From positions 1,882,480 through 1,946,479 of the forward strand of contig OZ244656.1 of NCBI GenBank assembly GCA_965218825.1: 64,000 nucleotides of DNA, in the 5' to 3' direction. The notes beneath the pieces were generated by a model, which was given only the letters and a program-made list of their open reading frames with translations, made no database searches and was not told where the DNA came from. The translations under genes and the position numbers were made by a program. Shown here piece after piece: positions 1 to 64,000 of this stretch. Origin of the DNA: Vicinamibacterales bacterium (GTDB taxonomy: Bacteria; Acidobacteriota; Vicinamibacteria; Vicinamibacterales; UBA8438). Every line of letters starts with the position of its first letter. Within the stretch, counting starts at the first letter, position 1.

Positions 1-741
1 TGACTGTTCGCTCTCCCGGTAGCCATCGGTGATCGCGATGAGCTCCTTCGTCCCGTCTCGGGTGGCGCCCATCAGCACCAGAATGCATTGCCGTTTGTTG
101 TCCGTGTCCTCGAGCCGGACGTTGAAGTACACGCCGTCGGCCCAGACGTAGGCGTAGCGCGTGTACGCCAACGACCGCTTCGACCAGTCCTGGTACTCGT
201 GCGCCCACACTGCCTTCAGCCGCGTGATGGTCGTCGCCGATAACCCGCGCGCCTCGGGCCCCAACAACGCCTGGAGCGCCTCGCCGAAGCCGCCGGTGCT
301 GATGCCCTTGAGATAAAGCCAGGGATACAGGGCCTCCAAGCTGGGGGTCTTCCGCAGATAGGGCGGCAGGACCGCCGACCGGAACGTCTCGCGCTCGTCG
401 GCGGGCCGGCGGTCCCGGACCCGCGGTTGCTGCACCTGGACGTCCCCGACTGGGGTCTGTATCGTCCGCTCGGGCAAGCGGCCGTTGCGGACCACACCCC
501 GTTGCCCGGCGGCGTCCACGGTGGTCGCCCGAGCATCCAGATACTCGTCAACCTCCGCCTCGATCGCCGTGGCCAGCATTCGCTGCGCCCCGGTGCGCAG
601 CACATCGGTCAACACGTCGCGGGCCGATGCCTGTGGGAACTCGACCAACTTTTCGCTAGGCTTCGTCATGGTGGCGTACCTCCTTGCCCCTTGGGGTGAA
701 CTGGGTGCCTCAGCAACACCCAGGGTACGCCGCCTGTTCAC
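1..741 (-). CDS. IS256-family (Mutator-type) transposase, N-terminal part cut by window edge
   Basis: Same sequence as the first ~247 codons of the 441-aa ORFs 12499-13824 and 25051-26376. Start codon at 741. Confidence 0.85.
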   Translation of the reverse strand, partial: MNRRRTLGVAEAPSSPQGARRYATMTKPSEKLVEFPQASARDVLTDVLRTGAQRMLATAIEAEVDEYLDARATTVDAAGQRGVVRNGRLPERTIQTPVGDVQVQQPRVRDRRPADERETFRSAVLPPYLRKTPSLEALYPWLYLKGISTGGFGEALQALLGPEARGLSATTITRLKAVWAHEYQDWSKRSLAYTRYAYVWADGVYFNVRLEDTDNKRQCILVLMGATRDGTKELIAITDGYRESEQS

Positions 742-771
742 AGCCTCATACCCAACTTTCGGTTATACCTC
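1..771 (-). mobile_element. IS256-family IS, type 1, copy 1 (partial, continues left of window)
   Basis: nt 1-771 match 13084-13854 and 25636-26406. Same terminus ...AACTTTCGGTTATACCTC ends at 771. Confidence 0.9.
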
Positions 772-1152
772 GGACACCAGCACGGCCCAGCGTTATCTCG
801 GGCCGTTCGGATCGCTTCGAAGCGGTCAGACATGTCAAGACTGTCGCAGAGTCTCGACAGCACGCCATCGGACTGGCTTGGCGATCGGTCAGGTCCTTCT
901 CACCTGGAACCTACTTCCTTCACTTTCGAGCCTTGACAGCGATGGAATGACTGCAAGATAGTCTCACCCGAGTGCCGCCTGCCCACGTCACGTTCACGTG
1001 GCCCAGACGAAGGCGATGTCCTCGGAGGAGCCTCGAACCTCCGGCGAGTCCCTCGCAGTCAGGAATCCGTCTATGATGAAGGATTGTGGTTAGGCGCTAC
1101 TGCCCGGGCAACGCCTCGACTCCCGCGCTAGACCTTCGAAGGCAAACCAAAA

Positions 1153-1854
1153 ATGGCATTTGAGGTCGAGATTCCAGAGTTCGCTAAGGAAGCAATAGGC
1201 AGGATAGCCTCGCTCTCTGACGAGCAGGCCGGAAACCTGCTAGAAGCTCTGAAGTCGACTCGACCGGCGTTGTCGGCCTACTGGCTGGCTTCTGAAGTCT
1301 CAAAGGCAGCGGGGTTAGACGAGCCCTCGGTCACCGAGATGTTGATGGCGCTCATGTCACTAAGCGTAATGACCGCGGACCGGGAACGACCCAACGAGAT
1401 CGTTGAGGGTGTGGTTAGGACCGCGAGCAGACAAGGAATTGATGGTCTAACGGAAGGCTCAAGTCAGGCACAGAAGCTGAGGGAGCGTCTACTGAGCTTT
1501 CTTGACACGTTGCCATTCGCAGCGGCAGGTAAGGCCAACACGCTTCGACTAGCGCAACCGAACAACTATCGGGCGGCACGGATCGTTACCGACATGCGCC
1601 CGCTATTTGCGGGACGTGGCGAGGTTAAGCCCATCGCCGGAATGGTGATTCACAGCCTGCTGGTCCGCTCGTTCGCGTTTTCGACCATGTCGGAGGCACC
1701 TGAAGAGTCACAACATCACTTAGCTCTTGACCTCGACGACCTTCACCAACTCAAGGCTCAAATAGAACGGGCGATTAAGAAGGAAAAGGCTCTCCGAGCC
1801 TCAATGGCAGACGCGGGCCTCCCCTGCGTCAGAACGTCTGACAACGAAGCATAG
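1153..1854 (+). CDS. hypothetical protein (233 aa), first gene of a lower-GC three-gene operon
   Basis: Clean ORF. GC visibly lower than flanks. Stop lies 2 nt before the next start. No motif I recognise. Confidence 0.6.
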   Translation: MAFEVEIPEFAKEAIGRIASLSDEQAGNLLEALKSTRPALSAYWLASEVSKAAGLDEPSVTEMLMALMSLSVMTADRERPNEIVEGVVRTASRQGIDGLTEGSSQAQKLRERLLSFLDTLPFAAAGKANTLRLAQPNNYRAARIVTDMRPLFAGRGEVKPIAGMVIHSLLVRSFAFSTMSEAPEESQHHLALDLDDLHQLKAQIERAIKKEKALRASMADAGLPCVRTSDNEA

Positions 1855-1856
1855 CC

Positions 1857-2570
1857 ATGCCTGAACTCGATCCCGCGACATCGTCCCGGACCCGACCTAG
1901 GCTTGCGTCTTACGTAGGACAGGGTCTTGGCACGCCAGCCTGGCCTGGACGATCACTCACGATTCTCGATCCAAGAAGGTGGCAGCGGGCACTAGTTGGC
2001 ACATGGATAGACCCGGCTGGCAGCTTCAAACCCGCAGGCGGGACATTCTCCATGATCTCCCTTGAGCCGTCGGGCCAGCGCGGCGATCTTCATATCGTTC
2101 CTGAGGGCGTTCTGTGGGTTGAAAGCAAACGGAATACGCTATTAAGCCATTATGTCCACTTTGAACAGCAGGAACTGGATAGAGTCATCGAGTCCTCGAA
2201 GCGAATCCTCCAACTCGACGACGACTGGGATGACGATGGAAGCGCAGGCTATCTCCTTGCTACTTGGCAGCGGATGGAGGCATTCCTTCGTCTTTTGGAT
2301 CGGGTGGCTCAGTTTCAAGGAACGGAACTCCCCATCCCAGCTATCGGTCCAGCCGAATCCGGCAGCATTGACATGCATTGGTCCGAGCCTTGGGGGAGTC
2401 TGCTGGTCAATATCCCGGCAGATCCTGACCAGCCGGTTGCTTTCTATGGAAGCAGAAGGCAAGGCTCGACGCTTTCTGGAACGGTTCCGAGCGGTTCGGT
2501 CTCGCCAGAAGTGATCGCATGGCTATCGCATGACAAATACGAGTCATTGGCCGACCGAACCAATACCTGA
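1857..2570 (+). CDS. hypothetical protein (237 aa) with acidic DDDWDDDG segment
   Basis: ORF abuts the previous stop and overlaps the next start by 41 nt. No recognisable catalytic motif. Confidence 0.6.
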   Translation: MPELDPATSSRTRPRLASYVGQGLGTPAWPGRSLTILDPRRWQRALVGTWIDPAGSFKPAGGTFSMISLEPSGQRGDLHIVPEGVLWVESKRNTLLSHYVHFEQQELDRVIESSKRILQLDDDWDDDGSAGYLLATWQRMEAFLRLLDRVAQFQGTELPIPAIGPAESGSIDMHWSEPWGSLLVNIPADPDQPVAFYGSRRQGSTLSGTVPSGSVSPEVIAWLSHDKYESLADRTNT

Positions 2571-3231
2571 CGCTGATAGCCTTTTCTATAGAGTCCCGGT
2601 CGCCGCCCTGCTGACTGGCGACAAGCTGGGTCCCAACATCTTCCGTGCAACCGAAGGTGCGATGTCCTGCGAATGGGAAAAGTATTCCACACCGGAGGAA
2701 ACACGACTGCGTGCCCGGAATCCTGATAACCATGGGATCGTGACCCTCGTCGCCGGACCGGTCCGTGAGATTGAGCATCTTAGTGTGGTTCATGAGCCGC
2801 TCCCTGAGAATCGGGCTCATTCTGGCGTCCACGGTTTTGAGGGAAGCGAGGCAGACGACCACAAGAGGCGAACCAGAACACTCGCAGTTCCGGCGCCACG
2901 TGCCCTTCACAGCACGCCACGGCGGGAATGTGGACCCCGAAGGTGGCCTCGATCCAGGCCAAGACGTCGCCGTCGGTGCCGTCGCGCGCGCGACGCCGAC
3001 CGAGCTCGGCCTCAAGCAGGGTCGGATTCTGCAGGACGCGGGTCAGGAGGTCGGGCGAGTTCTGCATGGGCACGCTCAATGAGGTCTGACGAGAGGCGGC
3101 CGACGAGGCGGACGCTGGCGGCGGCCGGATCGAGGGCCGGTGGCCGCGCGCCCACTGGGAGGGCGGGGGGGTCGTACAAGCCGAGCAGCTTCGCGGCGAA
3201 CTCGTCGCACCGCTGTTCCACCGCCAAGTAA
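2530..3231 (+). CDS. hypothetical protein; native part probably ends near 2880, rest is read-through
   Basis: First ~115 aa (MTNTSHWPTEP...LPENRAHSGVHGF) look protein-like. After ~2880 GC jumps and the translation becomes Arg/Pro-rich, antisense to a phage-like ORF. Confidence 0.45.
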   Translation: MTNTSHWPTEPIPDADSLFYRVPVAALLTGDKLGPNIFRATEGAMSCEWEKYSTPEETRLRARNPDNHGIVTLVAGPVREIEHLSVVHEPLPENRAHSGVHGFEGSEADDHKRRTRTLAVPAPRALHSTPRRECGPRRWPRSRPRRRRRCRRARDADRARPQAGSDSAGRGSGGRASSAWARSMRSDERRPTRRTLAAAGSRAGGRAPTGRAGGSYKPSSFAANSSHRCSTAK

Positions 3232-3305
3232 TTCGGATTGCCCGCGGCGGACTGCGTTTCGAGTTCGACGACCGTCGTGGCCGCCGCCCCGCCACCCGCC
3301 GCCAC
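2885..3305 (-). pseudogene. possible phage terminase large-subunit N-terminal fragment (frameshifted, truncated)
   Basis: Two overlapping minus frames (3012-3305 and 2780-3295). Sits directly downstream of the HTH small-terminase-like gene. Assignment rests on gene order and weak resemblance only. Confidence 0.3.
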
Positions 3306-3311
3306 CTTGCG

Positions 3312-3641
3312 CTACCGGCGCGTGGTCACGTCCGCCTGACTGCGCGCGTGCCCCTCCCGGGCCGCCCGCGCCCGGCGCTCCGCCATCAGTACCAGCTTGG
3401 TCCGATAGGCCTCACCCACCTGCGTCAGGGTGGCCTGCCCTCGCGTGAGGATGCGCCGGAGGGCCTTGGACACCCCGGCTTGCGTGAGCCCGACCTCGGC
3501 GGCGATCTGGCGTTGGCTCCAGCGCTCGAGGGCCAGGTCCAAGATGCGTTCATCGCGACGCATCCGCGTGACGGGGGGCTCGTAGCCCTGCTGGCCGCCG
3601 CGCGCGGGGGTTCGCCGAGCCGGGGAGCGCCGGCGGGTCAT
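3312..3641 (-). CDS. HTH DNA-binding protein, phage terminase small-subunit-like
   Basis: 109 aa with a sigma-70 region-4-like HTH (RWSQRQIAAEVGLTQAGVSKALRR). 4-nt overlap with the upstream methyltransferase. Confidence 0.5.
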   Translation of the reverse strand: MTRRRSPARRTPARGGQQGYEPPVTRMRRDERILDLALERWSQRQIAAEVGLTQAGVSKALRRILTRGQATLTQVGEAYRTKLVLMAERRARAAREGHARSQADVTTRR

Positions 3642-4942
3642 CGCGCCCTCCCCCGCCGGCGGGCCGGGGCGCGACCCGGGGTGAGGTGGACGGCCGTCTG
3701 TCCGGTGAAGGCTTCCCAGCGTCGCCGGGCGACCTCCACGTAGATCGGGTCCACGTCCATGGCATACGTGGGGCGCCCGAGCTTTTCGCCGGCAATCAGT
3801 GTGGTGCCCGACCCGACGAAGGGGTCATAGACGGCGTCCTGCGCCGTGGTGTGATTGAGGATCGGGATCTCGAACACCCGCACGGGTTTCTGCGTCGCAT
3901 GGCCGGTGGGCGTGTTGGCCCCGGTCCGCGAGCCGCCAATGGCGTTCAGATTGGGCACCTCCCACACGGTGCTCTGCGCCCGGCCGCCGTACCACGGGGC
4001 GGCGCGCCCCTGCCGCACGGCGTACCACGCCGGTTCGTGTTGCCAGTGGTACGCGCCGCGGCCCAGCACGAACGTGATCTTCGCCCACACGATCTGACTC
4101 CGGACCTCGAACTGGGCCTGCCGGAGGCCCGCCATCACCACGTCGGCAAACAAGGCCGCGTGCCACACGTAGGCGACGTCGCCGGGGAAAAGCGCATAGG
4201 CCGCCGCCCAGTCGGCCCGGGTGTCATTGGTGACCCGCCCCACGGCGGTGCGCTGCCGGGGATAGGCCTGGTGCCGAAACGCCGGCTGATAGTTCACGCC
4301 GTAAGGGGGATCGGTCACCATCAGGCACGGGGTGGCCCCGGCGAGGAGCCGGGCGACATCCGTCGCCGACGTCGCGTCCCCGCACGCGAGGCGGTGGCGG
4401 CCGAGTTGGAACACGTCGCCGCGCCGGATCGTGGTCGTGGTGGGCGGGGCCAGCACGGTGTTCTCGTCGGGTTGCGCCTCCGGCCCCTCCGGGGCGAGCA
4501 GCCGGGCAAACTCCTCGGGGGTCCAGAAGGCCTCCAGGGCCACGCCCGCCTGTTCGAGCTGCCGCAGCACGGCCGGGTCCCAGTCCAGGTCGAGTTCGGC
4601 GACCCGGTTGTCGGCCAGTGCTAATTCCTGGGCACGGGGGTCGGTCCGCGCGTCCAGATCCACCCGCTGCACCACGACGAGTGTCTCGCCCGTGGTGGGC
4701 ACCACCGTGATCGGGAGCCCCAGGTGCTTGGCCTGTTCCACGGTCTTGTGCCCCCCCAGAATGCGCCCCCGCGTGTCGATCACGATGGAGCGGCCCGCGC
4801 CGTACGTGTGCAGACTGCGCCGCAGGGCCTCGCGGCCTCGATCCGTCCCGCGGTTGGCGTTGAGGGGATCGGGCTGCAGGTCGTCGATCGACTGAATGGG
4901 TGTCTGGCGCGCCCGCGTCGAGGGTCTTTTGGCCGGAGTCAT
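3638..4942 (-). CDS. ParB-like nuclease domain fused to a DNA N4/N6 methyltransferase (phage type)
   Basis: N-terminal ParB-like LQPDPLNANRGTD. MTase motif IV TDPPYG and motif I DPFVGSGTT in beta-class order. Start placed at MTPAKRP (4942), which overlaps the upstream stop. Confidence 0.8.
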   Translation of the reverse strand: MTPAKRPSTRARQTPIQSIDDLQPDPLNANRGTDRGREALRRSLHTYGAGRSIVIDTRGRILGGHKTVEQAKHLGLPITVVPTTGETLVVVQRVDLDARTDPRAQELALADNRVAELDLDWDPAVLRQLEQAGVALEAFWTPEEFARLLAPEGPEAQPDENTVLAPPTTTTIRRGDVFQLGRHRLACGDATSATDVARLLAGATPCLMVTDPPYGVNYQPAFRHQAYPRQRTAVGRVTNDTRADWAAAYALFPGDVAYVWHAALFADVVMAGLRQAQFEVRSQIVWAKITFVLGRGAYHWQHEPAWYAVRQGRAAPWYGGRAQSTVWEVPNLNAIGGSRTGANTPTGHATQKPVRVFEIPILNHTTAQDAVYDPFVGSGTTLIAGEKLGRPTYAMDVDPIYVEVARRRWEAFTGQTAVHLTPGRAPARRRGRAR

Positions 4943-5736
4943 CGTGTCTCTCCGGCCGGCGCGCCTGCCGGTGTCTCGTCGCTGGGCCGCCGGCCCCTCG
5001 TGAAGGCGTGATAGGCCAGGGCCAGGGCGACGACGGTATCGGGGGGATGCCCGCTCCCGAACAGATCGTCTTCCCCGCAGTACCGGTGCTCGGGAGAGCA
5101 CGCGTCGATCCGAGGACCGACGATCTCGTGCCGTTCGATGGCCCCAATGTCGTTCCGGAAGAGTTCCATCCGGACACGCCCGACCAGCGTGACGCCCTGG
5201 AGCTGGTCGTGGGCGGCGAGCGCCGGGAACGCCCCCATCGCGTTCCCGGCGCCGGTCGTGTCATGCGCGGCCGTCCCCGGATATTCATCAAGGAGAGCGC
5301 TGACGTGCGCGGCCATTTCCGGCCACGGTCGCCGTTGGATGCGGTCGACGGCGACGACCTGAAGCGGCGTGGTCTCGCAGCGCACGACGACGGCGATGGT
5401 GTCGTCGCGCTGCTGGGCCCAGTGGATGCCGGTGCAGTACCACGCCCCGGCAGGATCAGGCCAGGCCCGATCGGCGGGTGGATCCGGCGGGCCGCGCCAG
5501 CTGTGTTCAAGCTCCCCCGGCGAGATGTGCGCGCCGCGCATGGCGTCAAACATCCGCTCCACCGCGGCCGGGTCGATGGCGCGACCTCGATCAGTCCCGC
5601 GGTTGGCGTTGAGGGGATCGGGCTGCAGATCGTCCAACGCGTGAATCAGCGCGGACGGCGCCAGGCCTGACGCGTGGGACGGCGGCTCACGCCCGGCTTC
5701 GGCGTCGTGCGGTCGCGATGAGGGGGGTCGTGGCAT
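4939..5736 (-). pseudogene. chimeric ORF: ParB-like N-terminal stub fused to a terminase large-subunit C-terminal nuclease part
   Basis: DDLQPDPLNANRGTDRGR stub repeats the start of the ParB-MTase. The remainder (WYCTGIHWAQQRDDT...GHPPDTVVALALAYH) resembles the terminase RNaseH-like C-terminal domain. No ATPase half present. Confidence 0.5.
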
Positions 5737-5818
5737 CTTGTGCTCCTGTTGCGTCCAAAGTTGAGGCCAGCGTACGAGAGACGGAACATCTGGCATAGAT
5801 CTCTGATATGATTTCAAT

Positions 5819-6703
5819 ATGAGTAACGGCCACCGTCACTGGCAGCTGGCCGGGCTCTACAGTGAGACCGGACCGTTGGAGCGCCTCCTGCCGATCGGCG
5901 AGCTCATGGTGCCGAACGACGTGGAGCTTGAAGGGGAATGGCTGTGCTGGGGGTGGCGTGGGGACCCGCTGCAGGGGACCGCCCGCAGGCCGGGCCCCCA
6001 CATCCTCAGTGATTTCGTCAGGCTCGCCGACGGGGATGGGCCGACGATCCGCGCCTACGCACGTCGTTGGGGCATCCTGGGCATCTGTGAACATGGGCTG
6101 CCCTCCTTTCACTTGAGCAACGAGGACGGCACGCCGCGCTGTCGGCCCTTATCCCGCAGGGAGGATCCCGCGTGGCGCTTCGACGGGTGGGAGCCGCTCG
6201 ACCGGTGGCGGCATTTCGCGCGACAGGCCCGGGCCATCCTGAACCTCGCGGCGAGCTTGCATGCCGACCAGCCGGGGCAGCCCGAGGACTGGCAGGTCGT
6301 CGTCCAACACCGGAAACAGCCCGTCCCGTGGTGGCGCCCGTCGGTGGAGGCTGAATGGATCCTCCTCTCCTCTGTGGTCCAGGAATGGATCCGGATCGGG
6401 GATGTCAGGCCGGTCATGGCGCGGGGCCCGACTCAGGGACGCCAGGTGGAGTTCGGCTCCAGTGCCGGGGGCACGCGCCTCTTCGGGACCTTGGCCTGTC
6501 AGTTGCTGTTCACGATCACACGGGTGACCGGTGTGGCGGTGTGCTCCGCGTGTGCCGCGATCTACACACCCACACGGCGGCCGCGGCCCGATCAGCGGCG
6601 ATATTGCCAGTCGTGCCGCGCCGGCGGAGTGCCCCAACGCGATGCGCAGCGGGATCGGCAGCGCCGACGACGGGCAGCGCTGCCGTCGACCGACCGGACG
6701 TAG
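5819..6703 (+). CDS. hypothetical protein with C-terminal CxxC...CxxC zinc ribbon and basic tail
   Basis: 294-aa ORF divergent from the phage-like block. Contains CSAC...CQSC followed by an Arg-rich tail. Confidence 0.5.
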   Translation: MSNGHRHWQLAGLYSETGPLERLLPIGELMVPNDVELEGEWLCWGWRGDPLQGTARRPGPHILSDFVRLADGDGPTIRAYARRWGILGICEHGLPSFHLSNEDGTPRCRPLSRREDPAWRFDGWEPLDRWRHFARQARAILNLAASLHADQPGQPEDWQVVVQHRKQPVPWWRPSVEAEWILLSSVVQEWIRIGDVRPVMARGPTQGRQVEFGSSAGGTRLFGTLACQLLFTITRVTGVAVCSACAAIYTPTRRPRPDQRRYCQSCRAGGVPQRDAQRDRQRRRRAALPSTDRT

Positions 6704-7136
6704 TCCTGCCCGCTGGGTGAAGGGCCTCGAGAGGGGCCGCTACATGATCGGGTCGACGACCTGGACGACTGTACGCATGGCATGACACCACGGAGTCGCC
6801 TCTTCGCGATCGGTGGCTCGGTGCCGGAGAGGTTGATGGCGTTGGCGGGGGTTCCTCCGGTAGGACGCAGTTGCCGAAGACGGGTGCCCCACCGGTCGTT
6901 GTTTGGTCCGCGTCCCCGGGAATGCAGGTGCCCGTGGCCGTGAACCGAACGGACACCGGCTCGCCGTTGAGCAACGTCGGTTCGTACTCCCACGGGCTCA
7001 CAGTGTCGACCGCTGCAACGTCGAATCCGTCGTTCCCCCTCAGCCGACCGGAGGATTACGCCTGCGACCAGGAGGAGGACGGTCGCGATTTGCCGAAGGA
7101 GTTTCCCGTGCACCCGGCCTGACGGTCCCCGAACCC

Positions 7137-7334
7137 ATGCGTGACAAGTCCGTTGACAGCGCCGACGTGCTCGACGCCCTGGTCGCCGCGATCATCGCCC
7201 GCATGCTAGCGGTCGGATTGTGTGAGCCGGTCCCGAGTGAATCTCTTGGTGCAGCGAGGCGAGAGGGATGGATCCACGTGCCGCGGTCGGACAGCCTATC
7301 GCGGGTCCTTTCCCTACCACCGCAAGAAGTGTAG
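7137..7334 (+). pseudogene. DUF429-like protein, C-terminal fragment
   Basis: ADVLDALVAAIIARMLAVG...ARREGWIHVP matches the C-terminal signature I recall for DUF429. The upstream part of the frame is not protein-like. Confidence 0.45.
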
Positions 7335-7727
7335 CTACTGCCAAGTAACGGTTCGCGACTTGTGGGTCAACCGGTTATGGCCCAGGACCAGCATCTGGAG
7401 GCGCGTCAAGTGCCTGGGCTTCTCGGATATTTCTGAGACTTCGTGAGGTCGACGATCGTGTGCAGCTCCTCCATGATCGCGGCACGTACTCGCGCACGAG
7501 GCGGAGGACGTGGTGACGGAAGTCGGCACGCGACCAAGGGAACACGGGCTCCTCCTGGCCGGCTCCGGGTGCGGTCGGCCACGTTCACGTGATCGTCGCG
7601 GCGATCGGTTATCGCATGTGAGGCGATGAAACGACGAAGTTCGGCAAGAATCGGCGTGAATTCGTGAGATCCAGGCCATCGAGGCGACGTGGGTGATAAC
7701 CGTCTATTGATAACCGATCAGACACAG

Positions 7728-7775
7728 GGCCTTCTAAGCCGAGGGTCGCAGGTTCGAATCCTGCCGGGCGTGCCA
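7728..7775 (+). other. 3-prime portion of a tRNA-Arg(TCT) gene (att-type remnant, not a functional tRNA)
   Basis: CTTCTAA anticodon loop, T arm GCAGG-TTCGAAT-CCTGC, acceptor 3-prime strand plus GCCA. No complementary 5-prime acceptor strand or D arm upstream. Confidence 0.7.
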
Positions 7776-7807
7776 TTTCTCGCCAGATTCTGCAGATTGT
7801 GCGGAGT

Positions 7808-7829
7808 AATGACCACCGCTGTGGTCATT
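7808..7829 (+). terminator. stem-loop downstream of the tRNA fragment
   Basis: Perfect 9-bp stem AATGACCAC / GTGGTCATT with 4-nt loop, followed by CCTTTC. Confidence 0.5.
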
Positions 7830-7864
7830 CCTTTCAGTTCCGACCGGTCACATCGGGTCGACGA

Positions 7865-8062
7865 TTAGCGTGCTGAAGTACGGAGGCGCTCAAGGTTCTG
7901 CTTCACTTCTGGTCCCTCCGACGGCATGGTGTGGACGTCATGGTTGACGATCTGCTGCCACCACCCACTCTCGAAGAAAGGCTCCAGTCCGCGCGAACCC
8001 GTTTCGCACTCCTTGCTGAAGTACTTGATCTCCACGCGCTCGGCATCGAACACATGGACCAT
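7865..8062 (-). CDS. small hypothetical protein (65 aa)
   Basis: Codon-position GC favours the minus frame over the overlapping plus ORF 7931-8209. No motif recognised. Confidence 0.3.
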   Translation of the reverse strand: MVHVFDAERVEIKYFSKECETGSRGLEPFFESGWWQQIVNHDVHTMPSEGPEVKQNLERLRTSAR

Positions 8063-8205
8063 GCCCTGGGGCCGGACGCCGCCCGTGCGCTGGCCGAGAC
8101 GTGTCGACAGGCCGCCGGGGATCTCCAAGGACTCCTCGCCTCTCTCCCGGTCGAGCGACTGAACTGGTCGAATGCGAACAGAACAATGAAACGGAGACGG
8201 CAACG

Positions 8206-8823
8206 ATGAGCCTGATGCGAACCTATCGTCGGGCTCTCCGCTTGTCGCAGTCGGCGTTCGCGGCGCGGTTGAACGTGCCGCTTGAGACCTACCGCCCATG
8301 GGACGCAGGCCGCCGCGAGCCGCCGCCGCAACTCCTCACCAGAGCCAGGACCCTTGCGGGCTATCCGGACGAGACGGTGCTTGTGCCGTTGCCGGTCCTG
8401 GCTTTGATGATCGGCGTGCATGTGCGCACGCTGCACGCAGCCGCGCGTTCAGGCCGACTCGTAGTGGCCTATGATACGCGGACGACCTTCCGCCGCCTGC
8501 GCCCGAGGGCGACACTGAAGCACGCGCTGGACTTTCGTCGGCACTACTACGGCACGCAGCGCCGCCCGCCCGCCACGCCAGAGCCACTGACCTGGGCCTC
8601 CGTTCCCGAGGACTATGACGTTCAACTCAAAGCGTTGCGCAGACGTCTCGACATCAGTCAGTCTGGACTCGCGCGCATGGTCGGCGCCGCCGGTAAGGCC
8701 GTCGTCTATCAATGGGAAGCGCGGAAACGCACGCCATCGCCTCTTTTCTGGCAGCGGGTCCATGAGCTTCAATCCGGGGTCCACCCCCGTCCCATGATGA
8801 CCCGCTGGAAGACAGCGTCCTGA
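8206..8823 (+). CDS. multi-HTH transcriptional regulator (two XRE-type HTH plus a MerR/excisionase-like HTH)
   Basis: YRRALRLSQSAFAARLNV, LALMIGVHVRTLHAAARSG and RRRLDISQSGLARMVG segments. ATG at 8206 chosen within ORF 8101-8823. Confidence 0.6.
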   Translation: MSLMRTYRRALRLSQSAFAARLNVPLETYRPWDAGRREPPPQLLTRARTLAGYPDETVLVPLPVLALMIGVHVRTLHAAARSGRLVVAYDTRTTFRRLRPRATLKHALDFRRHYYGTQRRPPATPEPLTWASVPEDYDVQLKALRRRLDISQSGLARMVGAAGKAVVYQWEARKRTPSPLFWQRVHELQSGVHPRPMMTRWKTAS

Positions 8824-8989
8824 TTCGCCTCACCGAGACGGCATCCGCTCGGGTCGACATCGGCACTGGAACCACCGCTTCGAACCGGGAAGTCCTCGGC
8901 AAGTGCACGGCCGGATCGCCGAAGCGTTGTTCGATCTCGTACTGTCCAAGAACCCGATCGACGCCGTCCGACGGGCTGATTCTACGCTG

Positions 8990-9400
8990 GACGCTCGCCG
9001 GGTCGCGACGCCCAGGGCGAGGGCGTCCCGGACAGCGCCGCTGACGTGGGCGAGCCGAAAGTCTTCGAGCAGCCGCAGCACCTGCACGTACTCGCGCGTC
9101 CCCGCCTTGCCCAGCCGGGCCTCCAACAGACGCCGTAGCCGACCAAACGCTTCCGGCAGCTCCCAGCCGGCGAGCGGCGCCGCTTGATCGAGCGCCCCGG
9201 TCTTGCGCTCCAGCAAGGCCAAGTAGTGCCGCGGCTCGAAGATCAACGCGTCCCGCTCGTCGCTGCGAGGATGGCGGGCGATTACGGTGCCGCCAACCAC
9301 TTGCACCAGACGGGCTTTCGGAGGATTAATTTCGAGGGCCCGAAACCAGGTGGGGTGTCGTCCGAACAGGCCTCCGTCTTCTACAAAACCCAAAACTGCC
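8990..9400 (-). pseudogene. IS21-family IstA transposase, C-terminal fragment
   Basis: FEPRHYLALLERKTGALDQAAPLAGWELP...TREYVQVLRLL matches the conserved IstA C-terminal region. No N-terminus or IstB present. Confidence 0.65.
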
Positions 9401-9576
9401 TCGGGATCTGACGCTTGCTCCGGCTCCGGACGGCCGCCGGCGGCCGTCAAGCATGGCCGACACCGGTCGACTAATCGACCACGCCCAGAGGGCGTGGGTT
9501 TAGAAAGGCCCCTCGAAGGGGCCGTTCGCGTGGGGAAGATCCCTCCGGGGCCGACTCGACGCGGGGCGCGCCTTAT

Positions 9577-9720
9577 CACCCCATGACGCAAGGGAAGATC
9601 GAACGCTACCACCGGTCGATGAAGAACGTCGTGAAGCTTGAAAAATACTTTAGCCCGTGGGAACTCCAACGCGCGCTGGCGCGTTTCGTGGAGGACTACA
9701 ATCACCGGCGTTATCGCGAA
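9577..9720 (+). pseudogene. rve-type (IS3/IS481-like) transposase, C-terminal fragment
   Basis: TQGKIERYHRSMKNVVKLEKY...FVEDYNHRRY signature only. Confidence 0.6.
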
Positions 9721-9865
9721 GCTCAAGGCGCTCGTTCGCACCGCTCGCTGTCGCCGCACCGAGACGCTCTGGCCGTTCCTCGGCGAGTGCTTGGCGCACT
9801 TCAGCCCTGACGAATGCCGCAACTATTTTCGGCACTGCGGGTACTCGGCCGCCACACGGTCATGA
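9700..9865 (+). pseudogene. IS630-family transposase, C-terminal fragment
   Basis: IAKLKALVRTA...LWPFLGECLAHFSPDECRNYFRHCGY is a typical IS630 C-terminal tail. Confidence 0.55.
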
Positions 9866-9917
9866 AAAGCGCTTTAGATCGCTGCGATGTGCTTCAAGCT
9901 CGTAGACACCGGTCCGC

Positions 9918-12161
9918 GTGCCATCCGCCGAGCTCGGGTTAGCCCTGCGGGCCCTTGAACAGCAGGCGCCGCATCGCAGCGGAGGCACAGGATACACTGG
10001 CGCAATGCACCCGGTGCTGCTGGCGGCCGATGACTGTCGCCTCTGTTCCGGCGAGCTCATTGCGCTCGGCCCACGCTTGCCCACGTCTGCCGAGGAGTTG
10101 AACGAGCTTCTCGCGACTGCGGTCGAGCAGTCCCTGGACCGTGCCTTCACCCATCTCTCGCTCGCGGCCCTTCAGCATCAGCTTCCGGTCGACGCGCGGC
10201 ACCTCCAGGGCGGCGCTCATCTGCTGCCGGACCCGGACATCGTCGCCAGGATCGCCGGCCACTGCCAAGGAGACGTGGCGGCAGCCCTGGTCGAGGCCAT
10301 GAAGGAGGGCCGCCTGTCCTGGGAGCGAGAGGGGGTCGCCTTGCTGCTCGGCGCCTGGTGGGATCAGGAGAAAGGGGAAGGCAACTCGCGCAAGCCGCTC
10401 GTCCGCCAGGCGCGTCTCCTCTGTCGCAAGTCGCTGTCGCTGAGCGGAGAGCTTCTGGTCGTGGCGACGGCGCAGCTGCTGGAGGACGACGAGCTCTCGG
10501 AGCTCGTGTCGCGGCTCGGAGCATTCGCCTTCGAGGAGAAGGCTCGTGCGATGCGTACGTCTCTCCTCGATCTTGCCACGCGGGCGGTGCTGGATGGGCT
10601 TCCAGCGAGGGCGGTGGCGCGGTCCTCGGGCCGGCGTCCGACGCGACGAGCCGTGCCTCGCATCGGCCGCAACGAGCCCTGCCCTTGTGGCAGCGGCAAG
10701 AAGTACAAGCGCTGCTGCCAGACTCGGGACGAGCAACGGCTTGGCGACTCCTCGGACATCGAGGGCGTGACCGAATCCGAGCTGCGCCGAAACCTGGAAG
10801 AGCATCTGACCTGGGATCGGCTCGAAGAACTCCGCGCACATGAGCTGGCAAGGCTCGATCCTCGTCGCATCGATCCGGGTCTTCACGCCGCCATCGTCGG
10901 AAAGCTTGTCCTCTTCAACGAGTTCCAGGCCATACATCGCTTCTTCCAAACCGAGGGACTGGCGTCCTCACTCAAGGATCACCTGCTCGACGCGGTCGAT
11001 GCGGCTCTACGCCAGCATCGAGCAGACGATGCACGAGCGTTCCTCGAGCTCGTCGAAGAGCCCGCGGACGAGATGGGGATGAGTCTTCGCATGGTCCTTC
11101 TGATGAAAGAGCTCGAGGAGGGTCCGGTGCTCGTCGAGATGGAACGACTGGCAAGCGACGTGCTCGACGAAGGCGGGGTCGACTTCGCATGCGACTTGGT
11201 AGACAGTCGATGGCCCCACCTCGGGATTCTCGTCGCCCGCGGCCTCCTCCCGGTGGTTACGGGCTTCGATCGCCAGACTCTCCTGAACTCGATCGGCGAG
11301 GCTCGGGACCGCCTTGACCTGCCGGCCATCGATCCCGTCGAGAATACCTTGGAGGCGTGGCTCGGCGACGAGCTCGAGTCGGATCGCCGGCTCGGCAGAA
11401 ACCTCGGGCGCCAACCCCTACGTGCACTCGACCAGGACGATGGCGGCGACGGCGATGATTCCTGGGCTTCCAGAGAGTCCGAGCCAGACGGGCGTGATGG
11501 CTCAGAGGCGGCGCCACAGCGAGCGGACGTGGAACACTGGCAGGCGCTTGAGGAGAAGGAGGTAGAGGTCAGGAACCTGAGAGACCAGCTCTCCGAACTG
11601 CGCGGCCTGCTGCAAGAACAGGATGGTGAGAGCAGTGGCGGCATCGTGGAGAGCAGGCCGGAGGCCGACCCGCGATTCGTCGAGCTTCGTGAGCGTGTTC
11701 ATCGGCTCAAGAGCGAGCTCACTCAGCGTCACGCCGAACGCAATCAGCTTCGTCGTCAGCTCGACCGCATGCGCAAGAGAGTCGATGCTCTCACGGTGCA
11801 GCAGGAGGAGTCAACGGCGCAGCCCGGACCGGAGGTTTCGGCGGTCCCGACAGAGCGTTCGGAGGAGCCCGCTGGGCCGCTGCCGCCGAGGCTCCCGCTC
11901 TTCTCGAAGCGCTTCCGAGAAAGACTCACAACGGTGCCGGAAGGGGTAAAGAGACGCGCCATTCTCACCGTGGGCCGAATCGCGGCCGGCGATTCGGCCG
12001 CGCTTCGCGGAGCACGCCGCCTCCACGCCGATCGAAACCTTCATCGCCAGCGGATCGGCCGGGACTACCGGCTTCTATTCCGGCTCCACGACGACGAACT
12101 CGAGGTGGTCGATCTCCTTCCGCGACAGGATCTGGAGCGAACCCTCCGAGAGTTTCGGTAG
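9918..12161 (+). CDS. large multidomain protein: helical N-terminus, SEC-C zinc motif, coiled coil, RelE/ParE-like C-terminal domain
   Basis: [16 protein letters not shown] (SEC-C). Acidic linker and heptad-rich segment. Last ~85 aa read FSKRFRERL...[29 protein letters not shown], RelE/ParE-like. GTG start uncertain; alternative ATG at 10005. Confidence 0.7.
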
Positions 12162-12209
12162 GTCACGTCCGCGTGGCGAGTCCGGCCTGCATCGCCGGAG
12201 GCCGGACCT

Positions 12210-12360
12210 ACTTTGGGGTCACGGTTGTCACACCCGCGCTTGGCGCAGGCCATCCCGTCGATCGCGTGCATCGCTCACGTGTACCTGGGGGGAACCCGCG
12301 GTTTTCGCCCACGATCTCGGAGGTGAAGGCGACCGATCAACAGCGACCGGCGCAAGCACC
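12210..12360 (-). mobile_element. IS1-like element, IRL-end remnant (~150 bp)
   Basis: Homologous to 41090-41240, including the terminal GATCAACAGCGACCGGCGCAAGCACC and the first ~17 codons (MHAIDGMACAKRGCDNR). Confidence 0.7.
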
Positions 12361-12468
12361 CACAGCTCTGCGAAAAGACTATAGCGACATGACGATGATG
12401 ATCTTTGGCGAAGCCCCAATGTTCAACCTCATTGTTGACTCGCTCCAGCAGCTTGAGGACCAGATCAA

Positions 12469-13854
12469 GAGATATAGGCAAATGTTGTGTATAAGGCGTC
12501 AGGCGGCTTTCTGTCTCACGCCGTCGACGAAGGGCACCCCGTCGATGACCTCGGCGATTAGCTGAGACCCGTTCAGCGCTCTCCATTGTTTCTGCGCGGC
12601 CATCGCCAGCTTGAACACCATCGTCAAGCAGGCCAGTCGGCTGCCCGCGCCCTTGGTCTTCCTCGTGCGGAGCCGGACGGTCGCGAACGTGGACTCGACC
12701 GGGTTCGTGGTACGGATGTGCATCCAGTGTTCGGCCGGAAAGGCGTAGAAGGTCAGGAGAACATCCCGGTCCTTCACCAGGCAGGTCGTCGCGGCTGGGA
12801 ACTTTGCGGCAAACGTCGCCACAAAGAGGGCGAAGGCTTGGTCGGCCGCCGCCTGCGTCTCGGCCATCCAGATGTCGTGAAGCATGGCTTTCGCCTTGGG
12901 TTGCACACCCTTGGGGAGCTTGTTGAGCACGTTCGCCGTCTTGTGGACCCAACACCGCTGCTCACGGGTTTTCGGAAACACTTTCCGCACGGCGCCCCAG
13001 AAGCCGAGGCCCCCGTCGCCGATGGCGAGCTCGGGATCGATCGTGAGTCCGCGGGCACGGACATCGAGCAGCAACTCGCGCCATGACTGTTCGCTCTCCC
13101 GGTAGCCATCGGTGATCGCGATGAGCTCCTTCGTCCCGTCTCGGGTGGCGCCCATCAGCACCAGAATGCATTGCCGTTTGTTGTCCGTGTCCTCGAGCCG
13201 GACGTTGAAGTACACGCCGTCGGCCCAGACGTAGGCGTAGCGCGTGTACGCCAACGACCGCTTCGACCAGTCCTGGTACTCGTGCGCCCACACTGCCTTC
13301 AGCCGCGTGATGGTCGTCGCCGATAACCCGCGCGCCTCGGGCCCCAACAACGCCTGGAGCGCCTCGCCGAAGCCGCCGGTGCTGATGCCCTTGAGATAAA
13401 GCCAGGGATACAGGGCCTCCAAGCTGGGGGTCTTCCGCAGATAGGGCGGCAGGACCGCCGACCGGAACGTCTCGCGCTCGTCGGCGGGCCGGCGGTCCCG
13501 GACCCGCGGTTGCTGCACCTGGACGTCCCCGACTGGGGTCTGTATCGTCCGCTCGGGCAAGCGGCCGTTGCGGACCACACCCCGTTGCCCGGCGGCGTCC
13601 ACGGTGGTCGCCCGAGCATCCAGATACTCGTCAACCTCCGCCTCGATCGCCGTGGCCAGCATTCGCTGCGCCCCGGTGCGCAGCACATCGGTCAACACGT
13701 CGCGGGCCGATGCCTGTGGGAACTCGACCAACTTTTCGCTAGGCTTCGTCATGGTGGCGTACCTCCTTGCCCCTTGGGGTGAACTGGGTGCCTCAGCAAC
13801 ACCCAGGGTACGCCGCCTGTTCACAGCCTCATACCCAACTTTCGGTTATACCTC
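12469..13854 (-). mobile_element. IS256-family IS, type 1, copy 2 (complete, 1386 bp, no TSD)
   Basis: Imperfect terminal IRs GAGATATAGGCAAATGTTGTGTATAAGGC / GAGGTATAACCGAAAGTTGGGTATGAGGC (22/29). Flanking 9-mers differ. Confidence 0.9.
12499..13824 (-). CDS. IS256-family transposase (441 aa)
   Basis: Full ORF with Mutator/IS256-type layout. Near-identical to 25051-26376. Confidence 0.9.
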   Translation of the reverse strand: MNRRRTLGVAEAPSSPQGARRYATMTKPSEKLVEFPQASARDVLTDVLRTGAQRMLATAIEAEVDEYLDARATTVDAAGQRGVVRNGRLPERTIQTPVGDVQVQQPRVRDRRPADERETFRSAVLPPYLRKTPSLEALYPWLYLKGISTGGFGEALQALLGPEARGLSATTITRLKAVWAHEYQDWSKRSLAYTRYAYVWADGVYFNVRLEDTDNKRQCILVLMGATRDGTKELIAITDGYRESEQSWRELLLDVRARGLTIDPELAIGDGGLGFWGAVRKVFPKTREQRCWVHKTANVLNKLPKGVQPKAKAMLHDIWMAETQAAADQAFALFVATFAAKFPAATTCLVKDRDVLLTFYAFPAEHWMHIRTTNPVESTFATVRLRTRKTKGAGSRLACLTMVFKLAMAAQKQWRALNGSQLIAEVIDGVPFVDGVRQKAA

Positions 13855-13855
13855 G

Positions 13856-14405
13856 CTTCCTACCGCCAGAGGTGAACTGCCCCGCCTCGACGAGTTGGAC
13901 CCTCTTCGATTCCAAGGTCTATGCCGTGACCTGTACCAGATCGAACCGGATTACGTCACGGCGGAGGTCTTCGGTACGCCTGGACAGCTTCAACATGGTG
14001 TCGACATTCTAGCGAGACGCCGTGGAGGCGATGGGATAGCGGTTGGACAGTGCAAATGCATAAGGCCTATTGCACTAAAACCAGCACTATTGAAACAGGC
14101 ATCGAGTGATTTCCTTAAGCACCGCACCCAGGGTGTTCGATACCCGCCAGGAGAGCACCCACTGGCAGGAGCGAGGTGTTCGAAGATTTATTCTATTTGT
14201 CGCTCCTGACATATCACATACTCAAATCCAGGAAGAGATTCTTCGACAGCACCATGCCTTCAAGGCGTTGGGCATTGAGTATGAAGTGTGGGGTGAAGCC
14301 ACAATCGTCAACAGGCTTCGCACGCAACCAGGTATTACAACGACCTGTCTCGGACAGGCGTGGAGTGACACTCTCTGTGGAACCGCTATATCTGGGTTCC
14401 CACGA
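13856..14405 (+). pseudogene. Mrr-type restriction-endonuclease-domain protein, both ends cut by IS, internal frameshift
   Basis: LDPLRFQGLCRDLY...GVDILARRRGGDGIAVGQCKC is Mrr_cat-like. Frame changes near 14120 (ORFs 13568-14209 and 14106-14414). Lower GC. Confidence 0.6.
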
Positions 14406-14765
14406 GAGGTATAACCGAAAGTTGGGTATGAGGCTGTGAACAGGCGGCGTACCCTGGGTGTTGCTGAGGCACCCAGTTCACCCCAAGGGGCAAGGAGGTA
14501 CGCCACCATGACGAAGCCTAGCGAAAAGTTGGTCGAGTTCCCACAGGCATCGGCCCGCGACGTGTTGACCGATGTGCTGCGCACCGGGGCGCAGCGAATG
14601 CTGGCCACGGCGATCGAGGCGGAGGTTGACGAGTATCTGGATGCTCGGGCGACCACCGTGGACGCCGCCGGGCAACGGGGTGTGGTCCGCAACGGCCGCT
14701 TGCCCGAGCGGACGATACAGACCCCAGTCGGGGACGTCCAGGTGCAGCAACCGCGGGTCCGGGAC

Positions 14766-16197
14766 GAAGGTGCGCGAAACTTAGTTGGGAATTGAAGCGG
14801 CTCCAAACCCTGTGGTTTGATGACGTTGCCTAAGACGAACATCACGCCACGAGAGAAAGGAGCCGAGATGAGCAGTGTCCTACGACCCGTCAGGAAGCGC
14901 AAGAAGGTTCGCACGTTGGGCCCGGTCGACGTCATCGACCGGAAGGAGTACGCCGAACTGGACGTCGACACCAAGGTGGAGTTGATCCGGTCCTTGGTGC
15001 CGCTGGGGTTGCTGCATGTCGAGGAGTTGCTCGACGCGGAGGTGACGGCGCTGGCGGGCGGGCGCTATGCCCGCAAGGACGCATCGGTCGGCGGGCGTCG
15101 TCATGGCAGCAACCCCGGGACGGTCGGGTTGGCCGGCCAGCGCGTGCCAATTCGCGTGCCACGGATTCGCCATGTCGCGGGGAGCGAGATGCCGCTGCGG
15201 TCCTACGAGGCGTTGCATGGGGAGCGCGCGGTGAACGACCTGCTGCTGAAGCGCGTGCTGTACGGAATCTCGTGCCGCAACTACGAAGCCGCCGCGGCGG
15301 CGATTCCCGGAGCCATCGGGCTGTCGGGGTCGACCGTGTCCCGGGGCTTTATTCAGGCTAGCGCGGCGAAACTGCGGGAGCTCCAGGAGCGGGACCTCTC
15401 CGGCGAGGACGTGGTGGCCGTGGTCCTGGACGGCAAGACCGTTGCCGAGGCAACGATGGTCATCGCGCTGGGCATCACGATGGCGGGGGAAAAACGCTTT
15501 CTGGGCTTCGTCGAGACGGATACCGAGAACGAGAAAGTGTTGACCCCGTTCTTGCGGTCGTTGGTCGAGCGGGGTCTTGACGTCTCCCAGGGCGTGCTGG
15601 TGATCCTCGACGGCGGCAAGGGGCTGCGATCAGCCGTCCGCAAAGCCTTCCGGGACCGGGCGCTGGTCCACCGGTGCCAGTGGCATAAGCGCGAGAACGT
15701 GGTGAGTTACCTGGCCAAGACCGAGCAGGCGTCGTGGCGCCAGCGCCTCCAACGCGCCTACAACCGTCCGGAATACGACGAAGCCCGCGCGGCCCTTGAG
15801 ACGCTCCATCGCGAGCTGGAGGACCGGAACCAATCGGCGGCCCGCAGCTTGGCGGAAGGCTTCGACGAGACCTTGACGCTGCATCGACTCGGGCTCTACG
15901 GCGTTCTGGGCCGCTCGCTGAAGACGACGAACTGTCTGGAGTCCGTCAATGCGCTCGTCGAGGAACGCTGCGCGAAGGTCGATCACTGGCAAAACTCGCG
16001 TCAACGTCACCGCTGGCTGGCGACCGCGCTCTTGGACATCGAACCGCGCCTGCGCAAGGTGATGGGGTACCGGCACCTGCCCACGCTCCGTGCCGCGTTG
16101 AAGCGAGAACTGAAGATCGACACGACGACGTCGAAGAAGAAAGCCGCGTAGTCAATCAGGAGCCGTAGAGAGTTTCAACTAAGAATGGGCTTGACTC
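14766..16197 (+). mobile_element. IS256-family IS, type 2 (1432 bp) with 8-bp TSD
   Basis: Flanked by TCCGGGAC at 14758-14765 and 16198-16205. Termini share CTTAGTTG and CGGCTCC blocks in inverted orientation. Confidence 0.85.
14820..16151 (+). CDS. IS256-family transposase, type 2 (443 aa)
   Basis: Full ORF, colinear with IS256-type transposases but divergent from type 1. ATG at 14820 (a TTG lies at 14817). Confidence 0.85.
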   Translation: MTLPKTNITPREKGAEMSSVLRPVRKRKKVRTLGPVDVIDRKEYAELDVDTKVELIRSLVPLGLLHVEELLDAEVTALAGGRYARKDASVGGRRHGSNPGTVGLAGQRVPIRVPRIRHVAGSEMPLRSYEALHGERAVNDLLLKRVLYGISCRNYEAAAAAIPGAIGLSGSTVSRGFIQASAAKLRELQERDLSGEDVVAVVLDGKTVAEATMVIALGITMAGEKRFLGFVETDTENEKVLTPFLRSLVERGLDVSQGVLVILDGGKGLRSAVRKAFRDRALVHRCQWHKRENVVSYLAKTEQASWRQRLQRAYNRPEYDEARAALETLHRELEDRNQSAARSLAEGFDETLTLHRLGLYGVLGRSLKTTNCLESVNALVEERCAKVDHWQNSRQRHRWLATALLDIEPRLRKVMGYRHLPTLRAALKRELKIDTTTSKKKAA

Positions 16198-16384
16198 TCC
16201 GGGACCGCCGGCCCGCCGACGAGCGCGAGACGTTCCGGTCGGCGGTCCTGCCGCCCTATCTGCGGAAGACCCCCAGCTTGGAGGCCCTGTATCCCTGGCT
16301 TTATCTCAAGGGCATCAGCACCGGCGGCTTCGGCGAGGCGCTCCAGGCGTTGTTGGGGCCCGGGACATACCCTTGCGGGGGCGT

Positions 16385-16683
16385 ATGAGGCAGTTCGAGC
16401 AGCATCGCCCGACGATAGCGCGCTGCCCGCCTCCTCCGGCAAGACTGATCGCCACCGCCTCACCCGTGGCGGCGACCGTCAAGCCAACCGAGCCCTCCAC
16501 ATGATCACGATGAGCCGGCTCCGCACCGACGAGCGCACGCAAGCGTTTGCTCAACGCAAGGTCGCCAGCGGCACGTCCAAACTCGAGGCCCTCCGCGGCA
16601 TCAAGCGATACATCGCTCGTGAGGTCTATCCCCTTGTGAAGGCCAACACCGCCGATGTTGGAGGCTCGACGAGTGCCCCTTGA
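16385..16683 (+). pseudogene. IS110-family transposase, C-terminal fragment
   Basis: PASSGKTDRHRLTRGGDRQANRALHMI...EALRGIKRYIAREVY matches the IS110/IS116/IS902 C-terminal signature. Confidence 0.7.
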
Positions 16684-16906
16684 CATTTATGAGAGCTTCC
16701 GCGGCACGCAGTATCTTTCGATGCGATACACGGATCGTCTCGGGGGCGCGCTCCACTGGCCACGGGCGGTGGTCCAGTTCCCGGCGAGCGACGGCGGTGG
16801 TGGGTGCGCCGCGGCTCGTCAGTTCGGAGACCAACCCGACTCGGCCGGAGTGGACGGAGTACACTGTCGTGCCGCAGTCGACGTTCCACACCTCGGTCAT
16901 CCGGTT

Positions 16907-17338
16907 CTAGAGGAAGGTCTTGCATCGCGGCCGGCACCGGCAGGCGATGCCGACCTCGCCTCCAGTGTTGTAGTCGATGGACAGCTCCTCGCCACGCTCG
17001 ATGTTGCGCGCGGCGCGGATCCAAATGGTATCCCCCGCGATTTCGACGTAGCAGTTGGGCGTGCAGGCATGGTTGATGAAGCGCGCCCAGTTACCACCCA
17101 CCGACCCGTCGCGCAGCCATCGCCGATTGATCCAGAAACACCAGATTCGGCCCCCAGCCTGGTACTTCGTCTCCCGGCGGTCGGCTTCGTCAGCAGAGAT
17201 CTTCTCGCCCGCGTAGTTGATGATCCGCGAGTTCTTAGTAATCCGCTGACCTGCGTAGACGCCCCAGCCGGCGATGGGCGACCGGCGGCGGACGAGACGC
17301 CTGCCGGTCGGGGAAAGCAAGACACGCGATGTGGGCAT
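16907..17338 (-). CDS. SET-domain protein (putative lysine methyltransferase)
   Basis: ARFINHACTPNCYV and GEELSIDY SET motifs, followed by a Cys-rich post-SET-like CRCRPRC. Confidence 0.8.
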   Translation of the reverse strand: MPTSRVLLSPTGRRLVRRRSPIAGWGVYAGQRITKNSRIINYAGEKISADEADRRETKYQAGGRIWCFWINRRWLRDGSVGGNWARFINHACTPNCYVEIAGDTIWIRAARNIERGEELSIDYNTGGEVGIACRCRPRCKTFL

Positions 17339-17434
17339 CCGTCGGCAGTGTACCTGCCGCGGGGTAGGCGGGGCACCAGCTGCGGCTCAACAGAACGGCC
17401 CAGGTGAACCGCCCCGGGTTCGTGAGAGAGCTCG

Positions 17435-17770
17435 TTAGTTGACTCCGGCCGCGATGACGGGAGCCTCCTGCACCAGATAGTACTGCTGTTCGAACTCTGC
17501 CGGCGACACGTGGCCGATGGGCCCGAGGAGCCGGCGGTGATTGAACCAGTCGACCCATTCGAGGGTCGCGAACTCGACGGTTTCGAGATCCCGCCACGGC
17601 CCCTGACGACGAATCACTTCGGTCTTGTACAGTCCGATCACCGACTCGGCGAGGGCATTGTCGTACGAGTCGCCCACACTGCCCACGGACGGGTCAATCC
17701 CGGCGGCGGCAAGGCGGTTCGTGTAGCGAATCGAGAGATACACGCCCGTCGCCTCCATCGCCACCGTGTC
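17435..17770 (-). pseudogene. IS3-family OrfB (rve) transposase, C-terminal fragment
   Basis: SVGDSYDNALAESVIGLYKTEVI...LEWVDWFNHRRLLGPIGHVSPAEFE signature. Confidence 0.75.
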
Positions 17771-17774
17771 GATG

Positions 17775-18060
17775 TGGCACGCCGGGTTTGAAGGTGGCGG
17801 GGACCATCGGCCGTGGGGCTTGGAGCAGCGTGGTGAAGAGGTCGTTGAGGTCGAGACCGCGTTGCCGTGCGGTGCGGACGACGCTGGCGAGGATCTGTTG
17901 GGTCTGCGCGCCACGCTGCGTGCGATTGCCGTCTTCCCCCCGGTGAACGACCGGATCTCGTCGGCCTGCAGCTCTGTAGCGACGAAGCCGGTGGTCCTGC
18001 CGTGGCGAAAGTGGCGACACACGGCGGCAGCCCGCTCGAGCCAACAGCGAGCACGCGACC
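17775..18060 (-). pseudogene. transposase C-terminal fragment, IS66-like, frameshifted
   Basis: QILASVVRTARQRGLDLNDLFTTLLQA resembles the helical tail of IS66-type transposases. Pieces lie in two frames. Confidence 0.3.
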
Positions 18061-18157
18061 GGCGTGAGGCTGCGCCCCGGGGGTGTGCTACGCTGTCCCT
18101 GTGAGGGTCGTCGGTCCGGACGAACGGGCCGCGACGTTACCAAGAGGAGAGGTGAAG

Positions 18158-18589
18158 GTGTATCCAGAATTCTTTATCCAGCCGATGCGCGAGGAGTTGA
18201 CCCGTCACGGCGTTCAGGAGCTTCGCACGGCTGACGACGTCGACACGGTCCTCGGCTCGAGTTCGGGAACCGTCATGGTCGTGGTCAACTCCGTGTGCGG
18301 CTGCGCGGCCGGGAAGGCGCGACCAGGTATCGCGATGGCGCTCCAGCACGGTGTGAAGCCCGATGTGGTAGCGACCGTTTTTGCGGGGGCCGACGTCGAG
18401 GCGACCGAACGGGCGCGTGGCTACTTCACGGGGTATCCGCCGTCATCGCCGGCGGTCGCCCTGCTGCGTGGCGGCAAGATCATCTATATGATGGAGCGTC
18501 ACCAGATCGAGAATCAGGAGGCGCAGAGCATCGCCGCCGATCTGACGGCGGCATTCGACACGCACTGCGCGACCGAAGCCGTGAGCTGA
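18158..18589 (+). CDS. bacilliredoxin-family protein (BrxA/BrxB, DUF1094)
   Basis: VVNSVCGCAAGKARP active-site block and YFTGYPPSSPAVALL...HQIE. GTG at 18158 lies behind AAGAGGAGAG. The ORF track starts earlier, at 18083. Confidence 0.8.
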   Translation: MYPEFFIQPMREELTRHGVQELRTADDVDTVLGSSSGTVMVVVNSVCGCAAGKARPGIAMALQHGVKPDVVATVFAGADVEATERARGYFTGYPPSSPAVALLRGGKIIYMMERHQIENQEAQSIAADLTAAFDTHCATEAVS

Positions 18590-18829
18590 CTCAGCGGAGA
18601 CCGGCATGAGCGTGAGGGCGGCGCATTCGGGCGCCGCCCTTCGTGTGTACACGTTCGCTGAGGCACGCGGCCCGCGGCGGCTATCGGGCAGGTGGCGGGA
18701 GCTCGGTGCGTTGGCGGTGGGGTGGCCGGGACAATTGGGAGCGGACGGCCCCTCTGGTATCGCCGCACGCTCTCACCCACGACGTCGGCCAGCATGTCGA
18801 GGAACCGCGGATGGTCGTTGACCGACGCG

Positions 18830-19079
18830 GCGCGGGACGCAGAAATAGACCTGCACCCCGGTGGCGATCGAGAAGGTGCGATGGGCCGCCAGTTCCAGGC
18901 TACGATCCCAGGTCAACGTGGCCATGAGCCCGTCAGGCAACCGCCGCACGTGCTCGGTGAGCGCCTGCACGACCGTGCGCGTCGCAAGGCCGGCCAGCCG
19001 GACGAGACAGACGTAGCGCGAACGCCGCTCGACCAGCGTCGCCACGTAGGACTGTCGCGCGCCGGCGAGATACTCGCGC
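18830..19079 (-). pseudogene. IS30-family transposase fragment
   Basis: ATLVERRSRYVCLVRL...LTWDRSLELAAH...VYFC matches the IS30 DDE core. Fused in one ORF to the IstA fragment. Confidence 0.6.
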
Positions 19080-19804
19080 GAGCCCGTGCGCTGGCGACGG
19101 GCGTCGCCGACCAGCCCTTCCACCTTGCCTGTGTCGTTGCCCTTCCCCGGTCGTCCGAAGCGATCGTCGAACAGGTCGTGCGACTGGAGTTCGCTGAAGA
19201 CTTGGGTCCGCTGGCGCGTGCCGTCACCGAGCATCCGCGCCACCGCCAGCTTGGTGTTGTCGTAGACGATGCCACGCGGTACGCCGCCGAAATAGTGCAA
19301 CGCCGCGTTGTGCCCGTCACAGAACGCCTCCGTCGTCTCGGCCGGACACGCCTTCACGCACGCGTCGTCGCTGTGCGGCAGATCCACGACCAGGTCGTGC
19401 GCCGTGCATGCGACGCCGGCGACGACCACCAGCGCTTCACCGAAGTCGGCCTGGGCGTCGCCCGGCGGGTGCACGAGCGGCACGCACAGCTCTTGCCCGC
19501 CCAGCTTCCGCCGGCGCACGTAGTCTTTGACGATGGTGTAGCCGCCCGTGAAAGCGTGCTCCGCGCGCAAGCGCTCCCAGATGCGCTTCGCCGTGTGCCG
19601 TTGCTTCTTCGGACGCTGCTGATCGTCGGTGAGGATCTGATCGATGACCCTGGTGAAGGCGTCCAGTTTCGGACACCGGATCGGTTTCGCCCGGCGATAC
19701 CCGGGCGGCCGGGCCAGCCCGAAGCGGCGCGCCGCCGCCCGCTCGCTCAACCCCTCCACATAGACGCTGCGCCGCACCGCCGCATAGAGCTCCACTCGAT
19801 ACAT
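19080..19804 (-). pseudogene. IS21-family IstA transposase, N-terminal fragment
   Basis: MYRVELYAAVRRSVYVEGLSERAAARRFGL...KQRHTAKRIWERLRAEHAFTGGYTIVKDYV signature. Ends at GKVEGLVG. Confidence 0.75.
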
Positions 19805-20071
19805 CCCTCCTGTGTCCCACAAAACACGCTCGGAATGCTCGGTGGACCACTCGAGCGGTCTGGTTTTCTGCCGCCCTCAGGCGCTTCCAACCGCCGCGCT
19901 GTGGTCTATTCTTGCTCCGCCGTTCTCATGTCGAAACGTGTGCAGCGAGAGAAAGAAAGATTCGTCCAAGATCATCCAGATTGTGCGAAGAAAGAAGACG
20001 CTGTGGTATTTGTGGAGAATGTCAGAGGCCTTCTTGACGACAGCTTGGAAGGCGATGAAATAGGAAGGCAA

Positions 20072-21593
20072 TTAACCTTAATGCGTCATTTTTCTGAGCG
20101 AGCAATGGCGCTTTGGGATTGAAAAAGGCCTTCCAGTGTGGTTGAAAGGTGGTGCAACCCAACGCCTTCTTCCACACATGAAAGGCCACTGACCGTGAGA
20201 CGAAGAAAATCCGATTTGCATGCCCGTGTCAATAGGAATCTGCCGCTGGAGTTCGATGACGTTCGCCTCACGTCGTACGCCGGGCTGGAACTCTTGGAGC
20301 GCTACCTGCGCACCCGTCGCTTCAATCAGCTGGTGCGCGAGGCGTTTGCCGACCTGCCGCGCGGGGGCGACTTCGGGGTGGTGGTGATGGTGCGGGTGTT
20401 CGTCGGGTTGGTGATCGTTGGCGGCCGGCGCCTGCGGCATCTGGCCTCCGTCGCCGACGACCCGATCTTCCAGCGGTTCGGCAACGTGCGCGTCGTGCCC
20501 ACCGCGCGGACGTTGAGTCGGTGGCTGCGGCACTTCACGATGCGGACGGTCACCCGCTTCCAAGCCCTCAACGCGGCCGTCATGCGCCAGCTGCTGCCCA
20601 CGCTGGGGCTGCGCACCTGGACGGTCGATGTGGACGGCGTCGTCGTGTCGACGGGGTTGCAGGTCGAACGGGCGGCGCGGGGCTACAACCCGCACCAGCG
20701 GAAGGTGCCCAGCTACGACCCGATCATGGCGCACCTGGCCGAGACGACCCACATCCTGCGGGTCAAGAATCGGTCGGGCAACGTCCACGATGGGAAGGCG
20801 GGCCTGCCGTTCTTGCGGGCCCTGTGGCCGCAGCTGGTCGGGCTGCGCACGGGCGGGGCCCGGCTGCGGTTTCGCATGGATGGGGCGTTTTTCCGCCAGG
20901 ATGTGCTGCGGTGGTTGCAGGGCCGCGGCGTGGGCTATGCCATCAACGTCCCGTTCTATCGCTGGCTGGATCTGCAGCGCTACATCCGGGACAGTCCCAC
21001 CTGGGTGCCGGTGGCACCCGGCGTGACCGGCTTCGCCGTGCCGGGCGCGGAGACGCCCTGGCACATCCCCGTGACCGTGACCATCTATCGGAAGAAGGTC
21101 CACCACCGGGCCACCAAGAACTATTAGCTCGACCTGTTTGATCCTAACGATGGGCACTACGAATACTCGGCGGTCACGAGTAACCTCGCGCTGACGGTCC
21201 GCAACGTGTGGTACTTCGCCTGTGGGCGGGGCAACCACGAGAAGACCATCGCGCAGCTCAAGACCGGGCTGGCCTTCCACAGCGTCCCGACCCAGACCTA
21301 CGCCGCCAACAGTGCGTGGCAGCAGCTCGTGGTGCTCGCCCACAACCTGTTGACGAACTTCCAACTCGAGACGGGCGCCCCGCCGCGGCGCCGCACCCGG
21401 AAGCACACCGTCGTGCCCCTGCTGCAGAGCGTGCAGACGCTCCGCTTCGAACTGTTGCATCGGGCCGCCCTGCTGGTCCGCCCCGGTGGCAAGACGCGGT
21501 TGCGGATGACCGACAATCTCCCGACGCGTCAGACGTTCACCCGCATTGCCAACGCCCTCGCGAGCGGCTGAGTTTTTGACGCATTAGGGTTAA
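20072..21593 (+). mobile_element. IS1380-family IS (1522 bp)
   Basis: 17-bp IRs TTAACCTTAATGCGTCA / TTAACCCTAATGCGTCA (1 mismatch). Inserted in an AT-richer segment. Confidence 0.8.
20138..21571 (+). pseudogene. IS1380-family transposase interrupted by one in-frame TAG
   Basis: ORFs 20138-21127 and 21206-21571 are in the same frame. The only stop between them is TAG at 21125-21127 (KNY*LDLFDPNDGHYEY). Confidence 0.75.
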
Positions 21594-21833
21594 ATAGTAT
21601 TGTTCGCGACTTCACACTGTATGAGAACCTGACTCAACTCATCCACGATTACCCTGTGTTCAAGGAGCGCCTGACAGGCATTCAGTACGCCCCTCTGCTG
21701 GCTGTACAGGAGAGGATGTTGTAACCGCGGCCCTTTCGACTTCTGAGGAAACACCACAGCAGTGACACCGCGATTATAGTCTCCATGCTTGCGTCAGAGA
21801 CCGGGCTGGTCGTATCTTGAACCGAGACCTTCG

Positions 21834-22058
21834 ATGCCCCAGAGGACGGAAGCAGTTTACAGCGACGGCGTTCTGAAACCCACGCGGGCGCTGAGCCTTC
21901 GCGATCAGCAGCGGGTTCGTCTCCTTGTCGAGCCCATCGACGAGGGAGCCGGGGACTGCCACGCCGCTCTTGGTAGGCTCCGGGCCGGGATCGCACGCAT
22001 GCAGTTCTTCTCAAATGGGCCACTGCCCACGCGAGAGGAGTTGCATGACCGCGCTTGA
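21834..22058 (+). CDS. DUF104/AF2212-type antitoxin (VapB-like)
   Basis: MPQRTEAVYSDGVLKPTRALSLRDQQRVRLLVE signature. Overlaps the PIN gene by 14 nt. Confidence 0.7.
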   Translation: MPQRTEAVYSDGVLKPTRALSLRDQQRVRLLVEPIDEGAGDCHAALGRLRAGIARMQFFSNGPLPTREELHDRA

Positions 22059-22449
22059 TACCAACGTCCTCATTTACGCTTGCGACAAGTCCGATCCACG
22101 ACGGCAGCAGATCGCGCTTGAGCTGTTCGCCACGGTCACAGACGGTGTGCTCCTCTGGCAGGTCGCGTGCGAGTTCGTCGCGGCTTCACGAAAGCTGAAC
22201 GATCGGGGCTTCACTCCGATCGATGCATGGAACCGCCTGACCGAGCTTCTGGATGTGTTCCGCTTGGTGCTTCCGTCGGCAGACGTATTCCCTCGAGCTC
22301 AGGATCTTCACGTGAATCACCACATGTCTTCCTGGGATGCGCTGATCGTCGCGGCGTGCCTGGAAAGCGGTGTCGATACACTGTATTCGGAGGATGTTCC
22401 TGGACGTAACCAGTTCGGACCGCTCAAGGTCGTCAATCCGTTCGGCTGA
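22045..22449 (+). CDS. vapC: PIN-domain toxin VapC
   Basis: MTALDTNVLIYA start, internal acidic residues and SWDALIVAACL...LYSED are typical PIN features. Confidence 0.8.
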   Translation: MTALDTNVLIYACDKSDPRRQQIALELFATVTDGVLLWQVACEFVAASRKLNDRGFTPIDAWNRLTELLDVFRLVLPSADVFPRAQDLHVNHHMSSWDALIVAACLESGVDTLYSEDVPGRNQFGPLKVVNPFG

Positions 22450-22716
22450 TGCAGCACGTAGGAGGAGTTCTTGCGTCAAGCGATCAAACGCGACACCTCA
22501 CCTCGCGCGACACGCAGCCAGTCAGCGTTCGTGTCACAGACGGGTGGGCAACCGTGAGCGACGTCTTCGTCGACGGCGCGCCACTCGAGGCGCTAGCCGA
22601 TGGCACGAGCCCATCCGTGGTGTTCGCTGTTTGAGCGACTGACGCCCCACACCGAAGAAGGCCTCGGTCTTGCGGATGGACACACCCCGCACGGAGGCGT
22701 CGAGACTCTCGATCCC

Positions 22717-24117
22717 TTAACAGCCCGTGGTGCAAGTGATCGCCGCTGACGAGTTGACGGCAAACGTGGCCAGTGACGCGAGCCGACCGCGCACGGCCGG
22801 GATGAGTCGATGCGACGACGAAATCGTGGTGAGCCGACGTCGGACGACGCCCATGAGCACCCCTAACGTCGCAAGAACAGCGGCCACGCGGCCCTGCAGC
22901 CCGCGCGGCGTGCCGATCCCGATCAGATGACGCATGACGAGCCCGAGATTGAAGCCACCCGCATGAATCAGGAGGCGCTTCAGGATGTTCGTGTGGCCGC
23001 GCAGATGGGTGCGCCGCATCCCGCCCGTGTCGTAGAGATGCGCAAACGAGCGTTCGATCCGTTCGCCGCGTTGGCGCATCAGGCGGCGGCCGCGTCGTCC
23101 CCGCATCCGGCGACGATTGCCATACACCGGCGCCCGGGCCTCGGGATCCTTCGACCAATCACGTCGCCCCCTGTCCGGCTCGGACACGTAGGACCGGATA
23201 CCCACGGCGTCCAGGTCGATCAGGGTCTGATTGCTGTGATACCCCTTATCACCGACGATCTCTTCCAGAGACTGCCGATCGTCAACGTTGGCCTGCGCGT
23301 CTTCGACCTGCTCGGTCGCGGCGATGGCGGTCTCGATGATCGTCGTGGTGTCGCCGACATCGGCACCTTGCAGTGTCACCGCGACAATCGCGCCGGTCTC
23401 CATGTCGACGGCATGCTCGGCTTTGTGCGCCAGATGCGTGCGGCCATCTGTCATCTTCGTGACCTTCGCATCGGGATCGTGGGGGTTCGTCCAGTCTGTG
23501 TTCGAGGTCTTCTTCTTCCGCTTCCGATCCAGTCGCGCCAGACCCTCGCGCGTGGGCGTCTCGATCCCCGAGGCCGTCGCGAGACCCGCCAGAAACGCCT
23601 GGTAGCTCTCGCCGGTGTCCCGGCGGACGATGCTGCGCATCGCCGCGTTCGCCTCGAGCGTCGTGGCGTCAATCGCGATGGTCTTGCCCTTCAGACGGCC
23701 GGCCTCGACGAGTCGTTGTTGCACCCACGTAAAGACGGTCCGGTGCGTCTCCAGATCGATCAAGCGCCGCGTGCGCGCAATCGTCGAATGATCGGGTGGC
23801 GCCTCGTCCACGGCCAACCGCAGAAAGCTGCGGACCGCCAACGAGTCCGTCGCGCGCCACGCAATCCCGCGTTCCGAGTCGATGCCTTCGAAGTAGCCGA
23901 CCAGCAGCAGGCGGAAGTAGCGCCCGGGTGCCAAGCTCGGTCGGCCCATCACGGGCGCGTAGAACCGGTCACACAGGCCTTCGACGAACCGATCGAAGGG
24001 GTGCCCGTCGAGCAGCGTCGTCAGCCGCGCGTAGAACGGATGGCCCGGCGAGGTGGGCAGGTCCGACGTCGCGATCCACAGCGGCGGTTGATCCGTCTCG
24101 CGCGTTCCCATAGCCAT
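22717..24117 (-). CDS. IS1182/IS5-type DDE transposase (466 aa)
   Basis: PFYARLTTLL...FEGIDSERGIAWRATDSLAVRSFL...DKGYHS...ERSFAHLYDTGGMRRTHLRG signature. The ORF reads through the IR to a flank stop. Confidence 0.8.
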   Translation of the reverse strand: MAMGTRETDQPPLWIATSDLPTSPGHPFYARLTTLLDGHPFDRFVEGLCDRFYAPVMGRPSLAPGRYFRLLLVGYFEGIDSERGIAWRATDSLAVRSFLRLAVDEAPPDHSTIARTRRLIDLETHRTVFTWVQQRLVEAGRLKGKTIAIDATTLEANAAMRSIVRRDTGESYQAFLAGLATASGIETPTREGLARLDRKRKKKTSNTDWTNPHDPDAKVTKMTDGRTHLAHKAEHAVDMETGAIVAVTLQGADVGDTTTIIETAIAATEQVEDAQANVDDRQSLEEIVGDKGYHSNQTLIDLDAVGIRSYVSEPDRGRRDWSKDPEARAPVYGNRRRMRGRRGRRLMRQRGERIERSFAHLYDTGGMRRTHLRGHTNILKRLLIHAGGFNLGLVMRHLIGIGTPRGLQGRVAAVLATLGVLMGVVRRRLTTISSSHRLIPAVRGRLASLATFAVNSSAAITCTTGC

Positions 24118-24185
24118 GCGCGTCAGTGTAGTACGACGGATCGATTGTGTCGATCCCTCATAACTTCGACTTTCACCACGGGCTG
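22721..24185 (-). mobile_element. IS5-superfamily (IS1182-like) IS, copy 1
   Basis: 12-bp IRs CAGCCCGTGGTG / CACCACGGGCTG. Flanks are TAA on the left and (A)TAA on the right. Confidence 0.8.
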
Positions 24186-24201
24186 ATAATGGGCCGACCC
24201 C

Positions 24202-24727
24202 TCATGCGGCCTCTCGAGAGTAGAAACTGAGCAGTCCGCCGAGGCGCTCACGCCGCTGCACGTCGGCGTCGGTCGTTGCAGGAGCTGGTTGTCGAGTCCC
24301 TGGTGGTTTCTCTCACGATGGTCATCCTCGACGTACTCGTGGACGATGAGGCGCACATGCCCCTCGCCGAGCGGGACGACGCGATGGAGGCACTCTTCTG
24401 TGATCGACCGGACGAACCGCTCGGCATAGGCGTTGAGATTCGGACTCTTCGGCGGCAGCCGGATTGGCCCACCATCGCCACTTGTCAGGATCTCGCCACA
24501 GACCCGCGTGTAGAGGGGATCGCAGTCCTGCATCAGCTGGCGCACGGTCCGCAGGAAGCCGTCGACCGGATCGGTCAGATTGCGGGCCATCTGCTCCATC
24601 CACCGGCCAGCGGGGTGCGGGTGGATCCCGGCGATGTGCACACGGCGGGTCTTCAGCTCGATCACGAAGACGACGAAATACCGCCGCAGACCGGCCAGTG
24701 TGCGCACCTCGACCGTGAAGAGATCGG
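24202..24727 (-). pseudogene. rve-type integrase/transposase, N-truncated and frameshifted
   Basis: DLFTVEV...[22 protein letters not shown]...NHQGL. The expected tail [17 protein letters not shown] is in another frame, with its stop at 24202. Confidence 0.7.
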
Positions 24728-25020
24728 CCGCCGAGGCGATTGCCGGGGCGATCGGCCTGTCGGGGTCGACGGTGTCCCGCGCGTTCATTCAGGCCAGCGC
24801 GACGAAACTCCGCGAGCTCCAGGAGCGGGACCTCTCCGGGGAGGACGTCGTGGCCGTGGTCCTGGACGGCAAGACGTTCGCCGATGCGACGATGGTCGTC
24901 GCGCTGGGCATCACGATGACGGGGGACAAACGGTTCCTGGGCTTCGTCGAGACGGACACGGAGAACGAGAAGGTGGTGACCCCGTTCCTCCGGTCCTTGG
25001 TCGAGCGGGGCCTCGATGTC

Positions 25021-26406
25021 GAGATATAGGCAAATGTTGTGTATAAGGCGTCAGGCGGCTTTCTGTCTCACGCCGTCAACGAAGGGCACCCCGTCGATGA
25101 CCTCGGCGATTAGCTGAGACCCGTTCAGCGCTCTCCATTGTTTCTGCGCGGCCATCGCCAGCTTGAACACCATCGTCAAGCAGGCCAGTCGGCTGCCCGC
25201 GCCCTTGGTCTTCCTCGTGCGGAGCCGGACGGTCGCGAACGTGGACTCGACCGGGTTCGTGGTACGGATGTGCATCCAGTGTTCGGCCGGAAAGGCGTAG
25301 AAGGTCAGGAGAACATCCCGGTCCTTCACCAGGCAGGTCGTCGCGGCTGGGAACTTTGCGGCAAACGTCGCCACAAAGAGGGCGAAGGCTTGGTCGGCCG
25401 CCGCCTGCGTCTCGGCCATCCAGCTGTCGTGAAGCATGGCTGTCGCCTTGGGTTGCACACCCTTGGGGAGCTTGTTGAGCACGTTCGCCGTCTTGTGGAC
25501 CCAACACCGCTGCTCACGGGTGTTCGGAAACACTTTCCGCACGGCGCCCCAGAAGCCGAGGCCCCCGTCGCCGATGGCGAGCTCGGGATCGATCGTGAGT
25601 CCGCGGGCACGGACATCGAGCAGCAACTCGCGCCATGACTGTTCGCTCTCCCGGTAGCCATCGGTGATCGCGATGAGCTCCTTCGTCCCGTCTCGGGTGG
25701 CGCCCATCAGCACCAGAATGCATTGCCGTTTGTTGTCCGTGTCCTCGAGCCGGACGTTGAAGTACACGCCGTCGGCCCAGACGTAGGCGTAGCGCGTGTA
25801 CGCCAACGACCGCTTCGACCAGTCCTGGTACTCGTGCGCCCACACTGCCTTCAGCCGCGTGATGGTCGTCGCCGATAACCCGCGCGCCTCGGGCCCCAAC
25901 AACGCCTGGAGCGCCTCGCCGAAGCCGCCGGTGCTGATGCCCTTGAGATAAAGCCAGGGATACAGGGCCTCCAAGCTGGGGGTCTTCCGCAGATAGGGCG
26001 GCAGGACCGCCGACCGGAACGTCTCGCGCTCGTCGGCGGGCCGGCGGTCCCGGACCCGCGGTTGCTGCACCTGGACGTCCCCGACTGGGGTCTGTATCGT
26101 CCGGTCGGGCAAGCGGCCGTTGCGGACCACACCCCGTTGCCCGGCGGCGTCCACGGTGGTCGCCCGAGCATCCAGATACTCGTCAACCTCCGCCTCGATC
26201 GCCGTGGCCAGCATTCGCTGCGCCCCGGTGCGCAGCACATCGGTCAACACGTCGCGGGCCGATGCCTGTGGGAACTCGACCAACTTTTCGCTAGGCTTCG
26301 TCATGGTGGCGTACCTCCTTGCCCCTTGGGGTGAACTGGGTGCCTCAGCAACACCCAGGGTACGCCGCCTGTTCACAGCCTCATACCCAACTTTCGGTTA
26401 TACCTC
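25021..26406 (-). mobile_element. IS256-family IS, type 1, copy 3 (complete, 9-bp TSD)
   Basis: CTCGATGTC at 25012-25020 and 26407-26415. Same IRs as copy 2. Confidence 0.95.
25051..26376 (-). CDS. IS256-family transposase (441 aa)
   Basis: Differs from 12499-13824 by a few residues only. Confidence 0.9.
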   Translation of the reverse strand: MNRRRTLGVAEAPSSPQGARRYATMTKPSEKLVEFPQASARDVLTDVLRTGAQRMLATAIEAEVDEYLDARATTVDAAGQRGVVRNGRLPDRTIQTPVGDVQVQQPRVRDRRPADERETFRSAVLPPYLRKTPSLEALYPWLYLKGISTGGFGEALQALLGPEARGLSATTITRLKAVWAHEYQDWSKRSLAYTRYAYVWADGVYFNVRLEDTDNKRQCILVLMGATRDGTKELIAITDGYRESEQSWRELLLDVRARGLTIDPELAIGDGGLGFWGAVRKVFPNTREQRCWVHKTANVLNKLPKGVQPKATAMLHDSWMAETQAAADQAFALFVATFAAKFPAATTCLVKDRDVLLTFYAFPAEHWMHIRTTNPVESTFATVRLRTRKTKGAGSRLACLTMVFKLAMAAQKQWRALNGSQLIAEVIDGVPFVDGVRQKAA

Positions 26407-27028
26407 CTCGATGTCTCCCAGGGACTTCTGGTGATCGTAGATGGCGGCAAGGGGCTCCGGGCGGCCGTGCGGAAAGCCTTCCGCCACCGCGCCCTGGTGC
26501 AACGGTGTCAATGGCACAAGCGCGAGAACGTGGTGAGTTACTTGGCCAAGAGTGAGCAGCCGGTGTGGCGGCAGCGTCTCCAGCACGCCTACAACCGTCC
26601 GGCGTACGACGAGGCCCTCGCCGCCCTCCAGTCGCTCCAGCATGAGCTGGAGGATCGGAACCAATCGGCGGCCGGCAGTCTGGCGGAAGGCCTCGACGAG
26701 ACCCTGACGTTGCATCGCCTCGGGGTGTACGGCCTGTTGGGCCGATCGCTGAAGACGACGAACGGCCTCGAGTCCATCAACGCGCTCATTGAGGAGCGCT
26801 GTGCGAAGGTCGATCACTGGCAGAACTCGAGTCAACGCCAGCGCTGGCTGGCCACTGCGCTCCTGGACATCGAGCCGCGCCTACGTAAGGTGATGGGCTA
26901 CCGGCACCTGCCCAGGCTTCGTGACGCATTGAAGCGAGAGCTGAAGATCGACACGACACCGTCGAAGAAGAGAGCCGCGTAAGCAATCAGGAGCCGCGGA
27001 GAGTTCCAACTAGGAATGGGCTTGACTC

Positions 27029-27511
27029 TTTACGAGCTGCTGTGTCAGTTGTTCCAGGCGAGACAGACCTTCCTCGCGTCGGCGGTAGAACTCGGCCATT
27101 TCTGGACTCCCGATGGCCCAGGGCTGTCAATGATTGCGAGACGACGCGCGGACGATTCAGGAAGATTGGATGGGGTGCCTGAACGGTCACGCCAGCTTCG
27201 CCGGTGGATGTGCCCCGCGTAAAGCCCACGCCCACGCCGAGGTTCCCTCGCAACCGGATCGTCCCATTCGCGCGGAACAGGCCACCGCTGCGATCGATGT
27301 TGTAGTTGGTATCCATGAGCATCGGCTCGCCAAACAAGATGCCGATCTCGCCGAGGTCCTGGAGCTGCTGGCTGCCACTCTGTCCCCCTCCATCGACACT
27401 CAAGAAGTAGCGCGGTTCGACGACGCTCGGTTGAGCCTCTACACCCGACGCTGCCGCAAACATGAGCAGCCACACGATTGCCCCACCAACTACCAATTGT
27501 GATCGCATCAT
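27029..27511 (-). pseudogene. signal-peptide beta-barrel-like outer-membrane protein, C-terminus cut by IS
   Basis: N-terminal signal peptide. Shares a PHP(I/L)F block with the 37424-38179 protein. The ORF runs into the IS terminus at 27028. Confidence 0.4.
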
Positions 27512-27728
27512 TTATCGATCCGCCCAGATCGACGCGCCGTAGCCTTCGAGAACGATAGCCGTTACCTGCAGCCACCCGACTCGCGCGAGCTCGCGCATCC
27601 TAGCACAGCCCTCCTCGAACGGGCCAGCGACCCAAGTTTTAGACGTTCTTCGCAAAATACAATATCATCGTGGGCCGTCGGTCATGACCCGTTTGGCAAC
27701 CGACCTCAGGAGCGCCACAAACGTGAAG

Positions 27729-29048
27729 ATGGAACTTAGCGTTGTCTGCCTAGCCTCGCTGGCGACAGCCGTTGCGATGGTTGCCTGCGGCTCCGATTCC
27801 ACGACGCCGACCGCGCCGAGCGCATCCACCGGTTTGGTTGGGTCCCCACTCGGCGCGCTCGCGGTCGACCCGGGCTTGCCCCCGGGTTCAGTCACCGTCA
27901 AGGCTACCGCACCCGCTCCCCTTTCGCCGCCCGACGGCGACGACGTCGGCGCTGGATCGGTGGTGCTGACCGTGACCGACCCGGCCCCAGTCTACAACGT
28001 ACCATGGGCGTTCGACGTCCGCTTCGAAATCTTTGAAAACGCCAATCCGAGTACGCCCACTCACTCTGCAGCCGTGCCCCAAGGCAACGGGACCACGAGC
28101 TACAGCGTACCAGCGGGTGTGCTCCAGCCCGACACCTACTACGTCTGGCGCGCCCGAGCGGAGAGCGAGGGAGAGGGCGGACCGTGGTCGGACATCTTCG
28201 GCTTCACCGTCGTACCCTTGATTATCGATCCGCCGATTCCTTTGGATCCGATAGGCGGCATCGTCGCCACGTCGCTCCGACCCCTCTTCACCGTCAGGAA
28301 TGGTGCGGTCACCGGTGAAGTCGGGACGGTGTTGATCGAAGTCGTGGTCGCGCTTGACGAGCTGTTCACCGACGTCATCGCCGTGAGCCGCACCACAGCC
28401 CGATCCCGTGGGGAGACCAACATCCCGATCTCCCAGAACCTCGAGCCTGAGACCACTCACTTCTGGCGGGCGAGAGGCACGAACGAAGACCTCCCGTTCA
28501 CGGTGGTACCGCCACTTGACGACGGGCCGGCGAGCCCCTTGCCGATCCACGGTGGCGTGGACGTGAGCAGCGAGTGGTCCTCCACCGAGACGTTCGTGAC
28601 GCCCGACGCCTCGGCGGCTGGTACGTTTAACGGAGCCGGTAGCAGTCCGAACGCGCCCTTCACGACTCCAGGTGGAAGCCCTCCCAACCTCCATTCTGTC
28701 GTCAACGCCGTTGCCATGGCACATCCCGGGGCGCTGGCTAATTCCTGCCAGTTGGACGGTGGGTCGTGGGAATTCATGGATCGTGTGGTCGAGGCCCTAC
28801 GGGCTATTGACGGTCGCTGGGGATACAACTGCAAGCGCGGAAACTGCAATGATCTTTCGTTGGACGTCGTCGACTACTATCGCGGCTCGGTCCAGACCAC
28901 GGCCGCCGCTAATGGCAGCAGCGACGTCGCTATCTTTGACATCATCGTCAATCACTGCAATCAATTCAACCCGACGCCCGGCTGGTTGGACCTGACGCAC
29001 GAGACCGAGGAGGGTGGGTCAATCGGCAGATTCAAATACCCGCGGTAG
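27729..29048 (+). CDS. lipoprotein with repeated Ig/FN3-like modules
   Basis: MELSVVCLASLATAVAMVACGSD lipobox. Repeated Y(Y)VWRARA / HFWRARG blocks. Confidence 0.65.
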   Translation: MELSVVCLASLATAVAMVACGSDSTTPTAPSASTGLVGSPLGALAVDPGLPPGSVTVKATAPAPLSPPDGDDVGAGSVVLTVTDPAPVYNVPWAFDVRFEIFENANPSTPTHSAAVPQGNGTTSYSVPAGVLQPDTYYVWRARAESEGEGGPWSDIFGFTVVPLIIDPPIPLDPIGGIVATSLRPLFTVRNGAVTGEVGTVLIEVVVALDELFTDVIAVSRTTARSRGETNIPISQNLEPETTHFWRARGTNEDLPFTVVPPLDDGPASPLPIHGGVDVSSEWSSTETFVTPDASAAGTFNGAGSSPNAPFTTPGGSPPNLHSVVNAVAMAHPGALANSCQLDGGSWEFMDRVVEALRAIDGRWGYNCKRGNCNDLSLDVVDYYRGSVQTTAAANGSSDVAIFDIIVNHCNQFNPTPGWLDLTHETEEGGSIGRFKYPR

Positions 29049-29758
29049 TGCCTGCCGATTTTTACCGGTGGTTCTCTGAGCGACGTCTCACCGCGTACGG
29101 CACCGCGCGACGCGGTCGCATCGAGCAATCGCGGCTCGCGCTCCTCTCCCGTCACAGCGCGCCACCAGGCGACTTGCTTGAGATCGGTCCGGGCGAAGGC
29201 TCGCTGGCACAGCGTGCCGCGGCGTCGGGATGGAGCTATCGCGCGATCGAAGCCAGTCCTGTCCTCGCCGAGGCCCTGCGTGCCAAGGGGTTCGCCGTCA
29301 CCGAAGCGTGGGCCCCGCCGATCGCTGCTGCAGAGGCAAGCTGTGACGTCATCTACGCCGACCAGGTGCTCGAACACATGTCGGGTATCGAGTCCGCTCG
29401 CGCGTTCGTGGCGGAATCGTGGCGCGCCCTGAAGCCTTCGGGCGTCGCCTTCATCGTCGTTCCGGACTATCTGAAAGAACGGACCTTCTTCTGGGATGTC
29501 GATTACACCCACAACTTCGTCACCACCGAGCGTCGGGTCCGCCAACTCCTGCACGACGGTGGTTTCGCTGTCGAGGAAGTCGTTCGCAGTATCGGAACAA
29601 GTACTGGCGTCGCGCGCGACGCTCTCGCGGCTCTGGCGCTATTGGTCGAACTCCCAGGCGTGAATGCGCTGTCGCGCCACACCAGAACTGAAGACCTCGT
29701 ATTTAGGATTCGCAAGAATTTGTTTGAAACGCTCGCATTCGTCGCTCGCAAGCGCTGA
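29048..29758 (+). CDS. class I SAM-dependent methyltransferase
   Basis: LLEIGPGEGSLA motif I and ADQVLEHM. Confidence 0.7.
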   Translation: MPADFYRWFSERRLTAYGTARRGRIEQSRLALLSRHSAPPGDLLEIGPGEGSLAQRAAASGWSYRAIEASPVLAEALRAKGFAVTEAWAPPIAAAEASCDVIYADQVLEHMSGIESARAFVAESWRALKPSGVAFIVVPDYLKERTFFWDVDYTHNFVTTERRVRQLLHDGGFAVEEVVRSIGTSTGVARDALAALALLVELPGVNALSRHTRTEDLVFRIRKNLFETLAFVARKR

Positions 29759-29760
29759 CC

Positions 29761-30702
29761 TTGGTCGTGCCTAGCGCCCTGCAGTCGGTCTGGATCCGCG
29801 GCGCCATCACGGTGGCCATTCTGGCCTACCTCGGCTCCCGAATTGACATGCCGGCCACGGGCCTCGCCCTCCTGTCGGTTGATCTGCGCTATCTCCTCCT
29901 CGTTCTCCTGCTCATCGCGGTGGACCGCGCCGGGATGATCCTCCGTTGGATTCTCCTCCTCAAGAGTAGCGGTCACTCCGTGAGCGCAAAATCTGCCGCG
30001 TGGATCCACATGGTGAGTACGTTTCTGGGAAGCGTCCTCCCAGCCGGAGTCGGTGGCGACGTCGCACGCGCATATACGCTGTCGCAACGGACGGCACGAG
30101 GCAGTGAGGCGGTGGCCTCGGTCGCCGTAGACCGTCTCGTTGGCGTCACGTCGCTCGCCGTCATGGGCGTGGTCGGCCTCATCGTGTGGATGCTCCGCCG
30201 CGGTGAAGCGCCACAGACGCTCTCTCTCGTGGCTATTCTGTTCATCATGGCGATTGGGAGCCTTGTCGTCTGGTCTGATCGCGTGGTCCGCCGAGTCCTG
30301 CCGTCGTCGTGGCACGCCTCCGGCCTCGTGTCGCGGCTGTTGGAGCTCTCCGATGCGGTTGCCGGATACAGGCGCCGGCCGGCAGCGCTAGGAGTGGTGT
30401 TCCTGGTCTCCCTCGGTGTGCAGACGCTCCGCATTGTCGAAGCCTATCTCCTCGGACGCGGTCTCGGCATTCAGGTTGCGTTCAGCTCCTACCTCGTGTT
30501 CATGCCGGTCGGATTGCTCGCGTTCATGCTCCCCATCTCGGTCGCCGGGTTCGGCCTCCCGCAAGGTGTCATCGTGTGGCTCCTCCGGCCGCTTGGGGTG
30601 TCCGATCCACTATCGTTCGCCCTGTCGACCCTCTTCGTCTTAACCGGACTGGTTGGCCACCTTCCCGGCGCGTTGCTCTACGCTCGATCGAGGAAGGGAT
30701 AG
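29761..30702 (+). CDS. UPF0104 / flippase-like (LPG-synthase TM-type) membrane protein
   Basis: Polytopic membrane ORF with the layout typical of this family. TTG start. Confidence 0.55.
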   Translation: MVVPSALQSVWIRGAITVAILAYLGSRIDMPATGLALLSVDLRYLLLVLLLIAVDRAGMILRWILLLKSSGHSVSAKSAAWIHMVSTFLGSVLPAGVGGDVARAYTLSQRTARGSEAVASVAVDRLVGVTSLAVMGVVGLIVWMLRRGEAPQTLSLVAILFIMAIGSLVVWSDRVVRRVLPSSWHASGLVSRLLELSDAVAGYRRRPAALGVVFLVSLGVQTLRIVEAYLLGRGLGIQVAFSSYLVFMPVGLLAFMLPISVAGFGLPQGVIVWLLRPLGVSDPLSFALSTLFVLTGLVGHLPGALLYARSRKG

Positions 30703-30712
30703 GGTTCGCCGA

Positions 30713-31483
30713 CTATTTCCTGCAGAATGCCATGAGATGCCAACCTAGCGATCGCACGATTCGTCTCGGGAGCAGGTTGAACGCCCCGACGAACAGCCCG
30801 TTGTAAAGCGCGCCCTTCCACCCTCCGTGCAGGCGCGATGCCACCGGGAACCGCTCCGGCAGGACCTCTACCCGCTGAAACGGCGCAAGCAGGCGACGAT
30901 ACTCACCAATCGAGAACAGTCGCAGTACCGGGGCATCCTCGTGCTCGAGCCCCACCTTCATGACCTTCGAGAGCGCGTGCAGCCAGGAGCGTCGGTTGTA
31001 CACCATGTACACCGCAACACCGTCGGGCTTGAGGACGCGGTGACATTCAGCCACCATACGCGCTGGGTTGGCCGTGTATTGCAGCACGCCGTGCGCATAC
31101 ACGACGTCGAACGTGGCATCCGCGAACGGCATCGCCTCGCCGTCGGCCACTCGCAGGTCCGCGCCACCAACACCCGCGTGCGCGAAGTTCTGCCCGGCCA
31201 GCTCGATTGACCGCTCAGCCAGATCGATGCCGGTCACGCGTGCGCCGCCGTGGGCAAATCGGAGCAGGTCGGTCCCAATGCCGCAACCGACCTCAAGGAG
31301 CGCCTGGCCCCGATACCCATCGAACGCGACCACCTTCGGTAGGTACCGGAGTTTGTCGAAGCGGTACTCGTCGAGGTCGGTGAAGAACTCAGGTGAGCCG
31401 ACCGGCTGGTCGGTCATCTCAAGGTCGTGGATGCGCTCGTTCCAGTAGTCGTGAATCTCGGTAGTCGACGCGGCCGGAGACAT
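30713..31483 (-). CDS. class I SAM-dependent methyltransferase
   Basis: LLEVGCGIGTDL motif I and VVYAHGVLQY. Confidence 0.75.
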   Translation of the reverse strand: MSPAASTTEIHDYWNERIHDLEMTDQPVGSPEFFTDLDEYRFDKLRYLPKVVAFDGYRGQALLEVGCGIGTDLLRFAHGGARVTGIDLAERSIELAGQNFAHAGVGGADLRVADGEAMPFADATFDVVYAHGVLQYTANPARMVAECHRVLKPDGVAVYMVYNRRSWLHALSKVMKVGLEHEDAPVLRLFSIGEYRRLLAPFQRVEVLPERFPVASRLHGGWKGALYNGLFVGAFNLLPRRIVRSLGWHLMAFCRK

Positions 31484-31506
31484 GCGAGTAGGGCTAGTAT
31501 ACGGGC

Positions 31507-33156
31507 GTGCAGCGTGACCTACGGCGCCTTGCGGACACGTCGTTCGATCTACTCGTGATCGGCGGCGGCATCTACGGCGCCGCGGCCGCCTGGGACGCGA
31601 CCCAGCGCGGGCTCTCGGTGGCCCTCGTTGACGAGAGAGACTTCGGGGGCGGCACGTCGTTCAACAGCGCCAAAACGCTACACGGTGGCGTTCGCGCGCT
31701 GCAGTCGGGCAACATCGCGGAGCTGCGCCTCTTCGTTCGCGAACGCCGCGCCCTGGCGAACATCGTGCCTCACCTCGTGCAGCCCCTGCCCTTTGTGATC
31801 CCGACTTACGCCAGGATCGAACGTAACCGCTGGCTTATGCGGCTGTACTTCGCGGTCAACGATCTCATCGCGCGCGACCGTAACGACGTTCGAGATCCGG
31901 CCCTGCATCTGCCGGCCAGCCGCTTGCTGTCGCGTGCCGAATGCCTCACGCTGAGTCCCTCAATCGACCCGGCCGACGTGACCGGCGGAATCGAGTGGCA
32001 TGACTGCCAGATGTACAACAGCGACCGGGTCACCCTGTCGTTTCTGCTCTCTGCGACAGCGTCCGGAACCGTCATCGCTAACTATGCCCAAGTCGTCGGC
32101 CTCGACTGGTACGGCGACCGCCTTCATGGCGCGCGGGTTCGGGATTGCTCCGAACCGACAGCCCATCCCAACGAGCCCGCCTTCGATATCCGCGCTCGAG
32201 TGGTACTGAACTGCGCCGGTCCCTGGGCAGCAGCATTGCTGGCCGGCCTCGCGCCTCAGGCTGCCGGCACCCTCTCTCGGCCACTCTCCAAAGCCATGAA
32301 CCTCGTCACGAAACGGCCGCTCGTGACAACCCACGCTGTTGGGGCGGCCGCGGGCGACCGTCTGCTCTTTATCGCGCCGTGGCGTGGCCACGCAATTGTC
32401 GGAACCAGTCACGACCCGTTTCAGGGCGACGCCGGCGGGCTCACGGTCACGTCGGACGACGTTCAGAGGTTCCTGGACGAAGTTGCGGCGGCCTTCCCCA
32501 GGGCTGGCCTCGAGCCGGCTGACATCGGTCTTGTTCACCGCGGATTGCTGCCGGCGGCCAACGGGCGCGACGCATCCAAGCTGCTGAAGACCTCGCAAGT
32601 TCGTGACCACCGTACCGATGGCGCGCCTGGTCTGGTCAGCGTGCTTGGCGTTCGTTACACGACGGCGCGTGACACCGCGCAGCGTGCCATCGACCTGGTG
32701 TTCGATGTCCTCGGGAAGGCATCGCCCCCCTGTCTCACAGACCGGACGCCCCTCGCAGGCGGCGATACAGCGAGCGTCAGCGCGCTGCTGAGCGAAGCCA
32801 CCAGCACCGCCCCGCGCCAGGTGACCGCGGCGACGGCCACCCGACTTGTCCGGTCATACGGTACCGGCTACCGACGCGTACTCGAGCAGTTCGTATCGAC
32901 AGCTGACGGCGATCGCGCACTGGGGACCGAGTGTCACGTCACGCAGGGGGAAGTTCGATATGCGGTTCGGTCGGAAATGGCGCTGACGCTCACGGACGCC
33001 GTTCTGCGACGAACCGAGGCCGCGTCGGCAGGACATCCCGGGCGAGACGCACTTGAGTCAGCAGCGGCCGTGATGGCGGCAGAGCGTGACTGGTCTCCGG
33101 CGCGCACAGCCCAAGAGCTGCTTGATGCCGAGAAGGCACTACGAGTCGTGGACTAG
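31507..33156 (+). CDS. FAD-dependent oxidoreductase of the glycerol-3-phosphate dehydrogenase (GlpD) family
   Basis: FDLLVIGGGIYGAAAAWDATQRG dinucleotide fold and GGTSFNSAKTLHGGVRAL. Confidence 0.7.
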   Translation: MQRDLRRLADTSFDLLVIGGGIYGAAAAWDATQRGLSVALVDERDFGGGTSFNSAKTLHGGVRALQSGNIAELRLFVRERRALANIVPHLVQPLPFVIPTYARIERNRWLMRLYFAVNDLIARDRNDVRDPALHLPASRLLSRAECLTLSPSIDPADVTGGIEWHDCQMYNSDRVTLSFLLSATASGTVIANYAQVVGLDWYGDRLHGARVRDCSEPTAHPNEPAFDIRARVVLNCAGPWAAALLAGLAPQAAGTLSRPLSKAMNLVTKRPLVTTHAVGAAAGDRLLFIAPWRGHAIVGTSHDPFQGDAGGLTVTSDDVQRFLDEVAAAFPRAGLEPADIGLVHRGLLPAANGRDASKLLKTSQVRDHRTDGAPGLVSVLGVRYTTARDTAQRAIDLVFDVLGKASPPCLTDRTPLAGGDTASVSALLSEATSTAPRQVTAATATRLVRSYGTGYRRVLEQFVSTADGDRALGTECHVTQGEVRYAVRSEMALTLTDAVLRRTEAASAGHPGRDALESAAAVMAAERDWSPARTAQELLDAEKALRVVD

Positions 33157-33197
33157 CTAACCATCCACGAACTCCTGGACCCAGCGTTCGAGCACCA

Positions 33198-35048
33198 TCA
33201 AGCTGAACAACGTATGGGCATGGTTCTCGTGGCCAGCCCGGTGGGCCTCCAACCTTCGTCGTATGGCCGTCGGCTGAAACCAGCCGCGATCCGCTCTGAC
33301 GAAAGCAGCTCTTCCATGAGCGGGGCGAGGGTGCCATTGAGCCAGGTCTTCATCGGGATGCTGAAGCCCTCCTTCGGACGCTCGAGCACCGACTCAGGCA
33401 ACAGATCGTGCATTGCGCGCTTGAGCACGTACTTGCGCTCGCCACCCCGTATCTTGAGAGAACCCGGCATCGAGAACGCCAGCTCCATGACGTCCACGTC
33501 CAGAAACGGCGCGCGCGTCTCGAGCGAGGTCGCCATGCTCATACGGTCGACCTTGACGAGGATATCGTCCGCCAAATACACGCACAAGTCGGTATAGAGC
33601 TGACGATTCAACACGTCATCCGTCCCAGCCGACCGCAGGGTATCCCGGACCGGTCGATACACGTCGGCGCCAGCCAACCCGGCTTGAAGCTCCGGGCTGT
33701 ACAGCTTCCGCTTCGCAGCTGGTCCGAGAAACATCATCCATCGATAGTGCTCGACGGATGCCGGCATCTCGGCGGCCCCCTGCATGAAACGCTGCAGTTT
33801 GTTGACGAGTCCCTTCTTCTTGTCCGACGGCGGAAACATCGCCACGAGCGCGGACAACGCGGGCATGGCCCCACTGGGGACGACACGACACATCTGCCGC
33901 GCCAGTGCATCGGCTTCGTATGCGTCATACCCCCCGAACAGCTCGTCTCCACCATCGCCGGAGAGCGCGACCGTGACGTGCTCGCGAGCGATCTGAGACA
34001 CGAGGTAAGTCGGAAACAGCGAGACGTCAGCGAACGGCTCGTCGAGATGTGCGACCAGCTTGTCGAAGAGGTCGATGATATCGGGCTCAACGATGCCTTC
34101 TCGGTGCCGGGTGGCGAACTGTTCCGCGATCTCGCGGGCATACGGCAACTCGTTGTAACTTCCGTCGGCGAATCCCATACTGAAGGTGTTGACCGGCTGG
34201 TCGTGCCTGCCCGGCGCCTCGGTCATCAACCCGACAATCGAGCTGGAGTCGACCCCGCCGGACAGAAACGCTCCGAGCGGCACATCGGACATCATTTGGC
34301 TGTCAACCGCACGCCCGAGCGTCTCGCGAAGCGCGTCAGCCGCTTCGTGGTCGTCCCACGGGCGCACCTCAACGTCGGCAGCGTCCCAGTATCGACGGAT
34401 GTCGATCTTCCCATCGTGATAACGCAAGTAGTGCGCCGGAGGCAGCTTCTTGACCGATTCGAACATCGTGCGTGGCGCGATGACGTACTCATAGGTCAGG
34501 AACTGGTCGAGCGATTCGAGGTCGACGGTTCGATCGACATCGTCGCGAATCAGCAGGGCCTTGACTTCCGACGCGAGGAGAAGCGCGCGGTCCGTCAGCC
34601 CATAGTAGAGCGGCTTCTCGCCTGCGCGATCGCGTGCTGCGAGTAGCGTCTGTGTACGGCTGTCCCATATGGCGAGCGCAAACATGCCATGTACACGCTG
34701 CAGGAAGTCTTCACCCCATTCCTCGTATGCGTGCACCAGCACCTCAACATCGGCCTGGCTGCGGAAACGGTGGCCGCGATCCGTCAACTGCTGCCGTATC
34801 GCTTTGAAGTTGTAGATTTCCCCGTTTGCGACAAGATGAATGGCGCCGTCCTCAGTGTGGAACGGCTGCTGCCCACCGCTGACGTCAATGATCGACAGGC
34901 GGCGCATAGCCAGACCAACACCGGGCAGCACGATGTGCCCCTCGTCGTCGGGACCCCGATGCCGCAACGCGCTGGTCATGCGAGACAATTGCCCAGGGTC
35001 GATCGGCCGATCGCGCTCACACTCGACGATTCCGACGATTCCACACAT
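33198..35048 (-). CDS. asnB: asparagine synthase (glutamine-hydrolysing)
   Basis: MCGIVG Ntn start chosen at 35048. SGGVDSS PP-loop present. The ORF track extends upstream into the hexamer repeat. Confidence 0.85.
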   Translation of the reverse strand: MCGIVGIVECERDRPIDPGQLSRMTSALRHRGPDDEGHIVLPGVGLAMRRLSIIDVSGGQQPFHTEDGAIHLVANGEIYNFKAIRQQLTDRGHRFRSQADVEVLVHAYEEWGEDFLQRVHGMFALAIWDSRTQTLLAARDRAGEKPLYYGLTDRALLLASEVKALLIRDDVDRTVDLESLDQFLTYEYVIAPRTMFESVKKLPPAHYLRYHDGKIDIRRYWDAADVEVRPWDDHEAADALRETLGRAVDSQMMSDVPLGAFLSGGVDSSSIVGLMTEAPGRHDQPVNTFSMGFADGSYNELPYAREIAEQFATRHREGIVEPDIIDLFDKLVAHLDEPFADVSLFPTYLVSQIAREHVTVALSGDGGDELFGGYDAYEADALARQMCRVVPSGAMPALSALVAMFPPSDKKKGLVNKLQRFMQGAAEMPASVEHYRWMMFLGPAAKRKLYSPELQAGLAGADVYRPVRDTLRSAGTDDVLNRQLYTDLCVYLADDILVKVDRMSMATSLETRAPFLDVDVMELAFSMPGSLKIRGGERKYVLKRAMHDLLPESVLERPKEGFSIPMKTWLNGTLAPLMEELLSSERIAAGFSRRPYDEGWRPTGLATRTMPIRCSA

Positions 35049-35095
35049 TCCGCGAAACGTTACAATGGTCGCGACTCGTAGAACAACACCGTCTG

Positions 35096-36610
35096 ATGGG
35101 TTACAGCTACTCCTCCTCGCTCTCGCGTCGTTCCTGGTCACTTCTCCTGACCCGGACCCTGACCCTGATCCTGATCCTGACACTGATACTCACCGTCTGG
35201 GGCTGTGACTCGCCCGAAGAGCCCACCGTGCCCCTGGGACCGCTGCAGGCATCGTCACAGGGGCCGGTTTCGCCGGGTCCGGCTCCGTCTAGCCCGGCCG
35301 CGGCAGAACCCACGACGCCGTGGACACGGGTCGCCTGGACGCGCGACCTCGGCGATGGCACCGACTTCGTCAGCCTCGGCAACCAGCTCGTTTTGATGGG
35401 ATACGACTCGCGGGATGGTCTTGGCGAGCGTGTAATGCAGGGTGAGCCAGCCAGCTACGCGAAACCGCTCATCTCACCAACTGGCCGCGAAGTGATCTTT
35501 TCGCTCCGAGCCAGCAACCTCGTGTTCGCCATCGCGTGGGGAGATCAGGAGCGACGTCACATCGCTGACGGGTTTGCGCTGGCGGTGTGGGCCGACCCAG
35601 ACACAGGTGACGAATGGGTCTACGTCGGTGAGGACCAAGCCGCCACCGACCCACCCTCTTATCGTTCAGTGTATCGGTATGGCCTCGCTGACCCACGACA
35701 TCGCGAGCTGGTCTGGGACGCCCAACCAGTCAGCGGGGACAGCTTTCAGCTATCGCTGAGCGGCCGATATGCGGGCGCGCTGCTTCCGTGGCCACACGCA
35801 GGCATCGCGGACCTTGCGACGGGCACGTGGAAGACCATTGGAGAGGGGTGTTGGACCGACTTCGCGGGGGACGGAGACAACCGGTTCTGGTACTTCGACG
35901 GAGCGCACCGCAATCTGACACTCGTGGACACCGAAACGGAACGGCGTTGGCAGGTCCCGATTAACGGAGCCCCGGGCATCGACGGCTTCGAGGTGTACCA
36001 CCCCCGGTGGACTAACGACTCGCGCTATCTCGTCGTCACCGGGCCGTATACCGTCGGCCGGCGCGCCAACAAGATTCGCGGAGGGGGAAACCAAGTAGAG
36101 ATCTGGCTCGGCCAGTTCGACGGGGACTTCTCGTCGGTCGAGCGGTGGGAGCAGATTACGCACAACGACGCACCAGACTTCTATCCGGACGCCTGGATCG
36201 ACCCTCGCGAGCGGATCCCCCCGGCGAAGACGACCGCCGGCTCGGACGCGCGACCCTCGGTTTCACCCAGCGCGCTCGATTCCAGACTCATCGTCGAGCT
36301 GCGCGCGAAGCGGGACGCAGAAGTCCCGACGCCGGAATCGATTGCGCCGTACCGGAACGGGTTACTGGCTCTGGAGTACGACGTGGTCCAGGTGCTCGAA
36401 GGCAGCTACGACGAGTCCACGCTGGTCGCGGCCCATTGGGTGATCCGAGACCGCGAAGTGCTCGACACGGCACCGCGCCCCGCCGGCACGACGCTCCGTT
36501 TGACGCTCGAGCTCTTTGCGTCGCATCCCGAGCTCGAGGGCGAGCGTCTGGTGATGGACACCGCCGCCTTCACACTGCCGTTGTACTACGACCTCACCAG
36601 CCTACCGTAA
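35096..36610 (+). CDS. lipoprotein, probable beta-propeller (TolB/PD40-like)
   Basis: Signal peptide (LT/LI)n ending VWGC. ISPTGREVIFS-type blade motif. Confidence 0.55.
   Translation: MGYSYSSSLSRRSWSLLLTRTLTLILILTLILTVWGCDSPEEPTVPLGPLQASSQGPVSPGPAPSSPAAAEPTTPWTRVAWTRDLGDGTDFVSLGNQLVLMGYDSRDGLGERVMQGEPASYAKPLISPTGREVIFSLRASNLVFAIAWGDQERRHIADGFALAVWADPDTGDEWVYVGEDQAATDPPSYRSVYRYGLADPRHRELVWDAQPVSGDSFQLSLSGRYAGALLPWPHAGIADLATGTWKTIGEGCWTDFAGDGDNRFWYFDGAHRNLTLVDTETERRWQVPINGAPGIDGFEVYHPRWTNDSRYLVVTGPYTVGRRANKIRGGGNQVEIWLGQFDGDFSSVERWEQITHNDAPDFYPDAWIDPRERIPPAKTTAGSDARPSVSPSALDSRLIVELRAKRDAEVPTPESIAPYRNGLLALEYDVVQVLEGSYDESTLVAAHWVIRDREVLDTAPRPAGTTLRLTLELFASHPELEGERLVMDTAAFTLPLYYDLTSLP
35147..35194. 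repeat. degenerate hexanucleotide tandem repeat (CTGAYN) x8
   Basis: ctgacc cggacc ctgacc ctgatc ctgatc ctgaca ctgata ctcacc. Encodes LTRTLTLILILTLILT of the signal peptide. Confidence 0.9.
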
Positions 36611-36628
36611 CGCTGGGGTCGCGCCAGC

Positions 36629-37420
36629 TCACGCGTCTGTCGCCGATGACTCCCGGCGATCGCGAATGAGTTTCGCCGGAACGCCCGCCGCGATATGAAA
36701 GGGCGGCACATGGCCAATCACGACTGCCCCAGCACCAATGATCGCGTCCCGCCCGATCTGGGATCCGTCTGACACGACGACGTGTGCGCCAAGCCACACA
36801 TTGTCGTCAACCTCGATCCCTCGGGCCGTCCGGCCCTGGTAGAGCACCGGCGTATCCAGCTGGTCGTACAGATGGTCCCCGCCCACAAGGTAGGTGTACG
36901 CGGCGACCAGCGCGTTCTTGCCCAAGCGCACCCGAGACGCCGAGAAGATCTCGACGTTAAACCCAACGTTCGCATCGTCGTCGATGACAATGTCACCGTT
37001 CTTGCAGCTGAGAATCGTGTTTCGCCCGATGAACACACCGTCACCAATCGCAATGCCTGCGTTGTCCGTGCCTTTCGCATCCAAACAGCAGCCGTCATCG
37101 ATCACGACGTCATCGCCGATCCGGATCTTGTGTGGGTGACGCAGCGCCACGTTCACCCCGAAGGTCACGTTCCGGCCGGTCTCACCCAACAGTAAGGAGT
37201 ACAACTTGGATCGGAGCAGCAGGCCGAGCGCCCCCGGCAACGCGCTGCATAGCGTGACGATGACTTCGTGCTTGAAGAGCGACCAGAGCCCCGGCTGCCC
37301 AACGACAAGATCTGCATACCGTTGTGCCTTCGATCGGCTCGCGTCAAACAGCTCGCGTTGGATGACGGTGATCTTCGGGTCGGGCGCGCGGGAATCGGTC
37401 GATGGGTCGGGCCGTGTCAC
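36629..37420 (-). CDS. hexapeptide-repeat (LbH) acyl/acetyltransferase
   Basis: Repeated [LIV]G-x4 hexapeptides (IGDDVVIDDG, IGDGVFIGRN, VGFNVEI, LGAHVVV, IGAGAVV). Confidence 0.8.
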   Translation of the reverse strand: MTRPDPSTDSRAPDPKITVIQRELFDASRSKAQRYADLVVGQPGLWSLFKHEVIVTLCSALPGALGLLLRSKLYSLLLGETGRNVTFGVNVALRHPHKIRIGDDVVIDDGCCLDAKGTDNAGIAIGDGVFIGRNTILSCKNGDIVIDDDANVGFNVEIFSASRVRLGKNALVAAYTYLVGGDHLYDQLDTPVLYQGRTARGIEVDDNVWLGAHVVVSDGSQIGRDAIIGAGAVVIGHVPPFHIAAGVPAKLIRDRRESSATDA

Positions 37421-37423
37421 GGC

Positions 37424-38179
37424 TCAGAACCGGACTCGGATGCCGCCACCTGTCTGCAAGCCACCGACGGTAGCCGACACGTCGGCGTCGTCAAGTAGCA
37501 GAGTGGTCGACCCTTGGGCAAACCGAACAAACCCGCCCACGCCAACCGTCGGCGACAGCATGTAGGTGACATCGACGGCCACGTGTCCGCCCCACGCGTT
37601 CTTGATGAGATCGCCACTGGCGATCCGGTCAACGTTAACCGCGGTGAACGGCGGGCCCACCTCGCTGACGTCTACGCCCGTAACGATGCCCTGCGTGAGG
37701 TTGAAGTAGCTCGGCCCCCCCATGACCCGGAGGTCGAGCTTCTCGATCGGAAGATCGATCCGCCACGCGAAGTGAATATGGGTCGACTTCTCCTCTCGCG
37801 TCAGCTCAGGGGTCTGTGACGGAATCGCCCGGTCGCTCGCTGCGAAGAGCGGGTGCGGTACTGTTCCCGTGATGGCCGTGGGGCCAGAGCCTGTTGTCTG
37901 GGCGTAGCTTGCACCGATGGACAACTCCTCCCACACGTCGATGAGCCCGCCGACGTCGAATAGGGGGCCGCCCGTCGGGTCATGGGTCGCGAGGAGGCGT
38001 GCATCTTCCCCATACGCTCGGAATTCGATTCGCTGCCTCAGCTCTTCAGAGCTGACCTGGTACCCGAAACTCGCATGCAGGGCCAGCCGCCCCTCCAGCA
38101 GGTTCTCCTGGGCGAATGCCCCGGGCGCACCGCAAACCAGCATGAGGCCTAGCAATCCGCCAACACCTCCGCGAGTCAT
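37424..38179 (-). CDS. outer-membrane beta-barrel-like protein with signal peptide
   Basis: Signal peptide ...GAFAQE, alternating beta pattern, C-terminal ...GGGIRVRF. Confidence 0.55.
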   Translation of the reverse strand: MTRGGVGGLLGLMLVCGAPGAFAQENLLEGRLALHASFGYQVSSEELRQRIEFRAYGEDARLLATHDPTGGPLFDVGGLIDVWEELSIGASYAQTTGSGPTAITGTVPHPLFAASDRAIPSQTPELTREEKSTHIHFAWRIDLPIEKLDLRVMGGPSYFNLTQGIVTGVDVSEVGPPFTAVNVDRIASGDLIKNAWGGHVAVDVTYMLSPTVGVGGFVRFAQGSTTLLLDDADVSATVGGLQTGGGIRVRF

Positions 38180-39063
38180 GGCCCACGCTCCAACAGTTGA
38201 GGGCTCCCGCTCGTGTCGCCGTTTTCGTGATCCAGCGTCGCGCGAACTCCGGCAAACTGAGCGTCATACTCCTCGATGATCGCCTCAGCGAAGGCCTGTG
38301 CCATGACCTCGTACCCCATGGCTGTCGGGCGCAGGTTGTCAATCCCGATGCACGGGAGGTTCGCCCCCGCGCACAGCCCGGAGGACATCGCCTCAAACAC
38401 ATCAACGAGTTTGATGCCGTTGCCAATTGCGAGCGAGCGAATCGCGTCGTTCAAAGCAGGAATACGCTGGGCCGCGGTTTCGCGTCCGGGAACCCTCACG
38501 GGAGGGACGGTCGCGATCATGGCTTCGGCTCCTCGCCCCTGCGATTCGCGAATCATAGTGTCCAGCGCCTGAGTCGTCGCCGAGAGGCTGTAGGTCATGC
38601 CGCCCACATCGTTGGCACCTTCCATGACCAGGACAACCTCTGGGCGCGCGGCGTTCAACTCCGGTCTGATTCGACTTGCCCCGCTAAGAGCCGTCTCGCC
38701 CGGGACGCCGGCATTGATGATCTCAATCGTTTGCGTCGGGTACTGTGCGGCGAGCATCTGCTGCAATTTGAAGGGATACGACGCGGTGACGTCCAGGATA
38801 GTCGAGACCGGCGACGACACCTCTCCGGCGGTCAGACTATCGCCAAACGCAAGAAACTGCGTGCTCAGCAGCTGGGGATTTCGAATCTCGATCGAAAAGG
38901 CACAGGATGCGGTTTGGCCTAGTCCGTCCGACGCCGCACATTGACCAGGCACTGTCCCAATGGTCGAAACCACGCCGAGGACAGGAGTACACGCTGCCGA
39001 CACGGGCTCCTGCCCTCCCGTGACCTGTGGTGAGGGGTAGTCGACGGGGGGGATGTGTTGCAC
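38176..39063 (-). CDS. SGNH/GDSL hydrolase, N-terminus probably lost to the IS6 insertion
   Basis: FGDSLTAGE block I and MEGANDV. No signal peptide. The ORF start lies in the putative IS6 terminal region. Confidence 0.7.
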   Translation of the reverse strand: MQHIPPVDYPSPQVTGGQEPVSAACTPVLGVVSTIGTVPGQCAASDGLGQTASCAFSIEIRNPQLLSTQFLAFGDSLTAGEVSSPVSTILDVTASYPFKLQQMLAAQYPTQTIEIINAGVPGETALSGASRIRPELNAARPEVVLVMEGANDVGGMTYSLSATTQALDTMIRESQGRGAEAMIATVPPVRVPGRETAAQRIPALNDAIRSLAIGNGIKLVDVFEAMSSGLCAGANLPCIGIDNLRPTAMGYEVMAQAFAEAIIEEYDAQFAGVRATLDHENGDTSGSPQLLERGP

Positions 39064-39877
39064 ACTTTGGCCAGCGGCGGGCCTGGTAGCCTAACAAGAT
39101 CATGAAGCAGCCAATCCGACCGGCGATCTTCAAGTGGCGGCAGACGGCTCCGGAGGTGATTCTTTGCGCCGTGCGCTGGTATCTTCGGTACTCACTCTCG
39201 CTCCGCGATGTCGAAGAGCTCCTCGATGCACGCGGCCTGCAAGCGGACCACACGACGGTCTGGCGCTGGGTGCAGCGCTACGGGCCGGAACTCGAGCAGA
39301 GGCTGCGCCGGCATCTCAAGCCAACCAACAAATCCTGGCGTGTTGATGAAACCTATGTGCGGGTCAAGGGCCGCTGGTGCTATTTGTATCGGGCTATTGA
39401 TTCCACAGGCGCCACCATCGACTTCCTCCTGTCAGCGCTCCGCGATGCTGCGGCGGCCAAACGGTTGTTTCGCCAGGCGCTCAGCGATCCATCGCATCCG
39501 CAGCCCCGCGTCATCAACACCGATCAGGCCCGCCTCTACGGCGCGGCGATTCCAGCCGTGAAAGAGGACGGCACCCTGCGCGGCCGCTGCCGCCATCGGC
39601 CGGTCCAATACTTGAACAATATCCTGGAGCAGGACCATCGAGCGATCAAACGACGGGTAAAGGCCAAACAGGGGTTTCGCGAGTTTCACGCGGCGCGGCG
39701 GACAATCCAAGGCTACGAGGCAATGCACATGATTCGGAAGGGGCAGGCGAGGTGGGTGAGCGGCTCGGATGTGTGGCGCCAGATTCAGTTCATCAACAGG
39801 CTGTTCGAGGTGGCGGCATGAGACCTCGATACCGAAACGGCTTCCGTCACCACTTTCAAAGTTGGGTCCTTCCGGGT
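39049..39877 (+). mobile_element. IS6-family IS (boundaries approximate)
   Basis: Left end GGATGTGTTGCACACTTTGG resembles the IS6/IS26 IR consensus. I could not identify the right IR. Confidence 0.55.
39102..39821 (+). CDS. IS6-family transposase (239 aa)
   Basis: AVRWYLRYSLSLRDVEELL...WRVDETYVRVKG...LYRAID...NNILEQDHRAIKRR signature. Confidence 0.85.
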   Translation: MKQPIRPAIFKWRQTAPEVILCAVRWYLRYSLSLRDVEELLDARGLQADHTTVWRWVQRYGPELEQRLRRHLKPTNKSWRVDETYVRVKGRWCYLYRAIDSTGATIDFLLSALRDAAAAKRLFRQALSDPSHPQPRVINTDQARLYGAAIPAVKEDGTLRGRCRHRPVQYLNNILEQDHRAIKRRVKAKQGFREFHAARRTIQGYEAMHMIRKGQARWVSGSDVWRQIQFINRLFEVAA

Positions 39878-40054
39878 TTAGCGTGGGTAGAGGTCGAGCC
39901 CTCCGCAGTGAAAATAAATCGCCGTCGTGAAGTGTGACGGGTTGCGGAAGCCGCCGGCCTTTCGCTTGATGCTCATGATCTTGCTGTTGAGACCTTCAGC
40001 CACGCCATTCGTGATCGGATGCTGGACAAAGCGGAGCACCCCTGCGAGATGCCG
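39878..40054 (-). pseudogene. ISL3-family transposase, C-terminal fragment
   Basis: ITNGVAEGLNSKIMSIKRKAGGFRNPSHFTTAIYFHCGGLDLYPR*. Cut by the IS1-like element at 40055. Confidence 0.7.
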
Positions 40055-41240
40055 GGTGCTTGCGCCGCTCGCTGTTGATCAGGCCGCCGCTCGCTGTTCG
40101 TACGACCATGAGAGCGGCGGCAACCCGCCCGCGGCAGTTTCGACGACCGCCACAAACACGCGCAGACGGACAAGCCGCCCTGTGAAGATGTCGCTCAGGG
40201 CCAATCGCCTGCTCACCAGACGGGCCTGCATGGCTGGGGTCCTCGTTTCGCGCCCGAACCGCAAGGCCCGGTGCGGTCGGACGAAGTTGTAGTGGCACCG
40301 CACGAGCTCGACGTGGCTGCGGAGCTGGTCTGCGTCACGGGCGTGGCAGGGCGAGCGCCGGCGCAAGTACGCCGACGCTTGCCGAATCGTGAGGTTGAGG
40401 CGCTCGACGAACGAGGTGTTCAGGGTCTCGGAATCCTCCGACGCCCACAACGCGGCTTTCAGTCGATTCGCCGTGCCGATCTTCACGCGCCGCTCGACCC
40501 GGACGACACGATTGTTCCGCCGTGTCTTGAGCACTTGACCATAGACGCACGTTGACCCCAAGAGAGCCCCAACCGCGCCGACGTAGTACTCGAAGCCATC
40601 GGTGGCGATCAGGGGACATCCCACGACTCGGCCCCGGCAGATGACGTCTTCGATGACGGCCCTGGCGTTTCGATCGGAGCGGCGCCCCAGGACGCTACTG
40701 GCCCACACGCGGGAGGATACCTCGATGGTCGCAAACAGCCAGACCGTTGTGCTCTTGTTGCCGATGAACGTGCAGAGCTCATCAGCTTGCAGCTCAATGA
40801 GGTCGAAGTCGCGCAACATCCGGTCGTTGAAGTGCTTCGCGGCCGTTGAGGCTCGCTCGAGCCAACGCGCGACGGTATTGCGGGAGTGGCCTGTGACGCG
40901 GGCGGTCGCCGAAATGCTCACGCCTTCGACGCGCAGGCTTGCGACTTGGTCGAACTCCCGTCGCGTGCAGCGAAGCCCACTGTAGGCCGTCCCCGTGTTC
41001 GTGCTGAGCGTTCCCCTGCAGACTGTGCATCGGTAGCGCCGTCGTCGGCCCGACTTCGTCGCAAACGAGCCGTAGCCCACGATGTTGAGGCCCGGTTTTC
41101 CACGATTGTCACACCCGGGCGTGGCGCACGCCATCCCGTCGATCGCGTTCATTGCTCAAGGGTACCGGGGGCGAGCCCGTCGTTTCCTCCACGATCTCGG
41201 AGGTAAAGCTGACCGATCAACAGCGACCGGCGCAAGCACC
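40055..41240 (-). mobile_element. IS1-like IS (1186 bp)
   Basis: 26-bp IRs GGTGCTTGCGCCGCTCGCTGTTGATC / GGTGCTTGCGCCGGTCGCTGTTGATC (1 mismatch). Confidence 0.8.
40079..41152 (-). CDS. IS1-family-like transposase (Zn finger + HTH + DDE, 357 aa)
   Basis: N-terminal CxxC...CxxC. NTSFVERLNLTIRQ...YNFVRPHRAL tail as in IS1-type enzymes. Confidence 0.6.
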   Translation of the reverse strand: MNAIDGMACATPGCDNRGKPGLNIVGYGSFATKSGRRRRYRCTVCRGTLSTNTGTAYSGLRCTRREFDQVASLRVEGVSISATARVTGHSRNTVARWLERASTAAKHFNDRMLRDFDLIELQADELCTFIGNKSTTVWLFATIEVSSRVWASSVLGRRSDRNARAVIEDVICRGRVVGCPLIATDGFEYYVGAVGALLGSTCVYGQVLKTRRNNRVVRVERRVKIGTANRLKAALWASEDSETLNTSFVERLNLTIRQASAYLRRRSPCHARDADQLRSHVELVRCHYNFVRPHRALRFGRETRTPAMQARLVSRRLALSDIFTGRLVRLRVFVAVVETAAGGLPPLSWSYEQRAAA

Positions 41241-41249
41241 AGACTGCCT

Positions 41250-43442
41250 ATGGACACGAATCGAATCGAACTGACAGTGGTGTCGAGCTCGGATACGTGT
41301 GGCAGCCAGACATCCAGCCTCAACCGCTTCGGTGCCGACCCTCGTCAGGGGCGGGTGTGGTGTGACTGGCCCCACCGCACCGTCGTCCTGACCTGTGATG
41401 GAACCATTGTTTGCGGCTGCGGCGACGCCTTCAACGAGAACCCGATGGGCGATGCCCGGAAGGAGAGCGTGCTGGACATCTGGCGCGGAGAGGGATTCCA
41501 GCGCATGCGGAGCGGCATGCGAGACGGTCATCTCGTCCCCTTCTGCTACCGCTGTGGGCTCATGGAGGTCCATCCGTCCGACTTCGACGTCCCCGACCTG
41601 CCGATCGTGCCGGATGCGTACCCGCGCGAGCTCTACGTCGAGCCGACGATCGTCTGCAATCTCCGATGCCCGCAGCCGGCCTGCGTACCCGACGAGGTGT
41701 ACGACACCCGCTCGATCCGGATGCTGCCGATCGACACGTACAAGAAGGTGCTCGATGAGGTCGGACCCCATCTCGAGCGCATGGTCTTCTACAACTACGG
41801 TGAGAGCTTCATCCACCCTGACGCGTGCCAGATGATCCGGTACGCGAAGGACGTGAACCCCAACATCTGGATCTGGACCTCCACCAACGGTCACTACTTC
41901 GACAAGCCCGAAAAGGTCCGAGCGCTCGTCGATTCCGGCATCGACGAGATTCAGTTCAGCATCGATGGGGCGACCCAGGAGGTCTACGAGGAGTACCGCA
42001 AGCACGGTCGTCTGACCAAAGTGTTGGACGGGATCCGAGCCGTCATTGAGGAGCGCGAACGCCGTGGCATGCCCGGCCCGTGGATCCTCTGGAACTACAT
42101 CCTGTTCCGATGGAACGACTCAGACGAGCAGATGGAGCGCGCTCGCGCGCTCGCAATCGAGTTGGGTGTCGACCGCCTCACCTGGACGACGACCGACCAG
42201 CCGCTCGGCATGCCGTCGACCCGCTTCGTGCCGGGCTCCCCCGACTACGAGCGGATCAGGCCGGGGCTGATCGGTGCTGGGCGGGACATCCCCAATGCCA
42301 TCCAATGGCGTGCCGGAATCGAGGCGATTGACCTCCCCACGAAGGTCCGCGTCGGTGACGCCTTCGTGGCTCGCCTGCGCGTCCGCAACGAAGGTGAGGT
42401 CCGGTGGCCTTCGGCGTCGGAGCAGACCACCAGGCCAGTCCGCCTCTATGGCCGGCTGAAGCCGGCGAGCGGTGACTCCTTCGGCCGGCCCTTTCTCGTC
42501 GGAACCCTGCCGCGCGCCGTACCACCGGGAGAAACGGTCGATGTCGAGATGCACGGGTTCGCCGGGAGGGAACCTGGACACGGCCGGCTCAAGCTGGATC
42601 TTCTTTTCGGCGAGCGCTGGTGGTTCGAGGAGCTTGGGGGCGAGCCGCTGGTACAAGACCTCGAGATCGGTGACGCCAATGACCGTCCACCGCTGTTGGA
42701 GCTGGTTTCAAGTCCATCGGCCGTCCGCGCCGGCGAAGAGTTCGAGGTTGTCGTGCGGGTGCATGGCCGCGTCGACCGCCCGCTCGATGGGTCTCCGGCG
42801 GCGATGCACCGTGCCGGTGTCGGTATCCGCTGGGCCGCCAATGAGGCCGCCACCCACTCCGCCGAAGGACGACGTTGCTACTTCGAACCGCCGCTTGGCC
42901 CCGGGGAGGTTCGCGAGCTACGGTTGTCCGTCCTGGCCCCGTCCCTCACGTCCGGTCGCTGGATGGCGAAACTAGATCTCGTCATGGAGGGGCTGACCTG
43001 GTTCGAGGACCTTGGATTCGAGCCGCTGTGCCTGGAGCTCGAGGTCGACGGAGACACCGAGCCCTGTCAAGTCGCTGTGGAGGTGCTCCAGGCACCCGCG
43101 ACGGTGGCCCGCTCGGCCGCGTTCGATCTCAAACTCCGCGTCCGAAACGATTCGGACGAATCGCTTGACGGGTCCACCTCGAGCCAAGCTCTGGTCGGTG
43201 TCGGCATCCGTTGGACCGACGGGGCGGTCGGACGGGTCGCACGGGATTCCGATCGCCTTTATTTCGATCCGCCGCTGCAGCCCGGAGAAACCCGCGAACT
43301 TCTGCTGCGTGTGCCCGAAGGAGCACTCTCCGCAGGCACGTTCGTCGCACGGGTCGACCTGGTGAAGGAGCATCACTTCTGGTTCGAGGAAAAGGGCGCA
43401 CGGCCTTCGAAGTTCGAGCTCCTCATCTCCGAACCATCCTGA
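41250..43442 (+). CDS. radical SAM protein with N-terminal SPASM/twitch-like Cys-rich region and three C-terminal Ig-like (NBR1-like) repeats
   Basis: CDGTIVCGCGD...PFCYRCG, then VEPTIVCNLRCPQPAC, NYGESF, WTSTNG, FSIDG. Three ~115-aa repeats end (W)WFEE / WFED / WFEE. Confidence 0.7.
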   Translation: MDTNRIELTVVSSSDTCGSQTSSLNRFGADPRQGRVWCDWPHRTVVLTCDGTIVCGCGDAFNENPMGDARKESVLDIWRGEGFQRMRSGMRDGHLVPFCYRCGLMEVHPSDFDVPDLPIVPDAYPRELYVEPTIVCNLRCPQPACVPDEVYDTRSIRMLPIDTYKKVLDEVGPHLERMVFYNYGESFIHPDACQMIRYAKDVNPNIWIWTSTNGHYFDKPEKVRALVDSGIDEIQFSIDGATQEVYEEYRKHGRLTKVLDGIRAVIEERERRGMPGPWILWNYILFRWNDSDEQMERARALAIELGVDRLTWTTTDQPLGMPSTRFVPGSPDYERIRPGLIGAGRDIPNAIQWRAGIEAIDLPTKVRVGDAFVARLRVRNEGEVRWPSASEQTTRPVRLYGRLKPASGDSFGRPFLVGTLPRAVPPGETVDVEMHGFAGREPGHGRLKLDLLFGERWWFEELGGEPLVQDLEIGDANDRPPLLELVSSPSAVRAGEEFEVVVRVHGRVDRPLDGSPAAMHRAGVGIRWAANEAATHSAEGRRCYFEPPLGPGEVRELRLSVLAPSLTSGRWMAKLDLVMEGLTWFEDLGFEPLCLELEVDGDTEPCQVAVEVLQAPATVARSAAFDLKLRVRNDSDESLDGSTSSQALVGVGIRWTDGAVGRVARDSDRLYFDPPLQPGETRELLLRVPEGALSAGTFVARVDLVKEHHFWFEEKGARPSKFELLISEPS

Positions 43443-43551
43443 ACGGGACGCGAGTCCCCGACGACACGCAGCCTATTCATGCTCGCCAAACACCGCCGGG
43501 CGTGAACTTCTCAATCTCTCGGTCAGGCTGGCGGCTCGCCTGTACCCGAGC

Positions 43552-44401
43552 TTGACGTTTGCCACCGTTCCTGCCGGAGAGCGGTTGGCCGATGACCTGA
43601 TTGCGTTGGCCAGTAGCATCAACCCTAACATTGAGACGTCTAAAACGGGCACTGCCAATGTCGGTCTCTCGATCGGCGTGAATGCACCGGCCGTCGACGC
43701 GCTAACCGTATACGCCGGCTGCGATGGCTGGCTAGGCAGGGTAGGCACCAAGGGTCCATACAGAACCAGCGACCTCGGAAACCCCTTTGGAGCCGGCTTC
43801 GCCGCCTGCTTGGCGGCAGCCAACCTGTTTCGCTTCTTATTCCTTCCCGACGGCCCAACTTTATTGGATGCCGATCTTCGTTTTCCTTCCGACGCTGCCT
43901 CTTTCCCGCGTCTTGTGGCCTCCACAATGACGGACCCCTTGGTGTTGGTAGGTGTTGGAGCGGTGGGCAACAGTGCCTGCTGGGCACTAGCGCGTACGCC
44001 GCTAATCGGCCAGATTTACCTGGTCGATCCACAAATCGTCGAGCTTAGCAATCTGCAGCGCTACGTTCTCTGTGCGCGGAGCGACGAAAACGGCGTCAAG
44101 GTTGATATCGTTGGGAAGGAATTTGAGGGCGCACTACGTGCGCGACTTCATCAGGGAACATGGGCGTCCTTCGTGGGGACCAATGGCTACCATTGGGAAC
44201 GCGTTCTGGTTGCCCTAGATTCCGCCCATGACCGACGAGCCGTGCAAGGGAGCCTGCCACGTTGGGTCGCTAACGCGTGGACCCAGGCAGGTGATCTCGG
44301 CGTGTCCACTCATTCTTTCTTGGGTCCCGATGCCTGTCTTGCGTGCCTTTATTTGCCAACCCAGAAATCCAAGAACGAAGACCAGATCGTCGCTGAAAGC
44401 C
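43552..44401 (+). pseudogene. E1-like ThiF/UBA-family adenylating enzyme, C-terminus cut by IS
   Basis: LVGVGAVGNSACWALA Rossmann motif, YLVDPQIVELSNLQRY, CLAC. ~130-aa N-terminal extra domain. Reading frame enters the IS IR at 44402. TTG start uncertain. Confidence 0.7.
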
Positions 44402-45490
44402 TGCCTTGGTGCACAACTCCATTGAGGGCTGAGAGTCTCCCGTGACTCCGCCTGCCGGTCATCCGATCATCTCGCCATCGGGTATCCCGAGCGCCGTCAT
44501 GGTGTTCAGGATCTTGCACCCCAACCTCACCTCGACTCTCTGGGACGCCAGTCCCCTCGCTCGCATCGCTGAGCCCAGGATGGCCTTGTAGCGGTGGAAC
44601 GTCGTCTCCACCTTGCTTCGCCTGCTGTAGCCCGATGCGACGTACCACTTCCGTTTCCCAACATGTGATCGTGCTCGGATGTTACGATTCCGCTGTCACG
44701 TGCCCGCAGAGTCGAGCGCGAGCTGAGCGCCCTTTCGTGGCGGTATCAGCACCTTCGGCGATCGATGAGCACGGTGATTCTCCAGCGTCTTATAGACGTC
44801 GCCGGTGGCGTACGCGGCGTCGGCCTTGGCCGAGGCGATGGGACGCTCGATCTGGCCGACGAGTGACGCCACCCGGGAAGCGTCTCGAGCCCGCTTGCTC
44901 GTGAGCTCGCAGGCGACCACGTCACTGGTTTGCTCATCCACAGCGAGGTGCAGCTTGCGGTAGTCCCTGGCTTTCGGCGGAGTGCGCAACTGGCCGACGT
45001 GCACTGAAAGACCGCTGCTGTCGATGCGGAGGTGGACGGGCTTCACGGTTCGCCTCTCGGAGGAAGCAACCTTCCCCAGCCTCGCCTTGCGCCTCGAGAT
45101 CGTGCTGTGGTCGGGCACGTCGTTGTCCAGATTCAGGAGCGTCAGCAGCGAGCGCAGGAAGCCCTCAGTCTGCCTGGACGCCAGGCCAAACACCAAGCCC
45201 AAGGTGACCGTCGTCTCGATGGCGTGGTTCGAGTACTTGCGTTGTCGGCCTGGCTTCCTGCGCGTCGGCCTCGGCGAGTTCCAGTTGGCGAGCTTGCCAT
45301 CGGTGAGTCCGAGCCAGACGGTCAGACTCCCGCGAGCGCGGAGACCCGTCTCGTACTCCCGCCAATTCCGGACACGGTAGGCCTTCTGGACGTACTTCCG
45401 CTGGGTGCGCTTGAAACTCGTCATGCGGGACCTCGGATCTCGGGGTGGAGGGCAATTATTGACCGAGATCGCGAGTTGTGCACCAAGGCA
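44402..45490 (-). mobile_element. IS5-family (IS903-like) IS, copy A (1089 bp)
   Basis: 18-bp perfect IRs TGCCTTGGTGCACAACTC. The 9-mers at its own two ends do not match. Confidence 0.9.
44459..45424 (-). pseudogene. IS903-like transposase with premature TGA
   Basis: TGA at 44696-44698 where copies B and C have CGA. ORF stops after 242 of 321 codons. Confidence 0.85.
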
Positions 45491-45963
45491 TGGTGCTGGC
45501 CCATGATCGACGCCAGATCCTGCATGTCAACGTGACGGGGTACCCCACGGCCGCGTGGACGGCCCAACAGATCCGCAACGCGTTCCCGTGGGACACGGCG
45601 CCACGGTTTCTGTTGCGGGATCGCGACGGGACCTACGGCCACAATTTTCGGGCCTGTCTCGAGGCGATGGAGATCGACGAGGTCCTGACGGCTCCCCAGA
45701 GTCCGTGGCAGAACCCGTATGTCGAACGACTGATCGGATCGATGCGCCGAGAGTGCGTCGACCACGTGATCGTGCTCAATGAGCGATCACTCCACCGAAT
45801 ACTGCGATCGTACATCGACTACTATCATCTCTGGCGCACGCATCTCTCGTTGGGCAAGGATGCGCCCGTGAGCCGACGCGTCGAGCCTGCTGCACCGGGC
45901 GAGGTCATGGCGATGCCGCACGTGGGCGGCCTGCACCACAGCTACCATCGTCACGCGGCCTGA
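45491..45963 (+). pseudogene. rve-type integrase, C-terminal half
   Basis: AHDRRQILHVNVTGYPTAAWTAQQ...PQSPWQNPYVERLIGSMRRECVDH. Begins at the IS junction. Confidence 0.85.
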
Positions 45964-46191
45964 CGACCGCCATGGACGGTCGCCGCCGGAAGACCGTGCA
46001 CGCCGCGCGGCGGCCGGAGGAACGTCCGAAGGACGCCAGCCACTCGTCGGCGTTCACGGAGTGCACGTCCGCGATGGCGTTGGTGCACAACCCTTCGGCT
46101 GCGACGAGGCAGCTGTAGGCTCTCTGGCCACGGTGACCGCTGCGGGTGCACGATCTCGACATGAGATCAAAGGTCCATCCGAAGTACAAGA

Positions 46192-47280
46192 TGCCTTGGT
46201 GCACAACTCGCGATCTCGGTCAATAATTGCCCTCCACCCCGAGATCCGAGGTCCCGCATGACGAGTTTCAAGCGCACCCAGCGGAAGTACGTCCAGAAGG
46301 CCTACCGTGTCCGGAATTGGCGGGAGTACGAGACGGGTCTCCGCGCTCGCGGGAGTCTGACCGTCTGGCTCGGACTCACCGATGGCAAGCTCGCCAACTG
46401 GAACTCGCCGAGGCCGACGCGCAGGAAGCCAGGCCGACAACGCAAGTACTCGAACCACGCCATCAAGACGACGGTCACCTTGGGCTTGGTGTTTGGCCTG
46501 GCGTCCAGGCAGACTGAGGGCTTCCTGCGCTCGCGGCTGACGCTCCTGAATCTGGACAACGACGTGCCCGACCACAGCACGATCTCGAGGCGCAAGGCGA
46601 GGCTGGGGAAGGTTGCTTCCTCCGAGAGGCGAACCGTGAAGCCCGTCCACCTCCGCATCGACAGCAGCGGTCTTTCAGTGCACGTCGGCCAGTTGCGCAC
46701 TCCGCCGAAAGCCAGGGACTACCGCAAGCTGCACCTCGCTGTGGATGAGCAAACCAGTGACGTGGTCGCCTGCGAGCTCACGAGCAAGCGGGCTCGAGAC
46801 GCTTCCCGGGTGGCGTCACTCGTCGGCCAGATCGAGCGTCCCATCGCCTCGGCCAAGGCCGACGCCGCGTACGCCACCGGCGACGTCTATAAGACGCTGG
46901 AGAATCACCGTGCTCATCGATCGCCGAAGGTGCTGATACCGCCACGAAAGGGCGCTCAGCTCGCGCTCGACTCTGCGGGCACGCGACAGCGGAATCGTAA
47001 CATCCGAGCACGATCACATGTTGGGAAACGGAAGTGGTACGTCGCATCGGGCTACAGCAGGCGAAGCAAGGTGGAGACGACGTTCCACCGCTACAAGGCC
47101 ATCCTGGGCTCAGCGATGCGAGCGAGGGGACTGGCGTCCCAGAGAGTCGAGGTGAGGTTGGGGTGCAAGATCCTGAACACCATGACGGCGCTCGGGATAC
47201 CCGATGGCGAGATGATCGGATGACCGGCAGGCGGAGTCACGGGAGACTCTCAGCCCTCAATGGAGTTGTGCACCAAGGCA
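46192..47280 (+). mobile_element. IS903-like IS, copy B (1089 bp)
   Basis: Same IRs as copy A. Its IRR-side 9-mer CCAGCACCA is the reverse complement of the 9-mer at the IRL side of copy A. Confidence 0.9.
46258..47223 (+). CDS. IS903-like (IS5-family) transposase, 321 aa
   Basis: YRVRNWREYETGLRARGSLTVWL N-terminus and DDE_Tnp_1-type core. Intact. Confidence 0.85.
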   Translation: MTSFKRTQRKYVQKAYRVRNWREYETGLRARGSLTVWLGLTDGKLANWNSPRPTRRKPGRQRKYSNHAIKTTVTLGLVFGLASRQTEGFLRSRLTLLNLDNDVPDHSTISRRKARLGKVASSERRTVKPVHLRIDSSGLSVHVGQLRTPPKARDYRKLHLAVDEQTSDVVACELTSKRARDASRVASLVGQIERPIASAKADAAYATGDVYKTLENHRAHRSPKVLIPPRKGAQLALDSAGTRQRNRNIRARSHVGKRKWYVASGYSRRSKVETTFHRYKAILGSAMRARGLASQRVEVRLGCKILNTMTALGIPDGEMIG

Positions 47281-47848
47281 CCAGCACCACGAAGACAAAG
47301 AGCACCCGAAACGTGAGCGTCGGGACCACGAAGAAGTCGACCGAGACGAGTTGGCCGATGTGATTCGTCAGAAACGTACGCCAGGTCTGGGACGGCGGGG
47401 GCCGACGACGCACCATGTAGTGCCCGACCGTGGCTTCGGCGATCGCGATACCGAGTCTCAGCAGCTCGCCGTGGATGCGCGGGGCGCCCCAGGTCGGGTT
47501 GGCGTGGCACATCTGGCGGATGAGCACTTGAACGGCGCGCGGGATGCGTGGCCGACCGGGTCCGCGCGGCCGACTCTTCCAGCGCCAATAGCACCGAAAC
47601 CCTCGTCGATGCCACCGGAGAACGGTGTCGGGCTTGACGATGACGAGCGCTCGCCGCCATCCGGGCCACAGGTGACAGAGCCACGTCCAGAACAGCCGGT
47701 CAACGGACCGCAACCGCGGGCGCCCGCGGGCCTGTCGCTGCAGGACCGCTCATTGATGACGAAGCGCCGCGTTCTCAATCTGGAGCGCCGCCTGGCTCTG
47801 CAGGCCTGAGCCCAACGCGGTGAACAGTACGAGACAGACGGTCCGCAT
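47281..47848 (-). pseudogene. rve-type integrase, N-terminal half, with in-frame TGA
   Basis: MRTVCLV...LQIENAALRHQ*AVLQRQ...DRLFWTWL...VDFFVVPTLTFRVLFVFVVL. TGA at 47750-47752. Ends at the IS junction. Confidence 0.8.
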
Positions 47849-47995
47849 GGCCCGTGATGCTAGCAGGCCGACGCGAGATCCTCAATAATGCCCAATGTAC
47901 ATAATGGGGGGACGAGGTTTTCGGTAGGCACAGGAGAGTCGCCGCCACCTGATCTGGCCCCCAGTGGTCCTTCCCGGGAAGGACTGCGCGTTTCA

Positions 47996-48257
47996 ATGTC
48001 GCTCACGGAGACACTTGAGCAGTTTCCAGGATCGATGGCACGGACCGTCCGTCTGCTTCTGCAATTCGGCACCGGGCGGCTTGAGGAGGAGAACCGCGAA
48101 CTAAAGGTTGAACGTGCTGACCTTCTCAGTCGGATTGAACAGCTCCAATATCAAGTAGCCAAGAAGCAAACCCGTTCCGCTGTGCTGGTGGATCGGATAC
48201 GACAACTCAAGGTCGCAAGACGGCTCTACCAAATTCTTCAGACGCTTGGCGACCTAG
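47996..48257 (+). pseudogene. small coiled-coil protein gene, 5-prime part (interrupted by two IS)
   Basis: MSLTETLEQF...LQTLGDL runs into the IS1182-like IR. After removal of both IS the frame continues at 50920 (DAGWHGG*). Confidence 0.55.
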
Positions 48258-49720
48258 CAGCCCGTGGTGAAAATCAGCAACGGCCTCGGCTAGATCGATC
48301 GCCAGAATCGATCATCATCTGTACACTCGTTCGCATGTCAATGGGCACACGACGCAAACGACGACGACAAGAAGCCCTCTGGGTCGCGACGACCGACTTG
48401 CCCCAGACGGTCGCCCACCCGTTCTATCGTCGAGTGAACGCCCTGCTGGACGCCCACGGTTTCGAGACGTTTGTCGAACGGCAGTGCCAGCGGTTCTACG
48501 CCGCCACCCGTGGCCGGCCAAGTCTCACGCCGGGCATCTACTTTCGCGCGTTGTTGGTGGGGTACTTTGAAGGCATTGACTCGGAGCGGGGCATCGCCTG
48601 GCGCGCGGCGGACTCGCTGGCGATTCGGCGCTTCTTGGGCATCGCCGTGGACGAGGATGTGCCGGACCACTCGACGATCTCCCGAACCCGGCGACTGATT
48701 GACGTCGAGACGCATCGCGCCGTGTTCACCTGGGTGCAGCAGCGCCTCGTCGCGTCGGGCGTGCTGAAGGGCGCGACGATCGGGATCGACGCCACCACGC
48801 TGGAGGCGAACGCGGCGATGCGGAGCATCGTGCGGCGGGACACCGGCGAGGACTACCAGGCCTATTTGACCGGCTTGGCGCAGGCGTCGGGCATTGCCAC
48901 CCCGACGCGCGACGACCTCGCCCGCCTGGACCGGAAGCGGAAGAAGACGCCATCGAACAAGGACTGGCGGAGCCCCGTCGATCCGGATGCGAAGGTCGCC
49001 AAGATGAAAGACGGCCGCACGCATCTGGCCCACAAGGTCGAACATGCCGTGGACCTCGACACCGGCGCGGTCGTCGCGGTGACCGTGCAAGGCGCAGACA
49101 CGGGGGATACGACGGTCGCCGCCGCTGCCCAGATCGAGGATGCGCAAGCCGAGGTGGACGACCCCCAGGCGTTCACCGCGCTGGTCGCGGACAAGGGCTA
49201 TCACAGTAATGAGGTCATGGTGGATCTGCAGGCCGTCGGCGTCCGGTCGTATGTCGCCGAGCCGGATCGAGGCCGCCGCGATTGGTCCAAGGCGCGGGAG
49301 GCCCAAGCGCCCGTCTATGCGAATCGTCGGCGCATTCGGGGCGCCCGCGGCAAGCGCTTGATGCGCCGACGTGGCGAGCGCATCGAGCGTTCGTTCGCGC
49401 ACGCCTACGAGACCGGCGGGATGCGGCGCACGCATCTGCGCGGGCATCGCAATATCTTGAAGCGCCTCTTGATTCACCTCGCGGGCTTCAACCTCGGCGT
49501 GCTGTTCCGGCAGCTGATCGGCGTTGGCACGCCGCGCAGCCTGCAGGGGCGCTGTCTCGCCGCGCTGATGGTCCTTGTGTCCTCCTGGCGGCGCCTCGTA
49601 CATGTCTGGACCGTTCGCGAGCCCGAGTACCCCGCGCGTTCCACGATCGGGGTCGGCGATCACGATCGATCACTCATCCCGAAAGCCGCATAGGAAGACC
49701 GCATTTCCACCACGGGCTGC
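48258..49720 (+). mobile_element. IS1182-like IS, copy 2
   Basis: Same 12-bp IRs as copy 1. Flanked by (C)TAG on both sides. Confidence 0.85.
48335..49693 (+). CDS. IS1182/IS5-type transposase (452 aa)
   Basis: Paralog of 22717-24117. ATG at 48335 chosen; the longer track ORF is a read-through from the interrupted host gene. Confidence 0.8.
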   Translation: MSMGTRRKRRRQEALWVATTDLPQTVAHPFYRRVNALLDAHGFETFVERQCQRFYAATRGRPSLTPGIYFRALLVGYFEGIDSERGIAWRAADSLAIRRFLGIAVDEDVPDHSTISRTRRLIDVETHRAVFTWVQQRLVASGVLKGATIGIDATTLEANAAMRSIVRRDTGEDYQAYLTGLAQASGIATPTRDDLARLDRKRKKTPSNKDWRSPVDPDAKVAKMKDGRTHLAHKVEHAVDLDTGAVVAVTVQGADTGDTTVAAAAQIEDAQAEVDDPQAFTALVADKGYHSNEVMVDLQAVGVRSYVAEPDRGRRDWSKAREAQAPVYANRRRIRGARGKRLMRRRGERIERSFAHAYETGGMRRTHLRGHRNILKRLLIHLAGFNLGVLFRQLIGVGTPRSLQGRCLAALMVLVSSWRRLVHVWTVREPEYPARSTIGVGDHDRSLIPKAA

Positions 49721-49722
49721 TA

Positions 49723-50917
49723 GTCCCCTTGATCTTTGATTTCTTCAAAAAGTCGTTGGTCATCTGGGGCCACCGTGGACTTGAACGGTGCGCTGTCCGA
49801 ACCGCTTCACCTTCGCGAGGATCTCGTCGGCTGTGTTCGTCCACTTGAAAGGCTTGCCCTCGTCATTGTGGGCGTCCACGTAGGCGGAGATGGCGTGGCG
49901 CAGCGCGTGCGTGCTGGAATGTGAGCCGCGCTTGAGGGCGTGTTCGGTGAGGAGGCCAAAGAACCGCTCGACGAGGTTGAGCCAGGCGGAGTAGGTTGGC
50001 GTAAAGTGGAACTGGAAGCGCGGGTGGCGGGCCACCCATCGTGTGACCAGCGGGGACTTATGCGCCGAGAGATTGTCGAGGATCACGTGGACGGTGAGGG
50101 TGGGGTCCACCCGCTCGTCGATCTCGCGCAGAAAGCTCACGAAATCCCTCGACCGATGCTGCTTCTTGGTTTGCGCCACGACCTGGCCGGTCGCGACGTT
50201 GAGCGCCGCGAAGAGGTCCACCGTGCCATGGCGGATGTAGTTGTGCGTCTGGCGTTCGGGCCGACCCATGTCCATCGGCAGGATCGGCTGCGCTCGCTCG
50301 AGGGCTTGAATCTGAGGCTTTTCGTCGAATGACAAGACACCGGCGTGGTCGGGTGGATTCAGGTAGAGGCCGACAATGTCCCGCACCTTCTCGAGGAACA
50401 GCGGGTCGTCGGAGATCTTGAAGGATTCCACGACATGCGGCTGCAACCCGAAGGTGCGCCAGATGCGGCCCACGGTGGAGGCACTGACGCCAGCGCGCTC
50501 CGCCATCTTGCGGGTGCTCCAGTGGGTCCGCCCCTTCGGCTTACTTTCCAACGTGGCGACGAGGATCGACTCGACATCCGCATCGGACAGTGTCCGGGGG
50601 GCTCCGGGCTTGGGCTCGTCATACAGCGCATCCACGCGACCTGTCGTAACCCGCTGCCGCCACTTGCCGACCGTCACATTCGAACAGCGCAGTTTCGCCG
50701 CGACCGCCACGTTCGATTCGCCATGCGCGCACCTCAGGACGATCTTCGCCCGCAAGGCCACATGCCGATTCGTTCTGGCGCGCCTGGCGAGCCGCTCAAG
50801 TTCTCCTCGCTCCACGGCGGTGACTTCCAATCTCGCTTTGGGCCGACCTGTTCTTGCCATGCCGCCCCATACATCACACCCGGCACACTTCTTAAAGCTT
50901 TTTCAGACACAAGGGAC
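49723..50917 (-). mobile_element. IS630-family IS (1195 bp) with TA duplication
   Basis: IRs GTCCCCTTGATCTTTGA / GTCCCTTGTGTCTGA. TA at 49721-49722 and 50918-50919. Confidence 0.8.
49760..50860 (-). CDS. IS630-family transposase (366 aa)
   Basis: HTH N-terminus, DEKPQIQALER, ILDNLSAHKS and YSAWLNLVERFF signatures. Confidence 0.85.
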   Translation of the reverse strand: MARTGRPKARLEVTAVERGELERLARRARTNRHVALRAKIVLRCAHGESNVAVAAKLRCSNVTVGKWRQRVTTGRVDALYDEPKPGAPRTLSDADVESILVATLESKPKGRTHWSTRKMAERAGVSASTVGRIWRTFGLQPHVVESFKISDDPLFLEKVRDIVGLYLNPPDHAGVLSFDEKPQIQALERAQPILPMDMGRPERQTHNYIRHGTVDLFAALNVATGQVVAQTKKQHRSRDFVSFLREIDERVDPTLTVHVILDNLSAHKSPLVTRWVARHPRFQFHFTPTYSAWLNLVERFFGLLTEHALKRGSHSSTHALRHAISAYVDAHNDEGKPFKWTNTADEILAKVKRFGQRTVQVHGGPR

Positions 50918-51080
50918 TAGATGCTGGGTGGCATGGTGGCTGAGATTATGGGGCGGGGACTGAATCGGTATGCAGTATTGGGTCTCGCGGCAGGTGTCTC
51001 TCTCCTAGGTAGTGGCACACTATTTCGCCCCAGGCGATCGCGATCGGCACCGGCTCGAGGGGTTCGGCCGTGTGTGATGC

Positions 51081-52154
51081 TTAGGGCGCCGGCTCGGTCG
51101 CCGCCCGCGCATCGAGCACCCGCTCTCCGCTAAGGGCGTTTCGCACCGCCCAGTTCCCTTCATGGCAGGCGTACTCGTAGATCTCGTAATCCGGATAGCG
51201 CGTGAGTGGCATTTGGATCGTGAATGGCGCGTCGTACACGTTGGGGTCAGTGACCGTCACCCGCCAGAGGATCGTATCCTCGGAGACCCGTTGATACCGC
51301 TCGACCACGTGTAGACGCTCACTCGTCGGGATGCCCTTGAGCCGGGCGCCCGCCCCGCTCGATGCGATCCACCCCTTGTTGGTGAAGTTCTTCGTCTCGA
51401 CCACCAGTGTGTCGCCTTCCCAGTACGCGTGGGAGTCACCCATCCACAGCTTGATGGCCGGGTCTACGAATGGCCGATCCGACACCGGAATGATCCGAGC
51501 GTCGTGAATCATCTCGTGCTGGATGATGACATGGTCTGCCGTCTGCAAGATCCGGTACGCATTGTTGTATCCAGCCGGCAGCATCGAGCCAGGCACGCCC
51601 CGAGAAACGCAGCGGTCCCAGACACTCATGTGTAGGTAGTGATCGCCGTTCCGCTCTAGGTTGTACCGCTTGGCCGCCAGTGCCCATGGCTTAATCCGCG
51701 CACGACCGTCTGGCGGATCCACGATCAGCGACGTCTGTCCGGTCGAGAGCACGGTATCGCCGGAGTCGAGCCAGTGGCTGTTGTAGCCACCAATGCTGCC
51801 ACCAACCGGCAGCGGCTCATCCCGGATCTCGCTCGGTGCATTCGCCCGCGCCCGGCTCTCTGCCCGCCGTGACGCCATTTCGGCCATTTCTTCGGGAGAC
51901 AAATACGCTCGACCTTCGAGCGAGGCCGGTCGCTCCATCGGCGTCATCGTCTTGTTGCCCCACATGCCCTGCAGGTCCGGATGGCCGTCGGCGGTCCGAG
52001 GTGCCGTCCAGTTCGGATCGGCGACGCGTTCCACCTGTGCCTGCGCTATCGTCGCCACCACGAACGCGACCGCCATGACAAGCGGCCCGATCGTCAGGGC
52101 TCGGCGTGTGACCAAGGTCTGCATGTCACGACTCCTTGTTCGGCGGGCAGCCAT
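51081..52154 (-). CDS. secreted protein of unknown function (paralog 1)
   Basis: Signal peptide. PDLQGMWG, HEMIHDARIIP and YEYACHEGN blocks shared with the adjacent gene. Confidence 0.7.
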   Translation of the reverse strand: MAARRTRSRDMQTLVTRRALTIGPLVMAVAFVVATIAQAQVERVADPNWTAPRTADGHPDLQGMWGNKTMTPMERPASLEGRAYLSPEEMAEMASRRAESRARANAPSEIRDEPLPVGGSIGGYNSHWLDSGDTVLSTGQTSLIVDPPDGRARIKPWALAAKRYNLERNGDHYLHMSVWDRCVSRGVPGSMLPAGYNNAYRILQTADHVIIQHEMIHDARIIPVSDRPFVDPAIKLWMGDSHAYWEGDTLVVETKNFTNKGWIASSGAGARLKGIPTSERLHVVERYQRVSEDTILWRVTVTDPNVYDAPFTIQMPLTRYPDYEIYEYACHEGNWAVRNALSGERVLDARAATEPAP

Positions 52155-52156
52155 CC

Positions 52157-53200
52157 TCAGCGCGATGCCTCGTCGGCTGCTCTGTTGTCTCTAATGGCGG
52201 CGGCCCTGAGGATGGTGGGCAGGCTGTAGTTCCCTTCGTGGCAGGCAAACTCGTAGACCAGGTTCGCGTTCCGCCGCATGGCGAGCTCGTACGTCCACGG
52301 GCGGGTCCACCTGCCCGGGTCATCGACCGTGGCTCGATAGAGCAGCACGTCCGGCGAGTAGAGCGAGAAACGTTCCGTCACCCGCAGCTCAGGCGTCGTG
52401 CGCCCGCCCATGAAGGTCGTTTCCCGACGGAAGCCGGTCGTATGGACGACCAGCGTGTCTCCCTCCCAATAGCCTCGTGAGTTGCCCGATAGCTGCTTGA
52501 CGCTCACATGCGCCCGCCCGTCGAGCGGCACGATTCGGGCATCGTGGACCATCTCGTTGTAGATGACCACCACGTCTTCCGTTTGAAACAGCTGAACGTT
52601 GTTGTTGTAGCCGCCTGCCAGCATGGGCGGACCCGCGTTGAACCCGGTAATGCAACGCGCTTGGAGACTGTTGTGCCCCATGTCTTCGACCCAGCCGCCC
52701 GGTGTCGGCTCGTGTTCCTGCAGGCCGAGGTCCTTGCGCAGCTGGTTCTCGGCGTCCCACTTGGCGCGGGCCACCAGATTCATCGGAGGCATCCGGCCGT
52801 TCGACGGATCGACGACGAGCGACGTGCGGAGCGTCGGCGAGACGAACCTCCGCGAGTCGAACCAGTGACGGTTGAACGAGCCGGGGCCACCCTCGATACC
52901 GCGATCCACGTTGCCGCTCGGATCCGCTTCTGTCCGTCTCGACGGTCGAGCGTTGATCTCCGCTTGACGATCCCTGCGGCGCTGCTCCATCGCCAGCGCC
53001 TCTTCTTGGGTGAGGTACTCGCGGTCGGCCAAGTCGGTCGGTCGGTTCAGCGGGGTCATGGTCGCGTAATCCCAAACTCCCTGCAGGTCGGGCGTTCCCC
53101 ATGACGTGCGAGGGAGGTCGTCCTGCGCCGCGACCGGACCGGGAGAAAGAGCAACAACGACCGCGATCAGCACCGCGCCCAAGAGATAGCGACATGGCAT
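52157..53200 (-). CDS. secreted protein of unknown function (paralog 2)
   Basis: Signal peptide. PDLQGVWD, NEMVHDARIVP and YEFACHEGN blocks. Confidence 0.7.
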   Translation of the reverse strand: MPCRYLLGAVLIAVVVALSPGPVAAQDDLPRTSWGTPDLQGVWDYATMTPLNRPTDLADREYLTQEEALAMEQRRRDRQAEINARPSRRTEADPSGNVDRGIEGGPGSFNRHWFDSRRFVSPTLRTSLVVDPSNGRMPPMNLVARAKWDAENQLRKDLGLQEHEPTPGGWVEDMGHNSLQARCITGFNAGPPMLAGGYNNNVQLFQTEDVVVIYNEMVHDARIVPLDGRAHVSVKQLSGNSRGYWEGDTLVVHTTGFRRETTFMGGRTTPELRVTERFSLYSPDVLLYRATVDDPGRWTRPWTYELAMRRNANLVYEFACHEGNYSLPTILRAAAIRDNRAADEASR

Positions 53201-53267
53201 GTAGGTCCTCCTCGCGAACGATCAGTGTGCAAACAGCCGACAAAGAGTGTAACCAAACCGGCGGGTC

Positions 53268-55730
53268 GTGGGCGAGTACAGGAGTTGCGGTATCCTATTA
53301 CTGGTGAAAAGGTTGCATAGTGGGGCGTGTTTCGGCCGCACCCGGCGAGGCGGCCTGAGCCATGCCGCGATAGTTGGTGTGTGTGCGCTTCTTTTCGGCG
53401 CGCCGAGCGGCGCTTCCCTTCGCGCACAAACAGGCCACAGCGCTGCTCCGAAGGACTCCGCTGAGGCGGAGTTATTCGTCAAGCGCTACTGTGCGGGCTG
53501 CCATAGTGACCGGCTACAGCGAGGCGGCCTGATACTGGCGGGTCTCGACCTGTCGGACGTCGGTGCGCACTCCGATGTGCTCGAGAAGGTCGTCATGAAG
53601 ATGCGGGGAGGGTTGATGCCGCCGCTGGGCGCGCGACGGCCCGATCCCGCGTCGTATGACGGCTTCCGAACATGGCTCGCCGCCGAGCTCGATCGCGCGA
53701 CGGCGGAGCATCCAGATCCTGGACCCAACGAGGTCTTCCATCGCCTCAATCGCAACGAGTACCAGAACGCCGTCCGCGACCTACTTCGCGTCGAGATCGA
53801 TGCCGCCCGCTTCCTTCCTGCAGACGATTCGAGTCACGGGTTCGACAACATGGCCGGGACGCTTCGCGTCTCGCCCCTGCTCATGGAACGGTATCTCGGC
53901 GCGGCCAAAGCGATCAGTCGGCTGGCGGTCGGTAGCGATGCCTCATTCGATAGCCGGATCTACTACGTGGGAACGGAGGCCGAGCGCCGTGTTCGGACAG
54001 GCGAGATTCCGCTGGGTGCCGAAGGAGGCACCGAGATCCGCCACTACTTCCCGAGGGATGGGGAGTACGCGCTGACGATCTCTCTGGAACGGACCAATCG
54101 GCCCGGCGCCATGCGCACGGTGGCTCGACAGGTCGACCGGCAGCTAGAGGTCGCCATCGACGGCGTGCAGGTTGGACTCTTCACAGTCGGCAAACCTGAA
54201 CGGGGTGCAAGAGAGCCGCGGCAGTACGAAGCCCGTGTTCCGGTGGCCGCCGGCGAGCACCACGTCTCCGCCCGGTTCTACAAGCTGCCGATGGATCTGG
54301 TGGACGGTCTTCGCGAGCCGTTCGTGAGTCAACGCGGAGAGGGAGACATTCCGGGATCCAGCGGAACCCTGCCCCGCCTATCGTCGCTGATGGTCGAGGG
54401 GCCGCTCAGCGCCGGCAGCCCCGGGGATACACCGAGCCGACGGGAAATATTCGTCTGTCAGCCGGCAGAGAACGCGCAAGAGGGGGCGTGCGCGCAGTCG
54501 ATATTGTCGAAGTTGGCTCGGCGCGCCTATCGCGGCACAGGAGCCGACGAGGACGTTCAGGCGTTGGTGCAGTCCTACACCGAAGCGCGGTCGCGCGGCG
54601 GCACGTTCGAGGACGGCATCGAGTTCGCCGTCCGGCGACTGCTCGTCAGCCCAAACTTCCTGTTCCGGATCGAGGCGGATCCATCATCGATCACCGACCC
54701 GCGGCCAGTCAGCGACCTCGAGCTCGCGTCGCGACTGTCGTTCTTCCTGTGGAGTAGTATTCCGGACGAGCCGCTACTGGCTGCCGCTGAGCAGGGTCAG
54801 CTGCATGCTGCGGACCAAATCGAGCAGCAGGTCCTGCGCATGCTGGCTGACCCGCGGTCGCGCGCCCTGACGTCGAACTTCGCGAGCCAGTGGCTCGAGC
54901 TCCGCAGCCTGGCGTTCTACAGGCCGACCGAGCCGCTCAGCTTCTACTACGACGAAACGCTTCGCGACGCCCTGCAGCGAGAGACCGAGCTGTTCATCGA
55001 TCATGTCATTCGAGAAAACCGGCCGGTCCCCGAGCTCATCACGGCCCGGTACACGTTCCTGAACAAGCGGCTGGCCGACCACTACGGTATTTCAGGCGCT
55101 CAACACCCGGATCTGCGGCGGGTCGACCTGCCGGCAGACAATCCGCGTGGCGGACTCCTGGGGCATGGGAGCCTGCTCGCCATTACCTCCCACCCCGACC
55201 GCACCTCACCGGTGCTGCGCGGGAAGTGGATCTTGACGAACCTTCTGGGGACGCCTCCGCCGCCGGCGCCAGCGGATGTCCCTCCGCTCGAGGACGAGAA
55301 GCCTGGGACCAAGGCACCGACCCTGCGTGCGCAGATGAGCGCGCATCGCGCCAACCCTGTCTGTGCAAGCTGTCATACGATGATTGACCCTGCGGGATTC
55401 GCCCTGGAACACTTCGACGCGATCGGGCGCTGGCGCGACCGGGATGATTCCTGGAACGCGATCGACAGCTCCGCGGTGCTCCCGGACGGATCGGAGATCG
55501 AGGGCGTCGACGGACTCAAAGCGGCGCTCGTCCGCCAGCCTGAGCGTTTCGCGACGACGGTAGCGGAGCGGCTGCTCACGTATGCGCTCGGTCGTGGCCT
55601 CGAGCACTACGACGCACCAACCGTTCGAAAGATCGTGTCGGAGTCGGCGAAAGACGAGTATCGGATTCAGTCGATGATCGTAGGCGTCGCGAGAAGCTAT
55701 CCCTTTCTCACGCGACGAGGAGCCAGCTGA
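53268..55730 (+). CDS. DUF1592/DUF1595/DUF1587/DUF1588/DUF1585-type protein with c-type haem motif
   Basis: CAGCHSD haem-binding motif near the N-terminus. A second CASCH. Size and pairing with a DUF1552 gene are typical. Start uncertain. Confidence 0.7.
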   Translation: MGEYRSCGILLLVKRLHSGACFGRTRRGGLSHAAIVGVCALLFGAPSGASLRAQTGHSAAPKDSAEAELFVKRYCAGCHSDRLQRGGLILAGLDLSDVGAHSDVLEKVVMKMRGGLMPPLGARRPDPASYDGFRTWLAAELDRATAEHPDPGPNEVFHRLNRNEYQNAVRDLLRVEIDAARFLPADDSSHGFDNMAGTLRVSPLLMERYLGAAKAISRLAVGSDASFDSRIYYVGTEAERRVRTGEIPLGAEGGTEIRHYFPRDGEYALTISLERTNRPGAMRTVARQVDRQLEVAIDGVQVGLFTVGKPERGAREPRQYEARVPVAAGEHHVSARFYKLPMDLVDGLREPFVSQRGEGDIPGSSGTLPRLSSLMVEGPLSAGSPGDTPSRREIFVCQPAENAQEGACAQSILSKLARRAYRGTGADEDVQALVQSYTEARSRGGTFEDGIEFAVRRLLVSPNFLFRIEADPSSITDPRPVSDLELASRLSFFLWSSIPDEPLLAAAEQGQLHAADQIEQQVLRMLADPRSRALTSNFASQWLELRSLAFYRPTEPLSFYYDETLRDALQRETELFIDHVIRENRPVPELITARYTFLNKRLADHYGISGAQHPDLRRVDLPADNPRGGLLGHGSLLAITSHPDRTSPVLRGKWILTNLLGTPPPPAPADVPPLEDEKPGTKAPTLRAQMSAHRANPVCASCHTMIDPAGFALEHFDAIGRWRDRDDSWNAIDSSAVLPDGSEIEGVDGLKAALVRQPERFATTVAERLLTYALGRGLEHYDAPTVRKIVSESAKDEYRIQSMIVGVARSYPFLTRRGAS

Positions 55731-57064
55731 TGGTCATTACGCAGAAATCGCTCGAGCGGCGAACGTTTCTGAGGGGGTTGGGCGCGACGGTAGCATTGCC
55801 CTTCTTGGACGCGATGGTGCCGGCTCTTGGCACCACCGCCGCGGCAGCAGCCAAGCCAGTGCAGCGCCTCGGGTTCTTCTACGTGCCCAACGGCATCTAT
55901 CCCCGGAGCTGGCATCCGACTGGAGACGGCGGCTCGCGATTCACCCTCTCGCCGGTGCTCGAGCCGCTAGAACCGGTCCGACAGCACGTCAACGTCCTGA
56001 GTGGCCTCAGCAATCTCGCGACCGCCAAAGGGGGTGGCGGCCATTCGAGCGCGCACTCCGGATGGCTAAACGGCGCGCCCTCGAAGAAGACCGAGGGTTC
56101 CGATATTCGCGCCGGCAAGACGCTCGACCAGTACGCGGCCGACGTCATGGGGACCGACACCATCCTCCGCTCGCTGGAGCTGACGACCGAATCGAGCATC
56201 GTCGCCGGCTTGTGCGAGTTCGGATACAGCTGCACCTACCGCAACTCGACGTCGTGGCTGACCCCGACCACTCCCCTGCCCCACGAGAACAATCCGCGAC
56301 TGATCTTCGAGCGACTCTTCGGGAGCGAAGCCACGCCGGCGGCCCGCGCGCGCGAGCTGGCGAACGACCGGAGCATCCTGGACTCGGTTACCGAGGAAAT
56401 GACGCGACTGCAGCGACGACTCGGTATCGGAGACCAGCGAACGGTCGATGACTACATGAGCTCGATTCGTGACGTCGAAGTGCGAATCCAGAAGATCGAA
56501 CGGAACCAGTCGAACACGGTGGCAGCCGACATCATGCAGCCGGTCGGCATTCCGGACGATTTCCGCGAGCACATCGCGCTGCTCTTCGACCTCCTCTGGA
56601 TTGCATACCAGGGCGACATCACACGCGTCAGCTGCACGCAAATCGGCCGAGAGAACGGCGCCAGAACCTACCCCTGGATCGGCGTCAACAGCGGACACCA
56701 TGGCCTCACCCACCACGGCCACGATCCCGACAAGGTCGCCGCCGTCGTCAAGATCGACACCTATCACGCGACCCTCTTCCGGGATTTCATCGAGAAGATG
56801 CGAGACACGCCCGATGGCGACGGATCGCTCCTCGACCATTCGATCCTGGTCTACGGGGGCGGTCTTGGAGACGGGAACATCCACAGCTTCAGCAACCTGC
56901 CCCTCCTCGTCGCCGGTGGCGGCGCGGGCCAGCTGAAGGGTGGGCAGCACTTGACGTTTCCGGAGGACACACCGCTGATGAATGCTGGGCTGACAGTGCT
57001 CGACAAGGTGGGCGTGCACCTCGACAGCATCGGCGACAGCACCGGACGCCTCGGCGACCTCTGA
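55730..57064 (+). CDS. DUF1552-family protein with Tat-type signal
   Basis: RRTFLRGLGA twin-arginine N-terminus. TGATG overlap with the upstream gene. Confidence 0.75.
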   Translation: MVITQKSLERRTFLRGLGATVALPFLDAMVPALGTTAAAAAKPVQRLGFFYVPNGIYPRSWHPTGDGGSRFTLSPVLEPLEPVRQHVNVLSGLSNLATAKGGGGHSSAHSGWLNGAPSKKTEGSDIRAGKTLDQYAADVMGTDTILRSLELTTESSIVAGLCEFGYSCTYRNSTSWLTPTTPLPHENNPRLIFERLFGSEATPAARARELANDRSILDSVTEEMTRLQRRLGIGDQRTVDDYMSSIRDVEVRIQKIERNQSNTVAADIMQPVGIPDDFREHIALLFDLLWIAYQGDITRVSCTQIGRENGARTYPWIGVNSGHHGLTHHGHDPDKVAAVVKIDTYHATLFRDFIEKMRDTPDGDGSLLDHSILVYGGGLGDGNIHSFSNLPLLVAGGGAGQLKGGQHLTFPEDTPLMNAGLTVLDKVGVHLDSIGDSTGRLGDL

Positions 57065-57102
57065 CACTGACACTGACACTGACACTGACACTGACGCTGA
57101 TG
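57061..57102. repeat. hexanucleotide tandem repeat (CTGACA)x5 + CTGACG + CTGATG
   Basis: Fills the whole spacer. The first unit holds the DUF1552 stop TGA and the last unit holds the ankyrin ATG. Confidence 0.95.
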
Positions 57103-58728
57103 CTTGGCCGCAGCGTAGCCTTCGGTATCACCTCGTTCCATCGTGGGCTCGTCGCGGCGGTGCTGACCGGCGCCGCCGTCCTGGGGGTCGTCGTGCCGAT
57201 CCCTGCTGAAGCCGCAAGCGACCGTCCTCTCGTCGAAGCCGCGAGAACCGGAAATCGCGATCTCGTCGCGGAGCTGCTGCGGCAAGACCCCGCGAGTGTG
57301 GAGCAGATCGAACCCGACGGCTCGACCGCCCTCCACTGGGCGGTTGATCGCGATGACGTGGAGATGATCGATCTGCTGATTGCGGCTCGCATCGATGTGA
57401 ATGCGCTGAACCGCTACGGCTTTCCTCCGATCGCGTTTGCAGCCGTCAACGGCAGCGCGGCCGCGCTGTCGCGACTCATCACTGCGGGGGCCGACCCGAA
57501 CACGTCGCTTCCCGGCGGCGAAACGCTGCTCATGACGGCGGCACGGACTGGAAACCCCGACGCAATCGACGTCCTGCTCGGCGGGGGCGCTGACGTCAAC
57601 CCCACCGACGACGCCGGTCAGAACGCGTTGATGTGGGCCGCCGCGGCCAACAACCCCGGTGCGGTGGCGGCCCTGGTAGCGCAGGGCGCCGACCTGCACG
57701 TTCGCACGGAGGCCGGCCTCGACGCCCTGATGTTTGCCGTGCGCGGCGGGCGCGCGGCGGCCACAGGGGCGTTGATCGATGCGGGTGCGAACGTGAACGG
57801 CACGCTGACGGGCGGCGAGAGCGTCCTCGAGATCGCTCTGGTGAACTCCCAGTGGAGACTTGCCGACATGCTGCTGGACCGCGGCGCGGACCCCAATCAG
57901 TCTGCTGCCGGGTACACCGCCCTCCACCGACTCACCGTCCTTCGACCGATCGTGGCCGGTCTCGTCTTCAGTGCGGATATCGAGATCCCGATCGGGTCAC
58001 TCGATTCCATCATGGACTTGGTGAAGAAGATGATCGCCAAGGGCGTGGACGTGAATGCCCGAATGGCCAAGGACGCGCTGAAGGAACAGAAGTTCTTGAA
58101 TAACCGAGACGTGCTGGTCCACGTCGGCGCAACCTCGTTCCTCCTGGCGGCCAAGGAGGCCGACCTCGAGCTGATGGACGTGCTTCTTGCGGCGGGAGCC
58201 GACCCGGCGATACCGACCTTCGATGGCACGACACCCCTGATGGTCGCGTCCGGCCTCTACACGTACCGGCGGAGCGCTCGCCTTTTCGAGGAGCGGGGGA
58301 AAACCGACGACATCCTCGAGTCGGTAAAGCGATGCCTCGCGCTCGGCAACGACGTCAAGGCAGTCAACGACATCGGAGACACCGCGCTGCACGGCGCCGC
58401 CTATCGGGGTGTCCCCGAGATCGCACAGTTTTTGATCGACCACGGCGCGAAGCTCGACGTCGTCGACACGCGCGGGCTGAGCCCGCTCGCCGTCGCCAGC
58501 GGCGTGTACTACATCACGGGTCTGTCGAAGTCGCCGGAAACAGCCAACCTACTTCGGAGCTCCCTGGAGGAGCGCGGTCTCTCGACAGTCGTCCCACCGG
58601 TGGACGAGAAACGGTGTCTCTACTGCTACCTCACCAACCGCAAGCAGTACCGCGCGTCACTCGAGCATGTCCGCAGGATCGAGGAGCTGTTCGCGCAGGA
58701 ACAGAAGGCCTCGGCGGACGGATTCTGA
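57100..58728 (+). CDS. ankyrin-repeat protein with signal peptide
   Basis: Many G-TALHWA / GADVN / LL-AGAD ankyrin units. Hydrophobic N-terminus. Confidence 0.8.
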   Translation: MLGRSVAFGITSFHRGLVAAVLTGAAVLGVVVPIPAEAASDRPLVEAARTGNRDLVAELLRQDPASVEQIEPDGSTALHWAVDRDDVEMIDLLIAARIDVNALNRYGFPPIAFAAVNGSAAALSRLITAGADPNTSLPGGETLLMTAARTGNPDAIDVLLGGGADVNPTDDAGQNALMWAAAANNPGAVAALVAQGADLHVRTEAGLDALMFAVRGGRAAATGALIDAGANVNGTLTGGESVLEIALVNSQWRLADMLLDRGADPNQSAAGYTALHRLTVLRPIVAGLVFSADIEIPIGSLDSIMDLVKKMIAKGVDVNARMAKDALKEQKFLNNRDVLVHVGATSFLLAAKEADLELMDVLLAAGADPAIPTFDGTTPLMVASGLYTYRRSARLFEERGKTDDILESVKRCLALGNDVKAVNDIGDTALHGAAYRGVPEIAQFLIDHGAKLDVVDTRGLSPLAVASGVYYITGLSKSPETANLLRSSLEERGLSTVVPPVDEKRCLYCYLTNRKQYRASLEHVRRIEELFAQEQKASADGF

Positions 58729-58848
58729 GCTCGGTGGCCGGTAACAATCTCTTCGTCTTCGCACTCCCACCGGACGACCGAGTACGCTAACGGCACCCCA
58801 GTTCACGGAACTGCCCTGCTGCGCTGCTGAGCGCGCTTCCCAATCCGA

Positions 58849-59206
58849 TTACCAGAGCAGGGATGCGTGTACCTCGATACGCGGCTCGAGGAACCGCAAT
58901 CGGGTGTCTATCAGCCGCGCAACCGTTCGGGAGAGGTCTCTGCCCAGCGTTAGCCATGCGAGTGGTACGCGATTGGACAGGATGAACGTCGGCAACTCCG
59001 AGTGTTCGACGCCGTAGCACTCCATGCTGTCTTGCGGCGGCACGTCCTTCTCGTCGACGACCAGCGTGATCGTCTGGCAGCGCCTCACCCGGATCGCCCG
59101 AATGCGTCGCTCGACCGTGACGCGGTGGATTCCGCGCTCAAGACCCTCGGCCAGAATCTCGTGTCCCAGCAACACGACCTCCGGCAGCCACCCCAGTTCG
59201 AGCGAC
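58849..59206 (-). CDS. hypothetical protein (strand and start uncertain)
   Basis: Codon-position GC pattern fits the minus frame slightly better than the overlapping plus ORF. No motif recognised. Confidence 0.25.
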
Positions 59207-59344
59207 GTCAGCAGTGGATCGGCCTGAAGGCGAGTTCGTGGAACGCCTCCTTCGTGGCTTCGGGCAGTTCTCCGTGCTCGATCTGCCCCGGCAGCCGCCA
59301 CGCCTCGCCACGTCTGCGGTACACCGTGTACGGATGTCGGAAGG

Positions 59345-59565
59345 GAGATATTGTCAAGAGTTGTGGATCAGCGATCGGCGTGATCAGGCGGCCTCCTTCC
59401 GATCCTCCTCCTTGTTGCGTTCCTTCTGAACCCCATCGACGAACGTGACGCCGGCGCGTACGAGTGGAAGCAGGTGCGCGCTGTTGAGACGTCGCCACCG
59501 GTGCTGCGCCATCTCAAGCAGCTTGTAGGCCATCAGCAGCCCCTTGGCGCGTGAGCATCCCTTCG
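59345..59565 (-). mobile_element. IS256-family IS, third type, terminal fragment
   Basis: Terminus GAGATATTGTCAAGAGTTGTGGAT resembles the type 1 IR. Encodes the transposase tail LLMAYKLLEMAQHRWRRLNSAHLLPLVRAGVTFVDGV. Confidence 0.65.
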
Positions 59566-59837
59566 CCACCGCTGTCACCGAACCCGCGCAGGTCCAACGT
59601 CAGGACGTGCACGCCGGCATCGACGAGTGCGGCCGTCATGCCGCTCCAGGATGTTCGGTCCATGTTGCACTGATGGATGAGCAGCATCCCAGGCCCCGGA
59701 CGGCCCGGCGAACTGTAGGTCGCCTTGAGGTTGACCTTGTCGGACGCGGTGAGGTCGACGTCCGTCGACTGCGCAGCCGCCGGAGCAACCACCGCCAGCC
59801 CGATGATCGCCATGCCGATGAGTACGGTCCGTATCAT
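59566..59837 (-). pseudogene. alpha/beta hydrolase (dienelactone-hydrolase-like), N-terminal fragment
   Basis: Signal peptide, GMLLIHQCN and LDLRGFGDSGGE, then a junction with the IS fragment. SD GAAGGAGAC lies before ATG 59837. Confidence 0.5.
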
Positions 59838-60410
59838 GAAAGTCTCCTTCGTCCTGGATGCCTGCGGCAGTCTACCCCAACTCCGGGGTGTCAAAGACCG
59901 TCGCAAGTTGCGAACGGAGGATCGGGTCCTGCACGATCGTCCGCCGATAGTACTGTGACGGTCCACGATAGACATTGGTGATCTGGAGCCACGATCGACC
60001 GGCGTTGTAGCCGTCGGTCGGCTCCAGCCCGTGCCCCTCTCGGTGCTCGTTGTAGCTCGTGTGATTGAGGTGCGTGATGATGTCCCAATGCGGCAGGATC
60101 ACTCGCCGATCGAGCTGCTGCACGTAGTACTCGATCTCGTCGCGACTTGCCGCGAGAGGCGGATTGTTGCGCCTTCCCGCAACACGAGGCGGAGCACCGA
60201 GGCCGACGTGCCTTCCTCGCCCTGGTGAAGGAACGAGACAATGTCGTTGTAGCCGACGCTCGCGGGCCGGAGCATTTCGTCGAGCTCCATCAGGACCGAC
60301 GCCTGCCGGTCACAACGGGCGACGACACAGTCTTGTGGTCGACAGAGGTGGACCCCGGAATTGGGACAGCTTGCTAAGGTGGGATCCAGACCAAGGAGAA
60401 GGAGTCTGGA

Positions 60411-60635
60411 ATGCCACGAAAGAGACGGAGTTATCCTGCTGAGCTGAAGGCGAAGGTCGCGGTGGAGGCGCTTCGCGAGGAAGCGACGATGGCGGAGCTG
60501 GCGGCCCGCTACGATGTGCATCCGAACCTGATTGCCAACTGGAAGAAGACGGCTCGACAGACGGTGCTGGCCGGCTTCTCGGGGAACCACGAGCGGCAGG
60601 AGGCCTCTCGGGAGACCGAGGTCAAGGAGCTACTA
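60411..60635 (+). pseudogene. IS3-family OrfA (HTH) fragment
   Basis: MPRKRRSYPAELKAKVAVEALREEATMAELAARYDVHPNLIANWKK signature. Homology is lost after ~75 aa. Confidence 0.7.
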
Positions 60636-60657
60636 CGATCGGTCAGCAGCGTGATAC

Positions 60658-60951
60658 ATGACCGGCCGTCAACCCCACGATCTGGTTTTTGGACAGTACG
60701 ACGTCGAGCGCCAGAACCTCACGATGCGGATGTCGATGCGCCGCTTCACCCGGCTGTCGAACGGATTCTCGACGAAGATTCAGAACCACGCGCACGCCGT
60801 GACGCTACACTTCATGCACTATAACTTCGCCAGAATCCACCAGTCGCTGCGCGTGACGCCAGCGATGGAAGCAGGAATCTCGGACCACGTCTGGACCCTT
60901 GAAGAAATTGTTGATCTGTTGGAGCAGGACGAGACGAGGCAAACCGCCTAA
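60658..60951 (+). pseudogene. IS1-family-like transposase, C-terminal fragment
   Basis: ERQNLTMRMSMRRFTRLSNGFSTK...HYNFARIHQSLRVTPAMEAG...HVWTLEEIV. Confidence 0.6.
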
Positions 60952-60989
60952 CCAAACCTGAAGAAAGCTGGCGAGGAAAAGGAGCAGGT

Positions 60990-61181
60990 ATGAAAATCTC
61001 TGGTTGCGTTGACGCCTCGACCGCGTTGGAAATGGCGACGGTGGCCGACAACCGTGAGCAGTACTACAGCCTCACGTTCACGTGCTCGGGATGCGGCTGG
61101 AAGGTGAATTTGCACCGCACCAATCCGCCGCACTTCGAGCACCATGCTAGCAATCCGAAGCTTTGCGTACTTCCACACTGA
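60990..61181 (+). CDS. small hypothetical protein (63 aa)
   Basis: Good SD (AAGGAG) 7 nt upstream. Contains CSGC. No family recognised. Confidence 0.4.
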   Translation: MKISGCVDASTALEMATVADNREQYYSLTFTCSGCGWKVNLHRTNPPHFEHHASNPKLCVLPH

Positions 61182-61342
61182 AACTTGACCACTACCGTTG
61201 GCTTGACCGAGCGCGCGGCGGAGTGGATCGCCCTGCTGGCTGCTCAAGATACGAGCAAGGCGAGAAGGTCCTCGCCCCTTGAATCGGAGCGCGCTGGACC
61301 ATGATGCCGCCGGGACGGAACCACTTGAGGTCGGGAGATGTC

Positions 61343-61965
61343 ATGCCCTCACCGGGAACCGATCAACAGCTGAAAGCCTTTCTGCGCGACACGTTAGGCG
61401 CTTTCCCGTGGCGGATCCGTGTCTCGGACTGGACCGGCCAGCAATACTCGCTGGGGCTGGGCGAACCGCACTGGCGAGGCCTCCCGCTCGAGGTGCACCT
61501 CAGGTCCAAGGCTGCGGGACACGACTTGCTGTCCTTGAACGCCCTCGCCTTCCTGGACCGCTTTGTGCGGGGCGAGGTGGACCTCCGCGGGAACCTGTAC
61601 CTGCTGTCGGATATCCGGAACCACGCCAAGCTTTCCGTGCCGTTCTGGCAACTCGTCCCTCAATTACTGAAGAGTCAGGCGCTCTTGTTCCAGGGCGTCT
61701 CGCGCGCCCGCGTGAACGTCAAATCCCACTACGACATCCCGCAGGAAGCGCTGAACGTCTATCTCGACACGGTGTACATGTCGTATTCCTGCGGCATGTT
61801 CGAGCGCCCGGATCATCTGGACGTCGAAGAACTGACCCAAGTGGGCCACGGGTGTGGCGACACCTATGATTCGCTTGAGAAGGCACAGTGGAGGAAGTTC
61901 AAGGACGCCGTGGATTTCGTCGATCCGAGAGACGGAGAGGCGCTGCTAGACGTCGGGTGTGGATA
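61343..61965 (+). pseudogene. cyclopropane-fatty-acyl-phospholipid synthase-like methyltransferase, cut inside SAM motif I
   Basis: SHYDIPQEALNVYLDTVYMSYSCGMF, SLEKAQ and LLDVGCGY, then the IS IR at 61966. Confidence 0.7.
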
Positions 61966-63054
61966 TGCCTTGGTGCACAACTCCATTGAGAGCTGAGAGT
62001 CTCCCGTGACTCCGCCTGCCGGTCATCCGATCATCTCGCCATCGGGTATCCCGAGCGCCGTCATGGTGTTCAGGATCTTGCACCCCAACCTCACCTCGAC
62101 TCTCTGGGACGCCAGTCCCCTCGCTCGCATCGCTGAGCCCAGGATGGCCTTGTAGCGGTGGAACGTCGTCTCCACCTTGCTTCGCCTGCTGTAGCCCGAT
62201 GCGACGTACCACTTCCGTTTCCCAACATGTGATCGTGCTCGGATGTTACGATTCCGCTGTCGCGTGCCCGCAGAGTCGAGCGCGAGCTGAGCGCCCTTTC
62301 GTGGCGGTATCAGCACCTTCGGCGATCGATGAGCACGGTGATTCTCCAGCGTCTTATAGACGTCGCCGGTGGCGTACGCGGCGTCGGCCTTGGCCGAGGC
62401 GATGGGACGCTCGATCTGGCCGACGAGTGACGCCACCCGGGAAGCGTCTCGAGCCCGCTTGCTCGTGAGCTCGCAGGCGACCACGTCACTGGTTTGCTCA
62501 TCCACAGCGAGGTGCAGCTTGCGGTAGTCCCTGGCTTTCGGCGGAGTGCGCAACTGGCCGACGTGCACTGAAAGACCGCTGCTGTCGATGCGGAGGTGGA
62601 CGGGCTTCACGGTTCGCCTCTCGGAGGAAGCAACCTTCCCCAGCCTCGCCTTGCGCCTCGAGATCGTGCTGTGGTCGGGCACGTCGTTGTCCAGATTCAG
62701 GAGCGTCAGCCGCGAGCGCAGGAAGCCCTCAGTCTGCCTGGACGCCAGGCCAAACACCAAGCCCAAGGTGACCGTCGTCTCGATGGCGTGGTTCGAGTAC
62801 TTGCGTTGTCGGCCTGGCTTCCTGCGCGTCGGCCTCGGCGAGTTCCAGTTGGCGAGCTTGCCATCGGTGAGTCCGAGCCAGACGGTCAGACTCCCGCGAG
62901 CGCGGAGACCCGTCTCGTACTCCCGCCAATTCCGGACACGGTAGGCCTTCTGGACGTACTTCCGCTGGGTGCGCTTGAAACTCGTCATGCGGGACCTCGG
63001 ATCTCGGGGTGGAGGGCAATTATTGACCGAGATCGCGAGTTGTGCACCAAGGCA
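61966..63054 (-). mobile_element. IS903-like IS, copy C (1089 bp)
   Basis: Same IRs as copies A and B. Flanking 9-mers GTGTGGATA and ACATGATGC differ. Confidence 0.9.
62023..62988 (-). CDS. IS903-like transposase, 321 aa
   Basis: Intact. Start MTSFKRTQ at 62988; the 406-aa track ORF is an upstream read-through. Confidence 0.85.
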   Translation of the reverse strand: MTSFKRTQRKYVQKAYRVRNWREYETGLRARGSLTVWLGLTDGKLANWNSPRPTRRKPGRQRKYSNHAIETTVTLGLVFGLASRQTEGFLRSRLTLLNLDNDVPDHSTISRRKARLGKVASSERRTVKPVHLRIDSSGLSVHVGQLRTPPKARDYRKLHLAVDEQTSDVVACELTSKRARDASRVASLVGQIERPIASAKADAAYATGDVYKTLENHRAHRSPKVLIPPRKGAQLALDSAGTRQRNRNIRARSHVGKRKWYVASGYSRRSKVETTFHRYKAILGSAMRARGLASQRVEVRLGCKILNTMTALGIPDGEMIG

Positions 63055-63369
63055 ACATGATGCTGGAGAAGACCGGCATTCTCGGCATGATCGGGAAGGC
63101 CGAGCGGGGACCGGTGGCGATCGAGGCAATTCGCAAGCACAAGGCGGCCTCGCTGATCGCGGTTGGTGGAGCCGCTTACCTGGTCTCGAAAGCGATCCGC
63201 AAGGCCCGGATCGTGGCGTTCGAGGATCTCGGGATGGAGGCAATTCGCGAGTTCGAGGTCGCGGACATGCCAGTCACCGTGGCCGTGGATTCCCGAGGGG
63301 ATTCAGCACATCGCCGGTCCACGCGAATGGCGGGAAAAGATCGGGATCATCCCGGTCGAGCCGGTGTAG
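63055..63369 (+). pseudogene. class I fumarate hydratase / tartrate dehydratase beta-type subunit, C-terminal fragment with frameshift
   Basis: MLEKTGILGMIGKAERG...IAVGGAAYL...VAFEDLGMEAI...VAVDS. The expected tail IAGPREWREKIGIIPVEPV* is in another frame. Confidence 0.65.
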
Positions 63370-63541
63370 CACCGGGCCCTGGGCCGCCTGCCCCGTTTCC
63401 TTCACACTCTTGTAGCTTGAACCTTGACCCTGGTGTATAGTGTCGCCTTCCTTAACCGCGGAGTTCACTTGCGTCAACGCGTCAACCCGAGTGAATTCAG
63501 CGGTTTTTGGGGTGGCAGATTACCGATCAATCCTCAGTTGA

Positions 63542-63895
<354 letters not shown>

Positions 63896-64000
63896 CTTCA
63901 GGCGTCATCGCTGCAAATCACACAGTTCCGGGCGCTCGCGCCCAAATCGACCTGTCGGGAGGGGCAAGGCTGATGAGACTGTTCACGAGCAAGGTGTTCG

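Follow-up and report, generated by a model that had tools for sequence, protein, structure and literature searches.

RelE-family toxins are the textbook small, two-gene toxin-antitoxin modules. In the window analysed here, a stretch of 64,000 nucleotides from a soil-type Acidobacteriota genome, a fold of this kind stands at the end of a much longer chain, tethered to helical regions, a SEC-C motif and long helices that together make up about 630 residues. How is such a fold kept in a cell as part of a single-gene product, and what might it do there? The first-pass annotation had described the gene as an isolated oddity between IS debris, and had read it as a possible autoinhibited or sensor-effector protein of a conflict system. 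The gene proves to be one member of a large family with a fixed architecture, and the reading we favour is that of a RelE-type endoribonuclease, inhibited in cis, that would act on the ribosome.

Results

An intact open reading frame spans positions 9918..12161 of the plus strand and encodes 747 residues from a GTG codon, as the first-pass annotation had stated. This is the maximal reading frame, and the protein itself is probably shorter, with its true start at the ATG at position 10005 (coding sequence 10005..12161, 718 residues). This start is favoured since the first aligned residue of homologs is residue 30 (747-residue numbering is used throughout), residues 1-29 have a low pLDDT of about 50 in the full-length AF2 model, the orthologs L001-L003, which are 92% identical, align at the nucleotide level only from position 9979 onwards, and a GGAGG sequence lies 5' of the ATG at positions 9981-9985. 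A search of the sequence around the gene (9918-12161) turned up neither a sigma-70-like promoter nor an intrinsic terminator. The description of the flanks as IS debris was correct. Upstream, outside the gene, there is a truncated integrase (rve_3) fragment on the plus strand (9583..9810); downstream, also outside the gene, an IS256-family element occupies 12469..13854 of the minus strand (transposase at 12499-13824), with 99.6% identity to positions 25021-26406 of the window. Additional IS fragments lie beyond this copy.

The full-length AF2 model has a pLDDT of 85.6 and divides the protein into a series of parts, all encoded on the plus strand. The N domain (residues 30-240; 10005..10637) is predicted to consist of helices only, with a pLDDT of 95-98, and is solenoid-like and mildly acidic. 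It was assigned to no family; its Foldseek matches are weak and only TPR/ARM/HEAT-like, and its dN/dS is 0.32-0.43. It is followed by a SecA-type metal-binding domain (MBD; residues 243-268; 10644..10721), with a net charge of +7 to +8, and by the M domain (residues 269-494; 10722..11399), which is likewise all-alpha but strongly acidic, and whose invariant blocks in the family alignment include ARDRLxLxxxDP. Neither the N nor the M domain had a relative in Pfam, NCBIfam, PADLOC or the PDB, or homology to a known antitoxin or CARF domain, and nothing related to them was found among PDB sequences searched with the full-length profile or among viral structures searched with Foldseek.

The acidic Asp/Gly/Ser linker noted at first pass corresponds to L1 (residues 495-533; 11400..11516), which is predicted to be disordered (pLDDT below 50) and is expanded to 39 residues in the clade of the window protein, compared with a family median of 9. 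What had been called a heptad-rich long coiled coil is better described as two long helices, H1 (residues 534-572) and H2 (residues 585 to 632 or 633), encoded at 11517..11816. The two probably form an antiparallel hairpin: direct-coupling analysis (DCA) pairs H1 with H2 at i+j of about 1150, in a weak run with an Meff of about 142. H2 contains a near-invariant QRHxERNQLRR motif (residues 603-613; 11724-11756). A HEPN-like reading of the RHxERN part of this motif was considered and dropped, as the Rx4-6H pattern is not present. A second acidic linker, L2 (residues 634-657; 11817..11888), is net negative in 201/201 members, and leads into the C-terminal RelE-type domain of the RelE/ParE superfamily (residues 658-747; 11889..12158), with a net charge of +9. 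Domain-model searches of the window protein detected no trafficking or secretion domain. The gene product, a single chain of about 718 residues, is cytoplasmic and belongs to a conserved, partner-less family.

The SEC-C motif reported at mid-protein was readily recovered. It spans residues 251-268, scores 38.6 bits against PF02810 (cutoff 20.4; match at residues 252-267), and has the complete ligand set, CXCX8CC, in C255, C257, C266 and C267. Within the family, little or no variation is seen at these cysteines or at S259, K261, K262, Y263 and K264, and 21 of 23 residues are identical to the SecA peptide that was crystallised with SecB (PDB 1ozb). The motif is invariant across 100 homologs, was present in 42/42 members scanned, and shows a dN/dS of 0.14-0.25 in its block. 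In SecA, the MBD binds SecB and ribosomes, and this binding relieves autoinhibition (bioRxiv 10.1101/613315). By analogy with SecA, the MBD of the window protein may bind a metal (Zn or Fe) and dock on SecB or the ribosome. However, the motif is internal here, rather than terminal as in SecA, YecA and YchJ, so that its partner binding may differ.

The last ~85-90 residues had been proposed to be RelE/ParE-like, and we are highly confident, from the predicted structure and the sequence, that they adopt a fold of this superfamily. PF24732 (ParE_like) was the only Pfam model above threshold for the domain, scoring 26.9 bits when the whole protein was searched and 31.7 bits for the domain alone (gathering score 24.4); PF05016 (ParE_toxin) was weak on the isolated domain, at 13.8 bits (cutoff 23). 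When modelled in isolation with AF2, the domain had a beta-alpha-alpha-(alpha)-beta-beta-beta-alpha order, a pLDDT of 91.9 and a pTM of 0.83. Its best Foldseek matches were all RelE/ParE-superfamily toxins with a probability of 1.0, led by Methanocaldococcus jannaschii RelE (TM 0.80, rmsd 2.3 Å) and including Mtb RelE1 and RelE3 (TM 0.76-0.78, rmsd 2.1 Å), Thermus RelE and YafQ. RelE structures overall fitted with a TM of 0.75-0.80 and an rmsd of 2-2.4 Å, whereas ParE structures fitted worse (TM 0.51-0.57, rmsd 4-9 Å). Profile comparison pointed the same way: hhalign aligned the domain with Pyrococcus horikoshii aRelE (1wmi_A; E=2.2e-4), gave no alignment with a true ParE, and with Escherichia coli RelE aligned the YRL strand alone. 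An HMM profile of the domain searched against PDB sequences found no RelE or ParE and returned spurious designed armadillo repeats, via the 'AAGD' helix; the RelE assignment comes from structure comparison and the Pfam model rather than from such a profile search. The better fit of the model and the retained arginines described below place the domain nearer to RelE than ParE.

The hhalign alignment pairs R710, R712, R718 and R736 with R58, R60, R65 and R85 of aRelE. The counterparts of these positions are K52, K54, R61 and R81 in E. coli RelE, and S58, R60, R65 and R85 in Mtb RelE1 (PMC12620021). E. coli RelE cannot function without R61 and R81 (PMC2807027), nor RelE1 without R60, R65 and R85 (PMC12620021). 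Basic residues at these four catalytic positions are kept in 199-201 of 201 members, with R or K at 712; other key residues of the domain are R658, R701-L702 and R741. R701-L702 lies, by eye and outside the block aligned by hhalign, at the place of the RelE KL motif, which in the alpha2-beta2 loop contacts 16S A1493 (PMC2807027); the first position is R or K in 186/201 members and the second L or I in 201/201. The activity of E. coli RelE and of RelE1 needs a stacking tyrosine, Y87 (PMC2807027) and Y89 (PMC12620021) respectively, and the 201-member alignment has no conserved aromatic residue at positions 737-746, with a near-invariant R741 at the Y87/Y89 position. Since this tyrosine is absent, catalysis is not assured.

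The picture of an isolated oddity did not survive a wider search. The profile of the RelE domain retrieved 802 clusters, and the best 150 of these were either proteins of this same architecture or shorter proteins ending in the domain, the latter probably being fragments. At least 500 sequence clusters keep the architecture end to end, as do the best 120 of 229 homologs, and PF24732 was matched in 36/42 members scanned. The hosts are Acidobacteriota, Verrucomicrobiota and one Haliangiales MAG, which we take to belong to the Myxococcota. A scan of genome contigs with the full-length alignment, dominated by generic SEC-C peptide patterns, returned mostly unrelated SEC-C proteins and one Haliangiales relative (L010). 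The family was not found in the plasmid and phage collections searched. Among 120 metagenomic loci, sought with a hand-made degenerate DNA pattern for the RelE domain, there was no free-standing version of it: short motif-bearing ORFs that might have represented such a version with an antitoxin were disrupted or truncated copies or chance matches. Similarly, homologs of 446-540 residues on megabase contigs, which looked like RelE-less variants, were frameshifted reads with R/S/P-rich out-of-frame tails. Because the short forms are all frameshifted, disrupted, truncated or due to chance, we discarded the idea of alternative effectors as well as that of a RelE domain encoded on its own beside an antitoxin.

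Judging from substitution rates, the family is under purifying selection, with a dN/dS of about 0.3 overall. Constraint is strongest in the RelE module (0.15-0.18), and the helical N and M domains evolve faster (0.3-0.4); about 13% of copies are disrupted. Net charges among the 201 members are +9 for the RelE module, +7 for SEC-C, -18 for the M domain (family median; -24 in the window protein) and -6 for L2, so that a complementarity between basic RelE and SEC-C parts and acidic M and L2 parts is seen in all 201 members. There is also a tentative covariation between H2 and helix alpha-2 of the RelE domain, from a weak, restricted DCA run (Meff of about 142). A literature search on the architecture and on PF24732 found no paper that mentions the family and no experiment on any member, and an exact-sequence look-up of the 718-residue window protein returned no record; some records carry the automatic JGI names 'mRNA-degrading endonuclease RelE' or 'SEC-C metal-binding domain-containing protein'.

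The first-pass annotation was right that no antitoxin gene is adjacent, but had explained this by the IS fragments on both flanks. This explanation is wrong, since orthologs in surroundings free of IS elements also lack a conserved neighbour. Comparison of 65 loci from 33 lineages, suggested at first pass as a search for a conserved partner, revealed no neighbour common to more than 4 lineages and no conserved antitoxin gene, ParD gene or downstream immunity gene, and the same lack of a conserved neighbour was seen in nine loci inspected individually. The gene is solitary by nature, and it is the family as a whole that lacks an antitoxin; the locus does not have the form of a type II RelBE/ParDE system, in which a small toxin gene shares an operon with its cognate antitoxin. 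Neighbours are mostly ordinary chromosomal or metabolic genes, and one locus adjoins the ffh-rpsP-rimM-trmD-rplS cluster. Type ISP/IIG restriction-modification (R-M) genes are neighbours in 3-4 of 33 lineages, with single cases of AbiEii, TIR and toxin-antitoxin pairs. In close relatives the gene is found in unrelated flanks adjoining IS elements. PADLOC gave no match to the whole protein, its matches being confined to the SEC-C motif and to noise from coiled coils. The surroundings of the gene are mostly those of ordinary metabolism and do not indicate a role in defence, and the conflict-system reading given at first pass is not established.

Discussion

The architecture suggests a self-regulated, translation-targeting enzyme: a basic RelE-type module at the C-terminus is connected through a flexible, acidic linker and a probable two-helix hairpin to an acidic all-alpha body. 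Our preferred interpretation, to which we assign a probability of roughly 45%, is that the protein is a cis-inhibited RelE-type endoribonuclease acting on the ribosome. According to this interpretation, the protein would use its MBD to dock on the ribosome or on SecB, just as SecA does with the identical motif, and at rest its RelE module would be hidden in cis behind the acidic body, L2 or H2. Such an intramolecular 'antitoxin' would explain the absence of an antitoxin gene. The module would then be released once the metal site, or the faster-evolving helical domains, had sensed a signal; it would enter the 30S A site or the region of the 16S 3' end and use R710, R712, R718 and R736 to cleave ribosome-bound RNA, thus stopping translation. 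Autoinhibition is plausible in view of the solitary toxin-fold gene, the opposite charges of the acidic body and linker and the basic RelE module, and the tentative covariation of H2 with that module. The biological role of such a switch could be in a stress response or in abortive infection.

One may speculate further that the protein is a so far unrecognised ribosome-surveillance nuclease, although we consider this more specific version quite improbable. Here a domesticated RelE module, built into a chromosomal single-chain factor, would be parked on ribosomes through the SecA-type MBD, possibly competing with SecA or SecB near the exit tunnel. Upon a specific signal, which might be stalling, jammed secretion, or stress from metals or redox changes acting on the four cysteines, the tethered RelE module would swing into the A site and cut mRNA or 16S rRNA.

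Other explanations for this architecture must be weighed. The RelE fold may have been domesticated into a non-toxic adaptor that binds the ribosome, RNA or a protein, making the family a housekeeping or regulatory factor that functions, for example, in translation or in secretion via the MBD. With its nuclease activity lost, the module would require no antitoxin, and this possibility gains from the missing Tyr87 equivalent, from a solitary gene stably kept with full-length conservation across phyla, from neighbours that are mostly core or metabolic (including the locus beside ffh and rpsP), and from the absence of the family in the plasmids and phages searched. Against it, acid/base residues vary widely among RelE relatives such as YoeB, YafQ and HigB. 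The basic residues at the four catalytic positions, retained in at least 199 of 201 members within the most constrained module of the protein, fit an active cleft, yet RNA binding alone could explain them as well. Moreover, a dN/dS of 0.3, a variable genomic location and disruption of about 13% of copies give the family the look of an accessory gene rather than a housekeeping one, and we therefore regard the adaptor as rather unlikely. A CapRel-like anti-phage protein would share the mechanism that we favour and differ from it in role: a phage protein bound by the N and M domains would relieve autoinhibition, leading to abortive infection. A toxin and a regulatory region in one chain, as in CapRel, helical domains evolving faster than the effector, occasional defence neighbours, and close relatives with unrelated flanks beside IS elements are all consistent with this. 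Nevertheless, the whole protein is unmatched in PADLOC, most neighbourhoods are not defence islands, the invariant architecture gives no hint of effector or sensor swapping, and the N and M domains, with a dN/dS of 0.3-0.4, show no sign of an arms race; an anti-phage role thus appears distinctly unlikely.

The Pfam name 'ParE_like' might be taken to imply that a regulatory body has been joined to a gyrase poison of the ParE type, all the more so as PF24732 is the sole Pfam model above threshold, PF05016 also scores, if weakly, and ParE2 structures are among the Foldseek matches with a probability of 1.0. Given the poorer TM and rmsd of ParE compared with RelE structures, the retention of arginines at RelE catalytic positions, the empty hhalign comparison with a bona fide ParE where aRelE aligns, and the absence of an adjacent ParD gene, we think this very unlikely. 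RelE-like folds also occur at the C-termini of secreted toxins, one of which, Txp40 (PDB 7xbj), was among the Foldseek matches, so the domain could in principle be the warhead of a secreted or polymorphic toxin. A protein with no trafficking or secretion domain, an invariant rather than polymorphic C-terminus, no conserved downstream immunity gene and a SecA-type MBD, which is a cytoplasmic motif, is hardly what such a toxin would look like, and we give this explanation next to no weight.

If our preferred reading of a cis-inhibited nuclease is right, the family would have consequences beyond this locus. At least 500 clusters keep a RelE-type module with catalytic arginines attached to a regulatory body and to the ribosome- and SecB-binding motif of SecA, with no antitoxin gene. 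Were the module active, cis-inhibition on a tether would be a new way of keeping a toxin under control, and the MBD a new route by which a RelE nuclease reaches the ribosome, comparable to Cami1 and CapRel but made of different parts. The proposal also gives the internal SEC-C motif a concrete candidate function. Should the ribosome-surveillance version hold, a Sec-targeting interface would be linked directly to mRNA cleavage, as a protein-intrinsic alternative to toxin-antitoxin regulation. All this would take place in hard-to-culture soil phyla (Acidobacteriota, Verrucomicrobiota and the Haliangiales MAG), where the family has so far been annotated only automatically.

Among known systems, the RelE interferases (E. 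coli RelE, aRelE, RelE1/RelE3 and YafQ) share with the window domain the fold and secondary-structure order (TM 0.75-0.80), the basic residues at the K52/K54/R61/R81 positions and a strongly basic charge; by eye, an RL stands at the place of their KL. They differ from it in being free-standing proteins of ~90 residues, whereas the window domain is part of a far longer chain, has no antitoxin gene, lacks the stacking tyrosine (Y87/Y89), and is too dissimilar in sequence for HMMER to connect it with PDB sequences. The PF24732 label points to ParE, while the evidence presented here points to RelE. SecA, YecA and YchJ carry a nearly identical PF02810 motif that starts with GRN[ED], ends with [CH] and has conserved Ser, Tyr and Lys residues; the rest of the window protein is unrelated to SecA, UPF0149 or UPF0225. 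CapRel is a fused toxin-antitoxin anti-phage protein with cis-autoinhibition (PMC9712102). Like the window protein it is one polypeptide with no separate antitoxin gene, and the non-toxin part of the window protein is proposed to be autoinhibitory as well. However, the toxin of CapRel is a toxSAS and not a RelE fold, its antitoxin domain has unfused homologs where none are known for the window family, and the window family has no hypervariable sensor region, the anti-phage role being here only a rival reading. Cami1, the CARF-RelE protein of type III CRISPR systems (PDB 8phb/8phj), likewise joins a RelE fold covalently to a regulatory domain; it was among the Foldseek matches of the C-terminal domain (TMq 0.68-0.72), and its structure has been solved on the 70S ribosome (PDB 8phj). 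In place of a CARF domain and a CRISPR or cyclic-oligonucleotide context, the window protein has an all-alpha body, a SecA-type MBD and a helical hairpin, with the RelE module at the end of a long tether.

Gene and protein architecture

The gene lies at 9918..12161 on the plus strand; the ORF listing of the window gives it a GTG start and 747 residues, in agreement with the first-pass annotation. Translation probably starts at ATG 10005, which yields a protein of 718 aa, since homologs of 716-718 aa begin there, residues 1-29 (counted, as throughout, from the GTG) have a pLDDT of ~50, the 92%-identical orthologs match the window at the nucleotide level from 9979 onward, and a GGAGG is present at 9981-9985. 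Pfam places a SEC-C motif (PF02810) at residues 251-268 (38.6 bits; curated cutoff 20.4), in mid-protein as had been claimed, and ParE_like (PF24732) at residues 677-737 (26.9 bits for the whole protein against a curated cutoff of 24.4; 31.7 bits for the last 100 residues alone). PF05016 stays below threshold, and NCBIfam and PADLOC scans of the protein returned nothing beyond the SEC-C motif and coiled-coil noise.

A full-length AlphaFold2 model, built from a 100-sequence alignment (mean pLDDT 85.6, pTM 0.67), comprises an all-alpha N domain (residues 30-221), a zinc knuckle (about 250-268), an all-alpha M domain (268-493), a disordered acidic linker (495-533), two long helices, H1 and H2 (534-572 and 585-632), a second disordered linker (634-649) and a C-terminal domain of beta-alpha-alpha-(alpha)-beta-beta-beta-alpha order (659-746). 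Modelled alone, this last domain reached a pLDDT of 91.9 and a pTM of 0.83. From either model the best Foldseek matches in the PDB were RelE/ParE-superfamily toxins (probability 1.0), and this, together with the pLDDT and the PF24732 score, bears out the RelE/ParE-like fold proposed earlier. The matches include RelE of M. jannaschii (target TM 0.80, rmsd 2.3 A), RelE1 and RelE3 of Mtb (0.76-0.78, 2.1 A), YafQ of V. cholerae (0.76, 2.4 A), RelE of Thermus and P. horikoshii, the CARF-RelE fusion Cami1, and ParE structures (0.51-0.57, 4-9 A). For the N and M domains, structure and sequence comparisons gave no convincing relative, only weak TPR/ARM/HEAT-like matches.

A search of 5.8 billion proteins returned 229 homologs. 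The best 120 of these are nearly all 690-730 aa long, with ~96% query coverage, 31-98% identity and the same domains; the few with a named source come from Acidobacteriota and Verrucomicrobia MAGs, and one additional relative is from Haliangiales. The window itself belongs to an uncultured Acidobacteriota genome, and wherever a relative of its asparagine synthase is named, the name is "Acidobacteria bacterium". In alignments of 42 and 100 members conservation spans the full length, with an invariant SSDVAGVT..E block directly after a conserved 25-residue segment, and further blocks LGILVARG, ARDRLxLxxxDP, QRHxERNQLRR (in the second long helix) and the C-terminal domain. Large changes in length are tolerated in the linker that joins H1 and H2, since one homolog of 814 aa (P0062) has a long stretch of (AAQPAARD)n tandem repeats inserted there. 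A profile of the C-terminal domain found 802 clusters among 1.84 billion cluster representatives, 517 of them with E<=1e-10. In each of the top 150 the domain lies at the very C-terminus, and the proteins either measure ~700 aa or are shorter and probably fragments. Apparent short variants of the family are frameshifted or truncated copies, and we rejected them as alternative architectures. This RelE-like subtype is therefore essentially confined to fusion with the large body.

Active-site residues of the RelE-type module

The sequences used for E. coli RelE and P. horikoshii aRelE are identical to PDB chains 4v7k_Ay and 1wmi_A. The domain profile aligned to aRelE by hhalign with E=2.2e-4, in a register (aRelE side DLDLYRARLG-DYRVIYSV..LKPR) that pairs R710, R712, R718 and R736 with aRelE R58, R60, R65 and R85. 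These correspond to K52, K54, R61 and R81 of E. coli RelE and to S58, R60, R65 and R85 of Mtb RelE1 (PMC12620021). Cleavage by E. coli RelE needs R61, R81 and Y87, with contributions from K52 and K54, and its KL motif touches 16S A1493 (PMC2807027); RelE1, whose substrate is 16S rRNA and not mRNA, needs R60, R65, R85 and Y89 for toxicity (PMC12620021). Across 201 full-length members, conservation is 199 for R710, 200 for R712 (R or K), 201 for R718, 200 for R736, 186 for R701 (R or K), 201 for L702 (L or I) and 200 for R658. The tyrosine (E. coli Y87, RelE1 Y89) is absent: none of the positions 737-746 holds a conserved aromatic residue in these members, and a near-invariant R741 stands in its place. 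A true ParE, taken from one of the family's loci (L006), gave no alignment with the domain profile in hhalign. Because aRelE aligns, the arginines at catalytic positions are kept, a true ParE does not align and PF05016 is below threshold, we regard the module as RelE-type, with a plausible predicted active site.

The SEC-C motif

The motif has the form CXCX8CC, with conserved Ser259, Tyr263 and lysines, and 21 of 23 residues are identical to the H. influenzae SecA peptide co-crystallised with SecB (1ozb). In SecA this metal-binding domain (MBD) binds SecB and ribosomes, and binding lifts autoinhibition; it also occurs in YecA, YchJ and many methionine aminopeptidases, and a general role in ribosome interaction has been proposed (bioRxiv 10.1101/613315). 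Its internal position in the window protein is unusual. In YchJ, the C-terminal cysteines of such a motif are reported to detect ROS (PMC13377102), so the motif may by analogy sense redox state or metal here.

Genomic context, mobility and selection

The gene is flanked by IS debris, as the first reading had it: a truncated rve_3 integrase fragment (9583-9810) on one side and an IS256-family element (12469-13854) on the other. The latter has a second copy, of 99.6% identity, at 25021-26406, and there are further copies or nested inverted fragments at 1-772, 13495-13854/14406-14765 and 13338-13502/16198-16362. At 99.6-100% identity, these copies and fragments show that the element has transposed and been rearranged recently. 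Another Transposase_mut ORF, at 14817-16151, differs from that of this element. A 141-bp repeat (12220-12360) starts 59 nt past the gene's stop codon and has a copy of 86.5% identity 29 kb away, at 41101-41240.

Elsewhere in the window, an N6/N4 DNA methylase ORF (3638-5101, minus strand), a 294-aa ORF with a Cys-rich C-terminus (5819-6703, plus) and a protein with two HTH_3/HTH_31 domains (8101-8823, plus) lie upstream of the IS debris and are possibly what is left of a mobile element or R-M system. An ORF with Prok-E2_C and ThiF (E2/E1-like) domains (43552-44445, plus), directly preceded by a radical-SAM/SPASM ORF (41082-43442, plus), may be a prokaryotic module for ubiquitin-like conjugation or for conflict. 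A PSD/PSCyt multi-domain gene (DUF1592, DUF1588, DUF1587, DUF1585, DUF1595; 53268-57064) is paired with a DUF1552 gene (57100-58728), after which comes an ankyrin-repeat protein of 542 aa.

Nucleotide homology of the window to its closest relatives is limited to the gene: 98.6% identity to locus L090, which is from a different assembly, over 9914-12161, 91.8% to L001-L003 over 9979-12168, and 72% to L004. With L090 it runs from 4 nt before the GTG to the exact stop codon, between unrelated DNA on both sides, which indicates that the gene was kept and both flanks were replaced. Two unrelated contexts harbour an identical 716-aa protein, and several loci have IS elements close to the gene. By the Nei-Gojobori method dN/dS is about 0.30 for the whole gene, 0.15-0.18 for the RelE module, 0.14-0.25 for the SEC-C block and 0.32-0.43 for the N and M domains. 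The gene is functional, the effector and the zinc motif are its most protected parts, and as a whole it behaves like an accessory gene. Some 15 of 118 metagenomic copies are frameshifted or interrupted (L105, L107, L123, L136, L141, L145, L148, L152, L158, L180, L187, L189, L191, L192, L195), which may be due to errors in sequencing or to genuine decay of an accessory gene; L094, L149 and L206 are truncated remnants.

Nine orthologous loci that we inspected had no common neighbour. A degenerate DNA pattern encoding RQR[VI]Gxx[YH]RLLFR recovered at least 120 metagenomic loci and had no match in IMG/VR; by tblastn the family is absent from 72,556 plasmids and 50,697 phage genomes. Metagenomic and earlier loci together include 65 with the complete gene, forming 33 groups at 80% identity, and all-against-all clustering of their flanking ORFs gave no family common to more than four groups. 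The lack of an adjacent antitoxin gene noted in the first-pass annotation thus holds, and it is intrinsic to the family, not a consequence of the IS flanks to which it had been ascribed. The most recurrent neighbour, a Type ISP/IIG R-M gene immediately upstream, occurs in four lineages (L137, L160, L172, L196), in the first two 26 nt away on the same strand. Bulk Pfam and PADLOC annotation of 101 flanking ORFs gave a heterogeneous set (sulfatases, MFS transporters, response regulators, core metabolism, DnaB, TrmD) with a minority of R-M, AbiEii and PD-T4-6 genes; TIR and TA pairs were found in individually inspected loci. The defence-island signal is weak. In three lineages (L108, L135, L162) an uncharacterised protein of ~240 aa (a 96-aa ORF in L162), starting MNEPEGESMSNEELLQHTRELRDKL, lies 16-163 nt from the gene, on either side.

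Discussion

The net charge is split alike in all 201 members, with medians of +9 for the RelE module, +7 for the SEC-C block, -18 for the M domain and -6 for the L2 linker that immediately precedes the RelE module. Antitoxins stand in the same acidic-to-basic relation to their toxins. Mean-field DCA on residues 534-747 (Meff 142) recovered sensible RelE-fold contacts, supported an antiparallel H1-H2 hairpin and gave a tentative coupling cluster between H2 (590-612) and RelE helix alpha-2 (684-692). In the model that the combined evidence supports best, a RelE-type endoribonuclease would be held inactive in cis within a single chain, the SecA-type MBD would recruit the protein to the ribosome or SecB, and some signal would free the RelE module to cut ribosome-bound RNA. 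We give this model a probability of roughly 45%. Its two principles have precedents in Cami1, where a RelE module fused to a sensor has been solved on the 70S ribosome (PDB 8phj), and in CapRel, a fused toxin-antitoxin whose cis-autoinhibition is relieved by a trigger protein (PMC9712102).

In the main rival reading, the RelE fold would have been domesticated and, without catalytic activity, would form part of a non-toxic factor. The missing tyrosine and the ordinary gene contexts speak for this reading, which we hold to be less likely than the model above. A ParE-like gyrase poison is disfavoured by the features tested and seems improbable, and a secreted polymorphic toxin, which the tested features also disfavour, is more improbable still.

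The pieces already carry database labels (Pfam PF24732, "SEC-C metal-binding domain-containing protein" and, on some JGI records, "RelE"), and our literature search brought up no publication about the family or its architecture. The protein may be described as a tethered, partner-less RelE-fold effector of predicted function that lacks one catalytic residue, and its architecture is striking and open to direct testing. The family belongs neither with type II TA systems, because it lacks their defining operon feature, nor with Cami1 and CapRel, whose own regulatory domains are absent from it.

Follow-up and report, generated by a model that had tools for sequence, protein, structure and literature searches.

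What kind of protein is encoded by an open reading frame that follows a radical SAM gene, on the same strand, in the 64-kb stretch of DNA analysed here (referred to below as the window), and is it a working enzyme? The frame runs on the + strand from a TTG at 43552 to 44445 and the motifs GVGAVGNSACWALA, DPQIVELSNLQRY and CLAC are found in its translation. The original prediction had described an open reading frame of 283 residues with a Rossmann motif, an adenylation motif and CLAC, and all of these are present, 283 amino acids being encoded between the TTG at 43552 and position 44401. We conclude that the sequence from 43498 to 44401 is very probably a non-functional internal remnant (codons 49 to 350 of approximately 510) of bilD, which encodes the E1 of a Type II BilABCD (CEHH/6C) system for ubiquitin-like (Ubl) conjugation that was acquired horizontally. 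The window copy is the remnant of a member of this family, not a working member, and it is nothing new in kind, coming from a characterised family and an already known system.

An open frame with homology to BilD

The frame is free of stop codons from 43390 to 44445 (the nearest in-frame upstream stop, at 43363-43365, is the end of an open reading frame at 43012..43365) and is thus open, as had been stated, past the stop codon of the radical SAM gene at 43440-43442. The TTG at 43552 had been taken as the only candidate start, but there is a second TTG at 43585, preceded 5 nt upstream by a GGAG-like motif, which is used as the start of the public gene call P0003 (286 amino acids) that exists for the window copy. 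Neither TTG is the native BilD start, because 48 codons from the 5' end of the gene are missing. The feature had also been drawn from 43443, directly after the radical SAM gene, but the gene-derived sequence begins at 43498, and 43443-43497 are foreign to the E1: they hold the native 3' flank of the radical SAM gene and then 20 nt from the start of a different gene.

The prediction of an E1-type adenylating enzyme was borne out by a PDB search, in which residues 1-300 of the window protein aligned with residues 49-360 of the E1(BilD) of Ensifer aridi (8TYZ, 8tyz_A; E 2.9e-57, 42% identity), a protein of 535 amino acids with solved structures (PDB 8TYZ and 8TZ0) and with homology to every residue of the fragment, collinear across both the inactive and the active adenylation domain (IAD and AAD). 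A protein search gave more than 1,400 homologues, with a typical length of 496-516 amino acids, the best of which was P0001 (510 amino acids, 99% identical), which at full length itself matches residues 1-511 of E. aridi BilD (E 1.5e-97). At the DNA level, window 43498-44401 corresponds to codons 49-350 of the intact P0001 gene (locus L001, on a metagenome contig) with 99.6% identity; by blastn, window 43494-44402 matched L001 10141-11049 over 909 nt at 99.56% identity, which like the PDB match is far beyond chance, and no other part of the 13.6-kb L001 locus was present in the window. There are 4 nucleotide differences from the intact gene and no internal stop or frameshift in the fragment, and because of this the decay would be recent and the copy a recent pseudogene. 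The open frame makes the window copy look alive, which is a point against a pseudogene reading.

Pfam matched the window open reading frame to Prok-E2_C (E 5e-12) and then to ThiF, and the best PADLOC match for the fragment was BilD (E 1.3e-12). The Prok-E2_C match covers only profile positions 43-128 of 129 in the window, compared to 1-128 in the intact P0001. Chambers et al. describe this region of the E1, which was once guessed to be an E2, as an IAD that is paired with an AAD as in eukaryotic E1 enzymes (bioRxiv 10.1101/2023.09.26.559546), and the Pfam name Prok-E2_C on such proteins marks the IAD of a eukaryote-like E1, not an E2. A Cap2-like E2-E1 fusion, suggested by that name, was rejected as the region is the IAD in the solved homologue and as coverage by the PADLOC “E1-E2” model is small; Cap2 (the Type II CBASS E2-E1 fusion) and PADLOC “E1-E2” have the ThiF-type Rossmann nucleotide-binding core in common with the window protein, over approximately 50-65 residues only. 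The extra N-terminal domain had been suggested to be of either inactive-adenylation or peptide-clamp type, and as it aligns with the IAD of BilD the first of these suggestions holds and the second does not.

Two parts of the protein can be delimited. The first is a partial IAD (43498..43941, + strand, codons 49 to approximately 196 of approximately 510, from the Prok-E2_C match and the E. aridi alignment) and the second is the N-terminal half of the AAD (43942..44401, + strand, codons approximately 197-350, from the ThiF match), which keeps the Gly-rich ATP loop, DPQIVELSNLQRY and the first CxxC. The window copy has lost the remainder of the AAD, the second Cys pair (CIC) and the CYS domain that carries the catalytic cysteine. 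In E. aridi BilD the catalytic cysteine, C417, is reported to lie in a helical CYS domain of approximately 80 residues inserted in the crossover loop of the AAD (10.1101/2023.09.26.559546); its counterpart in the P0001 alignment is C405, and as the window copy ends at residue 350 it has no catalytic cysteine. When the L001 proteins were used in tblastn against the 64-kb window, only BilD residues 49-350 were found, residues 1-48 and 351-510 were not, and BilA, BilB and BilC were not found anywhere in it, in agreement with the original description of an incomplete copy without partners. The complete IAD-AAD-CYS architecture seen in the 99% identical P0001 is thus absent from the window copy, as is the operon context of Ubl(BilA), CEHH E2(BilB), JAB DUB(BilC) and E1. 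A protein search with the C-terminal 160 amino acids returned nothing from the source contig, which is a weak negative as the same search also missed full-length BilD proteins.

In an intact system, as described by Chambers et al., the C-terminal glycine of the Ubl BilA is laid bare through trimming by the JAB peptidase BilC, BilD adenylates BilA and then holds it as a thioester on the cysteine of its CYS domain, which is mobile, and the CEHH-type E2 BilB receives BilA and conjugates it to lysines (10.1101/2023.09.26.559546). With the CYS domain, 48 IAD residues, one half of the AAD and the second Cys pair of the Zn site all lost, the window copy is expected to be inactive as an E1.

The original prediction had also proposed membership of a family found in bacterial ubiquitin-like conjugation and defence operons, and the homology to E. 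aridi BilD places the E1 subfamily as Type II BilD, the E1 of the operons formerly called 6C or CEHH, which are the Type II BilABCD operons of Chambers et al. (10.1101/2023.09.26.559546). The closest characterised system is the Type II BilD of E. aridi TW10, with collinear homology over every window residue, but unlike that protein the window copy is without a start, the CYS domain, the catalytic cysteine, the C-terminal half of the AAD and the partner genes. The Type I BilD model (PADLOC PDLC03847), which gave the best PADLOC match, covers the IAD and the start of the AAD of the window copy in a weak and partial match (45 bits), and the partner proteins of the intact relatives match the Type I PADLOC models marginally or not at all, as is expected of the sister Type II group. 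MccB/PaaA-type and MoeB/ThiF enzymes have the ATP-binding Rossmann motif in common with the window E1. That the orthologues might turn out to be ordinary MoeB or ThiF was not what was found: the best score among the NCBIfam ThiF/MoeB models was 28.6 bits (ThiF TIGR02356, cut-off 275, with approximately 55 residues matching), the lowest cut-off among these models is 152 bits, and an ordinary MoeB/ThiF was rejected as all of the models were far below their cut-offs and as the extra IAD is present. No peptide-clamp homology was seen in the window E1 by PDB search, and no precursor-peptide or cofactor-biosynthesis context was seen at 10 intact loci.

Intact orthologues and their spread

The neighbourhoods of uninterrupted orthologues, 72-99% identical, were compared at 12 loci, of which 10 were distinct, and the gene order BilA-BilB-BilC-BilD (Ubl, CEHH-type E2, JAB, E1), tightly packed, was found in all 10. 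The Ubl of these relatives is an 88 amino acid DUF2604 protein with a C-terminal GG plus two residues (PDB Ubl(BilA), E 8e-22), the E2 is a 203 amino acid Metal_CEHH/Y4jH-like protein (E2(BilB), E 6.5e-49), the JAB-like protein has 163 amino acids (DUB(BilC), E 5.9e-35) and the E1 has approximately 510. The intact 99% identical orthologue P0001 has this same order, and its three partners match the E. aridi structures.

Compared to the E. aridi system, which is from the Rhizobiaceae, the intact relatives are from soil metagenome-assembled genomes (MAGs) carrying the labels of several phyla, and most have an extra downstream gene for a protein of approximately 255 amino acids. This fifth gene (approximately 232-255 amino acids) follows BilD in 9 of the 10 distinct intact loci, with a weak MarR-like winged-helix match near the C-terminus of its product and no PADLOC match; it is on the same strand in 8 loci, often overlapping the BilD stop codon (for example L003 9518-10285 and L005 9524-10279), and is inverted in L001 (11541-12239, opposite strand). 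Type II Bil operons are described as having four genes plus occasional CapH/CapP regulators (bioRxiv 10.1101/2023.09.26.559546), and the fifth gene may be a regulator of the operon.

Relatives 72-80% identical to P0001 at the amino acid level are found in MAGs labelled Latescibacterota, Chloroflexota, Spirochaetia, Dehalococcoidia and Gemmatimonadetes (L010-L015), and the protein search gave more than 120 homologue clusters at least 74% identical to the window fragment. The GC content is 0.565-0.595 in the fragment compared to 0.61-0.69 across the radical SAM gene upstream. This drop in GC, together with the presence of relatives in MAGs labelled as five phyla or classes, fits a horizontal acquisition of the gene, and the distribution of this Type II Bil E1 clade suggests its recent horizontal spread in soil communities. 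A published survey had placed Type II Bil operons mostly in Rhizobiaceae, and the intact relatives show them to be widespread in soil MAGs that carry the labels of several phyla, with high conservation.

Some of the intact loci sit in defence islands, with CBASS-like SMODS/patatin genes, AbiE and Bub operons. Type I Bil is reported to protect against phage via modification of a tail protein (10.1101/2023.09.04.556158), and an anti-phage role, reported for Type I, has been proposed for Type II. The Bub-type operons (Multi_ubiq, DUF6791, ThiF and BubE, at L005 4163-6244 and L006 13899-15721) are each preceded by a pair of HTH_3 and Peptidase_M78 genes and, on two unrelated contigs, are no more than a few kb from the Type II Bil operon, so that two different ubiquitin-like systems cluster together at these loci. 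On a further ENA contig (10,974 bp) the same BilD is split by a frameshift, into P0002 and P0242, directly behind ...IVAE, no more than two codons away from where the IS sits in the window; the split looks like the effect of a one-base difference in the A-run of GAAAGC and is probably a homopolymer sequencing error, not biology.

The two breakpoints

A single truncation, by an IS, had been proposed, but the gene is broken at both ends; it had been called “decapitated by an IS”, but the IS removes the tail and the head was lost at a joint free of IS sequence. A three-way alignment of the window, the radical SAM orthologue loci and the intact BilD locus, together with the blastn ranges, places this left breakpoint at 43497..43498, an illegitimate joint that lies at no IS end and whose microhomology does not exceed 1 nt; here codon 7 of a neighbouring gene meets codon 49 of bilD and the first 48 bilD codons are lost. 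The neighbour, a gene for a protein of 632 amino acids, is represented by its first 20 nt (43478..43497, + strand, ATG CTC GCC AAA CAC CGC C, MLAKHR), which align with L007 10230-10248, where the equivalent translates as MLAKHRPAQG; across the joint the window reads MLAKHRRA followed by a stop, out of frame with BilD. The idea that MLAKHRRA at 43478 is the true, frameshifted BilD start was rejected because this ATG belongs to the 632 amino acid neighbour of the radical SAM gene, and it is also contradicted by the absence of the real BilD N-terminus (MALADFFPRD...) from the window.

The radical SAM/SPASM gene (41250..43442, + strand, with Pfam Radical_SAM and SPASM matches) is full length at 730 amino acids, with an identical public gene call (P0121) and with orthologues of 729-735 amino acids that are 80-84% identical, and the orthologous block 41241-43497 matches L007 7992-10248 at 85% identity by blastn. 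In three radical SAM orthologue loci (two distinct arrangements) the 632 amino acid gene, whose product has no Pfam domain, follows after 28-37 nt, and beyond it are threonine dehydratase-like PALP genes, rhodanese, LolA and EPSP synthase. The E1 is absent from all three of these loci, each having the 632 amino acid gene instead, and a radical SAM homologue is absent from all 10 distinct intact BilD loci, so that the link to the radical SAM gene which had been predicted was not found from either side. The adjacency of radical SAM gene and E1 is a scar of deletion or illegitimate recombination, not an operon, because the spacer and the neighbour's first 20 nt precede the joint, out of frame with BilD codon 49.

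This bears directly upon the option that a functional two-domain E1 acts with the upstream radical SAM enzyme in RiPP or peptide modification, in the manner of MccB/PaaA. The two genes are on the same strand, the E1 frame is open to the radical SAM stop codon and MccB is the second-best PDB match to the fragment, but the MccB alignment (E ~7e-4) is confined to residues 137-208, a 72-residue stretch in the Rossmann core, the N-terminal region resembles the IAD of BilD and not a peptide clamp, the 55-nt gap is made of the radical SAM gene's native 3' flank and its real neighbour's start, and conserved linkage of the two genes is absent from both sets of loci; this option is effectively refuted and its probability is negligible. 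A different doubt would be that the joint at 43497/43498 is an assembly chimera, since the source is apparently a metagenome-assembled genome, the closest intact copy (99.6%) is from the same ENA assembly group (ERZ2506-ERZ2507) and the joint is not at a repeat and shows 1 nt of microhomology at most. This is very unlikely, as assemblers rarely join at unique sequence and as the fragment, just 909 bp long, has a clean IS end at its other side, and a chimera would alter neither the identity of the fragment as a piece of BilD nor the spurious nature of the radical SAM link.

At the right breakpoint, BilD homology stops after ...IVAESL at 44401/44402, where the 18-bp terminal inverted repeat TGCCTTGGTGCACAACTC starts; here the original placing of the end of the gene, at an IS903-like inverted repeat at 44402, was exact. 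The last 160 or so codons of bilD, including those for the catalytic-cysteine domain, were lost at this IS5-family element (copy A, 44402..45490, - strand, located from its inverted repeats and the junction alignment), which is 1089 bp in length with perfect 18-bp terminal inverted repeats and whose transposase has a premature stop (CGA to TGA near 44696), giving 242 amino acids compared to 321. Copy B (46192..47280, + strand), which is inverted relative to A and was recognised as a 1090-nt inverted repeat, encodes a transposase with Pfam matches to DDE_Tnp_1_5 (1.9e-23) and DDE_Tnp_1 (1.6e-16), and a copy C was found by inverted repeat search at 61966..63054 (- strand). The DDE_Tnp_1-type transposase, the short inverted repeats and the 9-bp target duplication are all features of the IS5 family (IS903-like group). 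A degenerate IS-end-like 18-mer is also present at 46076-46093.

The right flank of copy A (TGGTGCTGG) and that of copy B (CCAGCACCA) are reverse complements, and an rve-type transposase gene is split between the two flanks, with its C-terminal half at 45491-45963 (+ strand) and its N-terminal half at 47713-47281 (- strand); the halves join seamlessly across the flanks (...VFVVL|AHDRRQILHV...), and TGGTGCTGG/CCAGCACCA could be reconstructed as the 9-bp duplication of an IS insertion in the rve gene. An IS thus inserted into the rve gene with a 9-bp duplication, and recombination between A and B then inverted the segment between the copies. No matching 9-bp duplication was found at the BilD junction, and when the A-B inversion is undone the IS end on the BilD side is still without a matching CTGAAAGCC duplication; the flanks of copy C carry neither a matching 9-bp duplication nor BilD sequence. 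It had been thought that the missing 3' part might lie beside another IS copy with the 9-mer CTGAAAGCC, and in the 64-kb window none of the flanks of the three IS copies carried BilD sequence or this 9-mer; the 3' part of bilD must therefore have been lost in another deletion or recombination mediated by the IS.

Taking the two breakpoints together, bilD would have been destroyed by two separate events. A deletion or illegitimate recombination would have brought codon 49 of bilD up against codon 7 of the downstream neighbour of the radical SAM gene, removing bilA, bilB, bilC and the start of bilD, and insertion of an IS5-family element, followed by IS-mediated deletion or recombination, would have led to the loss of all that follows codon 350, including the catalytic cysteine.

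A remnant of this kind could still be translated, and a truncated protein made from the TTG at 43552 or 43585 might have a partial role in Ubl or ATP binding, or interfere with an intact Bil system elsewhere. The frame of 297 codons is open, the ATP-binding loop and first CxxC are kept, and the GGAG-like motif and the public call P0003 at the TTG at 43585 would be in keeping with such a product. We nevertheless consider it highly improbable, as the protein would be without 48 IAD residues, all of the CYS domain and, along with the C-terminal half of the AAD, the second Cys pair of the Zn site, as E. aridi BilD is reported to be insoluble, even at full length, unless it is co-expressed with BilB and BilA (10.1101/2023.09.26.559546), and as there is no native promoter or start at a locus which is a patchwork of IS elements and gene fragments. 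More speculatively, and extremely unlikely in our estimation, a product translated from an internal TTG, comprising the partial IAD and the half of the AAD that binds ATP, could serve as decoy or regulator for a Bil system encoded elsewhere in the genome, or the juxtaposition of radical SAM gene and E1 could be an early step towards a new operon. The bilD remnant is better seen as a further instance of a defence gene that has decayed in IS-rich surroundings, in keeping with the fast turnover by gain and loss that defence systems are expected to show, and as an example of why adjacency in IS-dense patchworks is not to be read as an operon.

IS-dense surroundings and the radical SAM gene

The region around the remnant is a patchwork of IS elements and gene fragments, with approximately 7 transposase genes or IS elements of several families between 39100 and 50900 of the window. 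Besides IS5-family copies A and B and the split rve-type IS, these include an IS6/IS240-type DDE transposase (39102-39821), a DUF772/DDE_Tnp_1 element (47888-49693) with inverted repeats at 48254 and 49723, and a DDE_3-type transposase that is probably IS630-like (49760-50860). Another IS (40055..41240, - strand), recognised from its 33-bp inverted repeats and encoding a 357 amino acid transposase with weak rve_3, HTH and IS1 Pfam matches, ends 1 nt before the radical SAM block (41241) and 9 nt before the radical SAM start codon.

The radical SAM protein has an unusual layout, in which a Cys-rich SPASM/twitch-like segment precedes the radical SAM core, and C-terminal to the core are about three Ig-like repeats (a direct repeat with 378-nt spacing, and weak A2M and N_BRCA1_IG matches). 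In all of the relatives the next gene downstream is the 632 amino acid gene (L007 8001-12128; L008 and L009 8001-12119), and the 632 amino acid protein may be a substrate or partner of the radical SAM protein. Elsewhere in the window, 3268-4146 and 8937-9010 are 95-100% identical to L009 1-879 and 1416-1489, which lie beside the radical SAM orthologue and include an N6_N4 methyltransferase region, and window 16036-16197 is 100% identical to L008 1-162 (a Transposase_mut region); these shared segments indicate mobile DNA that is common to these genomes.

Follow-up and report, generated by a model that had tools for sequence, protein, structure and literature searches.

Background

IS903 and IS903B are the closest described relatives of the insertion sequence (IS) studied here, which shares with them a single ORF, a length of ~1.06–1.09 kb, 18-bp terminal inverted repeats, a 9-bp target duplication, and a transposase of DDE_Tnp_1_5 and DDE_Tnp_1 domains that aligns end to end with theirs, while it differs from IS903B in its low similarity (~32% amino-acid identity) and in its hosts, which are Acidobacteriota rather than Enterobacteria. 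Laboratory variants of IS903 shifted towards cointegrate formation were reportedly described by Tavakoli and Derbyshire in 2001. IS903 has been reported to move by either a replicative or a conservative route (PMC7986276, PMC11708052; PMC4471558 citing Weinert 1983), and IS903B copies flanked by direct repeats of their own are known (PMC4471558), whereas such repeats occur in 0 of 84 copies of the present clade (best 80 of 416 matches).

The structure that we describe is the one given by intramolecular replicative transposition in trans of IS26 (PMC4471558; general scheme in PMC7986276), which adds an oppositely oriented copy of the IS, inverts the DNA between donor and target, and produces mutually inverted target duplications (PMC4471558, PMC7986276). 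Here as there, another IS was split into two inverted parts (ISSwi1 by IS26, an rve-type IS in our case), and direct repeats are as a rule missing from the flanks (PMC4471558, PMC7986276). The two cases are unlike in family (IS6 vs IS5), duplication length (8 vs 9 bp), and setting (plasmid vs chromosome), and the present one is known from sequence alone. Recombination between inverted IS copies also leaves such copies at the end points of an inversion, with their flanks exchanged; when two ordinary insertions recombine, however, the flanks are reciprocal and most copies stay intact, compared with 0 of 4 pairs reciprocal and 0 of 84 copies intact here (best 80 of 416 matches).

Here, we analysed a window of 64,000 nucleotides from contig OZ244656.1 of a Vicinamibacterales bacterium, in which an earlier, sequence-only reading had described an rve integrase gene split by an IS903-like element, with its halves now on opposite strands, and had placed insertion first and recombination between the inverted copies after it.

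Three copies of an IS903-like element

The window holds three copies of the element, each placed between unrelated gene fragments and each ending in perfect 18-bp terminal inverted repeats (TGCCTTGGTGCACAACTC): copy A on the minus strand (44402–45490, 1089 bp), copy B on the plus strand (46192–47280, 1089 bp), and copy C on the minus strand (61966–63054, 1089 bp), the last lying between a truncated gene for a CMAS-type methyltransferase on its left and the C-terminus of a fumarase on its right. The coordinates and opposite strands given for A and B in the sequence-only reading hold. Copy B encodes an intact 321-aa transposase (46258–47223) that scores 221.6 bits against NF033579 (transpos_IS5_2, IS5 family; cut-off 140) and matches PF13737 (E=1.9e-23) and PF01609 (E=1.6e-16). 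Across 98% of its length, the transposase of the 1089-bp element is 32% identical to that of IS903B, and its end TGCCTTGGTGCACAACTC agrees with the IS903B end GGCTTTGTTGAATAAATC, as read in locus L084, at 12 of 18 positions. By transposase type, 18-bp inverted repeats, and 9-bp duplication, the element belongs to the IS903 group of the IS5 family.

Sequence differences among the three copies are confined to IS positions 274, 344, 793, and 1064, and A differs from B at three sites (99.7% identity), the same number that separates either from C. As a test of recombination this SNP pattern is uninformative, all four differences being private to one copy. A flank that B and C seemed to have in common was likewise rejected, since their 1094-nt repeat is an extension through mismatches and the flanks differ. 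Separately, the transposase of copy A is cut off at 242 aa by a nonsense codon (CGA>TGA, 44698–44696), which the sequence-only reading does not mention.

A second insertion sequence split by the first

On either side of copy B lie the two parts of an rve-type IS. Its 3' part (45491–46076, plus strand), which comprises the right terminus together with the C-terminal 154 transposase codons (stop at 45961–45963), is 99.3% identical to L001 6560–7145, the element boundary falling at 46076; its 5' part (47281–47932, minus strand), in which the N-terminal 189 codons (ATG at 47848) follow the left terminus, is 98.8% identical to L001 5921–6568. An intact copy of 1225 bp occupies L001 5921–7145, and the placement of the gene halves on opposite strands (C-terminal, 45491–45963, plus; N-terminal, 47848–47281, minus) stands as first read. 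When the stretch 45491–46191 is flipped and one IS and one 9-mer are dropped, the halves join in frame (...VFVVL|AHDRRQ...) into a 343-codon ORF, interrupted only by the stop codon described below; aligned with ten homologues of 343 aa, the rejoined product fills 343 columns with zero gaps, and it is 99% identical to the intact copy P0001. Both the rejoining and its gap-free colinearity with homologues had been anticipated by the sequence-only reading, and its claim that the 701-bp segment now lies flipped with respect to its former surroundings is supported as well.

What that reading called an rve integrase is indeed a split gene with an rve_3 domain, but it encodes the transposase of the 1225-bp IS and not an integrase, so that one IS was struck by another. 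The protein carries rve_3 (42.3 bits vs 26.5) together with HTH_32/HTH_21, rve_3 alone passing its cut-off, and with these domains, a multi-copy presence in related assemblies, and a left end TGTG..., the 1225-bp element resembles the single-ORF IS related to IS481 and IS3. It is unlike them in lying far under the curated family cut-offs of the NCBIfam profiles, where its transposase falls short for both IS481 (85.7 bits, cut-off 224) and IS3 (85.9 bits, cut-off 160).

Besides the A/B split, the transposase gene is already dead through a nonsense mutation, an in-frame TGA at codon 33 of the N-terminal half (47752–47750) where the intact L001 copy has TTA; this mutation, too, is absent from the sequence-only reading.

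Flanks and junctions of copies A and B

Two copies of one 9-bp target duplication mark the split. One (TGGTGCTGG, 45491–45499) lies within the inverted segment and adjoins the IRL of A, and the other (CCAGCACCA, 47281–47289) lies beyond that segment and adjoins the IRR of B; the two are exact reverse complements, as the sequence-only reading had noted, so that in IS orientation the IRL flank of A equals the IRR flank of B. The chance of such a 9-mer match is ~2e-4 for the six non-self flank pairs, at a per-base match rate of 0.32, as determined from 84 IS copies. That this is one duplication common to two inverted copies is borne out by the empty site in L001, where the matches from window 47932→47281 and 45491→46076 overlap exactly at L001 6560–6568, a 9-nt overlap. 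Among the three window copies, none has matching 9-mers at its own two ends, also as first read, and within the window no other IS end adjoins the partner 9-mers CTGAAAGCC, TCTTGTACT, GTGTGGATA, and ACATGATGC. The flanks of A and B are not reciprocal, the left flank of B being AGTACAAGA and the right flank of A GGCTTTCAG.

The two remaining IS boundaries, at the IRR of A and the IRL of B, are old junctions. The IRR end of A, with flank CTGAAAGCC, abuts a 3'-truncated gene (43552–44401, plus strand) for a protein with Prok-E2_C (Pfam, E=5e-12) and ThiF/E1-like similarity, the ThiF match covering only profile positions 24–79 of 238, and the ORF of this gene continues into copy A. The IRL of B, with flank AGTACAAGA, abuts a relic (46077–46191, plus strand) left by a third IS903-like element, related to the others, and made up of the IR-like sequence GCGTTGGTGCACAACCC, which by eye matches the IR at 15 of 18 positions, and the first ~10 codons from an ATG at 46161. 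Positions 31–115 of the relic are 100% identical to L028 912–996, and its identity to the termini of a second IS903-like family is 72–78%.

Census of related copies

The census comprised 84 complete copies, 3 from the window and 81 from Vicinamibacterales and Marinacidobacterales genomes (best 80 of 416 matches). Not one of these full-length copies has its own duplication of 5–9 bp (0/84, the window plus the best 80 of 416 matches), and mismatches between a copy's own flanks average 6.06 of 9, against 6.10 for random pairs. Duplications of another length, or shifted by a few bases, were not above chance in the same 84 copies and in metagenome contigs. The 84 include six near-identical copies (0–2 differences) in OZ252219.1, and the lack extends to all five copies examined of a sister IS903-like family (0/5) and to 22 complete copies on metagenome contigs (0/22), a count of little weight since short-read contigs across repeats may be chimeric. 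The nearest plasmid relative, an Agrobacterium element of 47% identity, shows no obvious duplication in this single case with uncertain ends. Own duplications are kept by other IS families in the same DNA, namely at window 14766–16197 (8 bp) and 25021–26406 (9 bp), and by a 1431-bp IS in L003 and L010.

Three more pairs of copies (L021/L023, L049/L051, and L069/L076) each divide an exact duplication between them, again of 9 bp, the length that the sequence-only reading had given for this IS. Rejoining restores a genuine gene in each case, with Amidohydro_3 and DDE_Tnp_ISL3 domains that continue colinearly across the junctions. The pairs on a single contig, L021/L023 and L049/L051, are inverted copies like A and B, while L069 and L076 lie on different contigs and are the sole identical IS pair among the 105 pairs in that genome. 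Together with A/B, none of the four pairs has reciprocal flank matches (0/4), and their four known targets have no common consensus. A 9-mer match between L045 and L019 was treated as chance, the two genomes being assigned to different orders, and a long open frame across the flanks of L021, considered as a simple insertion without duplication, proved to be Arg/Gly/Pro-rich antisense junk. Outside IS sequences, the fetched loci have no synteny with the window, and look-ups of exact protein matches gave no record for the 786-aa product of a neighbouring gene or for the transposases of B and C.

Transposition or recombination

We infer that the A/B structure probably arose by one intramolecular replicative transposition in trans rather than by insertion and homologous recombination. 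The progenitor would have carried one 1089-bp IS between the truncated E2/E1-like gene and the 115-bp relic, with an intact 1225-bp rve-type IS just past the relic. By replicative chemistry (Shapiro-type, nick and strand transfer) in the trans geometry, the IS would have attacked the 9-bp site CCAGCACCA in its neighbour's transposase gene, ~0.7 kb off on the same molecule. Replication through the intermediate would then yield the second IS copy, A and B being mutually inverted, and the same event would invert the 701 bp that separate donor from target and leave the 9-bp target copies inverted, one inside at the IRL of A and one outside at the IRR of B. The product predicted in this way, F1-IS-rc(T)-rc(S)-IS'-T-F2, equals the window except for three SNPs, and the locus has opposite IS copies, inverted DNA between them, and inverted duplications, one inside and one outside. 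As A and B differ at three sites, the event is not recent, and the parent–daughter signal is absent here.

A simple insertion with a 9-bp duplication, followed by RecA-type recombination with an inverted copy already present at a distance of 0.7 kb, yields exactly the observed structure if the unmatched outer flanks are put down to earlier rearrangements; the final sequence is identical under both routes, and the window itself therefore cannot discriminate between them. The order of events proposed by the sequence-only reading is not required, a single replicative transposition in trans being sufficient. We regard the two-step order as possible yet somewhat doubtful. Inverted 1.1-kb repeats of 99.7% identity are good recombination substrates, IS903-type elements are able to make simple insertions (PMC4471558, PMC7986276), and recombination between IS copies often accounts for missing duplications (PMC11708052). 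Against this, the intermediate that it needs, a copy with its own duplication, occurs in 0 of 84 copies (best 80 of 416 matches), including the six near-identical ones in OZ252219.1, and the reciprocal flanks expected of two ordinary insertions were seen in none of the four pairs, so that two steps would survive only if the partner copy had lost its duplication earlier. We favour the one-step route because of this lack of own duplications, because three more gene-splitting duplications are shared between copies that are inverted wherever they lie on one contig, because L069 and L076, alone among 105 pairs in their genome, are identical, as a parent and its daughter should be, because duplications persist around other IS families of this DNA, and because all three window copies lie between fragments of unrelated genes. 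Against this route, full scrambling of a chromosome by recombination among n copies would likewise leave only ~1/n of them with own duplications, and high-copy IS families recombine more often than low-copy control families.

Other explanations fare worse. IS copies are classic misjoin sites, the related genomes are metagenome-assembled, and the short-read contigs that run through the IS without duplications may themselves be chimeric, so that flanks misjoined across IS repeats might hide a genome with ordinary insertions; such an artefact is nevertheless very unlikely for a structure in which A, the segment, and B span only 2.9 kb, the arms differ at three positions and therefore represent no collapsed or fold-back repeat, coherent gene halves meet at every junction, and the signature recurs in independent closed chromosomes, inverted in 3/3 pairs on one sequence (the window, L021/L023, and L049/L051). 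We consider it more improbable still that two copies of the rve-type IS, which is multi-copy in related genomes, were hit separately at one 9-bp hot spot and then truncated, which would need two independent hits on an identical 9 bp plus two deletions, in a set of four targets without consensus and with other rve-IS copies uninterrupted at the A/B target site. Equally improbable is movement of A, the segment, and B as a composite transposon. Inverted IS903 copies around ~1 kb do resemble Tn903, but the outer flanks CTGAAAGCC and CCAGCACCA form no duplication, and the inner segment holds the missing half of the target, unlike a composite insertion.

Beyond this locus, the census leads us to suggest, more tentatively than for A and B, that the Acidobacteriota IS903-like clade (in Vicinamibacterales and Ca. 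Marinacidobacterales, together with one sister family or more) may move almost exclusively through the replicative, cointegrate-type pathway, in the manner of IS26.

Conclusions

The event at A/B is a known footprint of IS-driven inversion (IS26, Tn3-family elements, IS903), and the locus is a clean example of one IS killing another mobile element and inverting DNA. If no copy in the clade ever acquires a duplication of its own, annotation pipelines based on flanking repeats would misjudge these copies. Synteny breaks in soil and marine Acidobacteriota genomes could in that case be treated not as recombination noise but as a record of transposition, written as a chain of shared 9-mers, and that record would let the order of inversions be reconstructed. 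If transposition is indeed replicative only, the clade would be a natural counterpart of the cointegrate-shifted laboratory IS903 variants, each copy gained within a chromosome would bring an inversion with it (in the cis geometry, a deletion), and the IS would act as a direct, recombination-independent engine of chromosome rearrangement.

An IS903-like element in three copies

The window holds three copies of a 1089-bp insertion sequence (IS), located by repeat finding and direct reading: A (44402-45490, minus strand), B (46192-47280, plus strand), and C (61966-63054, minus strand). They share a perfect 18-bp terminal inverted repeat (IR), TGCCTTGGTGCACAACTC, and vary at just four positions, at each of which a single copy deviates. 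The copy B transposase (321 aa) scores 221.6 bits with the NCBIfam IS5-family model NF033579 (cut-off 140), carries the Pfam domains DDE_Tnp_1_5 and DDE_Tnp_1, and can be aligned with the IS903/IS903B transposase from end to end (about 32% identity). These matches, together with an IS903B end from a Klebsiella plasmid (GGCTTTGTTGAATAAATC) that is the same at 12 of 18 IR positions, make "IS903-like" a fair label, and by transposase model, size, IR, and 9-bp duplication the element is a member of the IS903 group of the IS5 family. In copy A, CGA>TGA at IS position 793 (44698-44696) leaves 242 of the 321 aa. The best plasmid relative of the copy B transposase is from Agrobacterium (47% identity); this closest plasmid-borne element (L082 371-1501, A. 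pusense plasmid NC_022536.1; IR GCGTTGGTGCACGGATC), a single copy with ends uncertain by a base or two, has no obvious 9-bp duplication.

Unrelated gene fragments flank all three copies: a truncated Prok-E2_C/ThiF gene and the C-terminal half of an rve transposase at A, an IS relic (46077-46191) and the N-terminal half of the rve transposase at B, and, at C, a CMAS-type methyltransferase that breaks off at profile position 73 of 273 and the C-terminal part of a fumarase that begins at position 118 of 205. The Prok-E2_C plus ThiF/E1-like gene (43552-44401), a fusion of ubiquitin-like conjugation type, has its ThiF domain interrupted by copy A, and its 3' part is absent from the window.

One duplication and one split transposase gene

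The 9 nt right of A (45491-45499, TGGTGCTGG) and right of B (47281-47289, CCAGCACCA) are reverse complements, i.e., in IS orientation the left-end (IRL) flank of A equals the right-end (IRR) flank of B. Such a match has a chance of about 2e-4 among the six non-self A/B/C flank pairs, at a per-base match rate of 0.32 taken from real flanks. Joining minus-strand 47848->47281 to 45500->45963 yields a 343-codon frame that is 99% identical to P0001, a 343-aa homologue, and aligns with ten homologues over 343 gap-free columns, the junction (VFVVL/AHDRR) falling in near-invariant columns. An uninterrupted element on the contig encoding P0001 (L001 5921-7145, 1225 bp) matches window 47932->47281 and 45491->46076, two matches that overlap by exactly 9 nt; the empty site thus has one copy of the 9 bp and the window two, which makes them a genuine target duplication. 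The sequence-only reading had paired these 9-mers and rejoined the gene in frame, expecting it to be colinear with homologues, and all of this holds.

That reading also called the gene an rve integrase. Rather than a stand-alone integrase, it encodes the transposase (rve_3 and HTH_32 domains) of a second IS that occurs in multiple copies (the rve-IS, with ends at 47932 and 46076), and it scores under the curated IS481 and IS3 cut-offs. Its codon 33 is TGA (47752-47750) versus TTA in the intact copy, so the gene was hit twice; with copy A (CGA>TGA), two mobile-element transposase genes carry independent nonsense mutations. No clear target duplication of the rve-IS was found in either copy (L001 5921-7145 or the window). 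Its right end in the window (46062-46076, …GTGCACG[G/T]CCGCGATG) resembles the DNA left of the L001 element (…ACGTCCGCGG/TGTGCC).

The rest of the inverted segment (46077-46191, 115 bp), directly between the rve-IS right end and the IRL of copy B, is a relic of a third, related IS903-like element, with an IR-like GCGTTGGTGCACAACCC followed by ATG and about 10 codons resembling a transposase start. Relic positions 31-115 (85 bp) are 100% identical to L028 912-996 in the Vicinamibacterales chromosome OY759970.1, where an IS of a second IS903-like family abuts them.

The rearrangement sits in an IS-dense stretch of an acidobacterial genome, and the two genes it affects both belong to mobile elements and are dead. 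To the right of the split rve-IS the cluster goes on (47888-50860) with an IS1182/IS5-type transposase ORF (DUF772, DDE_Tnp_1, DDE_Tnp_1_6), of which an inverted, 73-74% similar copy lies at 22888-24081, and an IS630-family transposase (49763-50860). A 1386-bp IS256-like element is present in three copies (1-771, cut by the window start; 12469-13854; 25021-26406), and a fourth, inverted and truncated copy (14406-14765, 16198-16362) is split by a 1432-bp IS256-family element (14766-16197).

Target duplications in related genomes

Species-representative genomes were scanned for the 1089-bp IS, and the best 80 of 416 matches were analyzed. About 35 of these loci (96-98% aa identity) belong to Vicinamibacterales MAGs, which include several closed chromosomes; the remainder (72-75%) are nearly all from Ca. 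Marinacidobacterales, with one Pirellulaceae MAG. On this evidence a Vicinamibacterales genome is the probable source of the window. The claim that A, B, and C lack matching 9-mers at their own ends extends to the whole set: none of the 81 full-length copies in these best 80 loci is flanked by a 9-bp duplication of its own. Across the full set of 84, mismatches between a copy's two flanks average 6.06 of 9, versus 6.10 for random pairs, and shorter or displaced own repeats do not exceed chance. The set includes six OZ252219.1 copies that are only 0-2 bases apart. Own duplications are likewise absent from 22 further copies on metagenome contigs (which count little, since contigs built from short reads can be chimeric where they cross repeats) and from five copies of a sister IS903-like family in the same Vicinamibacterales genomes (IR GGCGTTGGTGCGCGG, about 1075-1083 bp; L009 6084-7166, L014 5697-6769, L017 7803-8875, L028 997-2079, L035 1356-2431).

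Other IS families keep their own duplications: the element at window 14766-16197 (8 bp, TCCGGGAC, on both sides), the IS256-like copy at 25021-26406 (9 bp, CTCGATGTC; one further copy of this 1386-bp element has none), and a 1431-bp IS in L003 and L010. The sole near-duplication in the census is at L077 2839-5021, where two tandem direct copies are separated by exactly 9 bp (TCGAAAGGT) and followed by TCGAAAGTA (2 mismatches). At L004 3935-5415, a full copy is joined directly to part of another (IS positions 698-1089) with the same orientation, the arrangement expected after a replicative deletion into an adjacent copy.

All-against-all flank comparison for exact IRL-IRR matches between different copies within one genome gave three further 9-bp matches, in agreement with the duplication length at A/B: L021/L023 (same chromosome, separated by 2.66 Mb), L049/L051 (same contig, separated by 22 kb), and L069/L076 (two contigs of one MAG). 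Rejoining the flanks of these pairs gave Amidohydro_3 and DDE_Tnp_ISL3 domains colinear through the junction and, for the third, an ORF of 475 aa for a secreted, Cu-monooxygenase-like protein; when the two flanks of a single copy were joined, no real gene was restored. In both single-contig pairs, as in A/B, the copies are inverted, and one of the duplicates lies inside and the other outside. In MAG CBDFNJ, where the median is 5 differences, L069/L076 is the only identical pair of 105; parent and daughter copies would be expected to look like this. An exact 9-mer, GCCAGCCGG, is also shared by an IRL flank at L045 (Marinacidobacterales MAG) and an IRR flank at L019 (Vicinamibacterales MAG); we treat it as chance, about 0.1 such matches being expected over all comparisons.

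Routes to the inversion

A progenitor F1 - IS - S - T - F2, with F1 the DNA up to 44401, S the reverse complement of 45500-46191, and T CCAGCACCA, would be converted by one intramolecular replicative transposition in "trans" geometry into F1 - IS - rc(T) - rc(S) - IS(inverted) - T - F2, and this predicted product equals the window, bar three SNPs between A and B. The cis-deletion/trans-inversion scheme and the consequent loss of flanking repeats have been reviewed (PMC7986276), and both replicative and conservative pathways, as well as adjacent deletions, are reported for IS903 (PMC4471558 citing Weinert 1983; PMC7986276; PMC11708052). The A-segment-B rearrangement shows the structural footprint of replicative transposition in trans.

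The sequence-only reading had proposed that a simple insertion came first and that inverted copies then recombined, which does give the window structure, but the single replicative step yields the identical product. Insertion plus recombination would need an intermediate with its own duplication, a state seen in none of the 84 copies of the clade, and the reciprocal flanks that recombination between two ordinary insertions predicts are absent at A/B, as in the three other pairs (0/4). On the other side, the final sequence fits both routes, and A differs from B as much as either does from C. If n copies had recombined to saturation, only about 1/n of them would likewise stay intact; high-copy IS families recombine more often than low-copy control families, and the census covers the best 80 of 416 matches. 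Replicative inversion in one step is more economical because one event suffices, from a progenitor like every other copy, and on these sequence comparisons we somewhat favor it as the probable origin of the A/B structure; insertion followed by recombination is a serious but less probable route, and artefact or more complex histories together take the small probability that is left.

The inversion itself is a fresh example of an already known kind of event. The single point deserving specialist attention is the clade-wide lack of own target duplications, which suggests IS26-like behavior in an IS5-family lineage.
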